A DNA stretch of 64,000 nt, taken from IMG/VR virus record IMGVR_UViG_3300042922_001018. One strand, written 5' to 3'. Under the pieces are notes generated by a model. It saw only the letters and a list, made by a program, of their open reading frames with translations, ran no database searches and had not been told where the DNA came from. Both the position numbers and the translations under genes were made by a program. Below are positions 1 to 64,000 of this stretch, one piece after another; the stretch's first letter is position 1; every line of letters begins with the position of its first letter. This DNA comes from a virus (Duplodnaviria > Heunggongvirae > Uroviricota > Caudoviricetes).

Positions 1-107
1 CGGCAGTCCGTCCGGTCCGAGGAGAATCTCGTACAGGTCCGAGAAGACGAGTAGCGTTCTGGTCACATCACTGAGCCTACCTCGTAGGTGTCCCGGAGAT
101 GAACGCG

Positions 108-434
108 CTATGCGGTCTCTGCGCCCAGCCCTGCTGTACGGGCAGCGTACAAAGTGACGGCGGTACCTGTCTCTTCGTCGAAGTCGCCAGCTCCGAAAGC
201 AGCGAGGATTTCACTCAGAGGCTTCCAGGTCGTGTCGAGGTTAGGGTCCAGGTCAGCTCGCGGCGCAGGCGCTAGCGCGATGAGGGAGCCGTCCGGCTCG
301 ATGTCCTCATTGAGTTCTGTCCCGGTGGCGTACCGGAAGACGATGGAGACCTCCGCCGCGCTATCGACGATGGGCAGCACGTTGGCCGTCAGGAACACAT
401 ATTCGTCGTCAGAGACGATGAGCAAACGGCTCAC
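108..434 (-). CDS. hypothetical protein (108 aa)
   Basis: Minus-strand ORF co-directional with neighbours; acidic; no recognisable motif. Confidence 0.4.
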   Translation of the reverse strand: MSRLLIVSDDEYVFLTANVLPIVDSAAEVSIVFRYATGTELNEDIEPDGSLIALAPAPRADLDPNLDTTWKPLSEILAAFGAGDFDEETGTAVTLYAARTAGLGAETA

Positions 435-561
435 AGGAACGACCTCACGTAGGTGATGGGAAGCTCGCCACGAAGCTCCTCAGACGGACGCCTAGGCTCT
501 GTCCGGAGCCAGTCGAAGAAGTTCTTGAAGTAACGCATCCCATCAGTATACCAGCCGGAAG

Positions 562-984
562 TCAGTAGCCTGCGGCCCGCAGGCGCTCCCCCAGCATCCG
601 AACTCCAGTGCTCGGGTAGCAGACACCGAAGCGGTGCACAGCCTCCTCACTGCTGGCCAGCTCCCGGATGTCTGAAACGCCCATGTCGTACTTGATTTCG
701 TCGATAATCTGTTCCACGGCCACATCGCCAAGCGGCTCGATGTAATCCCAGATGACGACACTCGCCGTTCCGAGAGTATCCGTGGGGAGCTTCATGTGCG
801 GGGGTAGCTCTTCCAGCCCGAGCAACGCCCAGACTGCGCTGGCGAGGACGACCGCGTCAGAGATGGTGCCACCGTGGTAGTTCACCATCTCGTAGAGGAA
901 AGACGCGGCATTCTTCTGGTCCAGAGTGTCCGGAGTCAGCGGCGTAAGAATGACAGCGGTCACCTGTTCCTGAAGCGAGACCAT
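562..984 (-). CDS. hypothetical protein (140 aa)
   Basis: ORF 7 nt downstream of the yqeY-like gene on the same strand; protein-like composition. Confidence 0.45.
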   Translation of the reverse strand: MVSLQEQVTAVILTPLTPDTLDQKNAASFLYEMVNYHGGTISDAVVLASAVWALLGLEELPPHMKLPTDTLGTASVVIWDYIEPLGDVAVEQIIDEIKYDMGVSDIRELASSEEAVHRFGVCYPSTGVRMLGERLRAAGY

Positions 985-990
985 GTTCCG

Positions 991-1446
991 TTAGCCCGCG
1001 AGCGCGGCCTTCACCAAGTCGCTGACCTTCTTGCCGTCGGCGGTGGGCGCAGCCGCCTTCACGACCTTCATCACGGCGCCCATCTCACGCATCGTCGTTG
1101 CCTTGACGGCTTCTACCGCTCGTCCGACCAAAGCCTCCAGCTCTGCATCGTTGGGCGGCGCGGGGAGGTACTCGTCGATGACAGCAGCCTCAGCCAGGAC
1201 GCGCTCGATGTGCTCGGTTGGAGCGCCCTTCTCGATGTAGTCTTCGGCGGCGCCACGGCGCTGCCGGGCCTCGGACACGAAAACCTGCATGACCTGAGTG
1301 TCGGAGAGAGACGTAACCGCGCCCTTGCCGTCCTTCTCGACGGCTTCAACGGCCGCGAGAAGCATACGGTTCACCGACAGGCGGAGCTTGTCCCCCGCCT
1401 TCAGCGCCGCAGTGATGTTCGTACGTACGGTGTCCTTCAGAGTCAT
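991..1446 (-). CDS. GatB/YqeY domain protein
   Basis: 151 aa; colinear with YqeY family: MTLKD..AALKAGDK.RLS..RMLLAAV......LSD..V..V....ARQRR.AAEDY...G......ERVLAEAAVIDEYLP..ELEALV..AV......MGAVMK.V......ADGK.VS.LVK. Confidence 0.8.
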   Translation of the reverse strand: MTLKDTVRTNITAALKAGDKLRLSVNRMLLAAVEAVEKDGKGAVTSLSDTQVMQVFVSEARQRRGAAEDYIEKGAPTEHIERVLAEAAVIDEYLPAPPNDAELEALVGRAVEAVKATTMREMGAVMKVVKAAAPTADGKKVSDLVKAALAG

Positions 1447-1450
1447 GCTT

Positions 1451-1657
1451 CTACCCTACCAGACCACGGGTTCCACCGTCAACTCGCGGAAACGCCTCTA
1501 CCGCGTACTCAACAGGGATACCTTCGCGCCATAGACCGGCGATAGCAGCGGCACCGAAGCCGTTGATGAACAGGGTAAGCGAGTAGTCCGGGTCCACGTC
1601 CCGGAGAGCCGACATCGGACCCGTCGCCGGATACGTGCTCGGGTCATACAGGTCCAT
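1451..1657 (-). CDS. mini-ORF consisting of one copy of the array C-terminal motif (REGIPVEYAVEAF)
   Basis: 68 aa; carries the G-I-P-V-E-Y-A motif that ends the large paralogue family; possible gene fragment or stand-alone module. Confidence 0.4.
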   Translation of the reverse strand: MDLYDPSTYPATGPMSALRDVDPDYSLTLFINGFGAAAIAGLWREGIPVEYAVEAFPRVDGGTRGLVG

Positions 1658-1688
1658 GCCCCGAGGGTACCGCGTCGCGCGCCGTCCG

Positions 1689-2378
1689 TCAAGCTACGGC
1701 GTATTCGACCGGAATCCTGTTCTGCCACAGCGAGATGATGCGCTTCGGCTTCATGCCGTAGTCACGCGGCCCGCGGGCGGCGTTTCCTGCCAGCGCCAAC
1801 GCATAATACGGGGGAACCCCAGCGGTGTGCAGAGCCGCTAGGTCATCGACAGAGCAGACGATACCCTTCGTGTCCCTCACGTACTCTGGAGGAACGCCGA
1901 GCGCGTGCATCTGCCCCACGTCCTGCTTCGACCATTCGCCACGACCGTGGGAGGAAGACATGCTGTTGTTCGCCGCCGCTACCAGCTCGGCGGGAATCCC
2001 TGCGGCATAGTAGTCGGCGGCGCGCATGATGTCATGCCACTCGTGGGCGCAGCGCCGGTATGCGACACGATGCAGGTAGCTGCCGGGAACTTTCAGCATG
2101 CGCTGGATTTCCTCAGGGAACGGAAGCCCGTAAGAATCGCTCTGGATGTGCGCAGCCACCATGTACGCGAAGAGCACCATGTCTGATGTGTCTATGACAG
2201 CGACCGTGCGTCGCGACTGATGGAGCGTCGCGCGGAATCGGGAATCGGAGAGACTCTCAGAACAGAGGTCGGTGACCAGCATGAGGAAGTCGGCGTTGGT
2301 CATCATGCGGGCACCAGTGCCAGGTCCGGGAGGTACGCTCTGACCAGCTTCTCCGCATCCGCTGTCACAGTCTTCCAC
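1689..2378 (-). CDS. G[VI]PxEY[AL]-motif family protein (229 aa)
   Basis: Contains GIPAELVAAA, GVPPEYVRDT, GVPPYYALALAG and a C-terminal RIPVEYAVA. Confidence 0.6.
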   Translation of the reverse strand: MEDCDSGCGEAGQSVPPGPGTGARMMTNADFLMLVTDLCSESLSDSRFRATLHQSRRTVAVIDTSDMVLFAYMVAAHIQSDSYGLPFPEEIQRMLKVPGSYLHRVAYRRCAHEWHDIMRAADYYAAGIPAELVAAANNSMSSSHGRGEWSKQDVGQMHALGVPPEYVRDTKGIVCSVDDLAALHTAGVPPYYALALAGNAARGPRDYGMKPKRIISLWQNRIPVEYAVA

Positions 2379-2704
2379 GAGTCGCAGAAGATGAACCCGT
2401 ATGTGCCCACATCATCGAGAGAGTCCTGAAGATTCTCGCGGGCCATCGGGTACAGCACGCCACCGAACTTCGTGAACTCGTCGAATACCTCATCTGGCGT
2501 TCGCAACCCGCGGATGTCGAGAACCGTGTCGTCATCCACCTTGACGACGACATGACACCAGTACCGCTCGTTCGGGTCTACACCGTTTTCGTCCGCGTAA
2601 CCAACGCCCAGCATCGGCAGGCCCGTCAGCTCGCTCACTGCAATCGCGAGCGCCCAGCAATCACCTTCGGTGTAGTGAACCAGCTTGCGCGTCGAGAACA
2701 GCAT
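2303..2704 (-). CDS. hypothetical protein (~134 aa, start trimmed)
   Basis: Track ORF 2303-3052 has an Arg/Ser-rich N-terminus (overlap artefact); internal ATG at 2704 gives MLFSTRKLVHYTEGDCWALAIAV... Confidence 0.45.
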   Translation of the reverse strand: MLFSTRKLVHYTEGDCWALAIAVSELTGLPMLGVGYADENGVDPNERYWCHVVVKVDDDTVLDIRGLRTPDEVFDEFTKFGGVLYPMARENLQDSLDDVGTYGFIFCDSWKTVTADAEKLVRAYLPDLALVPA

Positions 2705-2723
2705 GCGACGAGCGTAGCAGAGG

Positions 2724-3059
2724 TCAGCGAGCCTTCGCAAGAAGAGCCGCCTTGGAACGCGCCGCTCGGAGCAACTGCTCGTGCTCGCGCTTCCGCTCCT
2801 CGAACTCGATAGCCGCCTTCTGGAGCGCGAGGTTGACGGACACTGCGTCCACTTCCACATCACCAGAAAGCTGGACCTCGGTGTAGTTCTGGTTGACCGG
2901 CTCCCACCACAGGAACCCGCCCAGCCGTCGCTCTGTGACGATGTACACCGACGACGGTGACGCGACCGTCCTACGGTTTTCGCTGTCTCCCACTTCGACA
3001 GAGTGGCGGAGATGCAGCCGCGTCTTCTGGTCAGAGAGCGGTGGGTGGACAATGTTCAC
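2724..3059 (-). CDS. hypothetical protein (~111 aa, GTG start overlapping upstream stop)
   Basis: Track ORF 2724-3293 N-terminus is junk; GTG at 3059 overlaps the TGA of gene 3056-3361 (GTGTGA); C-terminus coiled-coil-like ...EFEERKREHEQLLRAARSKAALLAKAR. Confidence 0.4.
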   Translation of the reverse strand: MNIVHPPLSDQKTRLHLRHSVEVGDSENRRTVASPSSVYIVTERRLGGFLWWEPVNQNYTEVQLSGDVEVDAVSVNLALQKAAIEFEERKREHEQLLRAARSKAALLAKAR

Positions 3060-3361
3060 ACGAAGCCTGCCTGCGAAACTTCGGCCCGCCCCTTGCGCCG
3101 AGCGAAGTAGTTGGCCGCGACGGAGTCGATAGCTGCCTGAAGGCCAGCTTCCCCCTGACCCTCGCGCCAGTAGTCCACGCGAAAGACGGGGTACTCGGAG
3201 GACATGTAGTCCTCGGTGAACTCCCAGAAAAGGAACTTCGCCCGGCGTGCGACGCTGACCTTGAAGGTCAGGCCGCGGGGAGGCTCGGGCCATTCGTCAG
3301 GCTCATACTGCTTGACGCGGATGAAGTCTCCGCCTTCGAGTTCCGGAATCTGAAGTGCCAT
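3056..3361 (-). CDS. hypothetical protein (101 aa)
   Basis: First gene downstream of the iteron-bearing noncoding region; Trp/Tyr-rich. Confidence 0.5.
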   Translation of the reverse strand: MALQIPELEGGDFIRVKQYEPDEWPEPPRGLTFKVSVARRAKFLFWEFTEDYMSSEYPVFRVDYWREGQGEAGLQAAIDSVAANYFARRKGRAEVSQAGFV

Positions 3362-4063
3362 GCGCTGAGTCTACCACAGAGCCTCCGACATGGTTCAGAG
3401 CGCGGATGCATCCGCGGGGAACACCCCTATGTAAGAGCACCTTGTTCATTGCAACATAAAGACCGGTTTGTGTATGACCCGTACTGCAACCGGGACGCAG
3501 GACACATCCCCTATCTATCTATCAATTTTGACTCTCTATCAAGAGTAAGTAGTAGTAGGGAGAGGGCTTTCTTCCCCGTATTTCCGCGGTTTCTGCCCGG
3601 TATCGACAGGGGAGTTCGCTCCCAGCTTTCTCTCAGACTTCTGTGTCCGGCTGGGACGCACTTGGGACACGGCTCAGATAAAGCCCAGGTCGCAAGCGGA
3701 AAATCCGGGACACAGGCCTGGGGAGGGCGTTTTCAACTTCTGACCTGGGCTTTTTAGTTGTTGGACTCAGTCCAACAACCCGTAGGTGCGTCCCGACGTA
3801 TTTTCTGGACTGAGTCCAACAACGTTTCTGGACTCAGTCCAACAATGTCTACGGTTCTTGGACGCAGTCCAACAACTCCGATTTACTTCTTGGACGCAGT
3901 CCAACAAGTCGAGGCTCGGACGCACGTATCCGATGGGCTTGGCGTCATCACTAAGACCATCTGGACGAATCATGGCCTCTGGGATGGGCTATGAGAGTGG
4001 TCTCAGCCCGCACCGGAGACTGATTACGCGCCCCATCATCGACGATGCGGACGGCGTGACCTA
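3362..4063. promoter_or_regulatory. ~700 bp noncoding control region (AT-rich tract, palindromes, iterons); candidate origin/operator/promoter
   Basis: Only large noncoding gap in the minus-strand train; AT-rich 3470-3560 (tctatctatctatcaattttgactctctatcaagagtaagtagtag) in a 66% GC background; perfect 16-bp palindrome CGCGGATGCATCCGCG 3401-3416; 12-bp inverted repeat AAAGCCCAGGTC/GACCTGGGCTTT; five iterons 3757-3908. Confidence 0.55.
3757..3908. repeat. Array of 5 iteron-like repeats, core TGGAC[TG][CG]AGTCCAACAA[CGT]
   Basis: Copies at 3757-3779 (perfect 23-bp palindrome GTTGTTGGACTCAGTCCAACAAC), 3805-3823, 3826-3846, 3855-3876, 3887-3908; each holds the 13-bp palindrome TGGACNCAGTCCA; centre-to-centre spacings ~45/22/30/32 bp, roughly integral helical turns. 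Confidence 0.85.
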
Positions 4064-4711
4064 CTAGAACTCGCTGCCGACGAAGGTCGTGTCGTTCTCG
4101 TAACGTGCAGCGTTCGCCAAGTCTTCCTCGGTCTGCTCGACGCCACCCGTGTTGATGAGACGGAAGATTTCTGCCTCTTCGCCGACGGTCTTGACGTTCG
4201 CTTCCAGAGTCGAGAACGGACGATTGCTCCAGTGGCGCTGGCCGATGATGGATAGACCGCTGTACGCGACTTCCGGCTCCTCCGAGTCCGGCTCTTCCAG
4301 GAAGCGGTCCTCGAACCAGTGGCGCGGGACGGTGAACTCGTCTTTCTCCCAAGCGCGCAGGGTCTCGATGCGCTGCTTGCCGTCCACGACTGCATACGCC
4401 TTTTGAAGGTGGTAGCCGCGCTTGTTGATGACGACCGAACCGGTGGGCAGGCCCATCAGCATGGAACGGACAAGAGCCTGGCGACGCTCAACGTCCCAGA
4501 CCGAGCCGCGCTGGTACGGGGTCTCCAGGTCGAACTGGTCGCCACCATCACGCTCCATGGTGTAGTGCTGAACGGTGTGGTTGTACGCCTGAAGCGAGAG
4601 ACGTGGCAGCGGCGCCGGGCGCGTCGGCAGCTTGACCTCAGGGGATGCGCCGGTCTTCTCAGCGAACTTGCCGTCGGTCTTGCGGGGGTGGTCGGTCTCG
4701 TCGAAGCTCAT
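4064..4711 (-). CDS. N-terminal-leader family protein with DUF262/ParB-like (GmrS-like) nuclease-fold domain
   Basis: MSFDETDHPRKTDGKFAEKTGASPEVKLP leader; then YQRGSVW...VVDGKQRIETL, resembling the DGQQR motif of the DUF262/ParB-Srx fold; SD GGAG 4 nt upstream. Confidence 0.65.
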   Translation of the reverse strand: MSFDETDHPRKTDGKFAEKTGASPEVKLPTRPAPLPRLSLQAYNHTVQHYTMERDGGDQFDLETPYQRGSVWDVERRQALVRSMLMGLPTGSVVINKRGYHLQKAYAVVDGKQRIETLRAWEKDEFTVPRHWFEDRFLEEPDSEEPEVAYSGLSIIGQRHWSNRPFSTLEANVKTVGEEAEIFRLINTGGVEQTEEDLANAARYENDTTFVGSEF

Positions 4712-4719
4712 GCTCCGAC

Positions 4720-4728
4720 TGTAGGCGG
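4720..4728 (-). promoter_or_regulatory. CCGCCTACA element (minus strand) 8 nt upstream of ATG of gene 4064-4711
   Basis: tgcaCCGCCTACAGTcggagcATG; TACAGT fits a -10 hexamer TANNNT 6 nt before the start codon. Confidence 0.45.
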
Positions 4729-4747
4729 TGCAGCGCGGTACCGCAAC

Positions 4748-5077
4748 CTACATTTCGGTTTCGGACAACTCATGGGTGGTGATGGAGACGACAGGCGTAG
4801 TGTGCCGCGTCGTCCCTTCACCCGCGCTGAGGGGTTCCAGCGTCAGGATGAGTGGCAAGCCGACCCGGATGACATCGAACGAATCCGGAGACTTCACGCC
4901 GTGGAGCGTGACGATACGAACCCACTCGTCGTCGCAGCGCATCTCCATGAACCCGAACCCGCCATCGGCAGCAGCGCTGGGAGGGGAAGGGTTCAGACGC
5001 CGGACACGTGACAGGTCCGGCAGGAACTCGTAGATGGCGCCGGAGGCAGTCGTTGCCCGCGTCACCGTGATGTTCAC
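4748..5077 (-). CDS. hypothetical protein (109 aa), paralogue of 5074-5292
   Basis: N-terminus TVTRATTASGAIYEFLPDLSRVRR vs TLVKTRDGAQYEFTADKLHVRD in the next gene. Confidence 0.45.
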   Translation of the reverse strand: MNITVTRATTASGAIYEFLPDLSRVRRLNPSPPSAAADGGFGFMEMRCDDEWVRIVTLHGVKSPDSFDVIRVGLPLILTLEPLSAGEGTTRHTTPVVSITTHELSETEM

Positions 5078-5292
5078 GTCAGGTCCAGGATGTCAGTCAC
5101 ATTGCTCGTGTAGAAGGCTCCTCCGCCTTCGAGCACCTGGAACATACTGAAGCCCAGTTCAATGGAAGCGGGCGCTACCAGTTCGCTCCACGTCTTCTCT
5201 GACGCGTCGCGGACGTGGAGCTTGTCGGCGGTGAACTCGTACTGCGCACCATCGCGCGTCTTCACCAGGGTTGTCGGAGTCATGAGGGTCAT
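5074..5292 (-). CDS. hypothetical protein (72 aa), paralogue of 4748-5077
   Basis: ATGA overlap with neighbours; shared N-terminal motif. Confidence 0.45.
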   Translation of the reverse strand: MTLMTPTTLVKTRDGAQYEFTADKLHVRDASEKTWSELVAPASIELGFSMFQVLEGGGAFYTSNVTDILDLT

Positions 5293-5957
5293 GGTACCAC
5301 GGTTTCCTTCAGATAGTCAGGAGGGATTTCGTCCCTCCACCCTTGTAGGATGATGTCGATAGGCGCGAGGAACTCGTGGTGCGCGGAGTTGTCAAGGTCG
5401 AGTCCGTAGGACTGCGGCAACATGAACTGGCGCATGTACTCGGGGTCCACGCCCGCATCGTACACGCGGCAGTAGTCTTCCTCTTCGAAGAAGGGAACGC
5501 GCGCTGCGTACTCGGCCGGGATGCCACGGGCATAGACCCGGCTCAGCATGAAAGGCGTCGCGAATCGGTTCGTACCAACCAGGCGGAGCATGTAAGAGAC
5601 GGGAACGTCGCGCATGCCCCACCAGTTTCCCTGTGCGTCTACCACTCCGCGCAGGTTCGGGTTCTTCTCCAGACAGAGCCGCAGAAAGGCGAAGTGCAGG
5701 ATGCTGTCAGCGTCCGCACCGACATGCTCGGCGTGCCGCATCAGGTTCTCGAAGTCGGCCGGACCGCTTATGGATGTCACATGGCGTTGGACGGGGATGG
5801 GTGTGCCCTCGGCGAAGTGCCGTGCGTATTCCCACCTGTTCTCGGTCAGAATGTCGAAGAACTGGAGCACGTGGCCAGGTCCGCTGAACACGCTAGCCGC
5901 GTATTCGCGGACCTCTGGGTTCGTTCCCCAGCCGCCGTGCATTGCCAGACCGAACAT
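5289..5957 (-). CDS. G[VI]PxEY[AL]-motif family protein (222 aa)
   Basis: Contains RGIPAEYAARV and AGVDPEYMRQF. Confidence 0.55.
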   Translation of the reverse strand: MFGLAMHGGWGTNPEVREYAASVFSGPGHVLQFFDILTENRWEYARHFAEGTPIPVQRHVTSISGPADFENLMRHAEHVGADADSILHFAFLRLCLEKNPNLRGVVDAQGNWWGMRDVPVSYMLRLVGTNRFATPFMLSRVYARGIPAEYAARVPFFEEEDYCRVYDAGVDPEYMRQFMLPQSYGLDLDNSAHHEFLAPIDIILQGWRDEIPPDYLKETVVP

Positions 5958-6592
5958 CAGAGGTTCTTCTTCTCCAGAATCACGGCGTAGTCGGCGATGA
6001 GCAGGCGTTCCAGTTCGTCTACGAAGCTCATCGGGTCTTCTCGGTAGTCCGGGTCACTGGTGACGACATCCAGGAATTCGTCGCGAGTAACCACACGCGC
6101 CTCGCTGACGCCCGAACCGTACCTCCGGTAGTCCTCGGACACCTCTGCGAAACTCGTGAGTCCTGTGGCGTCCAGGACGGTGTGTGGGCCAGCTAGAACG
6201 GCCGCGTGGCCGCTCCATTCGCCATCCGCTTCCACATCGCGGCTGGTGAAGAGAACCAGCGGCAGGCCCGTACGGTCGTGAAGAGCGAGGGCGAGGAGCG
6301 TGCAGGCACCATGACGGAACAAGCTGATGGCTTCAGCGTCCAGCTCGCCGTATGTGACAGTCGCGCTCTGGGAGCCGATGTAGATGTCGAACTCTTTCAC
6401 GAAACGGCTGCTCGACTCGTACAGCTCATCGAGGCTCAGTTCCGGGTTCGCTTCAGCGACCCGTTCGAAGATGAGAGTGTGAAGAGCCGAGTTGCTCGGA
6501 AGTGTGCGCCAGTCCATGCGTCTATGGTACGCCGCAGCGCCCGGTGTGTCAACTATGCGGTCAGGTACTCGATGGCGATGCCCTGCTCCCAT
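5957..6592 (-). CDS. hypothetical protein (start uncertain)
   Basis: ORF with 1-nt overlap to the downstream gene; N-terminal ~25 aa Arg/His-rich, real start may be the internal Met (MDWRTLPSN). Confidence 0.4.
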   Translation of the reverse strand: MGAGHRHRVPDRIVDTPGAAAYHRRMDWRTLPSNSALHTLIFERVAEANPELSLDELYESSSRFVKEFDIYIGSQSATVTYGELDAEAISLFRHGACTLLALALHDRTGLPLVLFTSRDVEADGEWSGHAAVLAGPHTVLDATGLTSFAEVSEDYRRYGSGVSEARVVTRDEFLDVVTSDPDYREDPMSFVDELERLLIADYAVILEKKNL

Positions 6593-7332
6593 CCGGAGAC
6601 AATCGCCTCCACGGGTACCGAAGCGTTCCCGGCGGCGACGGCGTACTCAGCCGACACGCCAGCTTCGAACAGCGTGGGTATATCGGATGGGGTTACCCAC
6701 GGCGGATTCTCGTCGCGGGCGAACGCGTTGGCGTAGGTCCACGGGACACCGTTGTGGAAGAGCATGACGATGTCCGCTTCGATGTACCGCCTGCCATTCG
6801 TCGGTCCCCACCCTGCTTTTGCGCGAGCGGTCATGTCTACGACACCGTTCGTGATGTTCCGCGCGAAGTCGGCTGAGACACCCTGCGCATCGAACCGGAC
6901 CGCTCGGCGGAGAACGCGAGGGTCCACAGGGAGATTGGCGAACGCTTCTTCGAGGAATGGGAGGGAAGCGTGCTTGACCTTGGTCCACCCGCCGTCGTTC
7001 TCACCCGGCGTGTATTCGGGGTCGAACTGGAACCCGGCTTGTAGGTACGCGAAGACCGGCAGTTCCTCCCGCTGCACACGACTAGCGTACGCATCGGAGA
7101 AGGCGTCGCGGACGAGCTTCGTCTGAGGCATCCAACCCGCGGGGGTCGCCATCGGAAGTCCGGCGATGTATTCGGCGAACCCGTCCCGGCGCCCGCCGGA
7201 GAGTCGATGGATGCGGTCGAGGTAGGCGATGAACGAGCTGTAGTCATCGAACAGTCGTCTGACCGTCTTGCCTTCTTGGGTGTTCTTCAGGTGCCAACGG
7301 TCAAGGAGCTGTTCAAGGTCGTGGTCACTCAT
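6553..7332 (-). CDS. G[VI]PxEY[AL]-motif family protein (~259 aa, start trimmed)
   Basis: Track start 7458 overlaps the upstream gene by 134 nt; ATG at 7332 (MSDHDLEQLL) overlaps the upstream TGA (ATGAGTGA); C-terminus AGVSAEYAVAAG...GIAIEYLTA. Confidence 0.55.
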   Translation of the reverse strand: MSDHDLEQLLDRWHLKNTQEGKTVRRLFDDYSSFIAYLDRIHRLSGGRRDGFAEYIAGLPMATPAGWMPQTKLVRDAFSDAYASRVQREELPVFAYLQAGFQFDPEYTPGENDGGWTKVKHASLPFLEEAFANLPVDPRVLRRAVRFDAQGVSADFARNITNGVVDMTARAKAGWGPTNGRRYIEADIVMLFHNGVPWTYANAFARDENPPWVTPSDIPTLFEAGVSAEYAVAAGNASVPVEAIVSGWEQGIAIEYLTA

Positions 7333-8314
7333 GGTCACTCTCCACGGTTGCTGCAAGATACTCGATAGGTACACCGTCTCGCCAAGCATAGAGCACGTCC
7401 CGCCCGGCCAGGTTGATTCCTGCCGCTGCTCGGGCGTAGTCGAGCGAGACTCCCGCATGCCACATAGCGCACACCTCCACAGCCGAGGACATCAGCGAAT
7501 CAACTTCTGGGAAGGAGTGGCTGTTCTCCCATCGAAGCCCGGCCGCATAGGCGAGGGGCACCCCCTGGTGGTAGAGCATCACAACGTTCTGCCGTGTGTA
7601 GGAACCACAGGAGGGCGCGAACTCCATGTCGTCGGTGTCCCCTGGCCACCCGAGACCGGTTCGGAACCCATACAGAATATGAGCCAGTCCGCCGGGAATC
7701 GCACTGGCGTAGGAAGCGGGGACACCGTGCTCCGCGTAGAAAATAGCCGCGGTCAGCATCTCTGTCAAGAAGTCTTCGTCCTGCGCAGCGCACTCTTCGA
7801 GGTAACGGATGTCGGTCGCAAGTGTCTGTCGCCACAGCGCTCGGTCCTCCGTCGGCGCCGAACCCCGTTCCGCCAGTTCGGCCGAGAAGAGGGCGAAATG
7901 CCGAAGTTGGTCGCGTGTGACTCCGAGGTTGCAAGCCAATGTCAGAAGAGCATCTGCGTCGGCGACAAGAGGGCTGTGGTCGTCTTCGCGAGCGAAGAAC
8001 GCCCGGCACTTCTCCCGGAGCCAGTCGTCGCCCGCGCCCGTGTTTCCAGCAGGCTCCGGCAGTCGGAGGGTTCTCAGGAGATTCTCGAAGCGGCCGTCGA
8101 ACAGCTCGATGAACACAGGTCGATACCGCCGGGCGAACCCGTAGTGCTCGAATATCTTCTCCTGCTCCGGGTCAATGGAGAGTCGCGAGGTACTCAACGG
8201 GCACTCCCTTCTGGAAGCCGTCAAGAGCGTCGTGCACGGGAATGCCGAGAGCGGTGCATGCCCGCACATATTCAATAGCGGCGGGGTCGCTGAGCATCGA
8301 GAGGAGGAACTCAA
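7325..8314 (-). CDS. G[VI]PxEY[AL]-motif family protein (329 aa)
   Basis: Four motif copies: HGVPASYASAI, QGVPLAYAAGL, AGVSLDYARAA, DGVPIEYLAATV. Confidence 0.6.
   Translation of the reverse strand: MSSSSRCSATPPLLNMCGHAPLSAFPCTTLLTASRRECPLSTSRLSIDPEQEKIFEHYGFARRYRPVFIELFDGRFENLLRTLRLPEPAGNTGAGDDWLREKCRAFFAREDDHSPLVADADALLTLACNLGVTRDQLRHFALFSAELAERGSAPTEDRALWRQTLATDIRYLEECAAQDEDFLTEMLTAAIFYAEHGVPASYASAIPGGLAHILYGFRTGLGWPGDTDDMEFAPSCGSYTRQNVVMLYHQGVPLAYAAGLRWENSHSFPEVDSLMSSAVEVCAMWHAGVSLDYARAAAGINLAGRDVLYAWRDGVPIEYLAATVESDHE
8172..8297 (-). CDS. mini-ORF (41 aa), C-terminal motif module only (LGIPVHDALDGFQKGVPVEYLATLH)
   Basis: Track ORF 8172-8720 is Ser/Thr/Pro-rich junk except the last 41 aa; ATG at 8297; no obvious SD, low confidence. 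Confidence 0.3.
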   Translation of the reverse strand: MLSDPAAIEYVRACTALGIPVHDALDGFQKGVPVEYLATLH

Positions 8315-8355
8315 CGTTCGGTTCGTCCGAGGTCTCGTTACGTCTCGGTCGAGGG

Positions 8356-9171
8356 TTATACGAAGGCTGCGTACTCAATGGGAATCCCTTCGCGCCAAAC
8401 ATCCAGAATCCGATACGGATAGATGTGCTGCTTGATACAGCCGGTGACATACTCGATGGGCACTCCCGCCCGGTAGATGTCCACCACTGACTGCGAGGAC
8501 AGCGAGAACGTGCGTTCTGCCAGTCGAAGGTCTCTGGCGTACGCTGCGGGGATACCTTCGCGCTGGAGATGTTCGAGCTGGGAAATGCTGTACAGCATCG
8601 TGAAGACACCATGCTCCGAGTCGTCGGCTGCATCATGCAGGTAGTCGGCGGGGAACCGGAGGGCAGCCATCTTGTTGATGTAGGCGAGAATGTGAAGGTT
8701 GATACCCCGGTATCCGGCAAGCGCAGTGTCGAAGTAGTCGAGCGACCCCTCCTTCATCTTCTTCCACTCATCAGTGCTGTTGATGTAGTGGTAGTTGTCC
8801 ATCGCAGTGGACCGAATTCCCGGCGCCTTCATCGTCTCTAGGCACGCGGCAATGTAGAAGCTGTAGGGCCGCAGCTCGCTGCGTTGCACTACGAGGCTTG
8901 CTGCTACTCGGAGAACGGCCTGCATCTCGGTCTGGACCTTCCTCAGTTGAGAGTCCCGGACGATGCTCCAGTAGTCGTCGTGGTTCCGCGGGATGAACAC
9001 GCGCTTGTCAATCCCCGCTCGGAAGAGCACGAGGTTCACGAAATCTTCGAAGTTGGAAGCACTCCGGAAGAGTCTACGCGCCGCCCGGCCTTCGTCGGAG
9101 TTCATGCCGACGCCCCAGGAGCGCAATGCGACTGCAAGGTCCGGGTCACAATGATGGCGGGTGGCTGACAC
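8356..9171 (-). CDS. G[VI]PxEY[AL]-motif family protein (start 9171 GTG or 9105 ATG)
   Basis: C-terminus REGIPAAYARDL, RAGVPIEYVTGC, REGIPIEYAAFV. Confidence 0.55.
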   Translation of the reverse strand: MSATRHHCDPDLAVALRSWGVGMNSDEGRAARRLFRSASNFEDFVNLVLFRAGIDKRVFIPRNHDDYWSIVRDSQLRKVQTEMQAVLRVAASLVVQRSELRPYSFYIAACLETMKAPGIRSTAMDNYHYINSTDEWKKMKEGSLDYFDTALAGYRGINLHILAYINKMAALRFPADYLHDAADDSEHGVFTMLYSISQLEHLQREGIPAAYARDLRLAERTFSLSSQSVVDIYRAGVPIEYVTGCIKQHIYPYRILDVWREGIPIEYAAFV

Positions 9172-9199
9172 CCTCCCAGGTTATCAGCCACCCGCCATC
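9153..9199 (-). terminator. Intercistronic stem-loop (16-bp perfect inverted repeat, 15-nt loop)
   Basis: GATGGCGGGTGGCTGA...TCAGCCACCCGCCATC between the stop of gene 9232-10629 and the start region of 8356-9171; weak T-tract, so could be an attenuator or processing site rather than a terminator. Confidence 0.35.
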
Positions 9200-9231
9200 G
9201 GTGTCAAGCGTCAGCGACCGACGCGGTTGCG

Positions 9232-10629
9232 TCAGCGACCGATGCGGAACTCGACGTTCTTGTCGTGCCGGACGCCTGTGGTCGGCCAGCCGATGCCTTC
9301 GATTTCCAGCGTGTTCGGTCCGACCTGGGTAATCTTCAGGTCGTTCGAGCCAGGGTCGCTGTGGATGGGCGAGCTGCCGCGGTAGTTGGCGTTCAGCGCG
9401 GAGATGTCCACCTGAATCTTCCACGAGGTGAAGAACTTCGCTTCGGGAGCACTGACACGGTAGTTCGCGCTCCACGTCCACTCGCCCGGCTGCTGGCTGA
9501 GCTTCTCCACCGTTACGTTGCTGGTGACGGGCGGCTTCGGCGTGTTGTAGTTGCAGATACGCAGCGTCCGCTCCTGGCCGTTCGTCAGGGTCGAGAAGTT
9601 GTTCCACTCGTTGTGGTTCTGGCCGACAACCTTGATTTTGCCGTTCTGGAACTCGCCATCGAAACCGTAACCCCAGGTCGGGAACTGGTAGTCGCCCTTG
9701 TTGAAGCCGCTGTTGAACGGTGCGGTTGCCGCGTTCATGGTGAGGTACCAGTTGTTCACGTTGCCGCCCGTGCCGCGTACGGTCACATCCACGCACACCT
9801 GGAAGGCGGACATCTGGTTCCAGACGACGCTCTTGATTTCGTAGGCGCCGGGTCCAGCCTCGAAAGCGGGAACGACAGCTTCGACGGGCGGGGCGGAGCC
9901 AGTCGGGTTCGGCGACGGGGACACGGGCTGCGAAGGGACAGGTGCCGGAACGTTCGGCTCTTCCGGGAGCGGCGTGGTCGCGGCGGGGGCGTCCGGCGGG
10001 TAGACCTCGGGGTCCAGACCCCAGAGTGCGTCAACCCACTGCCATGCCATCTGGTATTCGTTCACACCGGCCGGGAAGCGGAGGGTGCTGCCGCCGCTTG
10101 TGGTCGTGGCGGAGCCACCTACGCCGTTGGACGCGAGAGCCTGGACGCTGCCCTTCGGTCGGATTTCGAAGTCGTCCCGGATGTCGCCGATTTCCACTTC
10201 GATGGTCTCAGTCGAGAGCGAGGTGCGGACATAATGGGCGCCGGAAGCGCTTTCGATGAGAGCGGCCCATCCGGCGGGGGAGGAGCGGATGACGAGGTTC
10301 ACACCGTCACTCGGAACGAAGCCAATAGGCTCGATGGAGAGCGCGTTGTTCTTCTTGTCGCTGAGTACCTTCTCGCCCCACGCGAGCGGGAGGAAGGTAT
10401 CGTTCTGGGTCAACGCGGCGGCTTGGGAGACAGCAACGCGGTCAAGGTCGGCCTTGGCGTTCAAGTTCTGGGCGTTGGCGATGAACCCGGCCACGGCGAA
10501 GGTACCGCCGACAAGCAGGATGAGCGTGATGGCGATACCCGAGATAATGAGGATAGGGTCGCCCGCACCTCGTTCATGTTGGGCAGCGCGCAGTGCGCGA
10601 ATCAAGCGAGAGAGCATTCCATAATCCAT
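9232..10629 (-). CDS. TadE/pseudopilin-like N-terminal signal-anchor protein with large variable ectodomain (465 aa)
   Basis: N-terminus ...HERGAGDPILIISGIAITLILLVGGTFAVAGFIANAQNLNAKADLDRVAV (charged-ERG-[AS]-x-x-[DE] then ~22 hydrophobic residues); Gly/Ser/Thr/Asn-rich C-terminal region. Confidence 0.65.
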   Translation of the reverse strand: MDYGMLSRLIRALRAAQHERGAGDPILIISGIAITLILLVGGTFAVAGFIANAQNLNAKADLDRVAVSQAAALTQNDTFLPLAWGEKVLSDKKNNALSIEPIGFVPSDGVNLVIRSSPAGWAALIESASGAHYVRTSLSTETIEVEIGDIRDDFEIRPKGSVQALASNGVGGSATTTSGGSTLRFPAGVNEYQMAWQWVDALWGLDPEVYPPDAPAATTPLPEEPNVPAPVPSQPVSPSPNPTGSAPPVEAVVPAFEAGPGAYEIKSVVWNQMSAFQVCVDVTVRGTGGNVNNWYLTMNAATAPFNSGFNKGDYQFPTWGYGFDGEFQNGKIKVVGQNHNEWNNFSTLTNGQERTLRICNYNTPKPPVTSNVTVEKLSQQPGEWTWSANYRVSAPEAKFFTSWKIQVDISALNANYRGSSPIHSDPGSNDLKITQVGPNTLEIEGIGWPTTGVRHDKNVEFRIGR

Positions 10630-10740
10630 TCAGTTCTCACCCTAGGATACCGGAGTCCATCCAAAAGGATGAATACGCGGTACTGAGTATGTACTGACTA
10701 GTAGGCTGCGACTAGCGGAATGCTCTCTCGCCCGGTGGTT

Positions 10741-12084
10741 TCAATTAAGCGACACCAGGATGTCCACCGTTTCCCCGTTCCGGATGAGCTTGTCTCCTGT
10801 GCACGGCGTGTACACATAGTGGTGGAAACCAGTGTAGGCGCCTCCGGTAAACCGCTCCAAGCGCGCGCCCGCAGTCTCGACCGTGACTGCGCTTTGCGAA
10901 CCGGTGTACCCGTTAAACAGTGGAGCCAGGTCAACACCCGCGGCGAGAGGGCAGATGGGAACCTGAGAAGTCGTCGTCACAGTGATAGTGGCGCGGCGGC
11001 TCGTTGGCGTGCTGGTGGGGTCGAAGGTAACGGTGTGCGAGACGCTAGGGTTATTGTTGTTGTCCGTGAGGCGCTGCATGTCGGCGGCGCAGACACGGAA
11101 GTCCCGTGTCTCGCCGGGGGCGAGACCAGGCCCGGTGATGACGGCCGCTGGCCGGTTGAAGCCGCTGTAGGTCACCATCTCCCAGTCGGTGATGGAATAG
11201 TCCGGCGAGACACTCAGCGGTCCCGCGAATGTCATCGGCTTGTACAGCGTGGCGTCCCCACCGCTGTCTACGACCATGCGGAGCTGAGCGTTGGCCCCGG
11301 TGCCTGTGACCGTGATGGTGCCGCAAGCCTCCATGTCGGTTGCCGAACCCCATACCTGCCAGTGAATCTCGTCGATGACGTAGTTCGAGCCATCAGCGGG
11401 GAAGAAGGGAGCGGAATACCCCTTACGGTTCCGGGGGTCCGCGGCGCCGCCGTTAGCCTGCGTCAGAACGAAGTCGTGGCGCAGGGCGGGGCGCAGGCGG
11501 TTGGTCGTGGCTTCTACCCATCGCTCGGCCATCAGTTCTTCGTTGATACCCTCAGGGTATCGAACTGTTGTGTCGCCACCAACATTTGTCGCGCTGGCAC
11601 CCGTAGCCAAGATGGTACCGTCCAGTGCGGGCATGACATAGTCGTCTACGCGGTCAAGGTCAACCTCGACGGTTGCAGAAGACGAAGATGTGCGGAGGAA
11701 GTGACTTCCGGAGGCAGACTCGACGACGGCTGCCCAACCGCTTGGGCTGGTTCGCACGACGATGGACGCGCCTTCGCTCGGGACGAATCCCAGGGAAGAC
11801 TCAGCAAGACTGTGGTCAATCTGCTCGGGGTGGATGGCTGGTCCGACAGCCAGCGGTAGGAACGAGTCCTGCGACCCGAGGGCTGCGGCCTCTGCGGTGG
11901 CAACACGGTCAAGGTCGCTTTTCGCATTCGTGTTCTGTGCGTTGCCGATGAAACCGGAAACCGCGAAGGTTCCTCCGACGATGAGGATGAGGGTAATCGC
12001 GATACCGGCGATAATCAGGATGGGGTCTGTAGCTCCGCGTTCTGCAACGAACGCGCGCCGGTCTGCAAGAGTACGAGTGCGCAT
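10741..12084 (-). CDS. TadE/pseudopilin-like N-terminal signal-anchor protein, paralogue (447 aa)
   Basis: ERGATDPILIIAGIAITLILIVGGTFAVSGFIGNAQNTNAKSDLDRVATA; same family as 9232-10629 and the four genes at 33831-38543. Confidence 0.65.
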   Translation of the reverse strand: MRTRTLADRRAFVAERGATDPILIIAGIAITLILIVGGTFAVSGFIGNAQNTNAKSDLDRVATAEAAALGSQDSFLPLAVGPAIHPEQIDHSLAESSLGFVPSEGASIVVRTSPSGWAAVVESASGSHFLRTSSSSATVEVDLDRVDDYVMPALDGTILATGASATNVGGDTTVRYPEGINEELMAERWVEATTNRLRPALRHDFVLTQANGGAADPRNRKGYSAPFFPADGSNYVIDEIHWQVWGSATDMEACGTITVTGTGANAQLRMVVDSGGDATLYKPMTFAGPLSVSPDYSITDWEMVTYSGFNRPAAVITGPGLAPGETRDFRVCAADMQRLTDNNNNPSVSHTVTFDPTSTPTSRRATITVTTTSQVPICPLAAGVDLAPLFNGYTGSQSAVTVETAGARLERFTGGAYTGFHHYVYTPCTGDKLIRNGETVDILVSLN

Positions 12085-12158
12085 ACCTCTATGGTAGCGG
12101 GGAAGCTAAGACACTTAGCCTACTAATTACCGAGGAAACTACTTAGGCCCACACTGAT

Positions 12159-12446
12159 TTAGGCGCCCAGCGGCACGATAGCGCATTCCTTGACGGGCGG
12201 CGTGTGGAGGCAACTCTTGTCAAAGACGATGGTGTCGCCCTTAGCCTCCGACTCCTGCCACATCCGGACGTAAAGGGTGTGCGGGCCGCACATGGTTTCG
12301 CTGCCGATTCCGCACGGGCACTTCAGCAGGGAGACGGCCGGAATCTCGCAGCCGGAGAACGAGCAGTCCACTCGCCCTTCCAGGTCATCGAGTTCCCGCA
12401 GGAGGTTCGGGTCGATGTCAACGTCATCGAGGACGGCACTGGACAT
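12159..12446 (-). CDS. Cys-rich small protein (95 aa), possible zinc-binding
   Basis: CSFSGCEIP...LKCPCGIGSETMCGPH...SCLH. Confidence 0.45.
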   Translation of the reverse strand: MSSAVLDDVDIDPNLLRELDDLEGRVDCSFSGCEIPAVSLLKCPCGIGSETMCGPHTLYVRMWQESEAKGDTIVFDKSCLHTPPVKECAIVPLGA

Positions 12447-12847
12447 CAGGCCACCAGCCCGTCGATGATGGCCCGAGCGTACTCGGCGTAGTAGTCCTCG
12501 TTGCCTTCGTACGCGGTCGGTTCCGGGTCGATTTCGCAGAGGCGTTTCGCGACGGCGGCGATGGCGGCTTCGCTGAGCGTCTCGCCAGCGATAGCGCGGG
12601 CCAGATACGTCTTCAGAACGAGACGCGGGTCGATGGTGTCCATGTCCCCAAGGCTACCACCGACTGTCAGGTGTGTCAATGCTCTACAGCACAAGGGTTC
12701 TCCTTGACGCGCATCGCCGATTCTGGTACCGTATCCGACATGGCTACCTCTCTGATTGACGGCGATTTCCAGACCGCGGTCGCGAACCTCGACAAGGCAC
12801 GTTCCGCGCTGTACGATGCAGGGTTCGAGAACATCGGCCCGCTTCAC
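12446..12847 (-). CDS. hypothetical protein (start uncertain; possibly only the last ~65 aa from MDTIDPRLV)
   Basis: ORF; N-terminal part unusual in composition. Confidence 0.35.
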   Translation of the reverse strand: MKRADVLEPCIVQRGTCLVEVRDRGLEIAVNQRGSHVGYGTRIGDARQGEPLCCRALTHLTVGGSLGDMDTIDPRLVLKTYLARAIAGETLSEAAIAAVAKRLCEIDPEPTAYEGNEDYYAEYARAIIDGLVA

Positions 12848-13144
12848 GCCGCGCTCGTCGCCGCCATGAGTGACGTGATGAACTTCATCCCGAACATCGT
12901 CACCGCCGTGGACATCTGGTACGAGGATGAGGAGGGCGCCGCCGAGTACCCCGGCTTCGAGGAGACGGGCATTGCCTATGAGGCCGCGGCAGCCGCCTCA
13001 TACATCGAGTTCCTGAACCTTCGCAACAGCCTCGACCGAGTCATGTCGTACGCGCACTACTACAACGAGTTCAGCAACTCGCTCAGCGACCTGACGACCT
13101 TCTGCGAGGGTTACGACTCCGACCGAGGAACTATCGTTCTGTGA
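12740..13144 (+). CDS. hypothetical protein (plus strand, ~134 aa)
   Basis: ATG 12740 (MATSLIDGDF...) inside track ORF 12671-13144; forms a 2-gene plus-strand insert with the GNAT gene. Confidence 0.45.
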   Translation: MATSLIDGDFQTAVANLDKARSALYDAGFENIGPLHAALVAAMSDVMNFIPNIVTAVDIWYEDEEGAAEYPGFEETGIAYEAAAAASYIEFLNLRNSLDRVMSYAHYYNEFSNSLSDLTTFCEGYDSDRGTIVL

Positions 13145-13542
13145 GCGAACCTATCTTGAAGCGTACCGATGAGGCGACCGGCGCCTGGGTGTCCGGCCGT
13201 CTGCTCGTCGGTGCGTTCACGGATGAGCATGCTGACGAGGCGTACTATTCGGACTTCGCGCCGTACGCGGACATCGTTTCCACCCGTGATGAGGAGCGTG
13301 TGCTGTTCGTTGCGGGCGTCTATGTCCCGACGGAGCATCGCGGACAAAGGCTCGGCCTGCGGCTTCTCGACGAACTAACCGAGGAGCTGGAAGCCGACAG
13401 AGATGTCCTGGTGGCACAAGAATTCGAGACGCCGTCCGCCTGGGTGCACCCCGCTCGTCTGGAGCTGTACTACTTCAACGCCGGGTTCCGACGCATCGGA
13501 TGGACGATGGAGCGGTGCCCGCTGATGCAGCGGGTTCACTGA
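13141..13542 (+). CDS. GNAT family N-acetyltransferase
   Basis: Motif A VYVPTEHRGQRLGLRLLDEL (R/Q-x-x-G-x-G/A); 133 aa. Confidence 0.6.
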   Translation: MSEPILKRTDEATGAWVSGRLLVGAFTDEHADEAYYSDFAPYADIVSTRDEERVLFVAGVYVPTEHRGQRLGLRLLDELTEELEADRDVLVAQEFETPSAWVHPARLELYYFNAGFRRIGWTMERCPLMQRVH

Positions 13543-14078
13543 CGCCAGGCGGAAATCTCGCGGGCAGCTTTCGCGGTCTTGCTCTCGATGGTGCCGATGT
13601 CGTAGCTACGTCGTTCGAAGCGGACGTTCTCTGAGTCGCCCAGGTCGTACCACACGTCTTCGTTGTCGAGCTGGACCGAGCGACCATCGGTCGCAGTGAC
13701 GTTCCCGGCGGTGTTCTCGTCGCCGACGTACACCGCGATGTCTTCCCCTTCGAGAGATGCGACGTAGCGGCGTGCGAACACATCGCCGGAGTGCTCTGGG
13801 GTGGTGTTCAAGGCGCAGTGCAGAGTGTCGCAGTCGCTACCGGAGTAGCCTTCGAGACCGGGCTGCCCCATGCCTACGTGGTAGTCGGCGATGTCCTCGA
13901 TGAAGTCCTGGTCGAGGTCATCGAGGAGATTGCCGAGCGCGATGGGGGTCGTCATCTTCTGCGCGCGGAGAGCCTCAATCATGGAGCTGTGGCTCAGGCG
14001 GACTTCGGGAACAGTGCCAGTCTTCTCAGCGAACTGTCCCGACTCATCACGCGGATGCTCCGACGGGTTGAAGCTCAT
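13536..14078 (-). CDS. N-terminal-leader family protein (variable C-terminal domain)
   Basis: MSFNPSEHPRDESGQFAEKTGTVPEVRLSH; ATG 14078 lies 2 nt after the upstream TGA (translational coupling); track GTG 14087 is alternative. Confidence 0.6.
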   Translation of the reverse strand: MSFNPSEHPRDESGQFAEKTGTVPEVRLSHSSMIEALRAQKMTTPIALGNLLDDLDQDFIEDIADYHVGMGQPGLEGYSGSDCDTLHCALNTTPEHSGDVFARRYVASLEGEDIAVYVGDENTAGNVTATDGRSVQLDNEDVWYDLGDSENVRFERRSYDIGTIESKTAKAAREISAWRQ

Positions 14079-14080
14079 GG

Positions 14081-14884
14081 TCACCACCGGTCCATTTCAG
14101 TGTTGCTCTCAACGACATCGACTCGGCCGTCCATGTAGTCGATGCGAGTGATACTTCCGCCGGAGGAGATGCGGTTGATAACGCCGGGTGCTCCGCCTTC
14201 AGTCGGTCGGACCACTTCGCCTTCCTTCAGCGAGGAGGCAGGCTCGGTGACCTGCTCGCGGTTGCGCACGGCGAACTGTGCGTACGCATCGTACAGTTCA
14301 CGTTCTTCGCCTGCCTCGTCGGAGGAGTACAGACCGGAGAGTGCGACCTCGTTGAACTCAGCGTCCTGGCCGAGGAACGGCAGCTTGGCGATAGCGGTAC
14401 GGACCGCGGCGCCCGCCGTCATGGGTTCCGCGGATGAAGACAGCCCGACGAAACGCCCGCGGTTGGCCCCGTAGAAACCGCCACGGGCGAGAAGCATCTC
14501 GTGTCGGTAGAGGCCGTCGGGCTGCCGAACGACAGACTTGACGACACCGACGATTCCCTGGTTCTCAACGAGCTTCTCGAAGTCCTCCGCACCCGGCGGG
14601 CGGAAAGTGTTGAGCGGACGCCCGGCGCCGACAGCGTTGCTGTCCGCGAGAGCATCCCACGCCCGCATACGGCGTCCGGCGACATCCTCACTCTGGAGCA
14701 TCCGCGCGACCTGTACCTGCGAGTAGCCGTTCAGACCGATTTCGTCGGACAGCGGTGGCCAGTGCTTCGAGAAGGTGCGCTCGGGGAAGTCCATCCTTTC
14801 GAGCACGACATCGGAAGAAAGACCGACCTTTTCGGCGAACTTGCCGTCGGTGGTGCGGGGGTGCTGCGCAGAGTCGAAAGTCAT
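14081..14884 (-). CDS. N-terminal-leader family protein (267 aa)
   Basis: MTFDSAQHPRTTDGKFAEKVGLSSDVVLE; preceded by caCCGCCTACAaccgggcATG. Confidence 0.65.
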   Translation of the reverse strand: MTFDSAQHPRTTDGKFAEKVGLSSDVVLERMDFPERTFSKHWPPLSDEIGLNGYSQVQVARMLQSEDVAGRRMRAWDALADSNAVGAGRPLNTFRPPGAEDFEKLVENQGIVGVVKSVVRQPDGLYRHEMLLARGGFYGANRGRFVGLSSSAEPMTAGAAVRTAIAKLPFLGQDAEFNEVALSGLYSSDEAGEERELYDAYAQFAVRNREQVTEPASSLKEGEVVRPTEGGAPGVINRISSGGSITRIDYMDGRVDVVESNTEMDRW

Positions 14885-15519
14885 GCCCGGTTGTAGGCGG
14901 TGTGCAGACGGGTGTAGAGCGTTTCCGCATCATCCTGCCCTACCCACACGTTCGAACCGTCAGGGTAGACCATCCTGAAGCGGCGTCCCCCGCCTGTCCT
15001 GAACTCTTCTCCGATACGACCGTTCGGGTCTCCGCCTCGGAGAGCTTCATGCAGCTCTTCATGGAGTTCATGGGCCTCGGTGGCGCTCAGCTCGCGGGCC
15101 TTGGAACGTGCGGTGCTGACGCGGATGTTTCCTGCGGCATCTGCGGCCTCGTGCGCTTCACAGATAGCGACAAGTTCTCTGGCGGTTGCGGCTGCGGCTC
15201 GCGCCTGCTCTCGACTGCCGGGGGTGGAGAACAATCGGCGCGCCTTAGCCTCGTGCGCTTCAGCGATGGCGGTGTAGCGTGAGCAACGTTCTCCATGCGA
15301 GCGCGCCCCGCGATAGGCATTCCGTAGCTCATCGAGCTGGGAAGTTCCTGCGCGCTGGATTCGATACTCCAGTTCGCTCTCTGCAAGGCGCTCGCGAAGA
15401 GAGTTGGGGAAAGTGGGGACACCCGCGGGTGTGGACAAGGTTACCTCCGGTGCGAGACCTTCCTTGAAGCCGAAGCGACCGTCCTGCTCGCGGCTTACCA
15501 GTGTCTCATCAAAAGCCAT
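14881..15519 (-). CDS. N-terminal-leader family protein, degenerate leader (212 aa)
   Basis: MAFDETLVSREQDGRFGFKEGLAPEVTLSTP; preceded by tcCGCCTACAcccgattATG. Confidence 0.6.
   Translation of the reverse strand: MAFDETLVSREQDGRFGFKEGLAPEVTLSTPAGVPTFPNSLRERLAESELEYRIQRAGTSQLDELRNAYRGARSHGERCSRYTAIAEAHEAKARRLFSTPGSREQARAAAATARELVAICEAHEAADAAGNIRVSTARSKARELSATEAHELHEELHEALRGGDPNGRIGEEFRTGGGRRFRMVYPDGSNVWVGQDDAETLYTRLHTAYNRA
14892..14900 (-). promoter_or_regulatory. CCGCCTACA element upstream of gene 14081-14884 (lies inside the 3' end of gene 14881-15519)
   Basis: ctgcacaCCGCCTACAaccgggcATG. Confidence 0.4.
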
Positions 15520-15526
15520 AATCGGG

Positions 15527-15535
15527 TGTAGGCGG
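15527..15535 (-). promoter_or_regulatory. CCGCCTACA element 7 nt upstream of ATG of gene 14881-15519
   Basis: Noncoding position between 15519 and 15545. Confidence 0.45.
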
Positions 15536-15544
15536 AGAGGACGT

Positions 15545-16324
15545 TCAGTCCAGGTAGTCGAACGGTGCGGCCGTGTACATGATGGCCGCGTACTCGCGCG
15601 TCAGCCCCGCTTCAGCGTATGCCTGGATGTCGTCTTCCAGCACGCTGTTCCGGGCAAGTTCGATTCCGAGCAAGTAGTCGTTCTCCACGCCAGTCCACTC
15701 GGCGATAGCGGCGAGGTACGTGTCCACTTCGGCGCCGACGGCGATGCCTTCCAGGCTCAGAACTTCGTCGAGGACACGGCGTCCGAACTCGTCCCGTGAC
15801 GAAGTCGAAATGAGGTAGCTCTCAACATGGTACCCCTGCGCCATGTCGCACACCGCACCGAGGTACGAGATGTCTTCACCATCGGTGAATGCTTCGGGTT
15901 CGGCAGGGAAGGCGTTCGCTCCAACCCGCTCGCAGAGCAGCTTCTCGTACTGTGGCGCAATCAGCCACATGTTTTCTGCGGCCGACTTTCCAGTTGCGTC
16001 CGCAAGTCTGATGGCGAAGTCGGTCTTAGCCTTGCGCGGCAGCAGCCAACCATGGATGTGCTTCACCTCCGCAGCGATGGCTTCCAGCACATCCGCATGC
16101 TGGACGTACGCTCGCGCACACGTCTCCGGCGAGACGACGGCGACCTTAGTCGGTGTCAGGCCGAACAAGTCGCGGTAGACTCCGGCGGAGAAACGCTGAG
16201 CGGCCTCAGGAGCAAGTAACTCCAGTGCGCTCTGCATGTCATCCCTCCGCGGCATCGCTGACGCGAAGGTGTTCGGGTCGAAAGGCATGATGCTAGCGTA
16301 CGCCGCGAAGCCGCACTGTGTCAA
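15545..16324 (-). CDS. Array subfamily B protein (259 aa)
   Basis: C-terminus EAGLTREYAAIMYTAAPFDYLD; last gene of the long paralogue operon. Confidence 0.6.
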   Translation of the reverse strand: MTQCGFAAYASIMPFDPNTFASAMPRRDDMQSALELLAPEAAQRFSAGVYRDLFGLTPTKVAVVSPETCARAYVQHADVLEAIAAEVKHIHGWLLPRKAKTDFAIRLADATGKSAAENMWLIAPQYEKLLCERVGANAFPAEPEAFTDGEDISYLGAVCDMAQGYHVESYLISTSSRDEFGRRVLDEVLSLEGIAVGAEVDTYLAAIAEWTGVENDYLLGIELARNSVLEDDIQAYAEAGLTREYAAIMYTAAPFDYLD

Positions 16325-17127
16325 GCAGAGACTTCGAGGAGGTACTCTAGCGGTACACCGTTCTTCGAGGCTTCGCTGATGGCCTCCGGGTCTGTCAGAC
16401 CCGCAGCCAGCGCAGCGACGGCGTACGGGGCGGGGACGCCAGTAATCAGACAGTCGAGCAGTAGACCGGCTGACTGCGGGTCTGACGCGTTACGAATGTG
16501 CTGCGGGTTGCATCCTGCTTTCAGCAGTGCGTACGCCTGCGGATGACCGAGGAAGTTCGAGCACAGCGTGTCGCGGGCTTCGCGCTCCGTCCATGACGCT
16601 CGCGGCGCGAGGAGGCCGAGATGCTTCCCGTCGGTCACAGACTTCAAGCCTTCGACGACGGAGGTTTCAATCGGTCCGATAATCAGCATGTTCAGGAGTG
16701 TCTGGGCGCCAGCAGGTCCAACCGAATCAGCGAGCGCAGAGTTGACGCCGTACACGAGGTGGAGCGGGTTCACTCTGCGCTCGGACGCGAGTTTCTCGAT
16801 GGTTTTCGCAGCGAGGTCGCGGTTCGAGTTCAGCGCCCAGTCATCTCGGAAATCCGCTCGCCCGGCATGGGCTAGCATCACCGGTCGAATCCAGGTGTCC
16901 ATCACCTTGAAGATGTGCTCGAACGTCTCCGGGTCTTCGTGGAACCGTGCGATGATGGCGCGGGCCGCACGCTCCGGCAGCTTGGTCCCACCCGGCTCCT
17001 GGAGAACATCCCGGTTCCAAGCCCAGTAGGCTCCAATACCGGTGAAGATGTACGGCAGCCGAGGTTCAATCTGTGCGAGCATAGCCGGGTTGGCGACTAG
17101 GTACACGCCTGCGTCGTAGTGGGTCAT
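16321..17127 (-). CDS. Array subfamily B protein (268 aa)
   Basis: ITGVPAPYAVAALAAGLTDPEAISEASKNGVPLEYLLEVSA; ATGA overlap. Confidence 0.6.
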   Translation of the reverse strand: MTHYDAGVYLVANPAMLAQIEPRLPYIFTGIGAYWAWNRDVLQEPGGTKLPERAARAIIARFHEDPETFEHIFKVMDTWIRPVMLAHAGRADFRDDWALNSNRDLAAKTIEKLASERRVNPLHLVYGVNSALADSVGPAGAQTLLNMLIIGPIETSVVEGLKSVTDGKHLGLLAPRASWTEREARDTLCSNFLGHPQAYALLKAGCNPQHIRNASDPQSAGLLLDCLITGVPAPYAVAALAAGLTDPEAISEASKNGVPLEYLLEVSA

Positions 17128-17131
17128 GGCG

Positions 17132-17986
17132 TCAATCCTTCACAATGCCGAGGGAGACGTACGCGTACTCCAGCGGAAGCCCGTCCTGGGAACAACGTAC
17201 GACATCGTCTACAGACATCCCGCGTGCGAGAGCTGCCGAAGCGTAAGGAGCATCCACGCCGCGAACGATGGCGTTCATCAGCTCGCGCTCACCGCCGATT
17301 CGGCTGGCCAGCGTGGTCAGGGCTTCTGTAGAGCACCCGGCTCGGAGGAGTTCGTAGCCGTAGTCCAACCTCGTGACCGTACGGCACAGTGAGTCGAACA
17401 CGTCCTTGTACCGCGCGCTGTCGAAGAGGAGGTTGCTCGGAACATCCGGTAGTGTCCCGTCGGAGGTCATTGACACGACCTTCTCCAGAATGTCCGGCTC
17501 CATCTTCATGAGGGAGCAGCCGAGGATGATGGACTCCGCTGTGTGCGGCGCCGTCGCCGATGCGAGGAACGGGGTCAGGCCGTAAAGGAGAGAGGCGAGA
17601 GGCATGTCTGCTCGGCGGGCTTCCGCACGGATAGCTTCCACGGGGTGTGGGTGCGCCAGCACTCGCTCGAAGATTTCCGGGTGTGCGACATACTGCCTGC
17701 TGATGGCCCGACCGATAGCCACGTCGAGGTGGCCCGTGTGAGCGTCGTTTCCGTCTGCTCTCGTCGAGAACGCCCCCGCCAATGCGGGTGACGTTTGGAA
17801 GAGGGTCAAGAAATGACCACGGACGATACGCTTCACAGGTCTAGCGTAGCTGTCGGAGCGGAACGTGTCAAGCTTGCGCCGTGCGTGACGGTGTAGACTG
17901 ACAGCATGAGCTACCGTACCGAAGAGCGCTTCGTCGGCGGGCTGGTTGCCGAGAAGCTTGCGGAGCTGCAAGAGCGCTACACTCAC
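17132..17986 (-). CDS. Array subfamily B protein (start 17986 ATG or 17836 GTG)
   Basis: RGVDAPYASAALARGMSVDDVVRCSQDGLPLEYAYV; alignment with paralogues favours the later GTG start (KRIVRGHFLTLF...). Confidence 0.55.
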   Translation of the reverse strand: MSVALLQLRKLLGNQPADEALFGTVAHAVSLHRHARRKLDTFRSDSYARPVKRIVRGHFLTLFQTSPALAGAFSTRADGNDAHTGHLDVAIGRAISRQYVAHPEIFERVLAHPHPVEAIRAEARRADMPLASLLYGLTPFLASATAPHTAESIILGCSLMKMEPDILEKVVSMTSDGTLPDVPSNLLFDSARYKDVFDSLCRTVTRLDYGYELLRAGCSTEALTTLASRIGGERELMNAIVRGVDAPYASAALARGMSVDDVVRCSQDGLPLEYAYVSLGIVKD

Positions 17987-18451
17987 GCTACGCAGTGTGC
18001 GGTGGACGAAGTCCCAGAAGCGTACGGTGGCATCGTCGAGACGTTGGTCTCGATGGTCGGCTTGTTCCCCGAGTGGCTGCGCCGCGGTGTCGAAGAAGAA
18101 GCTAAGCGTCGGACGTTCACGACGACGTGGAACATCACGGGCGAAGTGGACTCGCCTGAAGGTGCGCTCCTGTACCTTTACGCCGCGCTGTATGAACTCC
18201 GAGGCTACGCGACAGGCACGTGGTACATCCGCGATGTTGATGCGTGGCAGAAGCAGATTGAGCGCGTCTTCGAGGAGCCGGTCCGCGAAGCGGTGTCCTG
18301 GTGTTCAGCTCCCGGACTGAGCAACGGTGAGCAGGTACTCGACGGGGACTCCCGCAGCGTACGCGTCTATCACGATGGCCGCGCTGTCTGCTCCGCCAGC
18401 GAACGCTGCTACTGCGAAGGGAACTGGGACGGCTCGTGCAATGGTCTCTGA
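17906..18451 (+). CDS. hypothetical protein on the opposite strand inside the array (uncertain)
   Basis: High GC3 and protein-like composition for the first ~130 codons; the 3' 146 nt are antisense to the conserved C-terminus of gene 18305-19102. Confidence 0.3.
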   Translation: MSYRTEERFVGGLVAEKLAELQERYTHATQCAVDEVPEAYGGIVETLVSMVGLFPEWLRRGVEEEAKRRTFTTTWNITGEVDSPEGALLYLYAALYELRGYATGTWYIRDVDAWQKQIERVFEEPVREAVSWCSAPGLSNGEQVLDGDSRSVRVYHDGRAVCSASERCYCEGNWDGSCNGL

Positions 18452-19102
18452 GAGCGCTTGACCGCTGCTGACTGCGCTGTTCGGGTGCTTGTTCAGCGCG
18501 ACGACCTGCTCCATTGAGCATCCGGCACGGAGTATGTCATAGCCATCAGTTCGGTGCGTCAGCATTATCGCCCAGGCTCTACGGACGGCAAGTTCATCCG
18601 TTTCCATGAACCCTGGTGCGCGGAGGTGTTCCTGCCGGTTCCATCGCCGCAGCTCATCCAGGACATGTGTCTCTATGGAACCCAGTGCGAGAAGACCGCC
18701 GAGAGTCTCCCGGCTCGTGTACGTGATGCGGGACGCGACGTGCTCTGAAGCGTCGTACATCAACGTCGGGAAGGGCACTCCCAGCCGGATGGACTCACGT
18801 CGGATGACGCTCAGCGGGAAGGCATGGGAGAGCGCCTGCTCGAACAGCTCAGGACGCTGCTCCGATGACCGAATGATGCGCTCTGCGATAAACGTATCGA
18901 GTGCGGGTTGGGTGCTTGTCCATGAGCGGCCCTCCCCTGTCCCGTTGCGGAGAGCCTCAGGTATCCCGTCGATGAGCTGTGCATGTCGCCCAGGGTTGGT
19001 GTTCTGCTGAGGCGCCCGGCCGAAAGCGTCAGCCAGTCGAGAGTCATGCCTGTCGAGCACAGCGCCGTAACCGTGGAAGAAGACGTGCTCCTGGTCGAAC
19101 AC
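18305..19102 (-). CDS. Array subfamily B protein (265 aa)
   Basis: ARAVPVPFAVAAFAGGADSAAIVIDAYAAGVPVEYLLTVA. Confidence 0.6.
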   Translation of the reverse strand: MFDQEHVFFHGYGAVLDRHDSRLADAFGRAPQQNTNPGRHAQLIDGIPEALRNGTGEGRSWTSTQPALDTFIAERIIRSSEQRPELFEQALSHAFPLSVIRRESIRLGVPFPTLMYDASEHVASRITYTSRETLGGLLALGSIETHVLDELRRWNRQEHLRAPGFMETDELAVRRAWAIMLTHRTDGYDILRAGCSMEQVVALNKHPNSAVSSGQALSETIARAVPVPFAVAAFAGGADSAAIVIDAYAAGVPVEYLLTVAQSGS

Positions 19103-19830
19103 TACATCATCACCGCAGCGAGGTATTCCGGCGCGAGACCTGCGCGATAGGCGTCAGCAATGACACTAGGGTCGAAGACGCCCACGGACTTCATCACTTC
19201 AGCCGCGTAGACCGTCGTCGCGCCCAGTGCCGCAGCTTCAAGAGCTACTTCGGGGCGGACATCGCCGGACTTCAAGTCGGCCGCGTGGACACCACTGAGA
19301 AGGAGCGCGTATGTACCGCTGCTGCGACCGACGTAGTGCGCGCAGAACGCTTCGCGGGTTTCGTAGCTGCTCCAGTCGGGCTTCACGGAATGCAAGGTGG
19401 CGCGGAGGAGAAGCTTTTTGCCTTCGCTCTCGACGAGAGTGTCCAGGACGCTTCGCTCGATGTCGCCGAGAAGAAGCGCGATGAGCATAGCGTGGGGTCC
19501 GTCGAGGATGCACGTGTCCACGATGTCAGCGCTCAGGCCGTAGAGGAACGCCGCCGGGTGCGCGTACCCAGCGCGCCGGGCTTCGCGCTGAAGGGCTTGA
19601 ATCGGAACCTTCGAGCGGCAGATGCGTGCGAACGCCTCCGGGTGGACTTCTTTAGCCTGGCGGACGATGGCGTGCGCCATTGCCACGCCTGTGCTATCCA
19701 CGTTCGAGTGGGTGTTCGACCCGATGAGACTCTCCGGGCCGGGCTTCGCCCACGGGGTTTCCTTGCCGAAGAGGACAGCGAGACGGGGACTGTAAGCATC
19801 CAAGATGGCGTAGTCGGCAGCCCAAATCAT
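19102..19830 (-). CDS. Array subfamily B protein (~242 aa, start trimmed to MIWAADYAIL)
   Basis: Track N-terminus (94 aa Arg/Pro-rich) is an overlap artefact; ATG 19830 gives ATGA overlap with the upstream stop; C-terminus LGATTVYAAEV...RAGLAPEYLAAV. Confidence 0.55.
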   Translation of the reverse strand: MIWAADYAILDAYSPRLAVLFGKETPWAKPGPESLIGSNTHSNVDSTGVAMAHAIVRQAKEVHPEAFARICRSKVPIQALQREARRAGYAHPAAFLYGLSADIVDTCILDGPHAMLIALLLGDIERSVLDTLVESEGKKLLLRATLHSVKPDWSSYETREAFCAHYVGRSSGTYALLLSGVHAADLKSGDVRPEVALEAAALGATTVYAAEVMKSVGVFDPSVIADAYRAGLAPEYLAAVMM

Positions 19831-20519
19831 GAGGATGCTCCCACGTATTCGATGGGCACGCCGTCGCGTGACCCTGCCGCGACGATACGCGGGTCGAACT
19901 GGCTGTGCATGCTGTACACATTCAATGCGTACGAGGGGTGCGCGCCGAGCGCGATGCTTGCCCAGACCACGTCGTCGAGGGTACCTGCCCCGCGGAGAGA
20001 GTCGATGTCGGCCCCGGCGAGGAAGAGCGCGTACGCGTGGCTGGTCCCCAGAAGACGAGTCATCAGACGGTTCCGGATGCTGTACTCGGCGAAAGGGTCT
20101 CCGACATACCACTCCGCGAGAGAACGTTCGAGGAAGTGCGGCCCTTTCTCCCGCAGCAGACCGATGACTTCCGGTTCAACGGAACCCATCGTGATGATGC
20201 CGTAGAGGACGCGGCAGTCCGATGCGGCGCCGACAGCTTCGGCCACATACTGCGGGATGCCGTAGGCGAATGTGTAGAAGGGAAGGCCGAGGCTCATGGC
20301 CTCCTTGCGAAGCCCATCCGAGTCGTTCCCGTAGTCGCGCATCGCACGCTCGAACTGCTCGGGGTAGAGAGCGTGCTGCTGGATGAGACGTTCGGCGATA
20401 CCCACGCGAGCCGCCGTGTCCATCGCGGTGTCCACGTTGTAGACATCCTGACCGTACGCGAGAGCGAGCGGCCTGGAGACGGCAGCCAATGTGCCGTAGT
20501 CGCCGAAGTGGAAGTTCAC
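19827..20519 (-). CDS. Array subfamily B protein (230 aa)
   Basis: LGAHPSYALNVY...RDGVPIEYVGA. Confidence 0.6.
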   Translation of the reverse strand: MNFHFGDYGTLAAVSRPLALAYGQDVYNVDTAMDTAARVGIAERLIQQHALYPEQFERAMRDYGNDSDGLRKEAMSLGLPFYTFAYGIPQYVAEAVGAASDCRVLYGIITMGSVEPEVIGLLREKGPHFLERSLAEWYVGDPFAEYSIRNRLMTRLLGTSHAYALFLAGADIDSLRGAGTLDDVVWASIALGAHPSYALNVYSMHSQFDPRIVAAGSRDGVPIEYVGASS

Positions 20520-21211
20520 TGTCCGCCTTCTGTCAGCTCGGGAAGATACTCAGCCGGAATGCCCTCCCGATAGTACATGAGGGCAGCATCCGGGTCAAGG
20601 CCTAGGCGCAGTGCGGCGACCGCATAGTCGGGATGCACACCTAGGACGGTGCAAGCCGCGAGGTGCTCCGGATGCACAGCGAAGAGGTGACGATGTGTGA
20701 CTCCGGCACGTAGCATCGGATAGGCAAGAGCGTGCCCGATGATACGTGAGCAGAGTAGCGAGCGGGCTTCGAACTCCGTCGGTACCCTCGCGTACGTCCC
20801 CTCTGTGAAAATGACCGCAGACATTGGCCCGTCGTCATCGACTAACCCTTCTCGCAGGGTGGTGAGGATGTGCTCGTCGATATCGCCGAGCTGGCAGACG
20901 AACATCAGCTCTGCCATGTCGCCGATGAGGAAGGAGTCCGCGACATGCTTCGGCATACCGTACATCAGAGTGTAGACATGCTCGCCGTTCGCTGCGGCCC
21001 TTGCCGCGAGTCCTTCCAGGACATCGCTGCTCTCGAAGGCGCACTCGAAGTCAGCTTTCCTCTCGACATACCGTGAAGCGACCCGCTGTGCGACGTAGAT
21101 TTTCACGAAGGACGGCAAAGAGGGGTGTATCCCGTCCAGCGGCAGCATCGACGCGAGTCGTTCAGAGGCCGCGGTCAAGGTCTGCCGGTCGCCGCTCCAG
21201 AGGCTCGTCAT
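20516..21211 (-). CDS. Array subfamily B protein (231 aa)
   Basis: LGVHPDYAVAALRLGLDPDAALMYYREGIPAEYLPEL. Confidence 0.6.
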   Translation of the reverse strand: MTSLWSGDRQTLTAASERLASMLPLDGIHPSLPSFVKIYVAQRVASRYVERKADFECAFESSDVLEGLAARAAANGEHVYTLMYGMPKHVADSFLIGDMAELMFVCQLGDIDEHILTTLREGLVDDDGPMSAVIFTEGTYARVPTEFEARSLLCSRIIGHALAYPMLRAGVTHRHLFAVHPEHLAACTVLGVHPDYAVAALRLGLDPDAALMYYREGIPAEYLPELTEGGQ

Positions 21212-21879
21212 AGCGCCACCGAAACGTATTCCGGAGCGATACCGCTGTGGTAGGCGTCGGCGATGATGTGAGGGTCGATGTCGCGCTGTAGGAGTGCGCT
21301 CGCGTATCCCGGCGGGACTCCGAGGACCATGCAGGAAGTCAATGCGCCACTGTGCCGCTCTAGCATGATGTCTTCGAGAGTAGCTCCGCCGCGCATCATC
21401 GCATACGCGAACGGGGTGCCCATGACGTATTGCGCGAGGACGGACCGCGCCGCGTAGGCCGATGGCACACCCGTGAACTTACCCAGCCCGAACTTGTTCG
21501 GACCGAGCGGCTGCTTCTCGTTGCGGAGAACAAGCTGCGCCAGGACGTGTCGCTCCATGTCCCCGATTTGGATGACGCACATGAGCTGCTCGGGCGTCTG
21601 GATGTCTACCGCGTCGATGACGTACTGCGGGATACCGTAGACGAGCGTGTAGAGGTGAATCTCCTGCTCTTCGGCCGCAGTCTCTAGCGCGAGTGTCCAG
21701 CGCTCCTTGGCGAGCGCCGCATCGAAGACCTCCCGATACTTCCCGTACTGCTCGATGATGCGCTTCGCGATGTGGCGATGTATCCAGTCACCGCCGTAAT
21801 CGGTGGGTACGCCTAGCGTATCCGCGAGTACCTGGGCCGCGGGTTGCAGGGTCTTGGCATCGCCGTGCCAGAGCCTCAC
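21208..21879 (-). CDS. Array subfamily B protein (223 aa)
   Basis: LGVPPGYASALLQRDIDPHIIADAYHSGIAPEYVSVAL. Confidence 0.6.
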   Translation of the reverse strand: MRLWHGDAKTLQPAAQVLADTLGVPTDYGGDWIHRHIAKRIIEQYGKYREVFDAALAKERWTLALETAAEEQEIHLYTLVYGIPQYVIDAVDIQTPEQLMCVIQIGDMERHVLAQLVLRNEKQPLGPNKFGLGKFTGVPSAYAARSVLAQYVMGTPFAYAMMRGGATLEDIMLERHSGALTSCMVLGVPPGYASALLQRDIDPHIIADAYHSGIAPEYVSVAL

Positions 21880-22544
21880 TTCATCTCCATCAGGTACTCA
21901 ACGGGCACGCCCTCGCGGTACGCTTTGGCTACCAGCGGCGGGTCGATGTTGCCCTTCGTCTGGGCCGCGTACGCGGGGGACGCGCCGAGGATGATGCTGT
22001 CGATGACCTTCTGCGAATCCTTGTAGTCCGTCGCGGGGCGTATGCCCATCTGAAGCAGCGCATACGCGGAGTCGGCGCCGAGGAACGCAGAGCAGAAGTG
22101 CGCTCGGAGCGCGTACGCATCCGTCCACATCGCATCTCTGAACATCCCGGCGGCGAGAGGCTCGTAGTCGTTCTCTTCGCGCAGCATCTCCAGGACTTCG
22201 GGTTCGAACTCACCCGCCTTGATGAGCCACATCAGCTCATGCGGGGCTTTCACCTCGAAGGCGTCTGCCATAGCGCTCGGGACACCGTACGCCAGCTCGT
22301 AGAGGTGGATGCCCTGCTCTTTCGCAGCCTGGCGGAGGATGACTTCTTCCGGGAGCGACGAAGCCATCGCCGCATCGAAAACAGCCGTGTGTCTCCGATA
22401 CTGTTGCACGAGCTGGGCGGCAATGGGACCGCTGTAGATGGCGACGGCCCGCTGATGGTTCCCGAAGACTTCGGCGAACCGGTCCGAGATAGTCGAGAGA
22501 ATCTGGTCATTGCCCTTGAAGAAGAGCGGAAGGTTCTCAGGCAC
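21876..22544 (-). CDS. Array subfamily B protein (start GTG 22544 or ATG 22583)
   Basis: LGASPAYAAQTKGNIDPPLVAKAYREGVPVEYLMEMK. Confidence 0.55.
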   Translation of the reverse strand: MPENLPLFFKGNDQILSTISDRFAEVFGNHQRAVAIYSGPIAAQLVQQYRRHTAVFDAAMASSLPEEVILRQAAKEQGIHLYELAYGVPSAMADAFEVKAPHELMWLIKAGEFEPEVLEMLREENDYEPLAAGMFRDAMWTDAYALRAHFCSAFLGADSAYALLQMGIRPATDYKDSQKVIDSIILGASPAYAAQTKGNIDPPLVAKAYREGVPVEYLMEMK

Positions 22545-22773
22545 CGGCTGCCGCCCTGAAGTATTCGTTCGGTACGCCATCATGCTCGGAGATGTACACC
22601 TCGGTCGCCTCCCAGCGACGCTGCATGCCCGCCGCCGGACCAGTACCCGCCTCGTCCGACCAGCGGTTCAGCATGCGCCCGTCCGGAAGCTGTGCGATGC
22701 TCCAACCGTCGTAGACGCCGGGCAGCTCGATGAGGACTGCGGCTTCTGAGAACTGTTCGGACGATACGGCCAT
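22537..22773 (-). CDS. mini-ORF (78 aa) ending in DGVPNEYFRAAAGA
   Basis: Third short ORF carrying only one copy of the family motif; Trp-rich. Confidence 0.35.
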   Translation of the reverse strand: MAVSSEQFSEAAVLIELPGVYDGWSIAQLPDGRMLNRWSDEAGTGPAAGMQRRWEATEVYISEHDGVPNEYFRAAAGA

Positions 22774-22782
22774 GCGCTCAGT

Positions 22783-23607
22783 CTACGCGGCGGCGGACTG
22801 CTCTGTCAAGGCGAGAACGTATTCCAGGCTGATACCACTCGCCGCGTACTCGCGTACCTCAGACAGCGACACACCAGCGGTGGCTAGTTGAATCGCGGTG
22901 AGGACCGACTGGCGCGAACGGCCGAGCCAACGGTGAACCGTTTCGCGGTACGCGCCGCTGTCGGCGTAGTCGTCCTCCCACGATGGCCCGCCCAATCCGC
23001 CGTGGAGCCAGACGGTCGTCGCTTCCTGCTCGGTGTACTTCGCACGAGAGGAGCCGTTGATGGCGTACGCCAAGGCGAGACGTAGGAACTCGTCCACGGA
23101 GTCAGCCTTGACGAGAGCCGCGCGCGTGTTGAAAGTCCCGTCTCCGAGCGCGATAGCTTGCGACATGGCTTGAACTTGCTGGCTCGTTGTTGCCAGAGTG
23201 GTGCTAGGGGCCATAGCCGAAGGCGTGCGACGTGCGATGAAGGTCTCGAACGCGGGTGCGATATCAGTGCACACCGCAGCCCGGCTCTTCCTCGTCTTCT
23301 CAGAAGCGAGACGAATCGTCGTGTGCCGCGCCTCGTCCTCGTCATACGAATACTGTTGAGGTGCGTCGAATACAGCGGAGGCTGCCCACTCCAGCGCGGT
23401 GCCGTACTTCACATACGCTCGCGCCCAATCGACGGCTTCCGCCGGGTCCGGACGACGACCAGACGGCGGTTCGGCCGGACAGATGCGAACGTAGTCGCCT
23501 GAATCGAACCGACGCGACGCGCCCTTGTCGATGGCGGAAAGCTCTCGTTGCATGTCCGCTACCCACGGGATGTGCCGCAGGATAGTGTCGGCGCCGATGG
23601 AGAGCAT
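22783..23607 (-). CDS. Array subfamily C protein (start trimmed to MLSIGADTILRH)
   Basis: C-terminus AGVSLSEVREYAASGISLEYVLALTE; shares LRH[IV]P..A.MQ...A.D...RF..GEYR and WARAY motifs with 23639, 24427 and 54276. Confidence 0.5.
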   Translation of the reverse strand: MLSIGADTILRHIPWVADMQRELSAIDKGASRRFDSGDYVRICPAEPPSGRRPDPAEAVDWARAYVKYGTALEWAASAVFDAPQQYSYDEDEARHTTIRLASEKTRKSRAAVCTDIAPAFETFIARRTPSAMAPSTTLATTSQQVQAMSQAIALGDGTFNTRAALVKADSVDEFLRLALAYAINGSSRAKYTEQEATTVWLHGGLGGPSWEDDYADSGAYRETVHRWLGRSRQSVLTAIQLATAGVSLSEVREYAASGISLEYVLALTEQSAAA

Positions 23608-23638
23608 GGCGCCAGCGTATCGGGGAAACGGTCCGAGG

Positions 23639-24430
23639 TCAAGCGGATGGGGAATCCACCAGCGTGAGGGCATACTCCAGCTCGATGCCTGCCTCTCCGA
23701 ACTTCTTGACATCATCGAGAGGCACGTTCACGTCAGCCAGCTTCAAGGCCATGAGCATCGACTCGCGGCTCTCGCCGAACCATTCGAAGACCGCAGACTG
23801 ATAGCTGTCAACATCTTCACGAACGGTGAGCCATGCGTCAGTGTCTATCTGCGGGAACAATACGCTGGTCAGAGCGTAGAACAAGAACTCGTCCACGTTA
23901 GCCGACCGACGGAGAACGGCGATGCTCTGGAAGCGCATGTTGGAAGTCAAGTCCATGGCTCGCTCCATGAGCGCAACCTCAGAGTCCGTCTTCGCGAGCT
24001 GGGCGAGGAGCGGCATCTGGCCGGGGAAACGCCGTTCCATGAAGTCTTCGAAAGTGGGAATGATGCCGGTGCACACTCCGGCGCGCGACAGACCCGCGTG
24101 ACGTGCGGCCATCCCGAGCGCAGTGTGCTGGGCGTCGTAACCCGTGCGCGTGGGTACCGCGTAGGCTTCGCGCGCGCCATACTCCAGAACGTCCTGGTTC
24201 ACAATGTACGCTCGTGCCCAATCCGCGACCTCACCCTTCTGGCCGTATCCCTGGGCTACGGACGGGAACACCCGCCGGTACTCACCGTCGCTGAACCGCC
24301 CGAACGCTTCCAGGTCAACTGCCTGAAGACCGCTCTGCATCTGTGCGTACGACGGCACATGCCGTAGCAGAGTGTGAGGCGAAATGGTGACCATGACGCT
24401 AGTGTAGACGCGGGCAGCCCTTCCAGTCAA
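23639..24430 (-). CDS. Array subfamily C protein
   Basis: ...VNVPLDDVKKFGEAGIELEYALTLV. Confidence 0.5.
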   Translation of the reverse strand: MTGRAARVYTSVMVTISPHTLLRHVPSYAQMQSGLQAVDLEAFGRFSDGEYRRVFPSVAQGYGQKGEVADWARAYIVNQDVLEYGAREAYAVPTRTGYDAQHTALGMAARHAGLSRAGVCTGIIPTFEDFMERRFPGQMPLLAQLAKTDSEVALMERAMDLTSNMRFQSIAVLRRSANVDEFLFYALTSVLFPQIDTDAWLTVREDVDSYQSAVFEWFGESRESMLMALKLADVNVPLDDVKKFGEAGIELEYALTLVDSPSA

Positions 24431-25227
24431 GCGGTGACCGCAAGGACGTACTCCAGCGCCAGACCCTCGCGGTGGTACTCCGCGACCTGCTTGCGCGTCA
24501 CACCCATCTTCACGAGGCCCAGAGCAACTTCCCAGTCGGCGCGGCCGAGCCAGAGCTGCACCGCGTCGTGGTAGCTGTACCCATCCACCTCTTCCTGCTC
24601 AGTGCAATACAGGAGGAAGGTGAGAGTCTCACCGAAGTAGTGGCCGAGGCTCACAGCTTCGCAGACCGCGGTCCCATGATTGTAGACCCGAGTTCCTCGG
24701 AGGAGATTCGCCGCAAGATGGTACTGGTTCAGGAGGGCAATCTCTGCGGCCTCTGTTACAAGGCTCGCGTTCATGGGCGCGTCAGTACGGCCCAGTACGG
24801 TGAGGTACTTCTCGAAGATGGGAGAGATGTCTGTGGCAACGGCCGCTTCCGAAATCTGAGCTAGCCCTGCGGCGTACGAGAGGGTCTCGCCTGCGCTCTG
24901 CTCCGATAGTGGCGAGACGGAACTCAGCTTCTTGCCGAAGAAAAGCGTCGTTGACGCGGCCTTCTCCAGATGAGGCGCGTGCGCCAGGTACCCCCGTGCC
25001 CAGCTTGCGCTGCGGGCGGGATGTGTCCAGTAGTTCTCGTCAGGCCGGAAGTGCTCTCGATACTCGCCCCGCTCGAAACGGCCTGCGGCTTCTGGGTCCA
25101 GCCCGAGGAGCGCTTCGTGCATGCTGGAGTAGTTCGGCCGTGTACGAGCCAGCCCAGATTCGAGCTGGCTCGTCATGCCAACTCGCGAAGCATCAAGGCG
25201 TATTCCGGAGCGAGACCGTTGCGCCAT
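24427..25227 (-). CDS. Array subfamily C protein (start possibly 25176)
   Basis: ...MGVTRKQVAEYHREGLALEYVLAVTA. Confidence 0.5.
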   Translation of the reverse strand: MAQRSRSGIRLDASRVGMTSQLESGLARTRPNYSSMHEALLGLDPEAAGRFERGEYREHFRPDENYWTHPARSASWARGYLAHAPHLEKAASTTLFFGKKLSSVSPLSEQSAGETLSYAAGLAQISEAAVATDISPIFEKYLTVLGRTDAPMNASLVTEAAEIALLNQYHLAANLLRGTRVYNHGTAVCEAVSLGHYFGETLTFLLYCTEQEEVDGYSYHDAVQLWLGRADWEVALGLVKMGVTRKQVAEYHREGLALEYVLAVTA

Positions 25228-25667
25228 GCCGCGATGATGTCGTTCACCGGTATTGGTGTTCCGTTCGCTTCCGGGTGGTACGCGCGGAGGTAGTCGAGGG
25301 GAACACCCGCCTTGTAGAGTTTCCGCGCGCTCCGCAGCATCTCTTCCTGCTTTGCGATGCGGGCGTCACCGTCTCTCTTCCAGATGTGAGAGTAACGCCC
25401 GAAGAACTCACGGACCCAGTCCACGGTGTCTTCCTCAGCCGGGTCGGCGCCGAGCATGTATGGGAAGCGTAGGAGAACGCCGACGGGCGGGCGCTCAGGG
25501 CGGTACGGGTACCGTTCGCCTTCGAGGCTCACCTGGAAGATGGCAACGAAGAATCGGTCGAATACCGCGTAGTCGTTGTGGAAGCTGCGCTCGATGATGG
25601 TGTACTGCTTCGCCGAGAGACCGCTGAGCTGGTGCTGGATGAAATCGCGGAGCTTCTGGTCAGCCAT
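25173..25667 (-). CDS. Array subfamily A protein (164 aa)
   Basis: SFHNDYAVFDRF...AGVPLDYLRAYHPEANGTPIPVNDIIAAWRNGLAPEYALML. Confidence 0.6.
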   Translation of the reverse strand: MADQKLRDFIQHQLSGLSAKQYTIIERSFHNDYAVFDRFFVAIFQVSLEGERYPYRPERPPVGVLLRFPYMLGADPAEEDTVDWVREFFGRYSHIWKRDGDARIAKQEEMLRSARKLYKAGVPLDYLRAYHPEANGTPIPVNDIIAAWRNGLAPEYALMLRELA

Positions 25668-26187
25668 GCCCGTTCCTCAGGATGAGTGCGTATTCGACCG
25701 GGATACCCGCATTCCAGTAGCTCAGGATTTCGTCCACGGGAATGGCGGTCCGCGCTTCGGTGGGGTGGAATGCGCGAAGGTAGTGGAGGGGCACGCCGCC
25801 GTCGGCGAGGTGTTGCGCTTCGCTCAGGATGCGCGCAACCGGCGGACGGGGTTTCCCGAAGACGTGGGAGTACCTGTCAAGGAACTCGGTAGCCCATTCC
25901 CGAGCTTCGGCTTCGCGCGGTGACCGGCCGAAGACCACCGGAGCGTGAAGGAGGAACGCTGCACTCCATCGGTGACGCGGCTGCGGCCCGAACTTGGTGG
26001 CGGTCTCTTCGCGAGTCTGCCAGAACGGCCAGTCAGTGATGTCGATTTCCGTGACCGCCTTACTGAAGTCAGCAAGAACATCGAGGTCATGCTCGAAACT
26101 GGCCGCGATAGCCGCCTGGCGCTCGTCTGAGACGCCCAGACCACTCAGGTAGTAGTCCACGACGACTTCGATGGTTTCGGCCGTCAC
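25660..26187 (-). CDS. Array subfamily A protein (175 aa)
   Basis: SFEHDLDVLADF...GGVPLHYLRAFHPTEARTAIPVDEILSYWNAGIPVEYALIL. Confidence 0.6.
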   Translation of the reverse strand: MTAETIEVVVDYYLSGLGVSDERQAAIAASFEHDLDVLADFSKAVTEIDITDWPFWQTREETATKFGPQPRHRWSAAFLLHAPVVFGRSPREAEAREWATEFLDRYSHVFGKPRPPVARILSEAQHLADGGVPLHYLRAFHPTEARTAIPVDEILSYWNAGIPVEYALILRNGHG

Positions 26188-26687
26188 AGGGCGCTCCTAG
26201 CGGTCAGAAGGTACTCTACAGAGACGCCAGAGACCCACAACTCGCGCAGCTCCGCAACGTTCGTGATGCCAGCCCGCATCAGAGACTCGATGAACGTGCC
26301 GGAGACACGCTCTTCTATGAAGGTACGAGCTTGTCGCCGCGAAAGCAGCGCCTCAGACCCACGCAGTTCCCAGCCGTTCGTCGTCAAGCGACCCCACGCG
26401 GCTGCGTCCGGGGCAGACGCTCGCTGTCGCAGCATGAGAGGCGTCGCGATGATGCGGCCCACTCCGTCTGGAACGAATGTCGGAGCGGAATCCTTCCACA
26501 TCTCAGCGACCGTATCCGAACCGGTCACAGCAGTCAGGTACGAGTTCACGAGGTCTGGCTTGCCGTTGAAGCTTTCACGGATGTCCCGGACTTCTGTCGG
26601 TGTGGGCCGAAGCCCACGCTTCAGCCCCTTGCTGGGACTCCACGCCCAACGGCGTACATAGTCCTCGAAGGAGAGAAGCTCGGTCAC
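26184..26687 (-). CDS. Array family protein, divergent (167 aa)
   Basis: RAGITNVAELRELWVSGVSVEYLLTARSAL. Confidence 0.5.
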   Translation of the reverse strand: MTELLSFEDYVRRWAWSPSKGLKRGLRPTPTEVRDIRESFNGKPDLVNSYLTAVTGSDTVAEMWKDSAPTFVPDGVGRIIATPLMLRQRASAPDAAAWGRLTTNGWELRGSEALLSRRQARTFIEERVSGTFIESLMRAGITNVAELRELWVSGVSVEYLLTARSAL

Positions 26688-26718
26688 CTCATCAGACTAC
26701 AGCAGCGGCGGTCCTGAG

Positions 26719-27429
26719 TCAAGGTGTGTACGCGGCAGGAAGAACCACGCGCCACTGCAAGCTACCCTCGACCATGGTGAAGCCTTCAGCCTCGAACAGC
26801 TTCACCATGCCAGGCAGATGGGCCGCACCCCAGTACAGAACGTGGGCGGGTGCGCTGGAGAACATCACGCTGCTCACAGCGTATTCGTTCCGGCGGTGCA
26901 GAATGTTCTTGGACAAGTCGCCGCCGATGAAGAGGCTGAGGAACCCCGGCATGACGGGCAGTAGGCGAAGCATCGCGAGAACCGTGTCCGGAGACGACTT
27001 CAAGATGTCGAGGTCCATGCGCCCGAGCTTCTCCAGGCGCCGGACGGTACGCGGCTTTAGAGCGCGGGCGATGTCGAGAGCCGACATATCTACCGGAATC
27101 CAGCGGGCATCCGCAGCAGCGAAAGCGTCTTTCTGGTACACGAGGCCAGTGGTCTCAGCGAGCAGCTTGCTCACGTCGCCCAGGGTAGTGATGGTGTTCA
27201 GGCGCGCCTGCTCCTCGGCGGTCACCTTCTCGGAGACCGGGCGGACGCCTTCCAGGTGAATGGTCCGGCCTTCGGCTTCCCACCGCCTCAACATGGCGAT
27301 GTCATGGTCCCAGGAATCCTGCGTAGCGACATGCTGGACGGCGACGAGCGTTACCGTATGCCCGTACGAGTTCCGGAGGAGGACCGTGCCCATCTCCGAA
27401 CCGCGCGCGGTTCGACGAGTGTACTTCAT
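26719..27429 (-). CDS. Possible TraB/GumN (TIKI)-like family protein inserted in the array
   Basis: 236 aa; C-terminal LYWGAAHLPGMVKLFEAEGFTMVEG resembles the GumN [AV]GAAHL.G motif; weak assignment. Confidence 0.4.
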   Translation of the reverse strand: MKYTRRTARGSEMGTVLLRNSYGHTVTLVAVQHVATQDSWDHDIAMLRRWEAEGRTIHLEGVRPVSEKVTAEEQARLNTITTLGDVSKLLAETTGLVYQKDAFAAADARWIPVDMSALDIARALKPRTVRRLEKLGRMDLDILKSSPDTVLAMLRLLPVMPGFLSLFIGGDLSKNILHRRNEYAVSSVMFSSAPAHVLYWGAAHLPGMVKLFEAEGFTMVEGSLQWRVVLPAAYTP

Positions 27430-28019
27430 GCGTCCAAGACTAGCATGCCCTCCGCGAGGAGCGTCTGAGCGTATTCGTAGGCGATTCCCGTGCGATGCAA
27501 CGCGATGACTTCGTCGATGCTCTTCATCGTCATCGTGGGGCGATAGAACAGGGCGGCAAACTCAGGGGGTACTCCGCCTCGGTGGAAACGGCGAGCGGCG
27601 ATGACCGGACGAGACTTCAGGACGTATTCGCTGCGTTCACCAGCCTTGCCGAAGGGGAGAAAGAGCCGCGCCCAGATGGCCGCTTCTGGCTCCCGAGGGT
27701 CAAGACGAAGCATGAGCGGGAGCATCAGTGCGTCGTAGACTCGGCCGATTTGGCGAGTCGTACTTTCGGGGATGTAATGGTTTCGCTCGGACATGTGCAG
27801 CCAGGTGAGGCCCGATACGTCGGCGGTGGCGTATGCGTTCAGGTAGCCGTGCAGAACGTCGATGTCGTCATGGAAGCTGGCGTACAGCGCTGCGCGCTTT
27901 CTTCCCGGCGCGAGCGCATGCTCTGAGACCCAGAAGTCGATGAACGCGCGCAGCGCTTCTTTCGGGTCATCGGGCCGCTTCATGTCAAAACCGTACCACT
28001 TTCGGTACGGTTTTGACAA
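27426..28019 (-). CDS. Array subfamily A protein (197 aa)
   Basis: ASFHDDIDVLHGYL...DPREPEAAIWARLFLP...RGGVPPEFAALF...TGIAYEYAQTLL. Confidence 0.6.
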   Translation of the reverse strand: MSKPYRKWYGFDMKRPDDPKEALRAFIDFWVSEHALAPGRKRAALYASFHDDIDVLHGYLNAYATADVSGLTWLHMSERNHYIPESTTRQIGRVYDALMLPLMLRLDPREPEAAIWARLFLPFGKAGERSEYVLKSRPVIAARRFHRGGVPPEFAALFYRPTMTMKSIDEVIALHRTGIAYEYAQTLLAEGMLVLDA

Positions 28020-28020
28020 G

Positions 28021-28557
28021 TCACCAGCTCTCGCTGAGCGCGATGCGCACGTACTCGGGCGCGAGTCCCTCGTGGTATGCAGAGATGATGAGGCGCTGCG
28101 TTGGACCTTTCATCCCCCGCACGTAGTACGTGGCAGCGTACGCCGCAGGCACTCCAGCTCGATGGAAGCGTCGCGCTGCGATGACCGCTTGGGACTTCAC
28201 GGAACAGTCGGCGTATTCGTCCGTCGGGAGGAATAGGCGTGCCCACTCCGCCACCTCGTCTTCACGCGGGTCAAGGCCCAGCATCGAGGGGAGCATGATG
28301 GCTTCGGCGAGACGGCCGACCTGAGCAGTGACGGCACGCGAAGGATGCGGCATAACGCGTCCCGGCTCGAACCGTTGCCAGAGCAGCTCGCGTACGTCTA
28401 CTCCGACGTATCGGGCTAGGTAGCCGTAGAGGACTTCAACATCATGATGGAAGCTCGCACGGATGCGGTGGCGCTTCTCCGAAGCTGTCATGCTGTACCC
28501 GAGCCAATAGTCGGTCAACATGCGCAGCATCACTGAATGCTGCCGCGCTGTGTCCAT
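28021..28557 (-). CDS. Array subfamily A protein (178 aa)
   Basis: ASFHHDVEVLYGYL...DPREDEVAEWARLFLP...RAGVPAAYAATY...EGLAPEYVRIAL. Confidence 0.6.
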   Translation of the reverse strand: MDTARQHSVMLRMLTDYWLGYSMTASEKRHRIRASFHHDVEVLYGYLARYVGVDVRELLWQRFEPGRVMPHPSRAVTAQVGRLAEAIMLPSMLGLDPREDEVAEWARLFLPTDEYADCSVKSQAVIAARRFHRAGVPAAYAATYYVRGMKGPTQRLIISAYHEGLAPEYVRIALSESW

Positions 28558-28589
28558 GACAGAATCATCTCATTTCTGAGTCGTTTTTG

Positions 28590-29105
28590 TCAACCCGGAT
28601 AGATGGCGAGCCGAGCGTACTCCAGTGGCGTTCCCTCTTCGTACGCGGTAACCACAGCGTCTACGGGGATGTACGCGTGAAGCTGCGGCGGGTCGAACGC
28701 CTGGAAGTAGGAGAGGGGAACGCCGCTGTTGATAGCGTGCCGCACGGCATCAGAGGACCGGAATCTGGTCACTTCGTCGAAGCCGCCTCGCGCCGTCTGC
28801 GCGACACGGGAGGTGGCGAACTTCGCCCATTCGGCGGTCTCAGGGTCTCGCGGGTCCATCTTGTAGTCGTCAGGGAACGTCAGCGTTTCGACACGGTCCG
28901 CGATGAGGTCAGCGTCACGGATTTCCGGGATGTCGTTGTCCCACTCGATGTAGACGAAGGGGACTTCCTGCTCCCCGAACACTCGTCGCAGGTAGGTAAT
29001 GAGCGTCTCGTATTCACCGTAGAGCGTGAGGAGGGCGTCCTTCCGCTGAGGTACCCACGCTCCGAGAATCTCCTCCAGCGTATTGTCGATGCCTGAGCGG
29101 CTCAC
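28590..29105 (-). CDS. Array subfamily A protein (GTG start overlapping upstream stop, GTGA)
   Basis: DPRDPETAEWAKFA...SGVPLSYFQAFDPPQLHAYIPVDAVVTAYEEGTPLEYARLAI. Confidence 0.55.
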   Translation of the reverse strand: MSRSGIDNTLEEILGAWVPQRKDALLTLYGEYETLITYLRRVFGEQEVPFVYIEWDNDIPEIRDADLIADRVETLTFPDDYKMDPRDPETAEWAKFATSRVAQTARGGFDEVTRFRSSDAVRHAINSGVPLSYFQAFDPPQLHAYIPVDAVVTAYEEGTPLEYARLAIYPG

Positions 29106-29596
29106 AGCACGACGCTCAGGTAATCGGCGGGGACACCTTCGCGCCATCCTGCGATGACATCAGTGGTCGGGTACTCACCCCACGGCGCCGTGACGCTGTT
29201 CGCATAGCTCAGCGGTACGCCCGCATCGAGCAGCAGGAACATGTCGTCCGTATCCGGGAACCGCGGGAACGTCCGATACTTGCCGGTCTCCTCGTCGAAG
29301 ATGACCCGCTCGGCAGCAAACACAGCCCAAGCCGCGGTCTCTGCGTCACGCGGGTCCATCCCGCTGCGCACCGGGAAAAGGACGACATCCCCAGGAGTCG
29401 GCTGGTCGATTCCGTGGTTGCCGGTGAGCGCTTGGTCCGCCCAGTCGCCGTAGACGCGCGAGAAGTAGTCCTTGAACACCAGGGCGTCATGGTGGAAGGC
29501 TTCGAGTGTGCTCCACACGCTGACTCGGGGAACATGCTTCTCGACCAGCTCTCGCAGGTCGGTCTTATCGTCTATCAAGTCCAGTAGCTTCGTCAT
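29102..29596 (-). CDS. Array subfamily A protein (start trimmed to MTKLLDLIDD)
   Basis: EAFHHDALVFKDYF...GMDPRDAETAAWAVFA...AGVPLSYANSV...EGVPADYLSVVL. Confidence 0.55.
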   Translation of the reverse strand: MTKLLDLIDDKTDLRELVEKHVPRVSVWSTLEAFHHDALVFKDYFSRVYGDWADQALTGNHGIDQPTPGDVVLFPVRSGMDPRDAETAAWAVFAAERVIFDEETGKYRTFPRFPDTDDMFLLLDAGVPLSYANSVTAPWGEYPTTDVIAGWREGVPADYLSVVL

Positions 29597-30114
29597 GCTG
29601 ACCCTCCGTAGATGATTTCCTGCGCATACTCGACCGCCAGACCCTCTGCGTGTGCCTGGAAGATGCGCTCCAAGGGAAGCTTCTCGCCCCAGTAGGTAAC
29701 GTCGAGAGCCTTCACGTAAGCGAGTGAGACACCGCGCTCGCAGAGCTGCCGCGTGTTCCAGGCGGGAGCGTCGAAACGGCTGAGCGGCATGTAAGCATCC
29801 GGATGTATCTCGATGCTGCGGTGAATAGCGAACGCCGCCCACTCGCCGGTCTCTGGAGACCTGGGGTCCAGACCGCTGAGGAACGGGAATGTGAGGGCTT
29901 CCGGAAGGTCACCGATGGTGGCGAGAATCGCATCTGCCGAGTCGAAGCCGTCCATGACGAGTTTCGTGTTCTTCCCGTAGATGAGAGTCAGGTACTCGCG
30001 CAGCACGTCGAGGTCGTCATGGAAAGACTCCACGTAGGACGCCGTGCTGTTGTCCTTGACCCACCGGCCGATGATGTTGGTCACGGCGCTCGCGTGCTCG
30101 CCCCGTCGGCTCAT
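29593..30114 (-). CDS. Array subfamily A protein (173 aa)
   Basis: ESFHDDLDVLREYL...GLDPRSPETGEWAAFA...RGVSLAYVKAL...EGLAVEYAQEII. Confidence 0.6.
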   Translation of the reverse strand: MSRRGEHASAVTNIIGRWVKDNSTASYVESFHDDLDVLREYLTLIYGKNTKLVMDGFDSADAILATIGDLPEALTFPFLSGLDPRSPETGEWAAFAIHRSIEIHPDAYMPLSRFDAPAWNTRQLCERGVSLAYVKALDVTYWGEKLPLERIFQAHAEGLAVEYAQEIIYGGSA

Positions 30115-30665
30115 GTGCTCACTCCGTAGATAGCTTCGCGCGCGTACTCGACAGGGATGTCAGAGTTCCAGGCGTCGATGATGGCGTCCAATGGGAACAG
30201 GGGCGTCGGACCACAGTCGAGTGCTTTCAGGTAATCGAACGGGATGTCCGCAAGGCGAATACGTCGGTAGGCTTCGGCCGGGTCGCCGAACCGGCCCACG
30301 AACTGAATCTCGGGGTCCGGGAACACCGTATCCCAGCGGTGGCAGAGGAAGTGCGCCCATTCGCTTGTGGAAGGGTCACGCGGGTCCAACCCCGTGAGGG
30401 CAGGGAGCATCAAAGCTTCGCGGATGTCGGCGATGTAACGAGCGGGCTGCTTCTGAACGTCCGTATCGCAGTCCATGACGGCGTACGCCTGGCTGCCGTA
30501 GAGACCGAGGAGGTATCGGCGGAGCACCCAGTAGTCGCGGTCGTAGGTATCCAGGTGAGGTTCGATGTCCACGTCGGTAAGCCAGTGAGACAGCACCTCA
30601 AACAACTGCGCCTCGTTCGTCTCACCGGGGAGACGGGTCTCGGTGCGGAAGCCCTTATCGCTCAC
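30111..30665 (-). CDS. Array subfamily A protein (GTG start, GTGA overlap)
   Basis: GLDPRDPSTSEWAHFL...ADIPFDYLKALDCGPTPLFPLDAIIDAWNSDIPVEYAREAI. Confidence 0.55.
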   Translation of the reverse strand: MSDKGFRTETRLPGETNEAQLFEVLSHWLTDVDIEPHLDTYDRDYWVLRRYLLGLYGSQAYAVMDCDTDVQKQPARYIADIREALMLPALTGLDPRDPSTSEWAHFLCHRWDTVFPDPEIQFVGRFGDPAEAYRRIRLADIPFDYLKALDCGPTPLFPLDAIIDAWNSDIPVEYAREAIYGVST

Positions 30666-31240
30666 GGCTTCGCTCCGTACAGAAGCTCGCGCGCGTACTC
30701 CACGGCGATACCCGACTGGTACAGAGGGATGATGCGTCCGACCGGCATCTTCTTCCGCCACGAGTCGGTATCCAGCGCAAGGGCGTACTCCAGGGGAACA
30801 CCGGCCTTATAGAGCTGGACGACCTCCCCTTGCTCCGCACGCTGACGGTACTCGTAGGTGCCACCCGCGTGGTGCGGTACGAAAGCCTTCGCCCACCGGA
30901 CCGTCTCCGGGTCGCTCGGGTCCATGCCCATCCGTGAGGGGAATGCGAGTAGCGACGGCATGTCTTCCATAAGGGCGGCGCCCATCGGCTTGCCGTGTCG
31001 GTCCCAGATGGCTTGGTGAATGTTCCAGCCGGAGTGAGCAACGAGGTACGCGTCCAACGTGTCCGCATCCTTGAAGCTCGCGATGATGTCGTCGAACTCC
31101 GACGGGAACACTACCCCGGAGACGAGGGGAGGGTTTTGAGCCGCGTCCGCCTTCGGAGTGCACCAGAACTCGACGAGGTCGGAGACGCGCCGGTTAGCAG
31201 GCGGCGCCTCGCCCGGCATGAGGCGACGCGAGAATGGCAT
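30662..31240 (-). CDS. Array subfamily A protein (192 aa)
   Basis: GMDPSDPETVRWAKAF...AGVPLEYALALDTDSWRKKMPVGRIIPLYQSGIAVEYAREL. Confidence 0.6.
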   Translation of the reverse strand: MPFSRRLMPGEAPPANRRVSDLVEFWCTPKADAAQNPPLVSGVVFPSEFDDIIASFKDADTLDAYLVAHSGWNIHQAIWDRHGKPMGAALMEDMPSLLAFPSRMGMDPSDPETVRWAKAFVPHHAGGTYEYRQRAEQGEVVQLYKAGVPLEYALALDTDSWRKKMPVGRIIPLYQSGIAVEYARELLYGAKP

Positions 31241-31272
31241 ATCGCCATCGTACCCCGATGTCTATGCCGGTG

Positions 31273-31464
31273 TCAACCGCCGTTCAGCGCGTTGACGACG
31301 AACCCGATGAGGAGCACGACGCCGAACACTCCGAGTACGACGTACTGGATGCGGTTTGCGAGCAGGAACCGCTGGAAAGTCTTCTTCTGCGCTTCCTCTG
31401 TGACAGCGCGAGTATACTCGGTCGGTTCGGTGGAGTGGGGGTCGAAGTCCGCGGGGCGTTCCAT
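31273..31464 (-). CDS. small membrane protein (63 aa)
   Basis: C-terminal TM YVVLGVFGVVLLIGFVVNAL; divergent from the SPFH gene. Confidence 0.35.
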   Translation of the reverse strand: MERPADFDPHSTEPTEYTRAVTEEAQKKTFQRFLLANRIQYVVLGVFGVVLLIGFVVNALNGG

Positions 31465-31513
31465 CTCTACATCCTACCGGATGGTTTCGGGAAACATGCG
31501 ATAGACTGCCACC

Positions 31514-32500
31514 ATGACAGAAGAGACAGCTCCCGCAGTAGTGGTCATCGACCGCTCCGCCCGCCGCACCGAAGTCGAAGCGAAGGTTCGGGTCGCCGAG
31601 AAGTCGGCTCCGACTGTCGGCCAGGGGCCGACCATCATCGTGCTCATCCTCGCCTCGCTGGCGGGACTCTTCTCCATCTTCAAGGTGGGAGAGGGTATCG
31701 TCACCTCGTTCATCGCCTCGCAGACCTACGGCGCGGTGGCGCCGAGCCAGTCGTACTGGTGGTGGCTGGTCGTGTCCGTCGTCGCCTTTATTCTGCTCGG
31801 GTTCGTGAACTTCCAGCACCCGAACTCCGCCCGTGTGTTCACCCTCTTCGGCAACTACATCGGCACGGTCTCGAAGACCGGCCTCTACATGGTCCCTGTC
31901 CCTTTCCTCGCGAGCACCGCCCTCAGCCTGGCACAAGCAAACTTCGAGAGCGCCTCGCTGAAAATCAACGACAAGCGCGGCAACCCGCTTTCCGTCTCGG
32001 CCATCGTCGTCTATCGAGTGAACAACCCCGCGCAGGCCATCTTCAGCGTCGCGAACTACACCTCCTACCTCGCCACCCAGGTGGAGGCCGCGCTTCGTCA
32101 GGCTGTCGCTCAGCACCCGTACTCGTCGGCGAAGGAGGGCGAGTCTTCGCTCCTGCTGAACAGCGACGAAATCAACGACCAGCTCACGGCCGAAATCGCT
32201 GAGGCTGTGGTCGTCGCCGGAATCGAAATCGTCGAGGCCCGTATCAACAACCTCGCCTACAGTGTGGAGATTGCCCAGGCCATGCTCCAGGTTCAGGCGG
32301 CTGAGGCTATCCTCGAAGCCCGTGAAGTTCTCGTGGAAGGCAGCGTCGGCATCGTCGAGAAGGCGGTCGAGCGCCTGGAGGCGGGAACCGACGGGCACAA
32401 GCCCACCGTCTTCAACGATGAGCAGCGCGTGAAGCTGACGACCAACCTGCTGACAGTCCTCGTGGGCGAGCGCTCGGCTCAGCCGGTCATCGAACTGTAA
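31514..32500 (+). CDS. SPFH/band-7 (stomatin/prohibitin/flotillin-like) membrane protein
   Basis: 328 aa; N-terminal TMs then an SPFH-like core (...KINDKRGNPLSVSAIVVYRV...) and C-terminal Ala/Glu-rich coiled coil; the only plus-strand gene interrupting the array. Confidence 0.75.
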   Translation: MTEETAPAVVVIDRSARRTEVEAKVRVAEKSAPTVGQGPTIIVLILASLAGLFSIFKVGEGIVTSFIASQTYGAVAPSQSYWWWLVVSVVAFILLGFVNFQHPNSARVFTLFGNYIGTVSKTGLYMVPVPFLASTALSLAQANFESASLKINDKRGNPLSVSAIVVYRVNNPAQAIFSVANYTSYLATQVEAALRQAVAQHPYSSAKEGESSLLLNSDEINDQLTAEIAEAVVVAGIEIVEARINNLAYSVEIAQAMLQVQAAEAILEAREVLVEGSVGIVEKAVERLEAGTDGHKPTVFNDEQRVKLTTNLLTVLVGERSAQPVIEL

Positions 32501-32504
32501 GCCG

Positions 32505-32551
32505 AAACGAGAATGCCCCGACCGCATCGCGTGGTCGGGGCATTCTCGTTT
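32505..32551. terminator. Bidirectional rho-independent terminator (19-bp perfect stem, 9-nt loop, flanking A/T tracts)
   Basis: AAACGAGAATGCCCCGACC-gcatcgcgt-GGTCGGGGCATTCTCGTTT, 5 nt after the SPFH stop. Confidence 0.75.
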
Positions 32552-32553
32552 CG

Positions 32554-32694
32554 TTAGACGGTACCGGTTGGATAGACGGTCGCCTGGCCGTGGTCCAGGA
32601 CGATGACTGTCACGCTCTCGGAGAACGGGGCGCTCTGCGCTCGGAGTTCGGCGCCGACCGTCTCGGTCGGGCGTTCATGCTGAGAATCTTCCAT
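32554..32694 (-). CDS. possible small ORF (46 aa)
   Basis: MEDSQHERPTETVGAELRAQSAPFSESVTVIVLDHGQATVYPTGTV; not in the supplied track; weak. Confidence 0.2.
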   Translation of the reverse strand: MEDSQHERPTETVGAELRAQSAPFSESVTVIVLDHGQATVYPTGTV

Positions 32695-32721
32695 AGCCCT
32701 ACGCTAGCGCGGAGCAGTTCG

Positions 32722-33300
32722 TTACGCAAGCGCCCAGGCGTATTCGGGAGTGACGCCCTGCTGATACAGGTCGCGGACTGTCACTGCCGGGTATCTAGCG
32801 TCGGGACCAGGGTCGAGCGCGCGAAGGTAATCTAGGGGCACTCCCGCCTCTCGCAGCCACCGAAGTTCGACGAATGAGACACGCGGGCTGTAGTTCGGGG
32901 AGTGTCGCCCGTCTCGGTTCGGGAGCAGCCTGGGCGCGAAGAACGTCGCCCACCCTCGCGCCTCGTCCGGCTCCATTCCCACGGCTGCGGGGAACTGGAT
33001 GAGCGTCGGAATGTCGTCACGGAGGTCATTGACCATCCAGTACGATTTGAGGCTGGCAGGCGGGTCGTAGAGCGATACGAGAGAGTGCTTGTGGACGCGT
33101 CCGTCGGTCACGTCGGAGAGGAAGGAGAGGATGCTCGCGAGGTCATGGTCGAAGCTCTCCTTGACCAGTTCTTCGGTCTCCTCGACTGTCTGACCTACGG
33201 TGAGCCAGGAACGGCCAAGCCAGGTAGAGACGAAATCGTCAAGCAGCGGGTCGAGGTGCTGTTGCAGCTTCGTCCGCCGGTTGTGATTCCGCTTCGGCAA
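32722..33300 (-). CDS. Array subfamily A protein (192 aa), first member of the array
   Basis: ESFDHDLASILSFL...GMEPDEARGWATFF...EAGVPLDYLRALDPGPDARYPAVTVRDLYQQGVTPEYAWALA. Confidence 0.6.
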   Translation of the reverse strand: MPKRNHNRRTKLQQHLDPLLDDFVSTWLGRSWLTVGQTVEETEELVKESFDHDLASILSFLSDVTDGRVHKHSLVSLYDPPASLKSYWMVNDLRDDIPTLIQFPAAVGMEPDEARGWATFFAPRLLPNRDGRHSPNYSPRVSFVELRWLREAGVPLDYLRALDPGPDARYPAVTVRDLYQQGVTPEYAWALA

Positions 33301-33303
33301 TCG

Positions 33304-33771
33304 TCAGACAGCTTCCACGAGGGACTGGCCGTCGGCCGTGACCTGCACGCGCCCACCGGGGACGGTGATGACGATGGTGTTGTCCGCGAACTTCTCGACC
33401 TGCGGCTCGTAGCCCAGGCCTTCCAGGTGCGCGACGAAGGCCGACACGCTCGCGTCACGGTCGGTCATGTTCAGGGCGGTGTAGATGGCGTGACCGGATT
33501 CCTGCGCGTGCCACGGGGAGAGGGCGCGAAACTCCGGCGTAGCCGTCTCGACGATGCCTTCGCTGACCCAAGCGCCGCTGCGTGCGTCGTAGCGGAAGTG
33601 CTCACGCTTGCTCGTCCACCACTCGCTCGTGTTCTGTCCGAACTCTTCGAGGACGGACACCCAGGCCTGCGTGAACGAGTCCGCGAAGTGGACGACCTTG
33701 TCGCCGACCTTCAGGCCAGCGTACTGAGCGGGACGAAGCCCCTCGGCGGGGAAGACAGTGAGAGCGGTCAT
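33304..33771 (-). CDS. hypothetical protein (155 aa)
   Basis: ORF between the anchored-protein tandem and the array; Trp-rich. Confidence 0.5.
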   Translation of the reverse strand: MTALTVFPAEGLRPAQYAGLKVGDKVVHFADSFTQAWVSVLEEFGQNTSEWWTSKREHFRYDARSGAWVSEGIVETATPEFRALSPWHAQESGHAIYTALNMTDRDASVSAFVAHLEGLGYEPQVEKFADNTIVITVPGGRVQVTADGQSLVEAV

Positions 33772-33830
33772 GGTCGAATCCTTTGGTCAGGTGCGACCAG
33801 AGTATCAGGGCATGACCAGACGTGCAAGTC

Positions 33831-35036
33831 TTACGAGTAGATTTCCTGGAGGTCTTCAGCTACCTGCGCCCAGGTGATGCCGGAAGGAAGAACGAAACCG
33901 GAAGGCTGGTTCCCTGCATACCACGCGGAGCCACCCGTTGCCGGACGGGTGCGCATGACGGACGCCGAGTTGTCCGCCGGACCGACCCACGCATACTGGA
34001 CGGAAGGGTCCGAGGTCGTGGAGGAACCTGAGAAGAACGAGGCGTTCTCGCCCAGCTCGTAGGAAAGGTTCGTGACACGAGCGATGTCGTCGCCTGCGGC
34101 GAACCGCGCGCCTACCGTAACAAGCTGAGGGACATGAAGCTGATTGAAGTCGGTGAGCGTCTGGCGTGGCGTCAGCGTCACAGTGCGCTCAACACGCTGC
34201 CATCCAGATTCTCCGGTGAAGGTGAAGTTGTTCTGGTACGTGGTGCCGTTGGCGCCGTTGATGGGAAGCTCGACCCGCATTGTGGTACCCGCGAGCTGGG
34301 CGGGGAGCCAGATGTCCATGCCGAATGTGACCGTCTGCGACGTGGTCGCTGGGAGCGTGAGGACCGTGCCGCCGTTACCGCCGAGACGTGTTCGGAACGC
34401 CTGCGAAGAGCCATCAGATGAGGCCACTCGCAGCGACCCAGCATTCTCACCGTTCGGCCCAGCACCCGCCTCGAAGACGACGTTCGAGCTGTACCCGCCA
34501 GGGTTCTGGACGTAGTACGTGAGGCCACCCGGCGCCGCATTCGGGTTCGGAAGAAGGTTGCGGCGGGACTCCGCCCACGCACCATACGAGGAGGAACCGT
34601 TGAAGCCGGAAATCTCGAAGATGTCGCCACCTTCAGAACTCCGCGCGTAGACAGCGCCGCTGGCGCTCTTCGTTACAGCAACCCACCCCGCACCGGAAGA
34701 GCGTACGATGGTATTGGTTCCTTCGGACGGCGTGAACCCGATGGCTGCGTCCTGCAACTCAGTGTCCTGCGTGCCGACGTTCGGACCGTAGGACATCGTT
34801 CCGTAGCCGTCGTTCTGCACCATGTACGCGGCTTGCGCGGTCGCGATACGGTCGAGGTCACCCTTCGCGTTGAGGTTGTGTGCGTTCGAGATGAAGCCGG
34901 AGATGGCGAAGGAACCGCCCACGAGCAGGATGAGCGTGATAGCGATGCCCGCGATGATGAGAATGGGGTCAGTTGCGCCGCGCTCCTCGCGCAAACGCGC
35001 GATTTCGGCCTTGCGGGCCTTCAGCCGCTCCATCAT
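33831..35036 (-). CDS. TadE/pseudopilin-like signal-anchor protein, cassette 4 of 4 (401 aa)
   Basis: MMERLKARKAEIARLREERGATDPILIIAGIAITLILLVGGSFAISGFISNAHNLNAKGDLDRIATAQAAY...; conserved C-terminus LPSGITWAQVAEDLQEIYS. Confidence 0.65.
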   Translation of the reverse strand: MMERLKARKAEIARLREERGATDPILIIAGIAITLILLVGGSFAISGFISNAHNLNAKGDLDRIATAQAAYMVQNDGYGTMSYGPNVGTQDTELQDAAIGFTPSEGTNTIVRSSGAGWVAVTKSASGAVYARSSEGGDIFEISGFNGSSSYGAWAESRRNLLPNPNAAPGGLTYYVQNPGGYSSNVVFEAGAGPNGENAGSLRVASSDGSSQAFRTRLGGNGGTVLTLPATTSQTVTFGMDIWLPAQLAGTTMRVELPINGANGTTYQNNFTFTGESGWQRVERTVTLTPRQTLTDFNQLHVPQLVTVGARFAAGDDIARVTNLSYELGENASFFSGSSTTSDPSVQYAWVGPADNSASVMRTRPATGGSAWYAGNQPSGFVLPSGITWAQVAEDLQEIYS

Positions 35037-36235
35037 GAGTTCACATCCCGGAGGTCAGCGGAGACATCATCCCAGGAGATACCGGCGGGGAGGTTCAGGT
35101 CAGCGGGCTTCGCCGAAGGCAGCCACACCTGTCCGGCGCCGGGCAGAAGCGACCGCGTCTCGCGGACAGATGTCGAGCTGTTCTCCGCTCCAGTCCAGCG
35201 TGAACGCTCCGTGGCGGAGCCAGTGCTCGAACCGTCCATGTAAGCACCCTGAGTGCCTTCGAACAGACCCACGGAGTCCCACTTGATGCGGCTGGGCGAA
35301 CCTGCGGTGTCGCCGCCGTACAGGCGAATGGTGTTGTAACCGGTGAAGGCCGCAGGCGTAGTGAACGCGCCAGTGAGGGTGCGCGTGCCTGCCGTGTTCA
35401 CGCCCTGGAAGAGTCCGACCTGCGTGCCATTGAGGTGGACGAAGAGGGAGACCTTCTGTTCCAGACCGGTGGTAGCGCCTGCGGCGATAGAAGTGAACGG
35501 AGCGTCGAGCGTGTACGTGGCCGTGATGGTGTATGTCGTGGAAGGCTTCAGGGAGTTCGCTCCGGTGCCACCACGACCGCCTTCGACGGAACTGATGATG
35601 TCGGCGTATGCGTCTGTATTGGCGTCGGCAGTACGCGTCAAGGCCAGCGAGTAATCGCCGGAGGCTGCCCCCGCAGCCACTCGTGCGCCGGTCACGCGGT
35701 TGTAGCTGACGCCGCTGAGGTCGTTCTCGAAGGAAGGGTTCCGGATGAGGTTACGACGAGTCTCGGTCCACGCGGTGTAACCGTCCGGGTCCGGCCCCAT
35801 TTCGCCGTTCATCTCGAACGTCTTGGCGCTCTCCGATGTGCGAACGAAGACCTTGCCGGAGGCCGACTTCGTAGCCGCTACCCAGCCGTCAGCAGAAGTG
35901 CGGACGACCGTGGAGTTCCCGGCCGTCGGGGTGAAACCGATGGCTGAGTTCTGAAGCTCCGTATTCTGGGCCGCGACATTCGGACCGACGGCGAGCGCAC
36001 CGTACCGGTCGTTGGACGCGAGATACGCGGCCTGGGCGGTCGCGACACGGTCGAGGTCACCCTTCGCGTTCAGGTCATTCGCGTTCGCGATGAAACCGCT
36101 GATGGCGAAGGAACCACCGACGAGCAGGATGAGTGTGATTGCGATACCCGCGATGATGAGGATGGGGTCGGTCGCACCGCGCTCCTCGCGCAGGCGCGCG
36201 ATTTCGGCCTTACGGGCTTTGAGTCGTTCAAGCAT
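35033..36235 (-). CDS. TadE/pseudopilin-like signal-anchor protein, cassette 3 of 4 (400 aa)
   Basis: Near-identical first ~120 aa; C-terminus LPAGISWDDVSADLRDVNS; ATGA overlap with the upstream gene. Confidence 0.65.
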   Translation of the reverse strand: MLERLKARKAEIARLREERGATDPILIIAGIAITLILLVGGSFAISGFIANANDLNAKGDLDRVATAQAAYLASNDRYGALAVGPNVAAQNTELQNSAIGFTPTAGNSTVVRTSADGWVAATKSASGKVFVRTSESAKTFEMNGEMGPDPDGYTAWTETRRNLIRNPSFENDLSGVSYNRVTGARVAAGAASGDYSLALTRTADANTDAYADIISSVEGGRGGTGANSLKPSTTYTITATYTLDAPFTSIAAGATTGLEQKVSLFVHLNGTQVGLFQGVNTAGTRTLTGAFTTPAAFTGYNTIRLYGGDTAGSPSRIKWDSVGLFEGTQGAYMDGSSTGSATERSRWTGAENSSTSVRETRSLLPGAGQVWLPSAKPADLNLPAGISWDDVSADLRDVNS

Positions 36236-37377
36236 TACTGCACCTCCGCTGCGTCAGCGCCCACCTGTTGCCAGGTGATACCCGCGGGGAGCGTGAAGCC
36301 CGCTGGCTGATTCGCGATGATAGGACGGACGCTCTTGATAGAAGCGGAGTTGTTGACCGTTCCGGCCCAGGAGTAGACCGCGTCCGCTGTAGCGGGCGTA
36401 GACCCACTGAAGAAGTCGCGAGACGGGTCGTAGTCGCCGGGGTACAGGTCGATGGAAGAGATGTCCATGAACCAACCGGGAGTCTTGGAAGACGGCGTGG
36501 TGACGATACGTGCGTCGGAACCGCTCGCGGCATCACGGACGAATGTCGTCCATACCCGGACGGTCGTGCCAGCGGCAAGAGACCATGCCGATGAGTTCGA
36601 TGATGCTACGAGTGTCGAATCCCCGACCGTGCCGGAGAACCCCATCTGAGACATGTTCGTGGCGCCGGAGACTCGCACATCGTAGGCGATGGTGTAGCGC
36701 TCCCCGACAGGAGCCGCGGAGATGAGGGGACCAGTGTTACCCGAGCCGCTGCTCGCGACGGCGGTCCATGTAGCGCGGACTGCCGACCCACTCGGCGCCC
36801 ACGGCGCGGCGACAACCGACCGCTCATAGACGTTCCCAGCGTTACCTGCCCATCCACCGAAGGAGCTGCCGAGCGTAGCGTTCGAGTTCGGGAAAAGGTT
36901 CCGTGTGGCTTCGGCCGGTTCGCCGTACTGCGGATTGGACGAATCTGCTCCCAGCTTGAAGATTGTGCTGGAGGAGGACGAGCGGAGGAACACGTCGCCG
37001 GAGGCGCTCTTCGTCACGGCTGTCCATCCGCTTGGCGAAGTGCGCACCTTTACGTTGTTGCCCGCAGTCGGCGTGAACCCGATGGCCGCGTCAGCAAGCT
37101 CCGTGTTCTGAGTCGCAACATCAGGACCGACCGACAAGTTGCCGTAGCGGTCGTTGGTCGCGAGGAACGCGGCCTGGGCGGTAGCGATGCGGTCGAGGTC
37201 GCCCTTGGCGTTCAGGTCATTCGCGTTCGCGATGAAACCGGAGATAGCGAAGGAACCGCCAACGAGCAAGATGAGGGTAATCGCGATACCCGCGATGATG
37301 AGGATGGGGTCGGTGGCACCGCGCTCCTCGCGCAGGCGTGTGATTTCGGCCTTACGAGCCTTCAGTCGTTCAAGCAT
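36235..37377 (-). CDS. TadE/pseudopilin-like signal-anchor protein, cassette 2 of 4 (380 aa)
   Basis: SD GGAGG 7 nt upstream; TAATG overlap with the upstream gene; C-terminus LPAGITWQQVGADAAEVQ. Confidence 0.65.
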   Translation of the reverse strand: MLERLKARKAEITRLREERGATDPILIIAGIAITLILLVGGSFAISGFIANANDLNAKGDLDRIATAQAAFLATNDRYGNLSVGPDVATQNTELADAAIGFTPTAGNNVKVRTSPSGWTAVTKSASGDVFLRSSSSSTIFKLGADSSNPQYGEPAEATRNLFPNSNATLGSSFGGWAGNAGNVYERSVVAAPWAPSGSAVRATWTAVASSGSGNTGPLISAAPVGERYTIAYDVRVSGATNMSQMGFSGTVGDSTLVASSNSSAWSLAAGTTVRVWTTFVRDAASGSDARIVTTPSSKTPGWFMDISSIDLYPGDYDPSRDFFSGSTPATADAVYSWAGTVNNSASIKSVRPIIANQPAGFTLPAGITWQQVGADAAEVQ

Positions 37378-38543
37378 TACTGTACCTCCGCGGCATCAGT
37401 TCCTACCTGCTCCCAGGAGATGCCAGAAGGAAGCGAGACACCAGTCGGCATGTTCGCGATGATGGGACGGATGCTCTTGATGGAAGCCGAGCTGTTCGCG
37501 GGGCCAGCCCAGCCATAGTCGGTGCTGACCGTGTCGGCAGAAGCGCCGCTGAAGAAAGTACGTCCCGCCTGGTAGTCGCCCGCGTAAAGGTCGAAGTCAG
37601 AAGACTCGATGGACTGTCCCGAGATGACTCCGGTCAGGCCGCTGTGGAGGCGCATCGAGCTGACGGCAAGCGCAGCAGGAGTCCCGGTGGCCGTGAAGGT
37701 GACGTAGACCACGGTAGGCGTGTTCGCGGGGACAGCGCGGCTTCCGCTGCGCTCATGCACGGTAACTGTCATGCCCGTACCGGTCTGGTCGATGCTCGGC
37801 TGGTTCAGGTTGAAGGCGCGAGTCGAGAAGACCTTGAAGGCGAGAGTCATCTTCTCACCGAGAACGTAGCTGCCGCCCAGGTACGGCGTGGGTCCACCGA
37901 AGGTCGCGCCCACAGTCGTGTACGTCGCTCGAAGAGCGCGGCCGTTCGTGCTCCATGACACAGCCGGGTTGGACGTGGTGACGGTGGACGCGTTCGCCCA
38001 GTAGTTCATGTCCGTGGAGGTGGCAGCGTCCGGGTTGCGGTACAGGTTCCGGGTGTCTTCCTGAGCTGCACCGTACTGCGGGTTGTCGGCGTCAGTACCG
38101 AGCTGGTGAACCTGGGTGGACTGAGAGGTGCGGAGGAAGATGTCCCCAGAGGCGCTCTTCGTGACAGCCGTCCAGCCGCTCGGCGAGGTGCGGACCTTGA
38201 TGCTGTTGCCTGCGGTCGGCGTGAACCCAATCGCCGACTCTGCCAGCTCGTTCGATGCGCCGGAAACATTCGGACCGATGGCCAGGTTGCCGTACCGGTC
38301 GTTCGCTGCGAGGAACGCAGCCTGCGCCGTGGCGACTCGGTCGAGGTCACCCTTCGCGTTGAGGTTGTTCGCGTTCGCGATGAAGCCGGAGATGGCGAAA
38401 GAACCACCCACGAGCAGGATGAGGGTAATCGCGATACCCGCGATGATGAGGATGGGGTCGGTGGCACCGCGCTCTTCGCGGAGGCGGGTGATTTCCGCCT
38501 TCTTAGCTTTCAGGCGCGCAAGCATGGGGAGAGGCCGTGACAT
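37377..38543 (-). CDS. TadE/pseudopilin-like signal-anchor protein, cassette 1 of 4 (start 38543 or 38525)
   Basis: MSRPLPMLARLKAKKAEITRLREERGATDPILIIAGIAITLILLVGGSFAISGF...; C-terminus LPSGISWEQVGTDAAEVQ. Confidence 0.65.
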   Translation of the reverse strand: MSRPLPMLARLKAKKAEITRLREERGATDPILIIAGIAITLILLVGGSFAISGFIANANNLNAKGDLDRVATAQAAFLAANDRYGNLAIGPNVSGASNELAESAIGFTPTAGNSIKVRTSPSGWTAVTKSASGDIFLRTSQSTQVHQLGTDADNPQYGAAQEDTRNLYRNPDAATSTDMNYWANASTVTTSNPAVSWSTNGRALRATYTTVGATFGGPTPYLGGSYVLGEKMTLAFKVFSTRAFNLNQPSIDQTGTGMTVTVHERSGSRAVPANTPTVVYVTFTATGTPAALAVSSMRLHSGLTGVISGQSIESSDFDLYAGDYQAGRTFFSGASADTVSTDYGWAGPANSSASIKSIRPIIANMPTGVSLPSGISWEQVGTDAAEVQ

Positions 38544-38547
38544 GGTT

Positions 38548-38587
38548 CCAGTGTATCGTGCGATATACGGATGAATGGATACACTGG
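38548..38587. promoter_or_regulatory. 10-bp inverted repeat CCAGTGTATC-N20-GATACACTGG in the divergent intergenic region, with a nested near-palindrome ATCGTGCGAT
   Basis: Lies 5 bp from the start of gene 37377-38543 and ~110 bp upstream of plus-strand gene 38697; candidate operator. Confidence 0.4.
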
Positions 38588-38696
38588 TTAGGAAACGTCC
38601 GCCGAGAGGCTACGAAACTCGCGCGAGTTCCTTTATCGCCCGGCGCTCGTGAACCGGGCGTCCAGCGAAATCTCCCTGCTCGGCTAGACTCGCCTG

Positions 38697-39299
38697 GTGC
38701 CCAATACCGTAACTGCCGATGAGATTCTGAAGGCCATCCGTTTCCGCCACAACAAGGCTGCCATCGTCAGCGAAGTGGTTGTCACCGATGAGTTCGAGAT
38801 GGCGATTGCTCGGCGATACTGGGCGGACCGCCACCCTCGGTACACCGCGCGTGAGCTGGCGCGCTATGCCGAGAAAGGCGAGGTCGTTGCGGACTTCGTC
38901 CCGGAAGGCTGGGTGATGAACGACTCGAAGCTCATCCGGCGTATCGACGGACTGATGCTGGAAGGCGGCAAGTACACGGCCATCGAAATCAAGGTGAGCC
39001 GCGCCGACTTCAAGCGGGACACGGAAGAGAAGCGCCGGATGTGGCGTAGCATTACGCATCGCTTCGTCTACGCTGTGCCGAAAGGTCTCGTGGACCCGAG
39101 TGAACTCCCGCCGTACGCGGGTCTGTGGGAGTATGACCCGACGGCGCACTACAGCTCGCAGATTGCCAGTGCGAAACGTGCAGCGACGAACAAGCAGTGT
39201 GAGCCGATGCCGCAGCAAGTCGTCACCGCGATGTTCTACCGGAGCGCCCGCGCTGAACAGGCCAAGGTCGGCCGCGCGCGTCGTACTCGCACTCGTTAA
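38697..39299 (+). CDS. PD-(D/E)xK family nuclease (200 aa)
   Basis: RIDGLMLEG...TAIEIKVSRADFKRD matches the D...E.K catalytic signature of the restriction-endonuclease-like fold; basic C-terminal tail. Confidence 0.5.
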   Translation: MPNTVTADEILKAIRFRHNKAAIVSEVVVTDEFEMAIARRYWADRHPRYTARELARYAEKGEVVADFVPEGWVMNDSKLIRRIDGLMLEGGKYTAIEIKVSRADFKRDTEEKRRMWRSITHRFVYAVPKGLVDPSELPPYAGLWEYDPTAHYSSQIASAKRAATNKQCEPMPQQVVTAMFYRSARAEQAKVGRARRTRTR

Positions 39300-39571
39300 T
39301 CGGCGCTCCAGCTCGGCGCGACTACCGTGATGCCGTCGTCTTCTCGAACGTCTAAGGTCAACGTCTCGGGGTAATCTTCGCGTCCACCGTCCAACATCAC
39401 GGTGAACTGTAGCTCTTCACCGGGGTTCGCAGAAAGCTTGTCGTAGAACAGGGTGAAATCGCCGAGGGGAACGTCGAGGGTCAGCGGGACGTAGTCAGCA
39501 TTCGTCGCGGTGAACTCGAACACACCATCCGCCGACCAGGCTGGCGCCGAGAACAACCAGCCGTGTGTCAT
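39296..39571 (-). CDS. hypothetical protein (91 aa)
   Basis: ORF convergent with the nuclease gene; acidic. Confidence 0.4.
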   Translation of the reverse strand: MTHGWLFSAPAWSADGVFEFTATNADYVPLTLDVPLGDFTLFYDKLSANPGEELQFTVMLDGGREDYPETLTLDVREDDGITVVAPSWSAD

Positions 39572-39680
39572 ACGCTGAGTCTATCAGCGTGGTTGCATCG
39601 AACCCGGCGTCCATGTACACTGGAGATGTCAGCAAGGCACGCGACTCGCTCCGGCTGAGTCCTTCGAAAGGTTTCCCATC

Positions 39681-39845
39681 ATGTTCAGCACTGCTACCAA
39701 GTTCCGGCCCACGGCCAACCCGGCGTGGAGCCACGCCATGCACGAAAAGGGCCGGTCCAACTGCACGCAGCCTCACGACACGCGTCCGGGCCGTCAGCGT
39801 TCGCGTCAGGATGCGAAGCGAGCCGCCATCCGCGGCGGCTGGTGA
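39681..39845 (+). CDS. possible small basic protein (54 aa)
   Basis: MFSTATKFRPTANPAWSHAMHEKGRSNCTQPHDTRPGRQRSRQDAKRAAIRGGW; SD GAAAGG ~10 nt upstream; high GC3; not in the track (<60 aa). Confidence 0.3.
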   Translation: MFSTATKFRPTANPAWSHAMHEKGRSNCTQPHDTRPGRQRSRQDAKRAAIRGGW

Positions 39846-39848
39846 CAC

Positions 39849-40172
39849 TCAACCCTGGATGTGGACGACGATGTCCGCTTTGAATCCGGCGCCGTCCAAG
39901 ACGGTGAGCCGGATACGTGAAGTCTTCCGGTAGCGCTCCGGCTCGCGGCCGAGAGTGAACTCGATGATGACGGACTCTCCAGGGTTCGTCTGGAGAGGAG
40001 TGAGAGCACTCGCCGTCACGCCGTACCGTTCCTGATACGGAACGTGGTAAAGACTCGGCGGGTTCATGAGGAACACTGCCGGGCCACGACTGATGTTCTT
40101 GACCGTGAGCCGTACCGCTCGTCCTTCGCGCTCAACAGCGGCAACTTCCCACAACTTCGTCATGCTCTGCAT
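39849..40172 (-). CDS. hypothetical protein (start trimmed to MQSMTKLWEV)
   Basis: Track N-terminus is Ala/Ser-rich; internal ATG at 40172 or 40163. Confidence 0.4.
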   Translation of the reverse strand: MQSMTKLWEVAAVEREGRAVRLTVKNISRGPAVFLMNPPSLYHVPYQERYGVTASALTPLQTNPGESVIIEFTLGREPERYRKTSRIRLTVLDGAGFKADIVVHIQG

Positions 40173-40247
40173 CCTATCACGGGTGTCCAGGCCAGTAGGG
40201 TGTGACACGCCGCCGTACAAGGTGCACGGTGCTGGTAAGCTCAGAGC

Positions 40248-41064
40248 CATGAAGAAGACCCTTCGAATCTGCGCTACCTCTGTCGTCGCGGCGGCGCTCA
40301 TGCTCACGGCATCGGGCTGTTCTGTGGACGGCGCCAGCGCCAAGTACGAAGCCGCCCTCGAAGAGAACACGGTAGATTACAACAGCGTATCCAGCGGCGA
40401 GTTGAACGTCGGAGGCGAGACGCTCACCGTGGACATCTCCGAGCTGACCAAGAGCAACATCGAGGGCACTCTGGATGCAACCGCAGACAGCGAAGGGCTG
40501 ACGGTCTACGTCACGTACGAGCCGTCCCCGGACACGATGCTGACCTACCTCACGCCGCTGGCGCCGGATGACCGTGAGGCCATCATCCATTCAGTCGAAC
40601 GGTTCAGTGCGTATGAGGGCAGTATCGAGTCGTTCACGGCTATCTTCGCGCCGACGGCCGTCAGTGACGACGAGGACGCGGTTGCCGGTGAGTTCGACTC
40701 GGCATCGCTCCGTTACGTCCTGGCGAACACGACGCCAGCTTCCGAAGCGGAGATGTTCGTTCACGGTTCTGTCAAGCAGGCGGTTTCATACGATGTGACG
40801 ACTGAGTGGAAGAACACGAGCTATGTCGCGAACGGCGCTGACCTGAAGGTGCCGGTTACGGAGCAGGAGGTCGCCTGCAACGTCGTCGCGGGTCTCGCGC
40901 TCCAGGAGAAGTACGGTGCTCAGTACACTCGCGGCACCGTCCTCGCCTTCGGGCCGGAGAATATGCTGGACTCGGGTTACGACACCGCGTTGAACGTGGA
41001 GTCGGACAGCCCGAAGCCGGAGTCGCTTGACCTTCCCTGCGACCTCGACGTGACCTGGGGCTAG
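40248..41064 (+). CDS. lipoprotein (271 aa)
   Basis: MKKTLRICATSVVAAALMLTASGC, signal peptide plus lipobox; ATG 40248 inside track ORF 40066-41064. Confidence 0.6.
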
Positions 41065-42461
41065 TCCCCGACGACCGTCTCCAGCACATCGGCGATGTAC
41101 GCGTCTGAGTCCATCGCGTAGCTGACGTTACGGACCATCAGATTGTCGATGAAGAACACGCTCGTCCGGAACTCGACAGTAGCCTCGGCATCCACGAACG
41201 AGTCCACACCGTTGCCGCTATAGACATCGACCTTCTCACAGAGGACACCATCATCCTGCGCGACGCAAGGAACGCCTGAAGCGTCCAGTTCTGCGACCGC
41301 TTCGCGAACCGCGTCGGGGCTGAGAGATGCAACGTTGGTGAAAACGTGCCCGGTGTCACTGCCGCCGCCCGCATCTGTCCAGACGCATGACACCCACTCA
41401 CGGCTACCGTACGGCTCGGGGAAGAAACTCTCGGGCGAGAAGACCCAATTCTCCGCGTTGTCGCCGCGAATGGCCGGGTCGGCGCTGCTTGCCTCCGTCA
41501 GGTAGTTCGCCAGCTCCCCACGGTAGCTGCCCTCCGTCAACTCGCCGCACGTCATCGGAACGTCTCGCTTCTGGCCGAAGGTGAGCCGCGGCGGGGCTTC
41601 CCAGGTCGCCATCCATTCCGCTAGCTCCTCGCGGCCCGTCTCGGCATCCGAGAAGTACGAGTTGTGCGGGCCACCGTTGAACGCGATGCCAGGCAGCCAC
41701 GCGGGGCCGGGTGCGCAGAAGTTGTCTCCGTCGATGCAGTAAGCGAAAGTGTCCGCCTCGGCGTACACGGCCTCAGTGGGAAGCGTTCGGTCGTCCTGTG
41801 TGAAAGAGGTCATCCCAGCCCAGTAGTTGAAGATGCCGTTGTGGTCTGCGCCAGACCCACGGACAACGTCATGCTGAGTCTGCGTCAGGTCGCCGATGAC
41901 CATGACCTTCCCGAAGAAATCAGGAATCAGGTCGTACGCGATACGCGATGCTACCGCGCCCTGACTGAACCCGAAGATACCGTACTCGGCGGATGCGCAC
42001 CCCGACTGGGCTTCCGCACCGCGGTCAGTTGCCAGCTTACGCGCAGTAGCCGCGGCACCTCGCGCACCCGAGTCGTAGATGTGCCAGAGCGCTCGCGAGA
42101 CGTGCCCACCTTTCACCATGCCATCGAGATAGCCGCCCGCAACGCCCTCTAGGGGACTGATTGCTTCGTAACCCAGGTCGGGACTCATCGCCGTGACCTT
42201 CGTTCGGGTCACGAGCGCTTCGTCTTCCTCAATGACCTCCGTAGCGCGGGCGAGAATCTCGCCTTCCCACCCATCGGAAAGCTCGGATTTCTCTACCTGT
42301 GCTTCCCCGCTCCCCCGGAGGAAGTAGAGGCTGTACGCCGCGCAGTCGCCTACGAGAACTTCAGGTACTTCGGGAGCTGTGCTCGCCGTAGCAGGCGACG
42401 CCGCGACAACCGAGACGGCCAGCGAGACGGCCGCAACCGCTGCCAGAGTAAACCGCTTCAT
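41061..42461 (-). CDS. secreted serine esterase, cutinase/alpha-beta-hydrolase-like (466 aa)
   Basis: Signal peptide MKRFTLAAVAAVSLAVSVVAASPATA; nucleophile-elbow GFSQGA (G-x-S-x-G, cutinase/PE-PPE-like). Confidence 0.55.
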   Translation of the reverse strand: MKRFTLAAVAAVSLAVSVVAASPATASTAPEVPEVLVGDCAAYSLYFLRGSGEAQVEKSELSDGWEGEILARATEVIEEDEALVTRTKVTAMSPDLGYEAISPLEGVAGGYLDGMVKGGHVSRALWHIYDSGARGAAATARKLATDRGAEAQSGCASAEYGIFGFSQGAVASRIAYDLIPDFFGKVMVIGDLTQTQHDVVRGSGADHNGIFNYWAGMTSFTQDDRTLPTEAVYAEADTFAYCIDGDNFCAPGPAWLPGIAFNGGPHNSYFSDAETGREELAEWMATWEAPPRLTFGQKRDVPMTCGELTEGSYRGELANYLTEASSADPAIRGDNAENWVFSPESFFPEPYGSREWVSCVWTDAGGGSDTGHVFTNVASLSPDAVREAVAELDASGVPCVAQDDGVLCEKVDVYSGNGVDSFVDAEATVEFRTSVFFIDNLMVRNVSYAMDSDAYIADVLETVVGD

Positions 42462-43270
42462 TTCTTGTCCCGCTTCCGACGAATGAGTACGGCTGCCGTG
42501 ATGATGCCGCCCACGACCAGGAGCGAGCCGACTGCGGCGAAGATGATGACTAAGCCGTCGGGCGGCGCCGTCACGGTCAAGGGCAGCTCCGTTGCGGAGC
42601 CATCAGTTGCGACCAGCAGGACGGCGTAGTCACCGGACTCGATGTCCGCGGGCAAGGATAGCGACCATGTACCGTCTCCCGTGAATGGACCGAACTCGCC
42701 CATGCTCTCAGCCGACGACCATGGGTCGGCGCTTGCGGGGACAATCATGACCAGCAGGCTAGCGTCTACGGCCAGAGGCCCAGAGACTGTTACCTCTTCC
42801 CCTGGCGATGCGGACTCCGGGGCCAGCGAGTACCCCTCGGCGATACGCGCGCCGTCCTCAGGCGAGGAAGGCGGTCCGAGAACTTCAACCCCAGGGATGA
42901 CGGTCTCGGCTGTCGTCTCAGCGATGCGGCCGAACCCGTCTTCTACCTGGAGGCGGACGGGGTACGTACCTGCTTCCTCGAAGCGATGCTCACCGATACC
43001 GGTGTCGTTCTCTTCGTCCCACACGCCGTCCGCGTCGTAGTCGAAACGGTAGGTCATGTCCACCGGGTAGCCGTGGTTACTGCACATCCCGCTGAACAGT
43101 GTGGGCAATGAGGCCGGGGCTTCAACGACATCGAGCACGGCGTTCATCGTCTCGGACTTGTACGCAGCCGGGTCGATACAGGACTCGTCCTCCGCCGCGG
43201 CGTTAGCAGCAGACGGGAACAGGAGAGAGCCGATGAGCGCGAGCGCGGCGACAGCAGGGAGAGCCTTCAC
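42458..43270 (-). CDS. surface protein with PKD-like domain and C-terminal TM anchor (270 aa)
   Basis: Signal peptide ...PSAANAA; YDADGVWDEENDTGIGEHRFEEAGTYPVRLQVEDGFG (PKD-like); C-terminal LVIIFAAVGSLLVVGGIITAAVLIRRKRDKK. Confidence 0.55.
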   Translation of the reverse strand: MKALPAVAALALIGSLLFPSAANAAAEDESCIDPAAYKSETMNAVLDVVEAPASLPTLFSGMCSNHGYPVDMTYRFDYDADGVWDEENDTGIGEHRFEEAGTYPVRLQVEDGFGRIAETTAETVIPGVEVLGPPSSPEDGARIAEGYSLAPESASPGEEVTVSGPLAVDASLLVMIVPASADPWSSAESMGEFGPFTGDGTWSLSLPADIESGDYAVLLVATDGSATELPLTVTAPPDGLVIIFAAVGSLLVVGGIITAAVLIRRKRDKK

Positions 43271-43282
43271 GTGTCCAGCGTA

Positions 43283-43996
43283 TCAGGTACACACAGGTCG
43301 CGCAAGGGCAGCGGTCCACCGTCTGTGCTTCAACCGGAACATAGGTTCGTACCGTTCATCCTCCAGCGGCGACGCGAACTCGCCGATACTGCGGGGTAGA
43401 CAATCGTAACGCCCGAGCGGGTTCCCATCGTCCGGTAGCTTGTCGCGGTATCCGGCCTTCGTGATGAGGTCGTCTTCCTCTTTCGTGATGACCGCGAATC
43501 GTGGACCGGTGTGAGCATCGCGAAGGTGATGGAGCATGGCTGCACCATCCGGTATCTCCCCGTCCCGGTAGGCGGTGAAGAGCCGGTCTACGATGAGCCT
43601 CTGCGGCATGACGTGTTCGAGGCGGAGCCGGTGGCTGATGTTCTCCCCCGTGAGCAACAACTCGCGCGCATCCGGCGACCAGGGCAAGCCCGCTGCGAAC
43701 TGACCGGAGCCACCATGCTTCGGGCCTGGTAGCCGGGGATGCTGCCAGTCCTCAGCAATCTGATGACGGGCTGTCTTCTTCAGAACACCACGCGCAGCCC
43801 GGCGTTCCCAGACTACGAGGTACTCGAACAAGTCCTCTGCGTCCTGGCCATCGACCGGAAGTTCGATGAGCTGCTGTGCCTGAGGGTCCGTCCAATGAGC
43901 AGGCGCTTCCACGAGCGACAGCTCCGGCGCGGACCCCACCTTCTCTGCGAAGCGCCCCTCCGTATCACGGCGGACATCGGTCTCGGAAAAGGTCAT
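43283..43996 (-). CDS. N-terminal-leader family protein (237 aa)
   Basis: MTFSETDVRRDTEGRFAEKVGSAPELSLVE; internal echo of the leader HPRLPGPKHGGSGQFAAG. Confidence 0.6.
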   Translation of the reverse strand: MTFSETDVRRDTEGRFAEKVGSAPELSLVEAPAHWTDPQAQQLIELPVDGQDAEDLFEYLVVWERRAARGVLKKTARHQIAEDWQHPRLPGPKHGGSGQFAAGLPWSPDARELLLTGENISHRLRLEHVMPQRLIVDRLFTAYRDGEIPDGAAMLHHLRDAHTGPRFAVITKEEDDLITKAGYRDKLPDDGNPLGRYDCLPRSIGEFASPLEDERYEPMFRLKHRRWTAALARPVCT

Positions 43997-44031
43997 GGCC
44001 CCTGGTAGGCGGTCTACCAGGGGCCATGACC
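43991..44031 (-). terminator. 18-bp perfect hairpin (5-nt loop) plus T-tract immediately after res; the stem includes the CCGCCTACC element and start codon of gene 43283-43996
   Basis: GGTCATGGCCCCTGGTAG-gcggt-CTACCAGGGGCCATGACC; on the minus strand followed by TTTTCC, which encodes codons 3-4 (F-S) of the leader. Confidence 0.5.
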
Positions 44032-44037
44032 TATGAA

Positions 44038-46662
44038 TCAGTCTGCGAGACCCTCGGCGCGCAGCCAGTCATCAAACTGAGTCTCGACCCCGTGTTCGTC
44101 TACGACCTTGATAACGCCGAGCGGCTGCCGCTTCGCGTCCGTCACACCGAACATGTTCACGATTGCGCCGTGGACGTGGACATCAGACCGTCCCGACTGC
44201 TCCTGGACGAACTGTGCCAGAGCCTTCGCCTTCGCAGAGATTTCTTCCGGCTGTTCACGGTGCCATGTGTACGACTTCGTCTCGACGATGGCGAAGTGGA
44301 TACCGTCCTCCTTCTCGAAGTACAGGAACCAGTCCGGGTAGAAGAGATGGATGCGAGCACCGAGCTGGTACGGGATGGCCAACGATTCGAGACCACGGCC
44401 TTCGGACTTGAAGTATGCCACAAGAGGAGCGTCCATATCCTCGACGATTCGGCCAACAACGTCAGGGAAATGCCCCTCCTTCTTGCTGTCGAGAGCTGCC
44501 TTGCTGGGGCGTTTGGCGTAGAGGTATAGCCCACCGCCGACCTCGGCGTCACCGTCAACGCGGTGAGTCTCAGGAACCTGCCAGTCCTCAGCGGCCTCAG
44601 GTGCAAACCACTCAGCAGGAAGCTCGCGCTTCCCCACGGGGGAAGCCATGCCCGCTGCCCAGATATGGTTCAATCGGTCTCCGTTGTTGCGAGTAGCGGA
44701 GACGAGAGCGTAGATGCGCTCATCCTCCCAGCCGAAATTTTCGGCCAGCCCGGAAATGGCCGACATCAGTGACTTCCGTGAACGGGACGCATTCAGCTTG
44801 TTGGCGAGCAGGACAAAGGTAACGACGGCTGCTGCGTCCACAGTGTAGTTGGGCTTCAGGCCCGCGATTTCGACACGTTCGATGTTCGCCGCAGCGCTAT
44901 CAGCGCCGTCGCGAAGTTCCCCGACCATGGCGTACTCATTACGCTCGAACGCCAGGTCGAAACCGAGCGCGACCATGAGGTCTCCAAGGTCCGAATAGTC
45001 CTGGAAGGCGTTCGGGAGGACGCGCTTGATTCCAGCGTTGAAGATGCGGCGAGCCTTCGTCGCATTGACATCGTTCTGGCTCTGGCGCTTGTGGTAGAAG
45101 TTTGGGAACCGCAGCGGGCGAATCCTCTCGAAGATGCCGCCTTCCTTGCGATGCGCCGTAGCCGGGAATACGTCGATAGCCTCCTGAATGGCGCCGCCGC
45201 TCTTCTTGATGGCATCAGCAACCAGCTCGCTGGCGGAGAAGACGTAGGCCGCGTTCAGGGATGCATCCTTGTAGTGCCGAAGCTCCGGCATACGTGTTGC
45301 TCGACCGATGACCTGGAGCGCGAACGACCGGCTCTGCACGTTGCGCAGAAGCGCGAGGGTGGATAGCCGGGGTGCGTCGTATCCGACAGCCACTGCCTGC
45401 TTAAAAATGAGCACCTTCGAGGGGTTGGAGTGGTCCTTGAAGACGTTCTCTCCAGCCTCATCGAGGAGGTTCTCTTTCCGGGTCGCAGTCCAGATTGAAA
45501 CCCGCCCGTTCTCCACAGTCCAGCCGAACAGCTTGTCCAACACGAGGAGGGTGTTCTCCAGAGCGGGTTCGGCCTTCCCCAGCTTCGCAAAAGCCCGCTC
45601 GTTCTTTGCCTCGACTTCGAGAGCGTTCTCCTTGACGAGACCGTTCGCGTCGATGACATTGCGGCTGTCAGGGAGCTGGATTCCGGCAGCGAGGTTCAGC
45701 TCGATTCCGGGCACTTCCGCTTCGAGCGAAGCCTGGAGCTGGTTCAACCACCGAATCGACGCGTAGATGTACACGGCGTTGTTGTGCTCGTTCGCTGCCT
45801 CCAGACCCTCGCGGTCCTCATCGGACATCTCTGCGAGAAGCGCGTTGTACTCCGCCGCACATGCGTCGAGTTCGAGATTGACGTATGTGGTATCTACGAT
45901 GATACCTTCCGAACGGACGTGCTCGCGCGGAACATCAAACCAGAAGCGCTGTTCCGGCGCGAGGCTCTTCTCCTTGCCATGAGGGGTTGCCGTTACAGCA
46001 ATCTGGACATCAGGGGCAATCGACTCGATGTACGCCTTCTGATTGGCTACGCCATCCAGGTGAATGTGCGCTTCGTCAATGATGGCAACGATACGGTAGC
46101 CGCGAGCGCGTGTGTTCCGGAGGATGGAGGCCAGGGTCACACCCCGCTCGCCCTCTGCGATAAGGTCATTCCCCTCCTTATTGATAGAGGACCAGTTGAG
46201 CAGGAGGACGGTCTCAGCGTCGAGGCCGTCCGGGTATCGCAAGACCTCCTTGCCGACGATGAGGTCTCGGCCGATGCCAAGGCCGTACCGTCGAAATGCA
46301 GACTCAGCCTGAATGTGGAGGGTGTTCGGGGCGATAACGACATAGACGACCCCCTTGAACGGAGCCTTGTCATTGTCTTGGCCGGTCTTCTCGATGGTAT
46401 TGCGGACATCTTCGCTCGTCTCGTCGATGAGCGCTGCCAGCATCGCCGTCTTACCCGAGCCGGTCGGCGCCGAGATGAGAAGCTTCGCGAAGTCATACTC
46501 GCCGAGCTTGGCCGGGGGCATCCCTGGCTTCGCATACGTCCAGGTAAGGATGTTTCCCTGGCAGATAGCCGACTTCACGCCGTTGACCAGCTTGCGCTGG
46601 TACCCGTAGAGGGGAATCATGAGGCTCATTATGCTCCAGAGTTTGAGATGGCTGCCCGCCAC
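44038..46662 (-). CDS. res: Type III restriction enzyme Res subunit (SF2 DEAH helicase-nuclease, 874 aa)
   Basis: Walker A LISAPTGSGKT; motif II IIDEAH; motif III VTATP; motif VI QVIGRATR; directly downstream of and overlapping the mod gene. Confidence 0.8.
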   Translation of the reverse strand: MAGSHLKLWSIMSLMIPLYGYQRKLVNGVKSAICQGNILTWTYAKPGMPPAKLGEYDFAKLLISAPTGSGKTAMLAALIDETSEDVRNTIEKTGQDNDKAPFKGVVYVVIAPNTLHIQAESAFRRYGLGIGRDLIVGKEVLRYPDGLDAETVLLLNWSSINKEGNDLIAEGERGVTLASILRNTRARGYRIVAIIDEAHIHLDGVANQKAYIESIAPDVQIAVTATPHGKEKSLAPEQRFWFDVPREHVRSEGIIVDTTYVNLELDACAAEYNALLAEMSDEDREGLEAANEHNNAVYIYASIRWLNQLQASLEAEVPGIELNLAAGIQLPDSRNVIDANGLVKENALEVEAKNERAFAKLGKAEPALENTLLVLDKLFGWTVENGRVSIWTATRKENLLDEAGENVFKDHSNPSKVLIFKQAVAVGYDAPRLSTLALLRNVQSRSFALQVIGRATRMPELRHYKDASLNAAYVFSASELVADAIKKSGGAIQEAIDVFPATAHRKEGGIFERIRPLRFPNFYHKRQSQNDVNATKARRIFNAGIKRVLPNAFQDYSDLGDLMVALGFDLAFERNEYAMVGELRDGADSAAANIERVEIAGLKPNYTVDAAAVVTFVLLANKLNASRSRKSLMSAISGLAENFGWEDERIYALVSATRNNGDRLNHIWAAGMASPVGKRELPAEWFAPEAAEDWQVPETHRVDGDAEVGGGLYLYAKRPSKAALDSKKEGHFPDVVGRIVEDMDAPLVAYFKSEGRGLESLAIPYQLGARIHLFYPDWFLYFEKEDGIHFAIVETKSYTWHREQPEEISAKAKALAQFVQEQSGRSDVHVHGAIVNMFGVTDAKRQPLGVIKVVDEHGVETQFDDWLRAEGLAD

Positions 46663-48512
46663 TCTCCCACCAGCTTAGCAGCCAGTGGGTCGTTCGTGCA
46701 AATCAAGCCCAAACGCTCCTCCCAGTCGTAGGCTGTGTCGTCTTCAGAGACCACTACAGCGCTCGAAACATCGCCGAGCGACGAGATAGCCACTCTGAGG
46801 CTCTCGAAGACATCTTCGTCGTCATCGAGAGCCTCAGAGTCATGTGCGACGATGACAGCACGTGAGTCGTGCGAAACCGCCAGGCTGAACTCAGCAGTTT
46901 CCAGAACTGGCACTGCGTTGTGGGCGATGAGAGCTGCCGCGAAGAGATAGGGGCGAAGCTCGCGGTACAGCTCAGCGTCCTTCTTCGGCTCTGTGCCCTT
47001 GCCGTAGACTGCACCATCTACGTTGTACTTCACGACCTCGCGCTTACGAGAGGGAAGCAGGCCCATCTCGAAGACCTGGAGACCCTGGCCGAGTGACGGG
47101 TGAGGCTTGCCATCAGCCCAGTCCTCCCCAGTCAAGACGCGGCGCAAACGCTCACGGGTGATGTCCTGCGCGATGTTGACGGCCCGAGCGCGCTGCTTAT
47201 CGGTCGTGGCGGCGGACGGGCCAGCCTCGGATGCCAAACCGGCGTCCGTCACGAGGATAGCCTGCCGAGTGCCACCGTCCTCGGTATTCAGCTCGGCTAC
47301 AGCCTGGCCGGTCGTCCCGGAGCCAGCGAAGAAATCGAGCACGATGTCATCCTCAGCGGTAGCGATGCGCACGAGGTGCTTGATGAGTTCGACCGGCTTC
47401 GGGAACGAGAACTTGTCAGACCCGAGTACGACTTTGAGGTTCCCCTTCCCAGTCTGCGACCGCCCGAACCGCTCGTCGGTGAGCAACGTGCGAGGCTGCT
47501 GCGCGTCTTTTTCGTAGTTCTTGGTATAGACCTTGCCATCCTTGAAAACGAGGTCGTCCTTGTACGCTGCAACGTTCGCCTGACTCCAGCGCCAGCATAC
47601 CTTTTGTCCCGGTACTCGGATTTCGGGGAGGTATGTCTCACCATCCGGACCGACAATAGGAAAATCGAGAGTGGGCGCGTAGCGGAGACTGGTCTTGTCT
47701 AGACGAATGAGCGTGTAGTTCCCATTTTCGTCCTGAAGAGGGTAGCTCTCTCCTGCCACAGCCACGGAATCGAGGTAGAATGTCGGCTTGACGAGCGGGG
47801 AGGCTCCGAAAGTGAGGACGTACTCGTGGTCGGTCGTGATGCCGTGAGCATCGTTACCGCCGCCCGCCTTCTTCTTCCAAATCTGGTTCGCGACGAAGGC
47901 ATCCTCGCCGAAGATGGCGTCCATCAGGAGCCAGAGGTGCCTCAGCTCGCTATCGTCGATGTGGACGTAGATGATGCCGTCCTTCTGGAGAAGACGCTTG
48001 GCGGCGATGAGGCGTGCGGCCATGAGCGTGAGCCAGAACGAGTGCGAGAAGCGGTCGCGGAACGTCATCTCGTCGCTGTTGCTGACGTAAGGCGGGTCAA
48101 TAAGTACCAGCTTCACGCTGCCCTTGTGCGTCGCGGCGAGAGCCACGAGGGCCAGCAGGTTGTCGCCCTGGATGAGTGAGTGAGCAACTCCGCCGTCGGG
48201 AGTTACCACATCAGCGTCCGGGATGCGCTTGAAGAACGGGAGGTGGGTCCGCAGCTCGCTTGCGAAGTGGTCCTCCTCGGGAACCCAGCGCAGCCCCAAT
48301 GCCTGAGACTGCTTCTCCGCGTCGTCGAGAAGTACGCCGATACGGCCGACATTCTCAATCACCTTGCGCGTGATGTCAGAGTCGCGGGTCAGCGAATCAC
48401 GGTCCACGCTGTTCTGGATGTCTACGGCGAGGGCGCGGAGGTCTGAGTAGATGGTCACCAGAGGACTATACCACGAAACTGGCGAGGTGTAAAACACCAA
48501 AGGGCTTGACAT
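46629..48512 (-). CDS. mod: Type III R-M Mod subunit, beta-class N6-adenine (or N4-cytosine) DNA methyltransferase (~627 aa, start trimmed)
   Basis: Motif IV LIDPPYVSN followed by motif I DFFAGSGTTGQA (beta order); track ORF extends to 49037 but its first ~175 aa are antisense to the LRV genes; ATG 48512 (MSSPLVFYTSPV). Confidence 0.8.
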   Translation of the reverse strand: MSSPLVFYTSPVSWYSPLVTIYSDLRALAVDIQNSVDRDSLTRDSDITRKVIENVGRIGVLLDDAEKQSQALGLRWVPEEDHFASELRTHLPFFKRIPDADVVTPDGGVAHSLIQGDNLLALVALAATHKGSVKLVLIDPPYVSNSDEMTFRDRFSHSFWLTLMAARLIAAKRLLQKDGIIYVHIDDSELRHLWLLMDAIFGEDAFVANQIWKKKAGGGNDAHGITTDHEYVLTFGASPLVKPTFYLDSVAVAGESYPLQDENGNYTLIRLDKTSLRYAPTLDFPIVGPDGETYLPEIRVPGQKVCWRWSQANVAAYKDDLVFKDGKVYTKNYEKDAQQPRTLLTDERFGRSQTGKGNLKVVLGSDKFSFPKPVELIKHLVRIATAEDDIVLDFFAGSGTTGQAVAELNTEDGGTRQAILVTDAGLASEAGPSAATTDKQRARAVNIAQDITRERLRRVLTGEDWADGKPHPSLGQGLQVFEMGLLPSRKREVVKYNVDGAVYGKGTEPKKDAELYRELRPYLFAAALIAHNAVPVLETAEFSLAVSHDSRAVIVAHDSEALDDDEDVFESLRVAISSLGDVSSAVVVSEDDTAYDWEERLGLICTNDPLAAKLVGEWRAAISNSGA

Positions 48513-48525
48513 CTCGGTCCCAGCA

Positions 48526-48535
48526 CGCCTACAGT
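48526..48535 (+). promoter_or_regulatory. CGCCTACAGT element (plus strand) upstream of the LRV-repeat operon, divergent from mod
   Basis: cagcaCGCCTACAGTaagaATG...gaaaggacacctcATG; TACAGT fits -10 TANNNT. Confidence 0.4.
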
Positions 48536-48539
48536 AAGA

Positions 48540-48986
48540 ATGTCGAAAGGACACCTCATGAACAAGCTTTCCCTCGCTTCCGCGAAGAACCTCACGCCCA
48601 TCCAGGTCGGCCACCTCGCCGCCGATGAGAACCCCGAGGTCCGCCAGGCTCTCGCCACCAACCCGAGCACGACCCCCGCCATCCTCTCCTACCTCGCCGA
48701 AGACGCGGACCGGAACGTTCGCATCGCGGTCCTCCGCAACGCTCGCACCCCGTTCAACGTTCGAGTCGCGGCCGTCGAATCCGGCGACCTCGAAGCGGCT
48801 ACCGTCGCCTACAACAAGGCGTCGGACTACCAGAAGGCCCAGCTCCAGCCGCGCCTCGTGCAGAACGATGACGAGACCCTCACCGACTTCGTGAGCCGGG
48901 TGCGCGGCGACGCCCGCCGCCGGGCGTTCGAGAAGATGGGTGCGGCCCTCGGAGCGGAAGACGCCGAACTCGTCGAGACGTGGTGA
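48540..48986 (+). CDS. LRV/HEAT-like repeat protein 1 (start 48540 or 48558)
   Basis: Repeats of the type AADENPEVRQALATNPSTTPAILSYLAEDADRNVRIAVLRNARTP (leucine-rich-repeat-variant / PBS-lyase HEAT-like); SD GAAAGGA before ATG 48558. Confidence 0.6.
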   Translation: MSKGHLMNKLSLASAKNLTPIQVGHLAADENPEVRQALATNPSTTPAILSYLAEDADRNVRIAVLRNARTPFNVRVAAVESGDLEAATVAYNKASDYQKAQLQPRLVQNDDETLTDFVSRVRGDARRRAFEKMGAALGAEDAELVETW

Positions 48987-49432
48987 GCCGGATGGAGGCA
49001 AACGCAGTGCGCCTCCGGAACGCAGCGGACCCCGCAACTGCGGTGACGCGCCTCCGTGAGTACGCTGGTGATGCCTTGCCGCGGGTACGAGCGGCAGTGG
49101 CTCGGAACGCTTCTACACCGCTCGCGCTCCTCATGGAACTCATCGCTGACGACCAGCTCGGCGTGGCGATGGCAGCGATGGAGAACCCGGCCGTCCCCTA
49201 CGAAGTGCGCCGCGCCGTCATCGAGACCGCCAAGGACACGAACCTGATGATGGCTGCCACCCGCAGCGAGGACGGAGCGGAGTCGCAGGTTCTACGGAAG
49301 CTCGCTGACTCCATCCGGTCTGCACGACGGAAACGTGGGCCTGAGTCGAAGCATGACATTCGGCGCCGGGCGCTGGACAAGATGGGTGCCGCCCTCGGAG
49401 CGGAAGACGCCGACCTCATCGAGGCATGGTGA
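48980..49432 (+). CDS. LRV/HEAT-like repeat protein 2 (150 aa)
   Basis: ...DALPRVRAAVARNASTPLALLMELIADDQLGVAMAAMENPAVPYEV...; the C-terminal 18 aa DKMGAALGAEDADLIEAW duplicate the end of protein 1. Confidence 0.55.
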   Translation: MVSRMEANAVRLRNAADPATAVTRLREYAGDALPRVRAAVARNASTPLALLMELIADDQLGVAMAAMENPAVPYEVRRAVIETAKDTNLMMAATRSEDGAESQVLRKLADSIRSARRKRGPESKHDIRRRALDKMGAALGAEDADLIEAW

Positions 49433-49433
49433 G

Positions 49434-50384
49434 ATGTCTCGGGTAGAGGCCATCAAGCGCCGCAGGACGGCGGAACGCAGCGAAGACGACACGGTGCTCC
49501 GCACGCTCGCCGATGATGAAAGCCCCATCGTGCGCTCCGGCGTGGCCCGGAACGAGAGGACTCCCGGTGACGTACTCACCCGCCTCGCTCTGGACCGAAG
49601 CCGACCAGTCGTGTTCGCGGCGCTGGGGAACCCCAGCCTGCCGGTGACCGTTCGGTACACATTCGCGCAGAAGACGCTTGACCCGGAGTACGCGAGCGCC
49701 GCGGAGGCGGGAGCGCCAGAAGTTCACCGCGCTGCGCTGCACGCGCTCATCGTCGAGCGCAAGGCTGACTTCAGAGCTGCGAACCAGACGCAGTCCCAGA
49801 AGCAGAAGCGCCTGACGGCTGAGCTGGCGCTTGCCAAAGACCCGGCGCTGACGCCCGAGCAGCTCAACCAGCTCGCGCTGTCAGCGAGCACACCCGTGCG
49901 AGTCGCTGTAGCCAGAAACCCGCAGACGCCTGAGTACGCGCTGTACCGGCTCGTTTCCGACCCTGACCGACTTGTCCGCAACAGCGTCTCTATCAACCCC
50001 AGCATCCCGTTAGCGATGCGACGGCGTATCGTCTCAACGGAGAGCGATGTGAACATCGTCGGCCAGCTCATCGCCACCTCCCCGGAGAAGCACCGAGAGG
50101 AACTGGCCGCGTTGGCCCGGAAGTCTCCTCATGAAATCGTCCGCTCGTTCTGGGCTGCACGGGCCGCGAAGCAGAAGAAGGAGACCGCGGTCCAGCGTAA
50201 AGCCGCGGCTGCCGCGAAGCAGTGCCCCACCCCTTCGAAGAAGAAATACCCCACCGAAAGCATCGCGCTCGGTAAGAGCGGGTGGGCATCGAAAGTGTTC
50301 GAGGGCAAGCCGGTGGGAGTCTACCCTTGCCGGTGCGGTTCATGGCACATGACGACGAAAGTCAAGAAGCCGAAACGGACTTGA
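49434..50384 (+). CDS. LRV/HEAT-like repeat protein 3 with Lys-rich tail and Cys-x2-Cys/Cys-x-Cys..H zinc-ribbon-like C-terminus (316 aa)
   Basis: DDESPIVRSGVARNERTP..., NPQTPEYALYRLVSDPDRLVRNSVSINPSIP; C-terminus KQCPTPSKKKYP...YPCRCGSWHMTTK; ATG 49434 with SD GAGG. Confidence 0.55.
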   Translation: MSRVEAIKRRRTAERSEDDTVLRTLADDESPIVRSGVARNERTPGDVLTRLALDRSRPVVFAALGNPSLPVTVRYTFAQKTLDPEYASAAEAGAPEVHRAALHALIVERKADFRAANQTQSQKQKRLTAELALAKDPALTPEQLNQLALSASTPVRVAVARNPQTPEYALYRLVSDPDRLVRNSVSINPSIPLAMRRRIVSTESDVNIVGQLIATSPEKHREELAALARKSPHEIVRSFWAARAAKQKKETAVQRKAAAAAKQCPTPSKKKYPTESIALGKSGWASKVFEGKPVGVYPCRCGSWHMTTKVKKPKRT

Positions 50385-50409
50385 CACGCGGCGGAGCCGT
50401 CGGTAATGT
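50381..50409 (+). promoter_or_regulatory. Sigma70-like promoter TTGACA-N17-TAATGT, 7 nt before ATG 50417 (leaderless-type)
   Basis: The TTGACA overlaps the TGA stop of gene 49434-50384. Confidence 0.45.
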
Positions 50410-50416
50410 TGTCCTC

Positions 50417-50704
50417 ATGAGCACGGACATCAACCCCGCAGAGACCATCGACCAGGCCATCAACGCGCTGCCTTTCGTGCGCCGTGGCCACGACGACCGG
50501 GCCGCGTACGACGAAGCGTACGACACTCTCGTGGAGCAGTTCAAGGATGCCCTCTACGCAGAGAGCGGCGAGGGACTCACCCCCGCCCAGGCGGAGCACA
50601 TCTACCAGTTCGCCTACCGCGAAGGCCACGCCTCCGGCTGGTACGACATCCGGAACCAGTACATCGACCTCGCGGACTTCGCCCGCACCATCCTCGCTTC
50701 CTGA
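50417..50704 (+). CDS. hypothetical protein (95 aa); leaderless homologue of the C-terminal domain of gene 63476-63946
   Basis: PAQAEHIYQFAYREGHASGWYDIRNQYIDLADFARTI vs EQHAKLFDRAWEQGHSSGYYSVESEYEDLAEFVETF. Confidence 0.5.
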   Translation: MSTDINPAETIDQAINALPFVRRGHDDRAAYDEAYDTLVEQFKDALYAESGEGLTPAQAEHIYQFAYREGHASGWYDIRNQYIDLADFARTILAS

Positions 50705-50714
50705 CCATCGACAA

Positions 50715-50756
50715 GCGGCCCCAGCCATCCACGGCTGGGGCCGCTTGTGGTTTCTG
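50715..50756 (+). terminator. Rho-independent terminator (12-bp perfect stem GCGGCCCCAGCC, 6-nt loop, T-rich tail)
   Basis: GCGGCCCCAGCC-atccac-GGCTGGGGCCGC-TTGTGGTTTCTG, 10 nt after the stop of gene 50417-50704. Confidence 0.65.
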
Positions 50757-50779
50757 CCGGTCTCCGATACGCTGACATC

Positions 50780-51085
50780 ATGGACATCCTCGAATACCTC
50801 GCCAGTTGCCTCGAAGAGGCCGCGCTCCAGGCCTCCGACGGCAGCCGCCCGTTCACTGGCAACGAGGCTACCGCCATCGCGGAGAGCCTGCTGGCCGACG
50901 AGAAGCTGACCTTCCGCAAGCGCGCGTGGGGCATCATGAGTATCGACGGCCAGGTGTACCTTCACAAGGCGGTCCAGCAGGCTGCCGCAGCAGCCGGACG
51001 GACACTGAGCCTGGATGACGTGAAGGGCATCACCGGGTTCCTCCTGTGGTACGGGGAGAACCTCGGCATCATCTACGTGCCCTGA
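50780..51085 (+). CDS. hypothetical protein (start 50780 ATG or 50747 GTG)
   Basis: MDILEYLASCLEEAALQ... Confidence 0.4.
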   Translation: MDILEYLASCLEEAALQASDGSRPFTGNEATAIAESLLADEKLTFRKRAWGIMSIDGQVYLHKAVQQAAAAAGRTLSLDDVKGITGFLLWYGENLGIIYVP

Positions 51086-51124
51086 CAGGTTGCGCCGACG
51101 GCGATAGCGCGGTACCATGGGGTC

Positions 51125-51325
51125 ATGGCACGTTACGCTGACATCAAGCCGGGGCGCCGAGTCCACGTCCTTCACCTGACCGACAAGGGGTTCCAGGCGA
51201 AGGAGTTCACCGTGCTCAGCAAGGACTCGAAGCGTGTACTTCTCGAAGACCTGAACGGTGAGCGTGTGCCGCTGAAGCGCGCCATCGTCGAGACCTCCAA
51301 GGTCCAGCTCGTCGCGGAAGTGTGA
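51125..51325 (+). CDS. hypothetical small protein (66 aa)
   Basis: Lys/Val-rich. Confidence 0.4.
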   Translation: MARYADIKPGRRVHVLHLTDKGFQAKEFTVLSKDSKRVLLEDLNGERVPLKRAIVETSKVQLVAEV

Positions 51326-51552
51326 GCGTGTCCAAGAACGTTGTGCGTATCCGCCGTCGCGTCATCGACGAGGACTACGGCTACTACGTCTTGGTGACGC
51401 TTATTCGCGGGCGTATCTTCAAGCGGACACTCGCGAAGCGCACACGATATGTGCCCATCGAAGGGGACGCTCGCGAAGCTCTGACCCTCGCCTTTCAGGA
51501 GGCTGCGGGCTTCGCCGAAGAGCTGCGACGGTTAGCGACCATGTACCGGTAA
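51322..51552 (+). CDS. hypothetical small protein (76 aa)
   Basis: ATGA overlap with the upstream gene. Confidence 0.4.
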   Translation: MSVSKNVVRIRRRVIDEDYGYYVLVTLIRGRIFKRTLAKRTRYVPIEGDAREALTLAFQEAAGFAEELRRLATMYR

Positions 51553-51573
51553 GCCACCGTGTAGGCTAGGTGC

Positions 51574-51909
51574 ATGAAGACGCCTGCGGATAGCGCCATC
51601 GCGCAGCTTGCGACCATGACGGTGGTGCCCATGGACCCGACGAAGTTTCAGAAGCGGTACAAGGGGCTGTGGAAAGACTTCGAGCGAGCGCTTCGCAGCG
51701 ACTACGGCCGCGGCATCAGCCGTACTCTCCATGGCGCCATCTACTCGTTCTCTCACGAGAAGGGCTACGACAGCTTCGAGAAGGTCGAGTCGGAGTACAT
51801 CGCGAACATCGAAGTCGCATTGCTCGGCGCAGAATCGTTCGAAGGGCACCGGCTCCAGGACGTTCCCGAAGTCATGCGACTGCTGAACGAACGCCACAAG
51901 TCTTCCTAG
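51574..51909 (+). CDS. hypothetical protein (111 aa)
   Basis: ORF, same strand as neighbours. Confidence 0.45.
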   Translation: MKTPADSAIAQLATMTVVPMDPTKFQKRYKGLWKDFERALRSDYGRGISRTLHGAIYSFSHEKGYDSFEKVESEYIANIEVALLGAESFEGHRLQDVPEVMRLLNERHKSS

Positions 51910-51948
51910 CGCTGCGGTACGAGAACCGCCGGGTGGTACACTCGGTGT

Positions 51949-52278
51949 ATGACCACCCCGGCGGGGATTGCTACCGCCGCTCTAGGGCAGGGCGGCGTTA
52001 GTGAAGAGCGCATCCTAGAGACTTTCGAGGAGAACCTGCGCGTTTTCTACGCTGGCGGGATGGCCCTCTCCCTTCATGGCCCTGTTCTTCACTCCGCCTA
52101 TCTGTACGCCTACGATGAGAACAATCTCTTCCAGGTGCAGGAGAACTACATCCGTCTCGTTGCTGTTGCGCGGGAGGCGCTCGGCGAGCGTCGGTTCATC
52201 CGGCCCGCAAGGAACAGCGTACGCGTATTCGTCCGTGCCGCTCGAAAGACCCTCGGCCCATGGCCGGTGACGCTGTGA
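51949..52278 (+). CDS. hypothetical protein (109 aa)
   Basis: ORF. Confidence 0.45.
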   Translation: MTTPAGIATAALGQGGVSEERILETFEENLRVFYAGGMALSLHGPVLHSAYLYAYDENNLFQVQENYIRLVAVAREALGERRFIRPARNSVRVFVRAARKTLGPWPVTL

Positions 52279-52289
52279 TGCTTGCTGGT

Positions 52290-52298
52290 CCGCCTACA
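52290..52298 (+). promoter_or_regulatory. CCGCCTACA element 7 nt upstream of ATG 52306
   Basis: ggtCCGCCTACAcgagggcATG, in the 27-nt intergenic gap. Confidence 0.45.
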
Positions 52299-52305
52299 CG
52301 AGGGC

Positions 52306-52833
52306 ATGACTTTCAACCCCTCCGACCATCCGCGCGAAGCCAGCGGCCAGTTCACTGAGAAGGCGGGCGAGGCGCCCGAAATCACGCTCGAACGCGTCAA
52401 GGAAGTTCTCAGCACGCCCGACTCTCGCGGTGGCCGCTACGGCTCGTTCGGAGGGCACCCTGTCTACATCCCCGGTGCGCCTCGCGTGCACGCAGACCTC
52501 GACGAGCTACGGAAAGGCGTGGACCGAGCCACGTGGTCGTTCGTTGAGCAAGCGCTTCAGAACACGCGGAACACCTTCCGCGAAGACGAAGCGGAGTTCC
52601 TCCACAGTCTGACGAAGAGCGCCCGTGACAACACGTACTACGCAGAGCGACTGAACGGTGTCATCGACAAGTACATCAGCGGTCTGAAAGGCAAGCACAT
52701 CCGCGTCACGGACGACGAAGATGACGACACCTACACCATGCGTATCGAAGACACGCGGCCCGGCGGCGAAGTCCTTATCGGCGGTCGGTGGGAGAAGCTG
52801 AACAGTCAGCACGAGTGGGGTATCATCGGGTGA
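52306..52833 (+). CDS. N-terminal-leader family protein (175 aa)
   Basis: MTFNPSDHPREASGQFTEKAGEAPEITLE; the track's TTG start at 52282 is an upstream extension. Confidence 0.6.
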   Translation: MTFNPSDHPREASGQFTEKAGEAPEITLERVKEVLSTPDSRGGRYGSFGGHPVYIPGAPRVHADLDELRKGVDRATWSFVEQALQNTRNTFREDEAEFLHSLTKSARDNTYYAERLNGVIDKYISGLKGKHIRVTDDEDDDTYTMRIEDTRPGGEVLIGGRWEKLNSQHEWGIIG

Positions 52834-53027
52834 TGAGCTTGTCATCCCACGAACACGACCCCGAGCCGTACCTTCTCGTCATGCCGGACGGCTCGTACAC
52901 GTGGTCTCGCTACCGCACCGCTGAAGTTCCCGGCCGGAGCACCGTTCTGCGGCCTCGCTTCGAATACTGCCAGGACCAGGAGCACTACTCCGCGGCTCGA
53001 TTGGACATCGCGGCTTCAATACTGTAA
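52833..53027 (+). CDS. hypothetical small protein (64 aa)
   Basis: TGATG overlap; MSLSSHEHDPEPYLLVMPDGSYTWSRY... Confidence 0.4.
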   Translation: MSLSSHEHDPEPYLLVMPDGSYTWSRYRTAEVPGRSTVLRPRFEYCQDQEHYSAARLDIAASIL

Positions 53028-53063
53028 GGTGAGCAGTCCTGGGGGCAGGATTGGGTAATCATC

Positions 53064-53792
53064 ATGCAGTATGCTGCAAAAACGCTGGCCGTCTTGTTGG
53101 CGACCGTTCTTCTGACGGGTTGCGCCACGACAGTTGAAGTCGCATCGCCGACAGTCACCGCGACGGCGAAGCCTTCTCCGGAACCGTCGCGGACAGCCAC
53201 ACCCACACCAGCCCCGGAGGTCGTGACCCCGCCTCCGGCGCCGGTGGCAGTCGGCGAGAACCTCACTGGACACCCGACCACCGACATTCAGAAAGCGCTT
53301 GGCGCTGCGGAGAACGGTGTCCTCGATGCGGAGACGACACGTCTGCTCAAAGAGTGGCAGTCATCTCACGGACTCGAACCGGATGGAGTCTTCGGACCTC
53401 GCTCCGCGTCCGTCATGTTCCCGCCGCCGGGTTACGAGGAGTGCATCAACCGCGTGGACCCTGCGCGGACAGCCCCGTGGGTCATCGGCCCGGCGCCGCA
53501 CTACGGGATGGTCGAAGACCTGGGTGGCGGCGCGATGAACGTCACGCTCGGCACCCACGTGCCCGAAGACCTTCGGTGCAGTGTGGTCGTCCACGAGTGG
53601 ATTCACATTCTGCAAATCCGGCAGATGGGAGGCCTGCGGCGCACCATGGACATCGTCGGCGGGCGCGGCGAGATGGAAGCCATCGCTGATTGTGGCGCTC
53701 TCGTGCTCGGTGCGACCTGGACCAACTACGGGTGCAACACAGACGGTCAGCGCGACTACGCAGCTCGGCTGCTCGCTGGTGAACGCTGGTAG
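53064..53792 (+). CDS. lipoprotein with PG_binding_1-like domain and HExxH metallopeptidase motif
   Basis: Lipobox LLTGC; TTRLLKEWQSSHGLEPDGVFGPRS (peptidoglycan-binding-like); VVHEWIHILQ (HExxH). Confidence 0.55.
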   Translation: MQYAAKTLAVLLATVLLTGCATTVEVASPTVTATAKPSPEPSRTATPTPAPEVVTPPPAPVAVGENLTGHPTTDIQKALGAAENGVLDAETTRLLKEWQSSHGLEPDGVFGPRSASVMFPPPGYEECINRVDPARTAPWVIGPAPHYGMVEDLGGGAMNVTLGTHVPEDLRCSVVVHEWIHILQIRQMGGLRRTMDIVGGRGEMEAIADCGALVLGATWTNYGCNTDGQRDYAARLLAGERW

Positions 53793-53793
53793 G

Positions 53794-54279
53794 TCAGTTG
53801 ACCCAGACCTGAGTCTCCTGGAGGTAGATTTGGCCTGTGCGGAGCCGTCGGCCGACACGGAGAGACAGCGGGTAGCTGCCCGTCATGACAAGCGCACCGT
53901 CCGGGTCTTCGTCAAGGAGGCGGCTCACGAGGTCGCTGACACGCACGGAGCCGTAGACGGAACGGGGGCGGTTTGCGATGTACTCATGTTTCGGCAGGAT
54001 GGTCAACCCGGTCTCGGGGTTCCAGGAGCCACCGGTTGCGGTCCAGACGTGCTCAATAGTGCCCGGCAAGAACTTCTGCCGTGCCACGTCTGAGGCATCC
54101 CACTGACCGACGCTGAGCTGCCAGACCGGCTGCGAACCCTCCACCATGGGGTTGTCCTGCTGGTACCAGAGCTGCGCGCGCTCATCCGGCGCATGACCCA
54201 GCAGCGCAAGGATGAGTTCGCGGACGGTGACCGACTTCGCTTCAAGCATGGGGCCATCGTACGCGCGACCGCACGTCAT
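53794..54279 (-). CDS. hypothetical protein (161 aa)
   Basis: Converges on the previous gene with a 1-nt gap. Confidence 0.45.
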   Translation of the reverse strand: MTCGRAYDGPMLEAKSVTVRELILALLGHAPDERAQLWYQQDNPMVEGSQPVWQLSVGQWDASDVARQKFLPGTIEHVWTATGGSWNPETGLTILPKHEYIANRPRSVYGSVRVSDLVSRLLDEDPDGALVMTGSYPLSLRVGRRLRTGQIYLQETQVWVN

Positions 54280-54989
54280 GTCAAGGCGAGCGCGTACTCC
54301 AAAGCGATGCCTTGTTCAGCGAACTGCTCTAAAGTCCCGATGGTGTAGCGTGCGTGCAGCATGGCTGCGTCTTCGGCGCGAGCGCCGGGCGACATTGCGC
54401 GGGCTGCCTGCATGAACCGCGACGCCATCCTTGGGCTGCCGGGGATGCGCAACGCCTCGAACAGCAAAGTATCGAAGTCGTCTGCCCGTTTCCAAACGGC
54501 CGGAGCCACGATGAGGTCCATGACTCGGGAGGTCTCAACGCCCGATGAGTTCAACGAGACGAACGCCGATTCGAGGCGGTCCAGGCGGTCGCCTTCAGTC
54601 AGGAAAGACAGACCCGGCCCGAAGGTGCACAGCCCATCGAACAGCGAGATGATGCGGAACTCGTCGTCGTCGCTCATCCCGACGAGCATGTTCGCGGGTG
54701 ACGGGTACGTCTGACCGGCGAACAGGCGACCGGTCTGGACGTTGTTCATCACACGGGTGAGCTGGTTCGCGCTCTCGGCGGCTTGGTCCAGCTCAGTCTT
54801 GTTCGCGAGGTACGCCTTCGCCCAGTACGGCGCGTACATGTCCGAGTTCGAGTATCGCGCTTCGGGAAGGAAGTGCCGGAGGTAGGACGCAGCGCTGCCG
54901 CGCTCCGATTCAGGGAGCGCGGCAGCGAGGGCGTCACGAGTCGGGGCGGAACCGGCGACCGTGGCGAGGTCGAAGCTGACGATAGGCAC
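54276..54989 (-). CDS. Array subfamily C-like protein, distant copy (237 aa)
   Basis: ...YWAKAYLANKTELDQAAE...EQFAEQGIALEYALALT; related to 22783/23639/24427. Confidence 0.5.
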   Translation of the reverse strand: MPIVSFDLATVAGSAPTRDALAAALPESERGSAASYLRHFLPEARYSNSDMYAPYWAKAYLANKTELDQAAESANQLTRVMNNVQTGRLFAGQTYPSPANMLVGMSDDDEFRIISLFDGLCTFGPGLSFLTEGDRLDRLESAFVSLNSSGVETSRVMDLIVAPAVWKRADDFDTLLFEALRIPGSPRMASRFMQAARAMSPGARAEDAAMLHARYTIGTLEQFAEQGIALEYALALT

Positions 54990-55008
54990 GTCGTCAGCTT
55001 ACAGGATG

Positions 55009-55536
55009 TCAGGCGGAAGCGCCACCCATGCTCGGCTGGAACGCCGGGCGCTCGGAGGCGGGGACCGGGGCGGCGACGGGAGCCGGGGCTTCCGAGAGCG
55101 TGCCGTCCTCGTTCCGGAAGGGCAGTCGCTTCCCGCTCGCGATGAGTTCTTCGAGCGCGGCCGTGGTGTTGTTCGGGATGATGCACGCGAACCGGTTGAA
55201 GGCACGTACGTTGTCCCGGAAGTCTTCGAGCTTCCCGACGTTGTTCAGCTCAGCGACCACACGTGCAGCGTGGAAAGCGTCAGCCCGGTCGAAATACTCC
55301 GCGGCGATGAGGATGGCTGTCGCGAACCGGTCGTTCTCAGGAATGTCGTACGCCGGAGCGGGCGAGAACTCCTGAAGGTCGAGGATGAGTCGGCCGAGAA
55401 CCTCTCCGCGAGGCTTGGCCTTGTCCTTGACAAGAGCGCGAACGACAGCTCGCGCAGTCTGCTGCTTGATGTCCGCGTTCTTCGTCTCGTCATCGACAAG
55501 AGCCTTCGCGGCCTTCTCCCAAAGTTCGTCTGTCAT
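55009..55536 (-). CDS. hypothetical protein (175 aa)
   Basis: Helical, Ala/Lys-rich. Confidence 0.45.
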   Translation of the reverse strand: MTDELWEKAAKALVDDETKNADIKQQTARAVVRALVKDKAKPRGEVLGRLILDLQEFSPAPAYDIPENDRFATAILIAAEYFDRADAFHAARVVAELNNVGKLEDFRDNVRAFNRFACIIPNNTTAALEELIASGKRLPFRNEDGTLSEAPAPVAAPVPASERPAFQPSMGGASA

Positions 55537-55541
55537 GTCGG

Positions 55542-56150
55542 TTAGCCTACCACGCGAACCGCTTCAGACCGACGGATAAGCGAGGGTGGGTCAAGGAGCC
55601 GAGCTGCTTCCCGATTCATCCGGTCCGCGCGGCTCTCCATGTCTTTCACGCGCGCGGCGCGCTGCGTCGTCAGGCGGACAGGTGTGTAGTCCGGGCCGGA
55701 GTGGATGGTTCGCCAGACCTCATGACGCAACTCGACTGCGTCATGTACGAGCTGCGCAGCCACCCAGTCTGCCGTATCCGTAGCATCCTCACTCCGGTAC
55801 ATGTTGCTCAGCAGGTAGGCTTCGCGTGTGTAATCCTTCGTGGCGTTTCTCAGACGTTCCCGAGCGCCGCTGCGAGCAGCGTAGAAGAACGCGATGCCCG
55901 CGAGCGGGCCGACGAAAATCGAGCCAAGCAGCGCAAGGCCTGCCCATCCTCCGTTGTTGGGGGAGACGAGAGATGCCATCAGCACCACCGTCGCGATTTC
56001 TACAGTGAACCCGAGAACGAATGCTGCTTTCACGAAGAGTCCCAGCTTACGCTCATACTTCGCGTCGGCGGATTTCACGATGTCGGTAGCACCGGGCTTG
56101 ACAGCGTGCAGAGAGACCGTCCCGTAGTCTGTTGGCAGATTCAGCAGCAT
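55542..56150 (-). CDS. membrane protein (2 TM), paralogue of 56610-57164
   Basis: MLLNLPTDYGTVSLHAVKPG vs MLLDLPTPSGFVVMHAVEPG; two TM helices. Confidence 0.5.
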   Translation of the reverse strand: MLLNLPTDYGTVSLHAVKPGATDIVKSADAKYERKLGLFVKAAFVLGFTVEIATVVLMASLVSPNNGGWAGLALLGSIFVGPLAGIAFFYAARSGARERLRNATKDYTREAYLLSNMYRSEDATDTADWVAAQLVHDAVELRHEVWRTIHSGPDYTPVRLTTQRAARVKDMESRADRMNREAARLLDPPSLIRRSEAVRVVG

Positions 56151-56187
56151 GCCGCCATCCTACCACCAGTTGAGATGAGAAGCTCAA

Positions 56188-56613
56188 TCAGTCGTGAGGA
56201 GCGTAAACCTGGAGGAACTGCGGGGTTCCCGAACCGTCAAGCTGGACGGTTCCCCGTACCGTCTGGTCGTCCAACGTCACGAAATCGGCTTCACGGCCGA
56301 GACGGATTTCACGGGTAGGGATGACCCGGTAGCGAAGGAACACTTCGTCCTGGAGTCGCTCCGTGAGGCGGGCCACAAGCCGTGCGTCGTACATGTCCCG
56401 CTTGGTGGCCGAACGGAGCGCGAGCAGCGCGAGGATGGCGGATGCGGCGAACATCCCGACAGCGTAGACAGACACCACGACCATGAACACAGCGCCGATG
56501 AACGCGCCGAAGGTCGCTACGAGGAGCGTCCCGGCCCCAAGCTGGAGACTGACGAAACGGACACGCTCATCCTCGGTGAGAAGAGACCGGAGGGTGAGAA
56601 GCTCAGGAGTCAT
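56188..56613 (-). CDS. membrane protein, possible bacterial PH (bPH_2/YdbS-like) domain
   Basis: Two N-terminal TMs then ~80-aa beta-rich domain RYRVIPTREIRLGREADFVTLDDQTVRGTV. Confidence 0.4.
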   Translation of the reverse strand: MTPELLTLRSLLTEDERVRFVSLQLGAGTLLVATFGAFIGAVFMVVVSVYAVGMFAASAILALLALRSATKRDMYDARLVARLTERLQDEVFLRYRVIPTREIRLGREADFVTLDDQTVRGTVQLDGSGTPQFLQVYAPHD

Positions 56614-57164
56614 CGGGCGAGCGCTTCCTCTGTGAGAACGAGACGTTCCGCTTCCTCACCCAGAGCGTCCGCGTGGTCATGCATCGCTTCCCGCTCAGTT
56701 TCGGGGATGGAGCCTTCCATCTCATCGGCACGGTCTTCGAGGTCCATGGCTTCCTTGTACAGGTTCGCGGCTGCCCAGTGCTCCTGGTCCGTGCTGTCCG
56801 GCCGCACGCCGCTTCGGAACGGCGTCGCGATGCAGACGTGCCCAGCGATGGCCTCTCCGAACTTCCGGCGAGCAGCGGTCTCCTGACGCTGGAGGAAAGC
56901 GAATCCGCAGAAGATGATGAGGAACGCGGGGATGATGGAGAAGACAACGACGGCGCCCGTCTCATGCCCGGCGCCCACTGCAAGGAGGCCACTTGCGGAG
57001 GAGATGACTCCGGCGGCGACGAACCAGCCGATTGTCCCCCAGCGCTTCGCCGTAGCAGTACGCTTCTCGAACTCATCTGCACGCGTTCGGACATACTCGA
57101 CGCTGCCCGGTTCGACGGCATGCATGACCACGAAACCGGATGGAGTGGGAAGGTCCAGAAGCAT
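56610..57164 (-). CDS. membrane protein (2 TM), paralogue of 55542-56150
   Basis: Shared N-terminus and topology. Confidence 0.5.
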   Translation of the reverse strand: MLLDLPTPSGFVVMHAVEPGSVEYVRTRADEFEKRTATAKRWGTIGWFVAAGVISSASGLLAVGAGHETGAVVVFSIIPAFLIIFCGFAFLQRQETAARRKFGEAIAGHVCIATPFRSGVRPDSTDQEHWAAANLYKEAMDLEDRADEMEGSIPETEREAMHDHADALGEEAERLVLTEEALAR

Positions 57165-57229
57165 GGGTTCACCCTACCATACGGGGAGACGCCCCACCCG
57201 GAGCCAGGTGGGGCGTCTCATGGAGAAGG

Positions 57230-57730
57230 TCAGTTCGGGAAGATGACGTACTTGTACGCCGCGCCCTCCGGCAGGTTAGCCGGGTCCGACTCAATCATGA
57301 TGTTGTACTCGGTCTTGGCCGCGGCGACCATCACGTCGCCACCCGAGATGATGAAGCCGTTCGCCTCGAAGACCGGGATGAGATTCATCACGTCTTCAGG
57401 GGTGCCGGAGAACGCGATTTCCATGCCACCGTCAACGGGAGCGTAGGTCTCGACGAGCGCGTTGTCACCGTAGACCGGGATGCCCGCCGGGAAGTCGGCG
57501 GGCAGGTTCGACATGCCATCGCCCGAGATGGAGATGGCCGGGTCCATCGCGGCGGGGTCCGTGGCGCCAGGGTCGGTCGTGCCGCCGACTTCACCCGTGT
57601 CGGTGGGCATGGTTTCGGGCTGGGTGACCCCCGGTTCGGTGGCGGCGGGTTCCTCGGCTGCGGGAGTGCAACCAGCGAAAAGCAGGGCGGCGGCAAGAGC
57701 CGCGGGTGCGATGAGAAGTTTCTTGTTCAT
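57230..57730 (-). CDS. small lipoprotein (166 aa)
   Basis: MNKKLLIAPAALAAALLFAGC lipobox. Confidence 0.55.
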   Translation of the reverse strand: MNKKLLIAPAALAAALLFAGCTPAAEEPAATEPGVTQPETMPTDTGEVGGTTDPGATDPAAMDPAISISGDGMSNLPADFPAGIPVYGDNALVETYAPVDGGMEIAFSGTPEDVMNLIPVFEANGFIISGGDVMVAAAKTEYNIMIESDPANLPEGAAYKYVIFPN

Positions 57731-57774
57731 GGGTCTATCCTACACCTGTTCGGCCCGCGATGAGGACGGACCAG

Positions 57775-58236
57775 TCAGCGCTTCACGATGACGGCGGTGT
57801 AGCCAGCACCCGACGGGTCGCCCGTCACCGGGTAGAACGCGACGCGGTAGTTCTCATTCTCAGCGTAGTGGACCTCGCCTTCCGTGGGTACCACGTACCC
57901 GACTTCTTCGAGACCCGCTACAGCCGTTTTCGGGTCGGCGCTGACTTCCCAACCGTCGGTCTCCATCGCGGAGAGCACACGTTCAGGTACGTCCGCAATG
58001 TCACCCTTGAACAGGACCGTGTACCCGATGTCGGTCTTCTCATAGGTCTCCGGAAGGATGTTCTCAGTGATGAGCGGCACCTCGACGGGGAGGTCAAGCC
58101 CTTCGGCCGGGTTCGGTGCGACCGTCTCTGCCGGAGCCGTCGGCGCCATCTCGGTTTCGGTCGGCGCCGTGCAGCCCGTGAGGGCAAGGCCCGCGGCCAG
58201 GATGAGGGCGGGTACGAGAAGAAGCTTCTTGGTCAT
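57775..58236 (-). CDS. small lipoprotein (153 aa), paralogue of 57230-57730
   Basis: MTKKLLLVPALILAAGLALTGC lipobox. Confidence 0.55.
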   Translation of the reverse strand: MTKKLLLVPALILAAGLALTGCTAPTETEMAPTAPAETVAPNPAEGLDLPVEVPLITENILPETYEKTDIGYTVLFKGDIADVPERVLSAMETDGWEVSADPKTAVAGLEEVGYVVPTEGEVHYAENENYRVAFYPVTGDPSGAGYTAVIVKR

Positions 58237-58252
58237 GATGCCATCATACCAG

Positions 58253-59341
58253 TCACGCTAGCTGACGGAACTGCGTCGTCATCGGGCAAGAGAACGGGTC
58301 GCTGTCCCGCAGGCCAACACGGTTGAGGTACTTCATCACGATGTTGTACGACTCGAACAGACCCGTCTCGACATACGAAATGTTGTGCTCTGCGCAGAAC
58401 TCTCGGACGATTGCCTGCGCCTTCCGGAGACTCGGTCGCGGCATCGACGGGAAGAGGTGATGCTCAATCTGATAGTTCAGGCCACCCATGAGGTTGTCCA
58501 CCAGCCAGTTCGAGCGGATGTCGCGTGAGGTGAGAACCTGACGACGCAGGTAGTCCACCTTCAAGTCCTTCGGGATGATGGGCATGCCCTTGTGGTTCGG
58601 AGCGAACGCGCCGCCCATGAACAGGCCAGTGACCGCCATCTGGATGAGCACGAACCCGACGGCGATGAACGGGTTGAATAGGAACAGCAACGCAGCGAGC
58701 GGGACGAAGATGCGAAGGGCGATGAGACCCAGTTCCAGCCAGCGGCTGTCCAGCTTGGCGCTCTTCGAGAGCAAGCTCCGCACAGAGTTCGCCAGCAAGT
58801 CGAACATGGTGAACAGCAGAAGGAACGGGAACAGGTAGCCCTGGTGGCGGGTGAGGAAACCCATCACAGGGCCGCGCGCCTTCGCGTCGTAGTCATCCGA
58901 CGTGAACGCGAGGACAGGGATAGTGATGTCCGGGTCTCGGCCGACAGTGTTCGGGTTCGCATGGTGCAGGCTGTGCTTCTTCTTGTCCCACCAGCCGTAC
59001 GAAAGTCCCACGAACAGGTTCGCGGTGATGAGAGCGAACCACTTGTTCGCCTTGTTCGAGTTGAAGACCTGCTTGTGCGCGGACTCGTGCGCGAGGAACC
59101 CGTACTGCGCCGTGAGGATGCCGATGACCGGCGCGAGCAGTAGCGCCCAGGGCGTACCGGCGAGAAGGAGCACTCCCGCCCACGTGATGAGCGAGAGAAC
59201 GGTCACGCCGATGAACTTCCGCATGTAGAACGGGACGTTCTTCTTCAGCAGACCAGCGTCGCGGATACGAGTGGACAGGTCGGCGTAGATACTCTTGACG
59301 CGTTCGGTATCCGCGGTCGGGCGAGTTGAGATGATGGTCAT
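58253..59341 (-). CDS. membrane fatty-acid desaturase
   Basis: Three His boxes HESAH, HSLHH, QIEHH; multiple TMs; 362 aa. Confidence 0.8.
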   Translation of the reverse strand: MTIISTRPTADTERVKSIYADLSTRIRDAGLLKKNVPFYMRKFIGVTVLSLITWAGVLLLAGTPWALLLAPVIGILTAQYGFLAHESAHKQVFNSNKANKWFALITANLFVGLSYGWWDKKKHSLHHANPNTVGRDPDITIPVLAFTSDDYDAKARGPVMGFLTRHQGYLFPFLLLFTMFDLLANSVRSLLSKSAKLDSRWLELGLIALRIFVPLAALLFLFNPFIAVGFVLIQMAVTGLFMGGAFAPNHKGMPIIPKDLKVDYLRRQVLTSRDIRSNWLVDNLMGGLNYQIEHHLFPSMPRPSLRKAQAIVREFCAEHNISYVETGLFESYNIVMKYLNRVGLRDSDPFSCPMTTQFRQLA

Positions 59342-59463
59342 GCAGAAAGGCTCCAGGTCGTGCGACGCACGAGGGGTGCCGCTGTCCTCAGTCTAGCGTA
59401 CGAGCTTCATGTATGTCGGCATCAACATGTGACAACGGTCTACGAAGGTGGTAGACTGGCGCC

Positions 59464-59910
59464 ATGACGAACACGACGACTCCGCTCACGTTCTCGCTCG
59501 ATGCCATCATCTCCCACCCGGAGAACAAGACCGCCTGGGGCTGGGAGCTGGAGAATGCGTGGGGCATCGTCGGTCTCCCGCGTACGACTGACGGGGAGAA
59601 GCCCGCGGATGGTGAGTACGTCACTCCCTGGACCATCGACTTCAGCTCCACCGTCACCATCGAGTTTGACGAGGAGCGCGGAGAAGTCACGCTCTCCGTC
59701 ACCCACCTGGATGAGTCTGTGGAGGACGAGAGCGACGATGAGCGCTGGCGTTGCCTCGGCGGCAGCCTCGCGCTGTACACCGGCAGCAATGCTCTCCCCG
59801 AGAAGGGTGACGAGCTGTTCTTCTTCGGGAAGGCGGAGTGGCTCGCGGTGAAGAGCTTCGTGCACCAGGGTACGGTCTTCTACGCCGCGCTATCCGGCTA
59901 CGAGGACTGA
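59464..59910 (+). CDS. hypothetical protein (148 aa)
   Basis: ORF, acidic. Confidence 0.45.
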   Translation: MTNTTTPLTFSLDAIISHPENKTAWGWELENAWGIVGLPRTTDGEKPADGEYVTPWTIDFSSTVTIEFDEERGEVTLSVTHLDESVEDESDDERWRCLGGSLALYTGSNALPEKGDELFFFGKAEWLAVKSFVHQGTVFYAALSGYED

Positions 59911-59914
59911 CACC

Positions 59915-60244
59915 ATGACTACCGCCATCCAGGAAGCGCAGGCCCGCGCTGAGTATCTGCTCACCGACTCAACGAGTCTAATGGGAACGATGGCGCAGCG
60001 GTTCGCCGAAGAGTTCGCCGCCAACCCTGACGACCAGAAGGCGCACGCCCGAGCGGCCCGCACCGAGCAGATGTACAGGGCGGCTTGCTACCTTCGACTG
60101 AGACGGGACGCTATCCTGGACATCACGACGCAGGCCGAGGCGACAGCGCTCCGTGCGACCTTCGACTACGAGGACACGGAGACGCTCGACCTCATCTGGC
60201 GAGGATACGTCCACGAAGCGTTCTCCAAGCTCCCCGTCGCCTGA
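59915..60244 (+). CDS. hypothetical protein (109 aa)
   Basis: ORF. Confidence 0.45.
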   Translation: MTTAIQEAQARAEYLLTDSTSLMGTMAQRFAEEFAANPDDQKAHARAARTEQMYRAACYLRLRRDAILDITTQAEATALRATFDYEDTETLDLIWRGYVHEAFSKLPVA

Positions 60245-60291
60245 CGACTCTACCGCTTGCGTGGTGAAGTCTGCCCGTGTACACTGGGGAC

Positions 60292-60711
60292 ATGACTTTC
60301 AACGAAGCAGAAACCGCACGCGACACCGAGGGTAAGTTCGCCCCGAAGACCGGCGCTGCCGCAGAGGTCGCGCTCGACGACGACGAGGTGGCGTTCTACC
60401 GGCGCGAGGTAGCGGAATCGTTCGAGCGCGGCATCATCACCCTCACCGACATGGTTGAGACCGCCAAGGAGCGTACCGCCCACCCTACGCGCCTCATCGG
60501 CAAGCGCGACGGCCTGGTCAAGGTCTGGGAGCGCCAGGGCGACCGCATCCAGAACGCGAAGAGCCTGCATGATGTCGCCGCCATCATCGGCTTCATCCGC
60601 CTGGAATCGCCCTCGGAGCCGGACGCCGCCGAAGGCGAGAAGGAAGGCGAAGAACTCGCCATCAGCTACCTGCGTGGTCTCGCGCGTCACCTTCCTGACG
60701 ACGGGAAGTGA
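60292..60711 (+). CDS. N-terminal-leader family protein, degenerate leader (139 aa)
   Basis: MTFNEAETARDTEGKFAPKTGAAAEVALDDDE; the track's GTG 60277 is an upstream extension. Confidence 0.55.
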   Translation: MTFNEAETARDTEGKFAPKTGAAAEVALDDDEVAFYRREVAESFERGIITLTDMVETAKERTAHPTRLIGKRDGLVKVWERQGDRIQNAKSLHDVAAIIGFIRLESPSEPDAAEGEKEGEELAISYLRGLARHLPDDGK

Positions 60712-60766
60712 GACAACGAGAAGCGGCCCACCTCAACGCGAGGTGGGCCGCTTCTCTGTGGGCGGG

Positions 60767-61036
60767 TCAGCTCGCGGCGTTCGCCTTCTCGATGACGAGG
60801 TCGGCTGCCGTCTGTGCGAGGTCAACGGCCTTCTGAAGCTGGATGGCAAGAGAAGCCCCGATGATGCGGTCCGAGATGGACTGCGCGAGGTCAGCGGCCT
60901 GCTGGACAGACTCGCCGAGGGTGGACGCGGACGGCGCTGGCGCGGGGGTTGCCGCCATCGCGGGCGAAGCGCCACCGAGCGTAAGAACGCCCGCGACGAG
61001 GAGGGAGGCGGGGACGAGTGCAAGCTTCTTGTTCAT
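60767..61036 (-). CDS. small secreted protein (~89 aa)
   Basis: MNKKLALVPASLLVAGVLTLGGASPAMA signal peptide; Ala/Gln-rich helical. Confidence 0.45.
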   Translation of the reverse strand: MNKKLALVPASLLVAGVLTLGGASPAMAATPAPAPSASTLGESVQQAADLAQSISDRIIGASLAIQLQKAVDLAQTAADLVIEKANAAS

Positions 61037-61046
61037 GTTCAGCAGT

Positions 61047-61631
61047 CTACACGGAGGTATCCGGATAGGCGGCGGCGTAGGCCGCGAACCGTGGTCCGCC
61101 ACGCATGAGCTGGTCGTGGAGATGACCGAAGTCCACGGAGAGACCGCGCGCGTGAATCTCCGACACGATGCGCTCAGCGGTCCACCGCTCCGAACGCATG
61201 ATGTTGTCGTAGTCGTCGTAGTCCTGGCTGGCTGCGCGGTCGTGGAGGGCGTTGACCTTGTGGCAGACGGCGTCTTCCTCCGCGTAGACGAGACCCCACT
61301 CCTTGTCCTCTACCGGCTCCAGCAGACGAGGGATGACCGCGAGGTCAACCAGAATCGGGAACTCCCCAAGCTCGACGCTGAGGCGGCGCCAGGTCTCACC
61401 GCGGCTCACCTCGAACACGAGAGCGCCCATGCCACGCAGCAAGGTCATCAGCTCCAGCGTCGCCTCGTCGAGCTTCCCGTCCTCCAGCGTGTTGGCCGCG
61501 AAGTCGAGGTCTACATGCGGCCGGTTGACGAGACCATGCGCTCGGAGCGCGAACCCGCCGTTGAGAGCGAAACCGTACGGGTTCAGGGTCTTACCTGCGG
61601 TGAGCGCGAGCGTCTGGAACTCGGTGAACAT
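61047..61631 (-). CDS. nucleotidyltransferase, AbiEii/DUF1814-like (194 aa)
   Basis: GGFALRAHGLVNRPHVDLDF (GG.AL..G..R.T.DLD polymerase-beta-like NTase motif); no obvious AbiEi partner. Confidence 0.5.
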   Translation of the reverse strand: MFTEFQTLALTAGKTLNPYGFALNGGFALRAHGLVNRPHVDLDFAANTLEDGKLDEATLELMTLLRGMGALVFEVSRGETWRRLSVELGEFPILVDLAVIPRLLEPVEDKEWGLVYAEEDAVCHKVNALHDRAASQDYDDYDNIMRSERWTAERIVSEIHARGLSVDFGHLHDQLMRGGPRFAAYAAAYPDTSV

Positions 61632-61667
61632 GTCCCGAGTCTAACATGCGCCGGAGCCGAATCACCG

Positions 61668-61988
61668 TCAGGGCGTGAGACGAGCGATGAGCGACTTCTC
61701 GGACTGCATTTCGGTGATGAACTCGTCAAGCCCGTTGACCCTCCCCTCAAAGGACACGGAGTAGACTTTGCGCGCCGTGTACGGGTCGGTGTAGCTGCGG
61801 TCCTGACCGGTAATGCCCTGCTCGGCGAGGAACGCAAGAACGCGGGTGACCTCGCGGAGGTTCTTCAGGTCCGGTGTGAAGCGCTCACGTGGTGCGGGAC
61901 TCCAGGAGGCAATGAACCAGACGACCGTGAGAACGGCGGCAATAACGACTCCGGTAAGGAAGAACTGCTGGATGGCTTCGCTGGTCAT
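61668..61988 (-). CDS. small membrane protein (106 aa)
   Basis: N-terminal TM LTGVVIAAVLTVVWFIASW. Confidence 0.4.
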   Translation of the reverse strand: MTSEAIQQFFLTGVVIAAVLTVVWFIASWSPAPRERFTPDLKNLREVTRVLAFLAEQGITGQDRSYTDPYTARKVYSVSFEGRVNGLDEFITEMQSEKSLIARLTP

Positions 61989-62028
61989 GACATCATGCTA
62001 ACGCCATCCGGCTGCGAGTGTCAACTCG

Positions 62029-62301
62029 TCAGAGGTACTTCTCGTACCGCTCTTGGAACTCGGCCGGGAGCTGCTCGATGAGCGGTCGCGCCATCTCGCG
62101 GAGCTTAGCGTCCACGCGGGTTCCGATGGCCTCACCGTTGATGAACATGTTGGTGTCCGGCTGGAACTCTCTGACGCACTCGTCGATGAAATCCTGACCG
62201 TACTCCGGCTGGATGAGAAGCTCGATGATGGCGAAGTTCACGGCGTGCAAGGAAGCCTGCTCGTGAGTCGCGAGTTCGGTCGGCGTTGCGGTCATGGGCA
62301 C
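62029..62301 (-). CDS. hypothetical protein (90 aa)
   Basis: ORF. Confidence 0.4.
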   Translation of the reverse strand: MPMTATPTELATHEQASLHAVNFAIIELLIQPEYGQDFIDECVREFQPDTNMFINGEAIGTRVDAKLREMARPLIEQLPAEFQERYEKYL

Positions 62302-62372
62302 ACTCTACCACGCGGCGAGATGACTGGTCAACTGAGTTGACGGCGCCGTGACGTCTGCGCTACGCTATCTCC

Positions 62373-62552
62373 ATGCTCACGACGAACGTCCCGCTGGCCC
62401 GCGCACACGGGGTCATCTACTCGTACGACGAGGAGACCTGCGACATCTCGCTGCCCGATGGCTCCGCCGGTCTCCGGCTTCGAGGACTGTTCAACGGCGA
62501 GACGTTCGACTTCCCGAAGGGCGAGGTCGTCATCGTCTCGATGACTCCCTGA
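62373..62552 (+). CDS. possible small protein (59 aa)
   Basis: MLTTNVPLARAHGVIYSYDEETCDISLPDGSAGLRLRGLFNGETFDFPKGEVVIVSMTP; very high GC3; not in the track. Confidence 0.35.
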   Translation: MLTTNVPLARAHGVIYSYDEETCDISLPDGSAGLRLRGLFNGETFDFPKGEVVIVSMTP

Positions 62553-62574
62553 AAACGCGTGGTAGGCTCGAACC

Positions 62575-63132
62575 ATGTCTGAACCGACCCACGAAATCGT
62601 CATCGGCGTCTACCAGGACTCTTTCGTCCGTGGCATCCGATGCCTGCACACGGAGCGCGGAGAGGTCTGTGCGCCGGACGCAGAGACGCAGGCACACCCG
62701 GACTTCGCAGAGACCGTCTACGAACTCTGCTGGAATCCCGAGCAGCCGACTGCGGGTCAGTGCTTCTGGGAGGACTACTTCTTCGGGATGAGTGACTTCT
62801 ACGCGGACAACGGGGACGCCCCCGAGTCGCTGACACTCTTCACGACGCCGGTCACCGTCGTCACCGAGCACCCGCTCGTCGTCCGAGAAGACCCCAACGG
62901 GAAGTCCACCTTCGCCATCCGGGGCGAGAACGGTGACCACATCGGGATGGAGCTGGACGGCAAGTACATCTCCGACATCGAACTTCCGCTGGAGTTCCTG
63001 GTCGTTCACCCGGTCATCTGGACCGTGGAACAGGTCCAGGAAATCCTCTGGACGACCGAAGGCGAGAAGCGGACTCTCCACCCCGGCGATACTCAGTGGG
63101 ACAAGTACGCCGCTCTGGTCACGACTGCGTAG
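62575..63132 (+). CDS. hypothetical protein (185 aa)
   Basis: Protein-like ORF, Trp/Cys-containing. Confidence 0.5.
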   Translation: MSEPTHEIVIGVYQDSFVRGIRCLHTERGEVCAPDAETQAHPDFAETVYELCWNPEQPTAGQCFWEDYFFGMSDFYADNGDAPESLTLFTTPVTVVTEHPLVVREDPNGKSTFAIRGENGDHIGMELDGKYISDIELPLEFLVVHPVIWTVEQVQEILWTTEGEKRTLHPGDTQWDKYAALVTTA

Positions 63133-63135
63133 CGG

Positions 63136-63417
63136 TCAGTACCGCGGCTCGAACATCTCGTCATCGTCGTAGATGCGCCAGCCATCCTCTGAGCTGGTTA
63201 CACGTCGCTCATGCCTGCGGCGGCGTGGTTCAGCGACTAGCGCCGGTTCGACCTCCGGTGAGAAACGCGCGCTGCCGAGGAGTCGCTCGACTACCTGAAC
63301 GTCATGCGCCATCGCGATGAGCGGATTGTCCCAGATGGGAGCCGGGTTCGCGGGAGTCACAACACGGCCATCAGCCAGGCGGTACGGTCTCGGCGCTGTC
63401 ATCCCCATGGACTTCAT
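63136..63417 (-). CDS. hypothetical protein (~93 aa, start trimmed to MKSMGMTAPRPYR)
   Basis: Track N-terminus (74 aa) is Arg/Ser/Cys-rich junk. Confidence 0.4.
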   Translation of the reverse strand: MKSMGMTAPRPYRLADGRVVTPANPAPIWDNPLIAMAHDVQVVERLLGSARFSPEVEPALVAEPRRRRHERRVTSSEDGWRIYDDDEMFEPRY

Positions 63418-63441
63418 CGTACCAGTCTGGTAGCGTTGTAT

Positions 63442-63450
63442 CCGCCTACA
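63442..63450 (+). promoter_or_regulatory. CCGCCTACA element 25 nt upstream of ATG 63476 (with SD AGAAAGG)
   Basis: tatCCGCCTACAgccgattactacagaaaggctacccATG. Confidence 0.4.
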
Positions 63451-63475
63451 GCCGATTACTACAGAAAGGCTACCC

Positions 63476-63946
63476 ATGACTACGTTCGACGAGACCGAAC
63501 ATCCTCGTGCCACCGACGGCAAGTTCGCTGAGAAGACCGGCTCCGAGCCGGAGGTCGGCCTGCCGCAGGCGAAGCGCCTCACGGCCGAAGAGTTGGCTGG
63601 CCTGTCCGACGAGGAGCGTCGCGCCGTCGCGCAGCACAACTTCGACTTCTTCCAGGCTCAGGGCGGCACCATCCACCAATCCGCCCAGGATGCGAACAAC
63701 GCCGCTATCTACCCGCGCACGAAGGAGGAGAAGCAGTATTGGCTCGCTCACCGGAAGTACGAGGGAGACGTGAAGAAGGTGTTCGGTGAGGCGCTCCGCG
63801 AAGCGTACGTCTTCAGCGACATCACCGACGAGCAGCACGCGAAGCTCTTCGACCGCGCGTGGGAGCAGGGTCACTCTTCCGGTTACTACTCCGTCGAGAG
63901 CGAGTACGAAGACCTCGCCGAGTTCGTGGAGACGTTCCGCAACTGA
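63476..63946 (+). CDS. N-terminal-leader family protein, best-conserved leader (156 aa)
   Basis: MTTFDETEHPRATDGKFAEKTGSEPEVGLPQ; C-terminal domain homologous to leaderless gene 50417-50704. Confidence 0.6.
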   Translation: MTTFDETEHPRATDGKFAEKTGSEPEVGLPQAKRLTAEELAGLSDEERRAVAQHNFDFFQAQGGTIHQSAQDANNAAIYPRTKEEKQYWLAHRKYEGDVKKVFGEALREAYVFSDITDEQHAKLFDRAWEQGHSSGYYSVESEYEDLAEFVETFRN

Positions 63947-64000
63947 CGACTGACCGAAGGCCGTGGCTCCGACTGGGGTCACGGCCTTCGTCGTACGGTA

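Follow-up and report, generated by a model that had tools for sequence, protein, structure and literature searches.

The array of four tandem genes (A to D) in the window, the 64,000-nucleotide stretch of DNA that was analysed, combines conserved ends with a variable core, which raises the question what these proteins are and whether the layout serves to vary them. In the preliminary description four paralogues had been located at 33831-38543 and two more copies at 9232-12084, and the ORFs are exactly as described (Table 1). The reading that we favour, and consider likely, is that A to D, transcribed together and coupled in translation, encode prepilins of a non-canonical type IV pilus; these would act as lectin-type modular adhesins and would have diversified in the course of evolution.

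Table 1. Features of the window, with gene C taken apart into its segments
Feature	Positions	Strand	Description
Gene A	37377-38543	minus	ORF, 388 aa, module type a, first in operon
Gene B	36235-37377	minus	ORF, 380 aa, module type b
Gene C	35033-36235	minus	ORF, 400 aa, module type c (CBM-like jelly-roll)
Gene D	33831-35036	minus	ORF, 401 aa, module type d, last in operon
Gene E	10741-12084	minus	ORF, 447 aa, pilin of second subfamily
Gene F	9232-10629	minus	ORF, 465 aa, pilin of third subfamily
Gene C leader peptide	36176-36235	minus	residues 1-20 (MLERLKARKAEIARLREERG); from sequence, predicted cleavage after Gly20
Gene C pilin module	35786-36175	minus	residues 21-150: alpha1N ATDPILIIAGIAITLILLVGG, remaining alpha1, 4-stranded sheet
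Gene C inserted module and linker	35117-35767	minus	residues ~157-373, begins RRNLIRNPSFEN; from model and Foldseek
Gene C C-terminal tail	35036-35116	minus	residues 374-400 (..LNLPAGISWDDVSADLRDVNS, helix 388-399); part of pilin module
Direct repeat copy 1	34716-35015		5' part of gene D, 80% identity to reference
Direct repeat copy 2	35915-36214		5' part of gene C, reference copy
Direct repeat copy 3	37057-37356		5' part of gene B, 85% identity to reference
Direct repeat copy 4	38205-38504		5' part of gene A, 79% identity to reference

Gene structure and the source of variation

A to D abut one another on the minus strand and share an architecture in which a near-identical N-terminal part (~140 aa) and a conserved C-terminal part (~60 aa, where ~20 aa had been noted before) enclose a divergent core of ~170 aa. 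When the six proteins A to F are aligned, all 59 invariant columns fall within the first ~135 residues, with the pattern ERGA.DPILII.GIAITLIL.VGG.FA..GFI.NA...NAK.DLDR... The N-terminal module of gene A (382 aa in total if the alternative start of the JGI gene call is taken) is 66-83% identical to those of B to D. The C-terminal stretch, FFSGS..(Y).W.G..N.S.S...R....LP.GI.W..V..D..E, is common only to A to D and consists of two pieces, a linker motif and the tail of the pilin module. Each gene has its own start codon and Shine-Dalgarno site, and the four are joined via TAATG/ATGA overlaps: the stop of gene A and the start of gene B overlap in a TAATG that is preceded by GGAGG at 8 nt, and gene D starts at the stop of gene C in an ATGA overlap. 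The GGAGG sites sit within the conserved 3' end of the preceding gene. Judged by these sequence signals, A to D are an operon of complete, translationally coupled genes.

The 5' parts of the genes form one family (D1) of four direct repeats with a spacing of 1142-1199 nt; their presence had been pointed out before, though as ~330 nt at 85-90% identity, whereas we found 79-85% over 300 nt. The mean pairwise DNA identity in 60-nt windows is 0.81-0.89 at gene nucleotides 61-240, drops to ~0.65-0.69 at 241-420 and is ~0.3-0.4 in the core. It had been suggested that such repeats make the array cassette-like. If so, the ~300-bp repeats would be recombination substrates by which the expressed core is switched or reshuffled within a population, as in Neisseria pilE/pilS or the R64 shufflon. 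The variable cores are indeed bounded by conserved 5' and 3' ends, the N-terminal similarity is independent of core type, and the arrays of related elements vary in copy number and order. Nevertheless, all four copies are complete and on the same strand, with start codon and Shine-Dalgarno site, and inverted repeats that recur in the manner of a shufflon were not found. A to D are thus not silent cassettes and probably no shufflon. Moreover, 14-25 of the ~65 codons for identical residues differ synonymously between copies, around 30% of the synonymous positions in the conserved 5' parts have diverged, and the longest exact DNA matches between these parts are 18-57 nt, which suggests that the 5' conservation mainly reflects purifying selection on old duplicates. 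The element is crowded with further tandem paralogue arrays, so that tandem duplication appears to be its general habit. Programmed variation is therefore quite unlikely.

What did hold of the cassette idea is variation between elements, as became apparent when the locus was compared. The window has the module order a-b-c-d, L014 has a-d-c and L006 has a-c-c'-e-b, and in L007 an untyped, partial first gene precedes d-c-e-f; the arrays on related elements have 4, 5 or more copies, with other module types and another order. The cores of A and B are 66% and 42% identical to those of the first and fifth gene of L006, respectively, and the core of D is 54% identical to that of gene 1 of L007. Since array length, content and order differ between elements, modules seem to have been shuffled on an evolutionary timescale. 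The diversity would stem, over that time, from duplication and divergence and from the swapping of entire modules, and not from a programmed switch.

A pilin module and its probable machinery

The N-terminus of A to D consists of a hydrophilic leader with a terminal Gly and, behind it, a stretch of 21 mainly hydrophobic residues, which agrees with how class III signal peptides are defined (PMC8179133). Of 48 homologues, at least 90% keep Gly20 (it is Ala in a few relatives), and the same applies to T22, D23 and P24. In nearly all assembling pilins Glu+5 is conserved. The sequence of A to D fits a class-III-type signal peptide without Glu+5, with Asp+3/Pro+4 instead, and the leader is predicted to be cleaved. 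In the AlphaFold2 model of gene C (mean pLDDT 91.3), a leader helix (residues 2-18) and alpha1 (24-75) are followed by a beta-sheet (108-148), a beta-rich module (157-373) and a C-terminal helix (388-399). As modelled, the segment after alpha1 is a pilin alpha-beta roll, the type IV pilin fold. The C-terminal tail was assigned to the pilin module because short pilins of the same contig carry LP.GI.W..V..DI directly after the beta-sheet. With NCBIfam, weak matches to PilA of Myxococcus were obtained for residues 22-168; the prepilin models of Pfam and NCBIfam (PF07963, TIGR02532) did not match these proteins, and no pilin was found by Foldseek with the N-terminal model or in the PDB with a profile built from pilin module sequences.

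Genes E and F, which had been considered further copies, have only the N-terminal module in common with A to D (55-61% identity); their C-terminal parts are larger and different, without the LP.GI.W tail. In gene E the same class-III-type N-terminus precedes a C-terminal part of ~300 aa that is 48% identical to P0030 of a related contig. Gene F is laid out as a pilin module, a Pro-rich linker and a beta-rich C-terminal domain of ~220 aa; its relatives (P0033-P0043) occur on metagenome contigs of 365-378 kb, and there was no match among PDB sequences.

As had been stated, the window holds no assembly genes; these are on the same contig, at a distance of ~235 kb. Gene C is identical to P0001 on the 450,372-bp metagenome contig Ga0456364_0000048, which encodes PilC (P0079, PF00482) and the Peptidase_A24 gene that had been proposed as something to look for; this prepilin peptidase has no methyltransferase domain. 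The contig also carries seven tandem short pilins (164-185 aa) with the N-terminus and the LP.GI.W tail of A to D, which indicates that A to D are short pilins plus an inserted module. These insert-free pilins directly adjoin the A24 peptidase and are near PilC. The analysis covered ~127 kb of the contig and counted 20 pilin genes there, so there are at least 20, and the modular paralogues number at least 11. An assembly ATPase was not found in the examined parts of the 450-kb contig, and the 120 best homologues of the D40 ATPase are all located elsewhere. On the Curtobacterium plasmid D40, homologous pilins adjoin two ATPases, one of the GspE/PilB type and one of the PilT/PilU type (264 bits), together with PilC and an A24 peptidase. 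Where related elements have a cultured host, it is a plant-associated Curtobacterium, and the pilins of the window appear to be borne by a rare giant element of plant-associated actinobacteria that is presumably extrachromosomal.

Considering this gene content, the pilin character that had been surmised stands, with its leader, its fold and its PilC and peptidase on the same contig. Could A to D nevertheless be uncleaved surface lectins, held by a type II signal-anchor and presenting their domain through the wall, with no filaments formed? The missing Glu+5, an assembly ATPase that has yet to be found on this contig, the unmatched prepilin models and a bulky insert that is poorly suited to a filament would agree with this. 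We consider it improbable, given the alpha-beta roll after the helix, the near-invariant Gly-1, Asp+3 and Pro+4, the short paralogues next to the peptidase and near PilC, and the relatives that keep the same pilins inside a PilB-PilT-PilC-peptidase cluster. Pseudopilins of a T2SS-like or Com-like machine for secretion or DNA uptake, with the modules plugging the tip or binding substrate or DNA, would have a precedent in GspK, where a domain is inserted into the pilin fold, and the models of GspF/GspE, ComGB/ComGA and PilC/PilB give similar scores for PilC and the ATPase, none of which reaches its cut-off. Such a role is very improbable: the cluster of the relatives includes a retraction ATPase of the PilT/PilU family, and at least 20 pilin paralogues with lectin-like and phage-tail-like modules suit adhesion better than secretion.

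Inserted modules and probable ligands

The core of gene C gave Foldseek hits to CBM16, CBM4-2 and CBM22 (E 2.4e-7, TM 0.73-0.77 normalised to the target), and is, in the predicted structure, a jelly-roll like that of CBM16, CBM4 and CBM22. By sequence its closest relatives are a siphophage tail protein, minor tail proteins and the pilins of a small-genome bacterium, none of them glycoside hydrolases. Over 167 aa it shares 64% identity with the N-terminal module of the siphophage protein P0016, which matches phrog_1887 ('tail protein') and has large tail genes on one side and an M23 peptidase on the other; in the canonical pilins P0045 and P0049 it is the C-terminal module that resembles it, with 37-47% identity. 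The module of gene C closes with the linker Y.DGSS...W.G..N.S.S, and a linker [FY][FY].G...W.G..N.S.S follows in the CBM-like modules of actinophage minor tail proteins too. In contrast to the CBMs and the tail proteins, the module is here carried by a pilin. The homologue P0029 scores above the Pfam cut-off for CBM_4_9 (32.4 versus 25.9 bits), and the match of gene D to this family is weak (E 0.16). The cores of A, B and D showed no detectable similarity to CBMs or phage proteins, so that the jelly-roll fold that had been suspected for the cores is assigned to gene C only. The cores of A and B are homologous (hhalign 99.3%), contrary to the earlier view that all middles are unrelated; in the other pairs profile comparison detected no homology. 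The notion of a constant part with a variable, probably receptor-binding part is borne out by the core of gene C. Most likely, A to D are a co-expressed repertoire of lectin-type modular pilins that serve as adhesins, and their modules probably bind sugars, a different module in each gene.

The explanation that we propose is as follows. The charged 20-residue leader would be cleaved off by the A24 prepilin peptidase that the element itself encodes, and the pilin module would comprise an alpha1 helix of ~52 residues, with Asp+3/Pro+4 replacing Glu+5, and a small beta-sheet. A beta-rich module of ~170 aa, with its linker, would be placed just before the pilin C-terminal helix. Through the constant part the same machinery could process and polymerise every paralogue, and the variable module would be exposed on the filament, where its bulk probably restricts it to the tip or to a low abundance; an insert of ~220 aa in every subunit is hard to fit in a filament shaft, which makes the place in the pilus uncertain. 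Four alternative adhesive specificities would thus stand side by side, and at least 11 element-wide. The pili may allow host cells of the giant element to seize other cells, for instance for transfer of the element, by analogy to the PilV adhesins of IncI plasmids.

As to the ligands, the glycans of actinobacterial cell envelopes are the most likely ones, since the core of gene C is by sequence nearest to tail proteins and pilins. CBM16 binds cellulose and glucomannan, and CBM4-2 and CBM22 bind xylan. Considering that these are the nearest solved structures and that the cultured hosts of related elements are plant-associated, the pili may possibly be adhesins for plant polysaccharides instead, by which Microbacteriaceae that live on leaves or litter would attach to cellulose, xylan or mannan. 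We regard this as less likely, in view of the 64% identity to a siphophage tail protein and the lack of glycoside hydrolases among the nearest sequence relatives.

Comparison with known systems

A relationship to TadE had been considered, and was not sustained. A to D resemble TadE/TadF/Flp in the charged leader that ends in Gly before a hydrophobic helix, and the A24 peptidase resembles TadV in lacking a methyltransferase domain, but there is no Pfam match to PF07811 (TadE) and no G/XXXXEY motif, and the pilin head is a full alpha-beta one. The platform protein is of the two-domain PilC/GspF type, and the relatives combine it with a PilT-family ATPase. Large minor pilins of the GspK and CofB/TcpB type differ in the inserted domain and its position, and are single-copy initiator subunits, whereas A to D are a multigene repertoire. 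With Neisseria pilE/pilS the array shares several copies with conserved and variable pilin segments and with repeats between them. The pilS copies, which have neither a promoter nor the 5' part for the N-terminus, are donors to one expression locus, unlike A to D, each of which has a full N-terminus, start codon and Shine-Dalgarno site.

Plasmid-borne type IV pilus adhesins are known to determine recipient specificity (PMC9045228, PMC5297154). Like the IncI1/IncI2 plasmids with PilV in their thin pili (R64, TP114) and PAPI-1 with its conjugative type IVb pilus (PMC5430464, PMC9045228, PMC5297154), the present element would encode its own type IV pilus. PilV is a minor pilin in which the N-terminal part is constant and the C-terminal part comes in alternative versions, by which surface glycans of the recipient are recognised, a layout similar to that of A to D. 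However, PilV is one gene, rearranged by a shufflon recombinase on inverted repeats, whereas A to D are separate complete genes that would be expressed together, and a search for an inversion system gave none; moreover, the machinery is of the PilB/PilT/PilC type and not type IVb, and a role in transfer is conjectural here.

A to D are also similar in layout to the modular pilins of Streptococcus sanguinis, PilB (vWA module) and PilC (ConA-like lectin module), which are tip adhesins (PMC8179133, PMC9934059). In both cases a small pilin module bears a bulky binding module that is not pilus-specific, the host is monoderm, a lectin-type beta-sandwich would serve glycan adhesion and the subunits are probably minor or tip-located. 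The differences are that the class III signal peptide is here non-canonical (20-aa leader, Asp+3/Pro+4, no Glu+5) and missed by PF07963, and that the module is inserted before the pilin C-terminal helix rather than appended. Finally, the two modular pilins of S. sanguinis contrast with at least 11 paralogues in tandem coupled operons on a giant, presumably extrachromosomal element, with modules that are common to phage tail proteins.

Pilin identity of the N-terminal part

The N-terminal part of the six window proteins is a type IV pilin. All six start with a charged leader of 20 residues that ends in Gly and is followed by a hydrophobic stretch (MLERLKARKAEIARLREERG and then ATDPILIIAGIAITLILLVGG). 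Position -1 is a Gly in six of the six genes and in at least 90% of 48 homologues, an Ala taking its place in a few relatives. The class III signal peptide has been defined as a hydrophilic leader with a terminal Gly/Ala, followed by some 21 mainly hydrophobic residues (PMC8179133), and this is the arrangement found in the window proteins. The mature position +5 is an Ile and the Glu is absent; Asp at +3 and Pro at +4 are conserved instead in at least 90% of the homologues. The prepilin N-terminal models PF07963 and TIGR02532 gave no match in the window proteins even at E<=1, and the Pfam and NCBIfam searches returned weak matches to Myxococcus PilA but no prepilin model. In the AlphaFold2 model of the gene C protein (pLDDT 91.3), a leader helix precedes a 52-residue alpha1 (24-75) and a small sheet (108-148), which are followed by a beta-rich domain (157-373) and a C-terminal helix (388-399). 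The hallmark of the pilin fold, an alpha1 of around 50 residues packed on an antiparallel beta-sheet, is thus predicted. Foldseek found no match for a separate model of residues 1-160 (pLDDT 80.6), and the profile of the pilin module (A3) retrieved nothing meaningful from the PDB sequences.

The preliminary description had likened these N-termini to those of TadE and the pseudopilins. The pilin part of that idea is borne out by the class III-type leader, the predicted fold and the presence of an A24 peptidase and a PilC homologue on the same contig. The specific link to TadE is not, as a search of the window proteins with PF07811 gave no match and the Flp-type motif G/XXXXEY is lacking. A Tad relationship was rejected on account of the machinery as well: the platform protein (~400-474 aa) matches the PilC/GspF/HofC models over its full length, and the ATPases match the GspE/PilB and PilT models best and TadA weakly.

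Alignment confirmed that A-D are tandem paralogues with conserved ends and a divergent core, albeit with small corrections. The invariant columns across A-F, 59 in number, all lie inside the first ~135 residues of the protein alignment, and the last ~60 residues (FFSGS...W.G..N.S.S...LP.GI.W..V..D..E) are common to A-D, with the divergent core in between. At the DNA level there are indeed four direct repeats, of 300 nt each and spaced 1142-1199 nt apart; their identity (79-85%) is somewhat lower than first given. The mean pairwise DNA identity of A-D is 0.81-0.89 at gene nt 61-240 and around 0.3-0.4 in the cores. The cores had been called unrelated, which holds for all pairs (no detectable relationship) except A and B, whose cores are homologous (hhalign 99.3%); a profile-profile comparison of the core types likewise related a and b and no other pair. 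Genes E and F, taken before as further copies, do have the N-terminal module, and this is all that they have in common with A-D. They represent two further pilin subfamilies (9232-12084) with C-terminal parts of ~300 aa, that of F including a Pro-rich linker. F-type pilins are expanded on several metagenome contigs of 365-378 kb (P0033-P0043), and the F-family profile (A8) found nothing meaningful among the PDB sequences.

The profile of the pilin module also finds groups of proteins with other non-canonical N-termini (P0306-P0362): ..AENSIMQTITIAVSAILIAAGL..; MANPFLVLGGIAVG.., without any leader; and ..GAIDLASIMVGVII.... The helix motif NA.D.NA..DL..A follows in all groups, and many of the proteins measure 300-670 aa. 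Judged by these sequence features, they suggest a wider, unannotated clade of pilin-like proteins.

Features of the window and of related loci (positions refer to the window unless a locus is given)
Feature	Position	Strand	Length
Gene A	37377-38543	minus	388 aa
Gene B	36235-37377	minus	380 aa
Gene C	35033-36235	minus	400 aa
Gene D	33831-35036	minus	401 aa
Gene E, relative of A-D	10741-12084		447 aa
Gene F, relative of A-D	9232-10629		465 aa
Paralogue array (example)	25173-33300		
Paralogue array (example)	16321-22583		
Paralogue array (example)	15545-25227		
Paralogue array (example)	6553-9171		
PKD-domain gene	42458-43270		
Peptidoglycan-binding-domain gene	53064-53792		
SPFH/Band_7 gene	31514-32500		
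LRV-repeat gene	49335-50384		
Fatty-acid desaturase gene	58253-59341		
MmcB-like gene	38697-39299		
DNA methylase and helicase genes	44038-49037		802 aa, 874 aa
Inverted repeat	32503-32553		
rII-like/HNH/RF-1/NAMPT region, outside the window	L004 94-3405		
rII-like/HNH/RF-1/NAMPT region, outside the window	L004 4442-6838		
rII-like/HNH/RF-1/NAMPT region, outside the window	L037 5501-7853		
Pilin with module after alpha1, plasmid D40	L001 13864-14916		
P0045, canonical pilin	L039 8001-9503		

Short pilins, inserted modules and assembly genes

Curtobacterium plasmid D40 encodes short homologues (166-185 aa, with an RGATDPIL motif) within one gene cluster, together with a GspE/PilB-type and a PilT/PilU-type ATPase (the latter with 264 bits to TIGR01420, full length), a two-domain PilC/GspF protein, an A24 peptidase without methyltransferase domain, ParB and an FtsK/SpoIIIE protein. 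The 450-kb contig to which the window belongs also encodes a PilC homologue (P0079, 55% identical). Some 3.5 kb downstream of it lie a Peptidase_A24 gene, of the prepilin peptidase type for which a check outside the window had been proposed, and a tandem series of seven short pilins (164-185 aa). In the 64 kb of the window we found no PilB, PilT, PilC, A24 or FtsK genes, in line with the earlier remark that assembly genes are absent there. An assembly ATPase was not found by tblastn in the ~127 kb of the contig that the analysis covered, none of the best homologues of the D40 ATPase lies on the contig, and only the homologous D40 cluster yielded ATPases of the PilB and PilT type. The same ~127 kb hold 20 pilin genes, 11 of them modular and 9 short.

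The first ~75 residues of the short pilins on the contig are almost identical to those of A-D, and directly after the pilin sheet they have the same LP.GI.W..V..DI tail. Given that the match extends to both ends, the window proteins can be described as short pilins with an insertion of ~220 residues (module and linker), located before the C-terminal helix. One of the D40 pilins has a similar module, with W.G...S.S and YFDG motifs, directly after alpha1 in the alpha-beta loop and not before the C-terminal helix; the pilin fold has thus received this kind of module at two distinct sites.

Which folds do the modules have? The core of gene C is a predicted jelly-roll, in answer to the jelly-roll/CBM possibility raised before, and its nearest structures are CBM16, CBM4-2 and CBM22 (Foldseek E 2.4e-7, TM 0.73-0.77 normalised to the target). 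In sequence searches, the full-length profile (A2) reached CBM16 among the PDB sequences at E 0.2 only, and gene D matched Pfam CBM_4_9 at E 0.16 only. The family member P0029 scored above the CBM_4_9 threshold, the one significant match when six window proteins and ten homologues were compared with Pfam, NCBIfam and PHROGs. Profile and domain searches gave no family or fold match for the cores of A, B and D, and the profiles of cores a/b (A5) and d (A6) retrieved nothing meaningful from the PDB sequences.

The core of gene C is 64% identical to the N-terminal module of P0016, which matches a PHROG 'tail protein' family and is encoded among consecutive tail-sized genes, after which comes an M23 peptidase gene. 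Relatives at 37-47% identity occur in the minor tail protein P0050 and at the C-termini of the canonical GFTIVELL pilins P0045 and P0049. In A-D as well as in P0016, P0050, P0045 and P0049 the core is followed by a linker motif, [FY][FY].G...[YF].W.G..N.S.S, which we take to indicate that all these cores are mobile units of one kind. A-D are modular pilins in the sense of Raynaud et al. (2021; PMC8179133), for gene C by virtue of the CBM-like jelly-roll that also occurs in phage tails and for A, B and D by virtue of an insert that stands out in comparison with the short pilins. That the cores of the latter three are binding modules, we infer.

P0045 carries two extra modules, the last of which is 47% identical to the core of gene C. 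Its gene is flanked by genes for ribosomal proteins and translation factors; the 835-kb contig, with a G+C content of ~50%, belongs to a bacterium with a small genome. An episymbiont would fit, for example one of the Saccharibacteria, which use type IV pili to attach to Actinobacteria (PMC11623550).

An operon of old duplicates

The layout of the array had been read as a set of cassettes for recombinational shuffling. Genes A-D abut one another on the minus strand, with TAATG at the A/B and B/C junctions and ATGA at C/D, and at A/B and B/C a GGAGG is embedded in the conserved codons with which the upstream gene ends. These overlaps and internal ribosome-binding motifs make A-D a translationally coupled operon of complete genes. 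Programmed variation, by silent cassettes (pilS) or by a shufflon, was rejected, since all copies are complete, lie on the same strand and have their own start codon and Shine-Dalgarno site, and since recurring, shufflon-like inverted repeats were not found. Among the 70 most conserved codons, synonymous differences between A-D affect 14-25 of the ~65 codons for identical residues, and about 50% in comparison with E and F; exact DNA matches between any two copies reach lengths of 18-57 nt at most. Recent gene conversion as the source of the N-terminal identity is not compatible with so high a synonymous divergence, and neither this divergence nor the shortness of the exact matches agrees with conserved 5' parts designed as recombination substrates. 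The N-terminal identity is therefore mainly the result of purifying selection, and the data point to an operon of old duplicates. Consensus scans for promoters and terminators were uninformative.

The expected variation in copy number and order was found between related elements. The modules are arranged a-b-c-d in the window, a-d-c in L014, d-c-e-f in L007 (after a partial first gene of untyped module) and a-c-c'-e-b in L006, a 33-kb contig with the syntenic locus (methylase, helicase, array, Band_7) and five array genes. N-terminal similarity (69-88%) is independent of core type. Together with the differences between the arrays, this implies gain, loss and reordering of modules over evolutionary time.

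A rare giant element and the possible role of its pilins

The protein of gene C is identical to one on the 450,372-bp JGI metagenome contig Ga0456364_0000048, of which the window (62% G+C) corresponds by coordinates to around 78-142 kb. In blastn searches the array matched no phage genome, and among the plasmids only three Curtobacterium megaplasmids (545-607 kb), with the 5' repeats only. The pilin module was absent from 2.9 million IMG/VR contigs and present in 2 of 185,579 species genomes (pCPAA3 of C. pusillum and one Microbacterium MAG), at 25 loci in 241 million metagenome records and in 234 clusters among 1.84 billion representative proteins (E<=1e-3).

Between 6553 and 33300, most of the window is taken up by small genes, paralogous and arranged in tandem, that have no Pfam match. 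The families have 10, 7, 7, 4 and 3 ORFan members, several with repeated G[VI]P.EY motifs, and tandem duplication followed by divergence seems to be the general architecture of the element. Recognisable genes are few (see table), the MmcB-like DNA repair protein being the sole PHROG match in the window; tRNAs were not found there. The DNA methylase (N6_N4_Mtase) adjoins a ResIII/DEAD helicase, a pair likewise located upstream of the pilin array in L006. The Band_7 gene is closely followed downstream by a perfect inverted repeat (21 nt, with a loop of 9 nt), probably the hairpin of a terminator. Outside the window, the contig encodes an rIIA-like (HATPase_c_3, 806 aa) and rIIB-like pair, an HNH endonuclease, an RF-1 domain protein, and NAMPT with a phosphoribosyltransferase; such a gene set is typical of very large phages. 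The cultured relatives have been deposited as circular Curtobacterium 'plasmids' of 545-607 kb, and for one of them genes for Pol III subunits and a distant terminase have been reported (PMC8929003). The element may be a plasmid, a phage-plasmid or something else.

Cleavage, assembly, place in the filament, ligand and role of A-D are matters on which we can only infer. With a constant leader and pilin module, any paralogue could be processed by the A24 peptidase of the element and inserted by the same PilC/ATPase machine, which would leave the inserted module exposed on the filament. Given its bulk, the module is likely to occur at the tip or in subunits of low abundance, as has been argued for PilB and PilC of S. 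sanguinis (PMC8179133, PMC9934059). The kinship with phage tail proteins suggests envelope glycans of Actinobacteria as ligands. Alternatively, the modules might bind plant polysaccharides, which fits both the CBM relatives of the gene C core and the plant-associated hosts. By analogy with PilV of the IncI plasmids and the PAPI-1 pilus (PMC9045228, PMC5297154), the repertoire could decide which cells are open to capture by the host of the element. The most far-reaching version, which we regard as rather unlikely, would have an ORFan-rich, extrachromosomal Microbacteriaceae element of 450-600 kb use its own pilus, built from a class of Glu5-less pilins not recognised before, as a host-range device: a retractile type IV pilus, armed with at least 11 lectin-pilins whose exchangeable modules are related to phage receptor-binding proteins, would take hold of actinobacterial cells through the glycans of their walls so that the element can be transferred.

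Modular pilins are a recognised route to new binding functions of type IV pili, and to our knowledge they have been catalogued solely through the canonical prepilin signature (IPR012902/PF07963). The lineage identified here escapes that signature, lacking Glu+5 and having Asp+3/Pro+4 and a long conserved leader instead. It extends the modular principle to a scale that, as far as we know, has not been described before for modular pilins, with one replicon encoding at least 20 pilins, of which around half have different inserted modules, and with at least one module common to pilins and a phage tail protein (P0016). The setting, a rare giant element that is plasmid- or phage-like, is unusual too. 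If assembled, these pilins would be a natural test case for polymerisation without Glu+5, and a case of a mobile element that recognises cells by means of receptor-binding modules borrowed from phages, in Actinobacteria, a group whose type IV pili have, as far as we know, hardly been studied. As related plasmids exist in cultured Curtobacterium strains, the system is testable.

In all, A-D constitute a modular type IV pilin system of a known kind, and not a Tad system, a shufflon or a pilS-type cassette. It differs from modular pilins elsewhere in that the module is inserted, whereas there it is fused to the C-terminus. Were the doubtful reading of a device for seizing cells correct, the pilus would correspond, in Gram-positive bacteria, to the IncI PilV system, and would be made of parts of phage tails.
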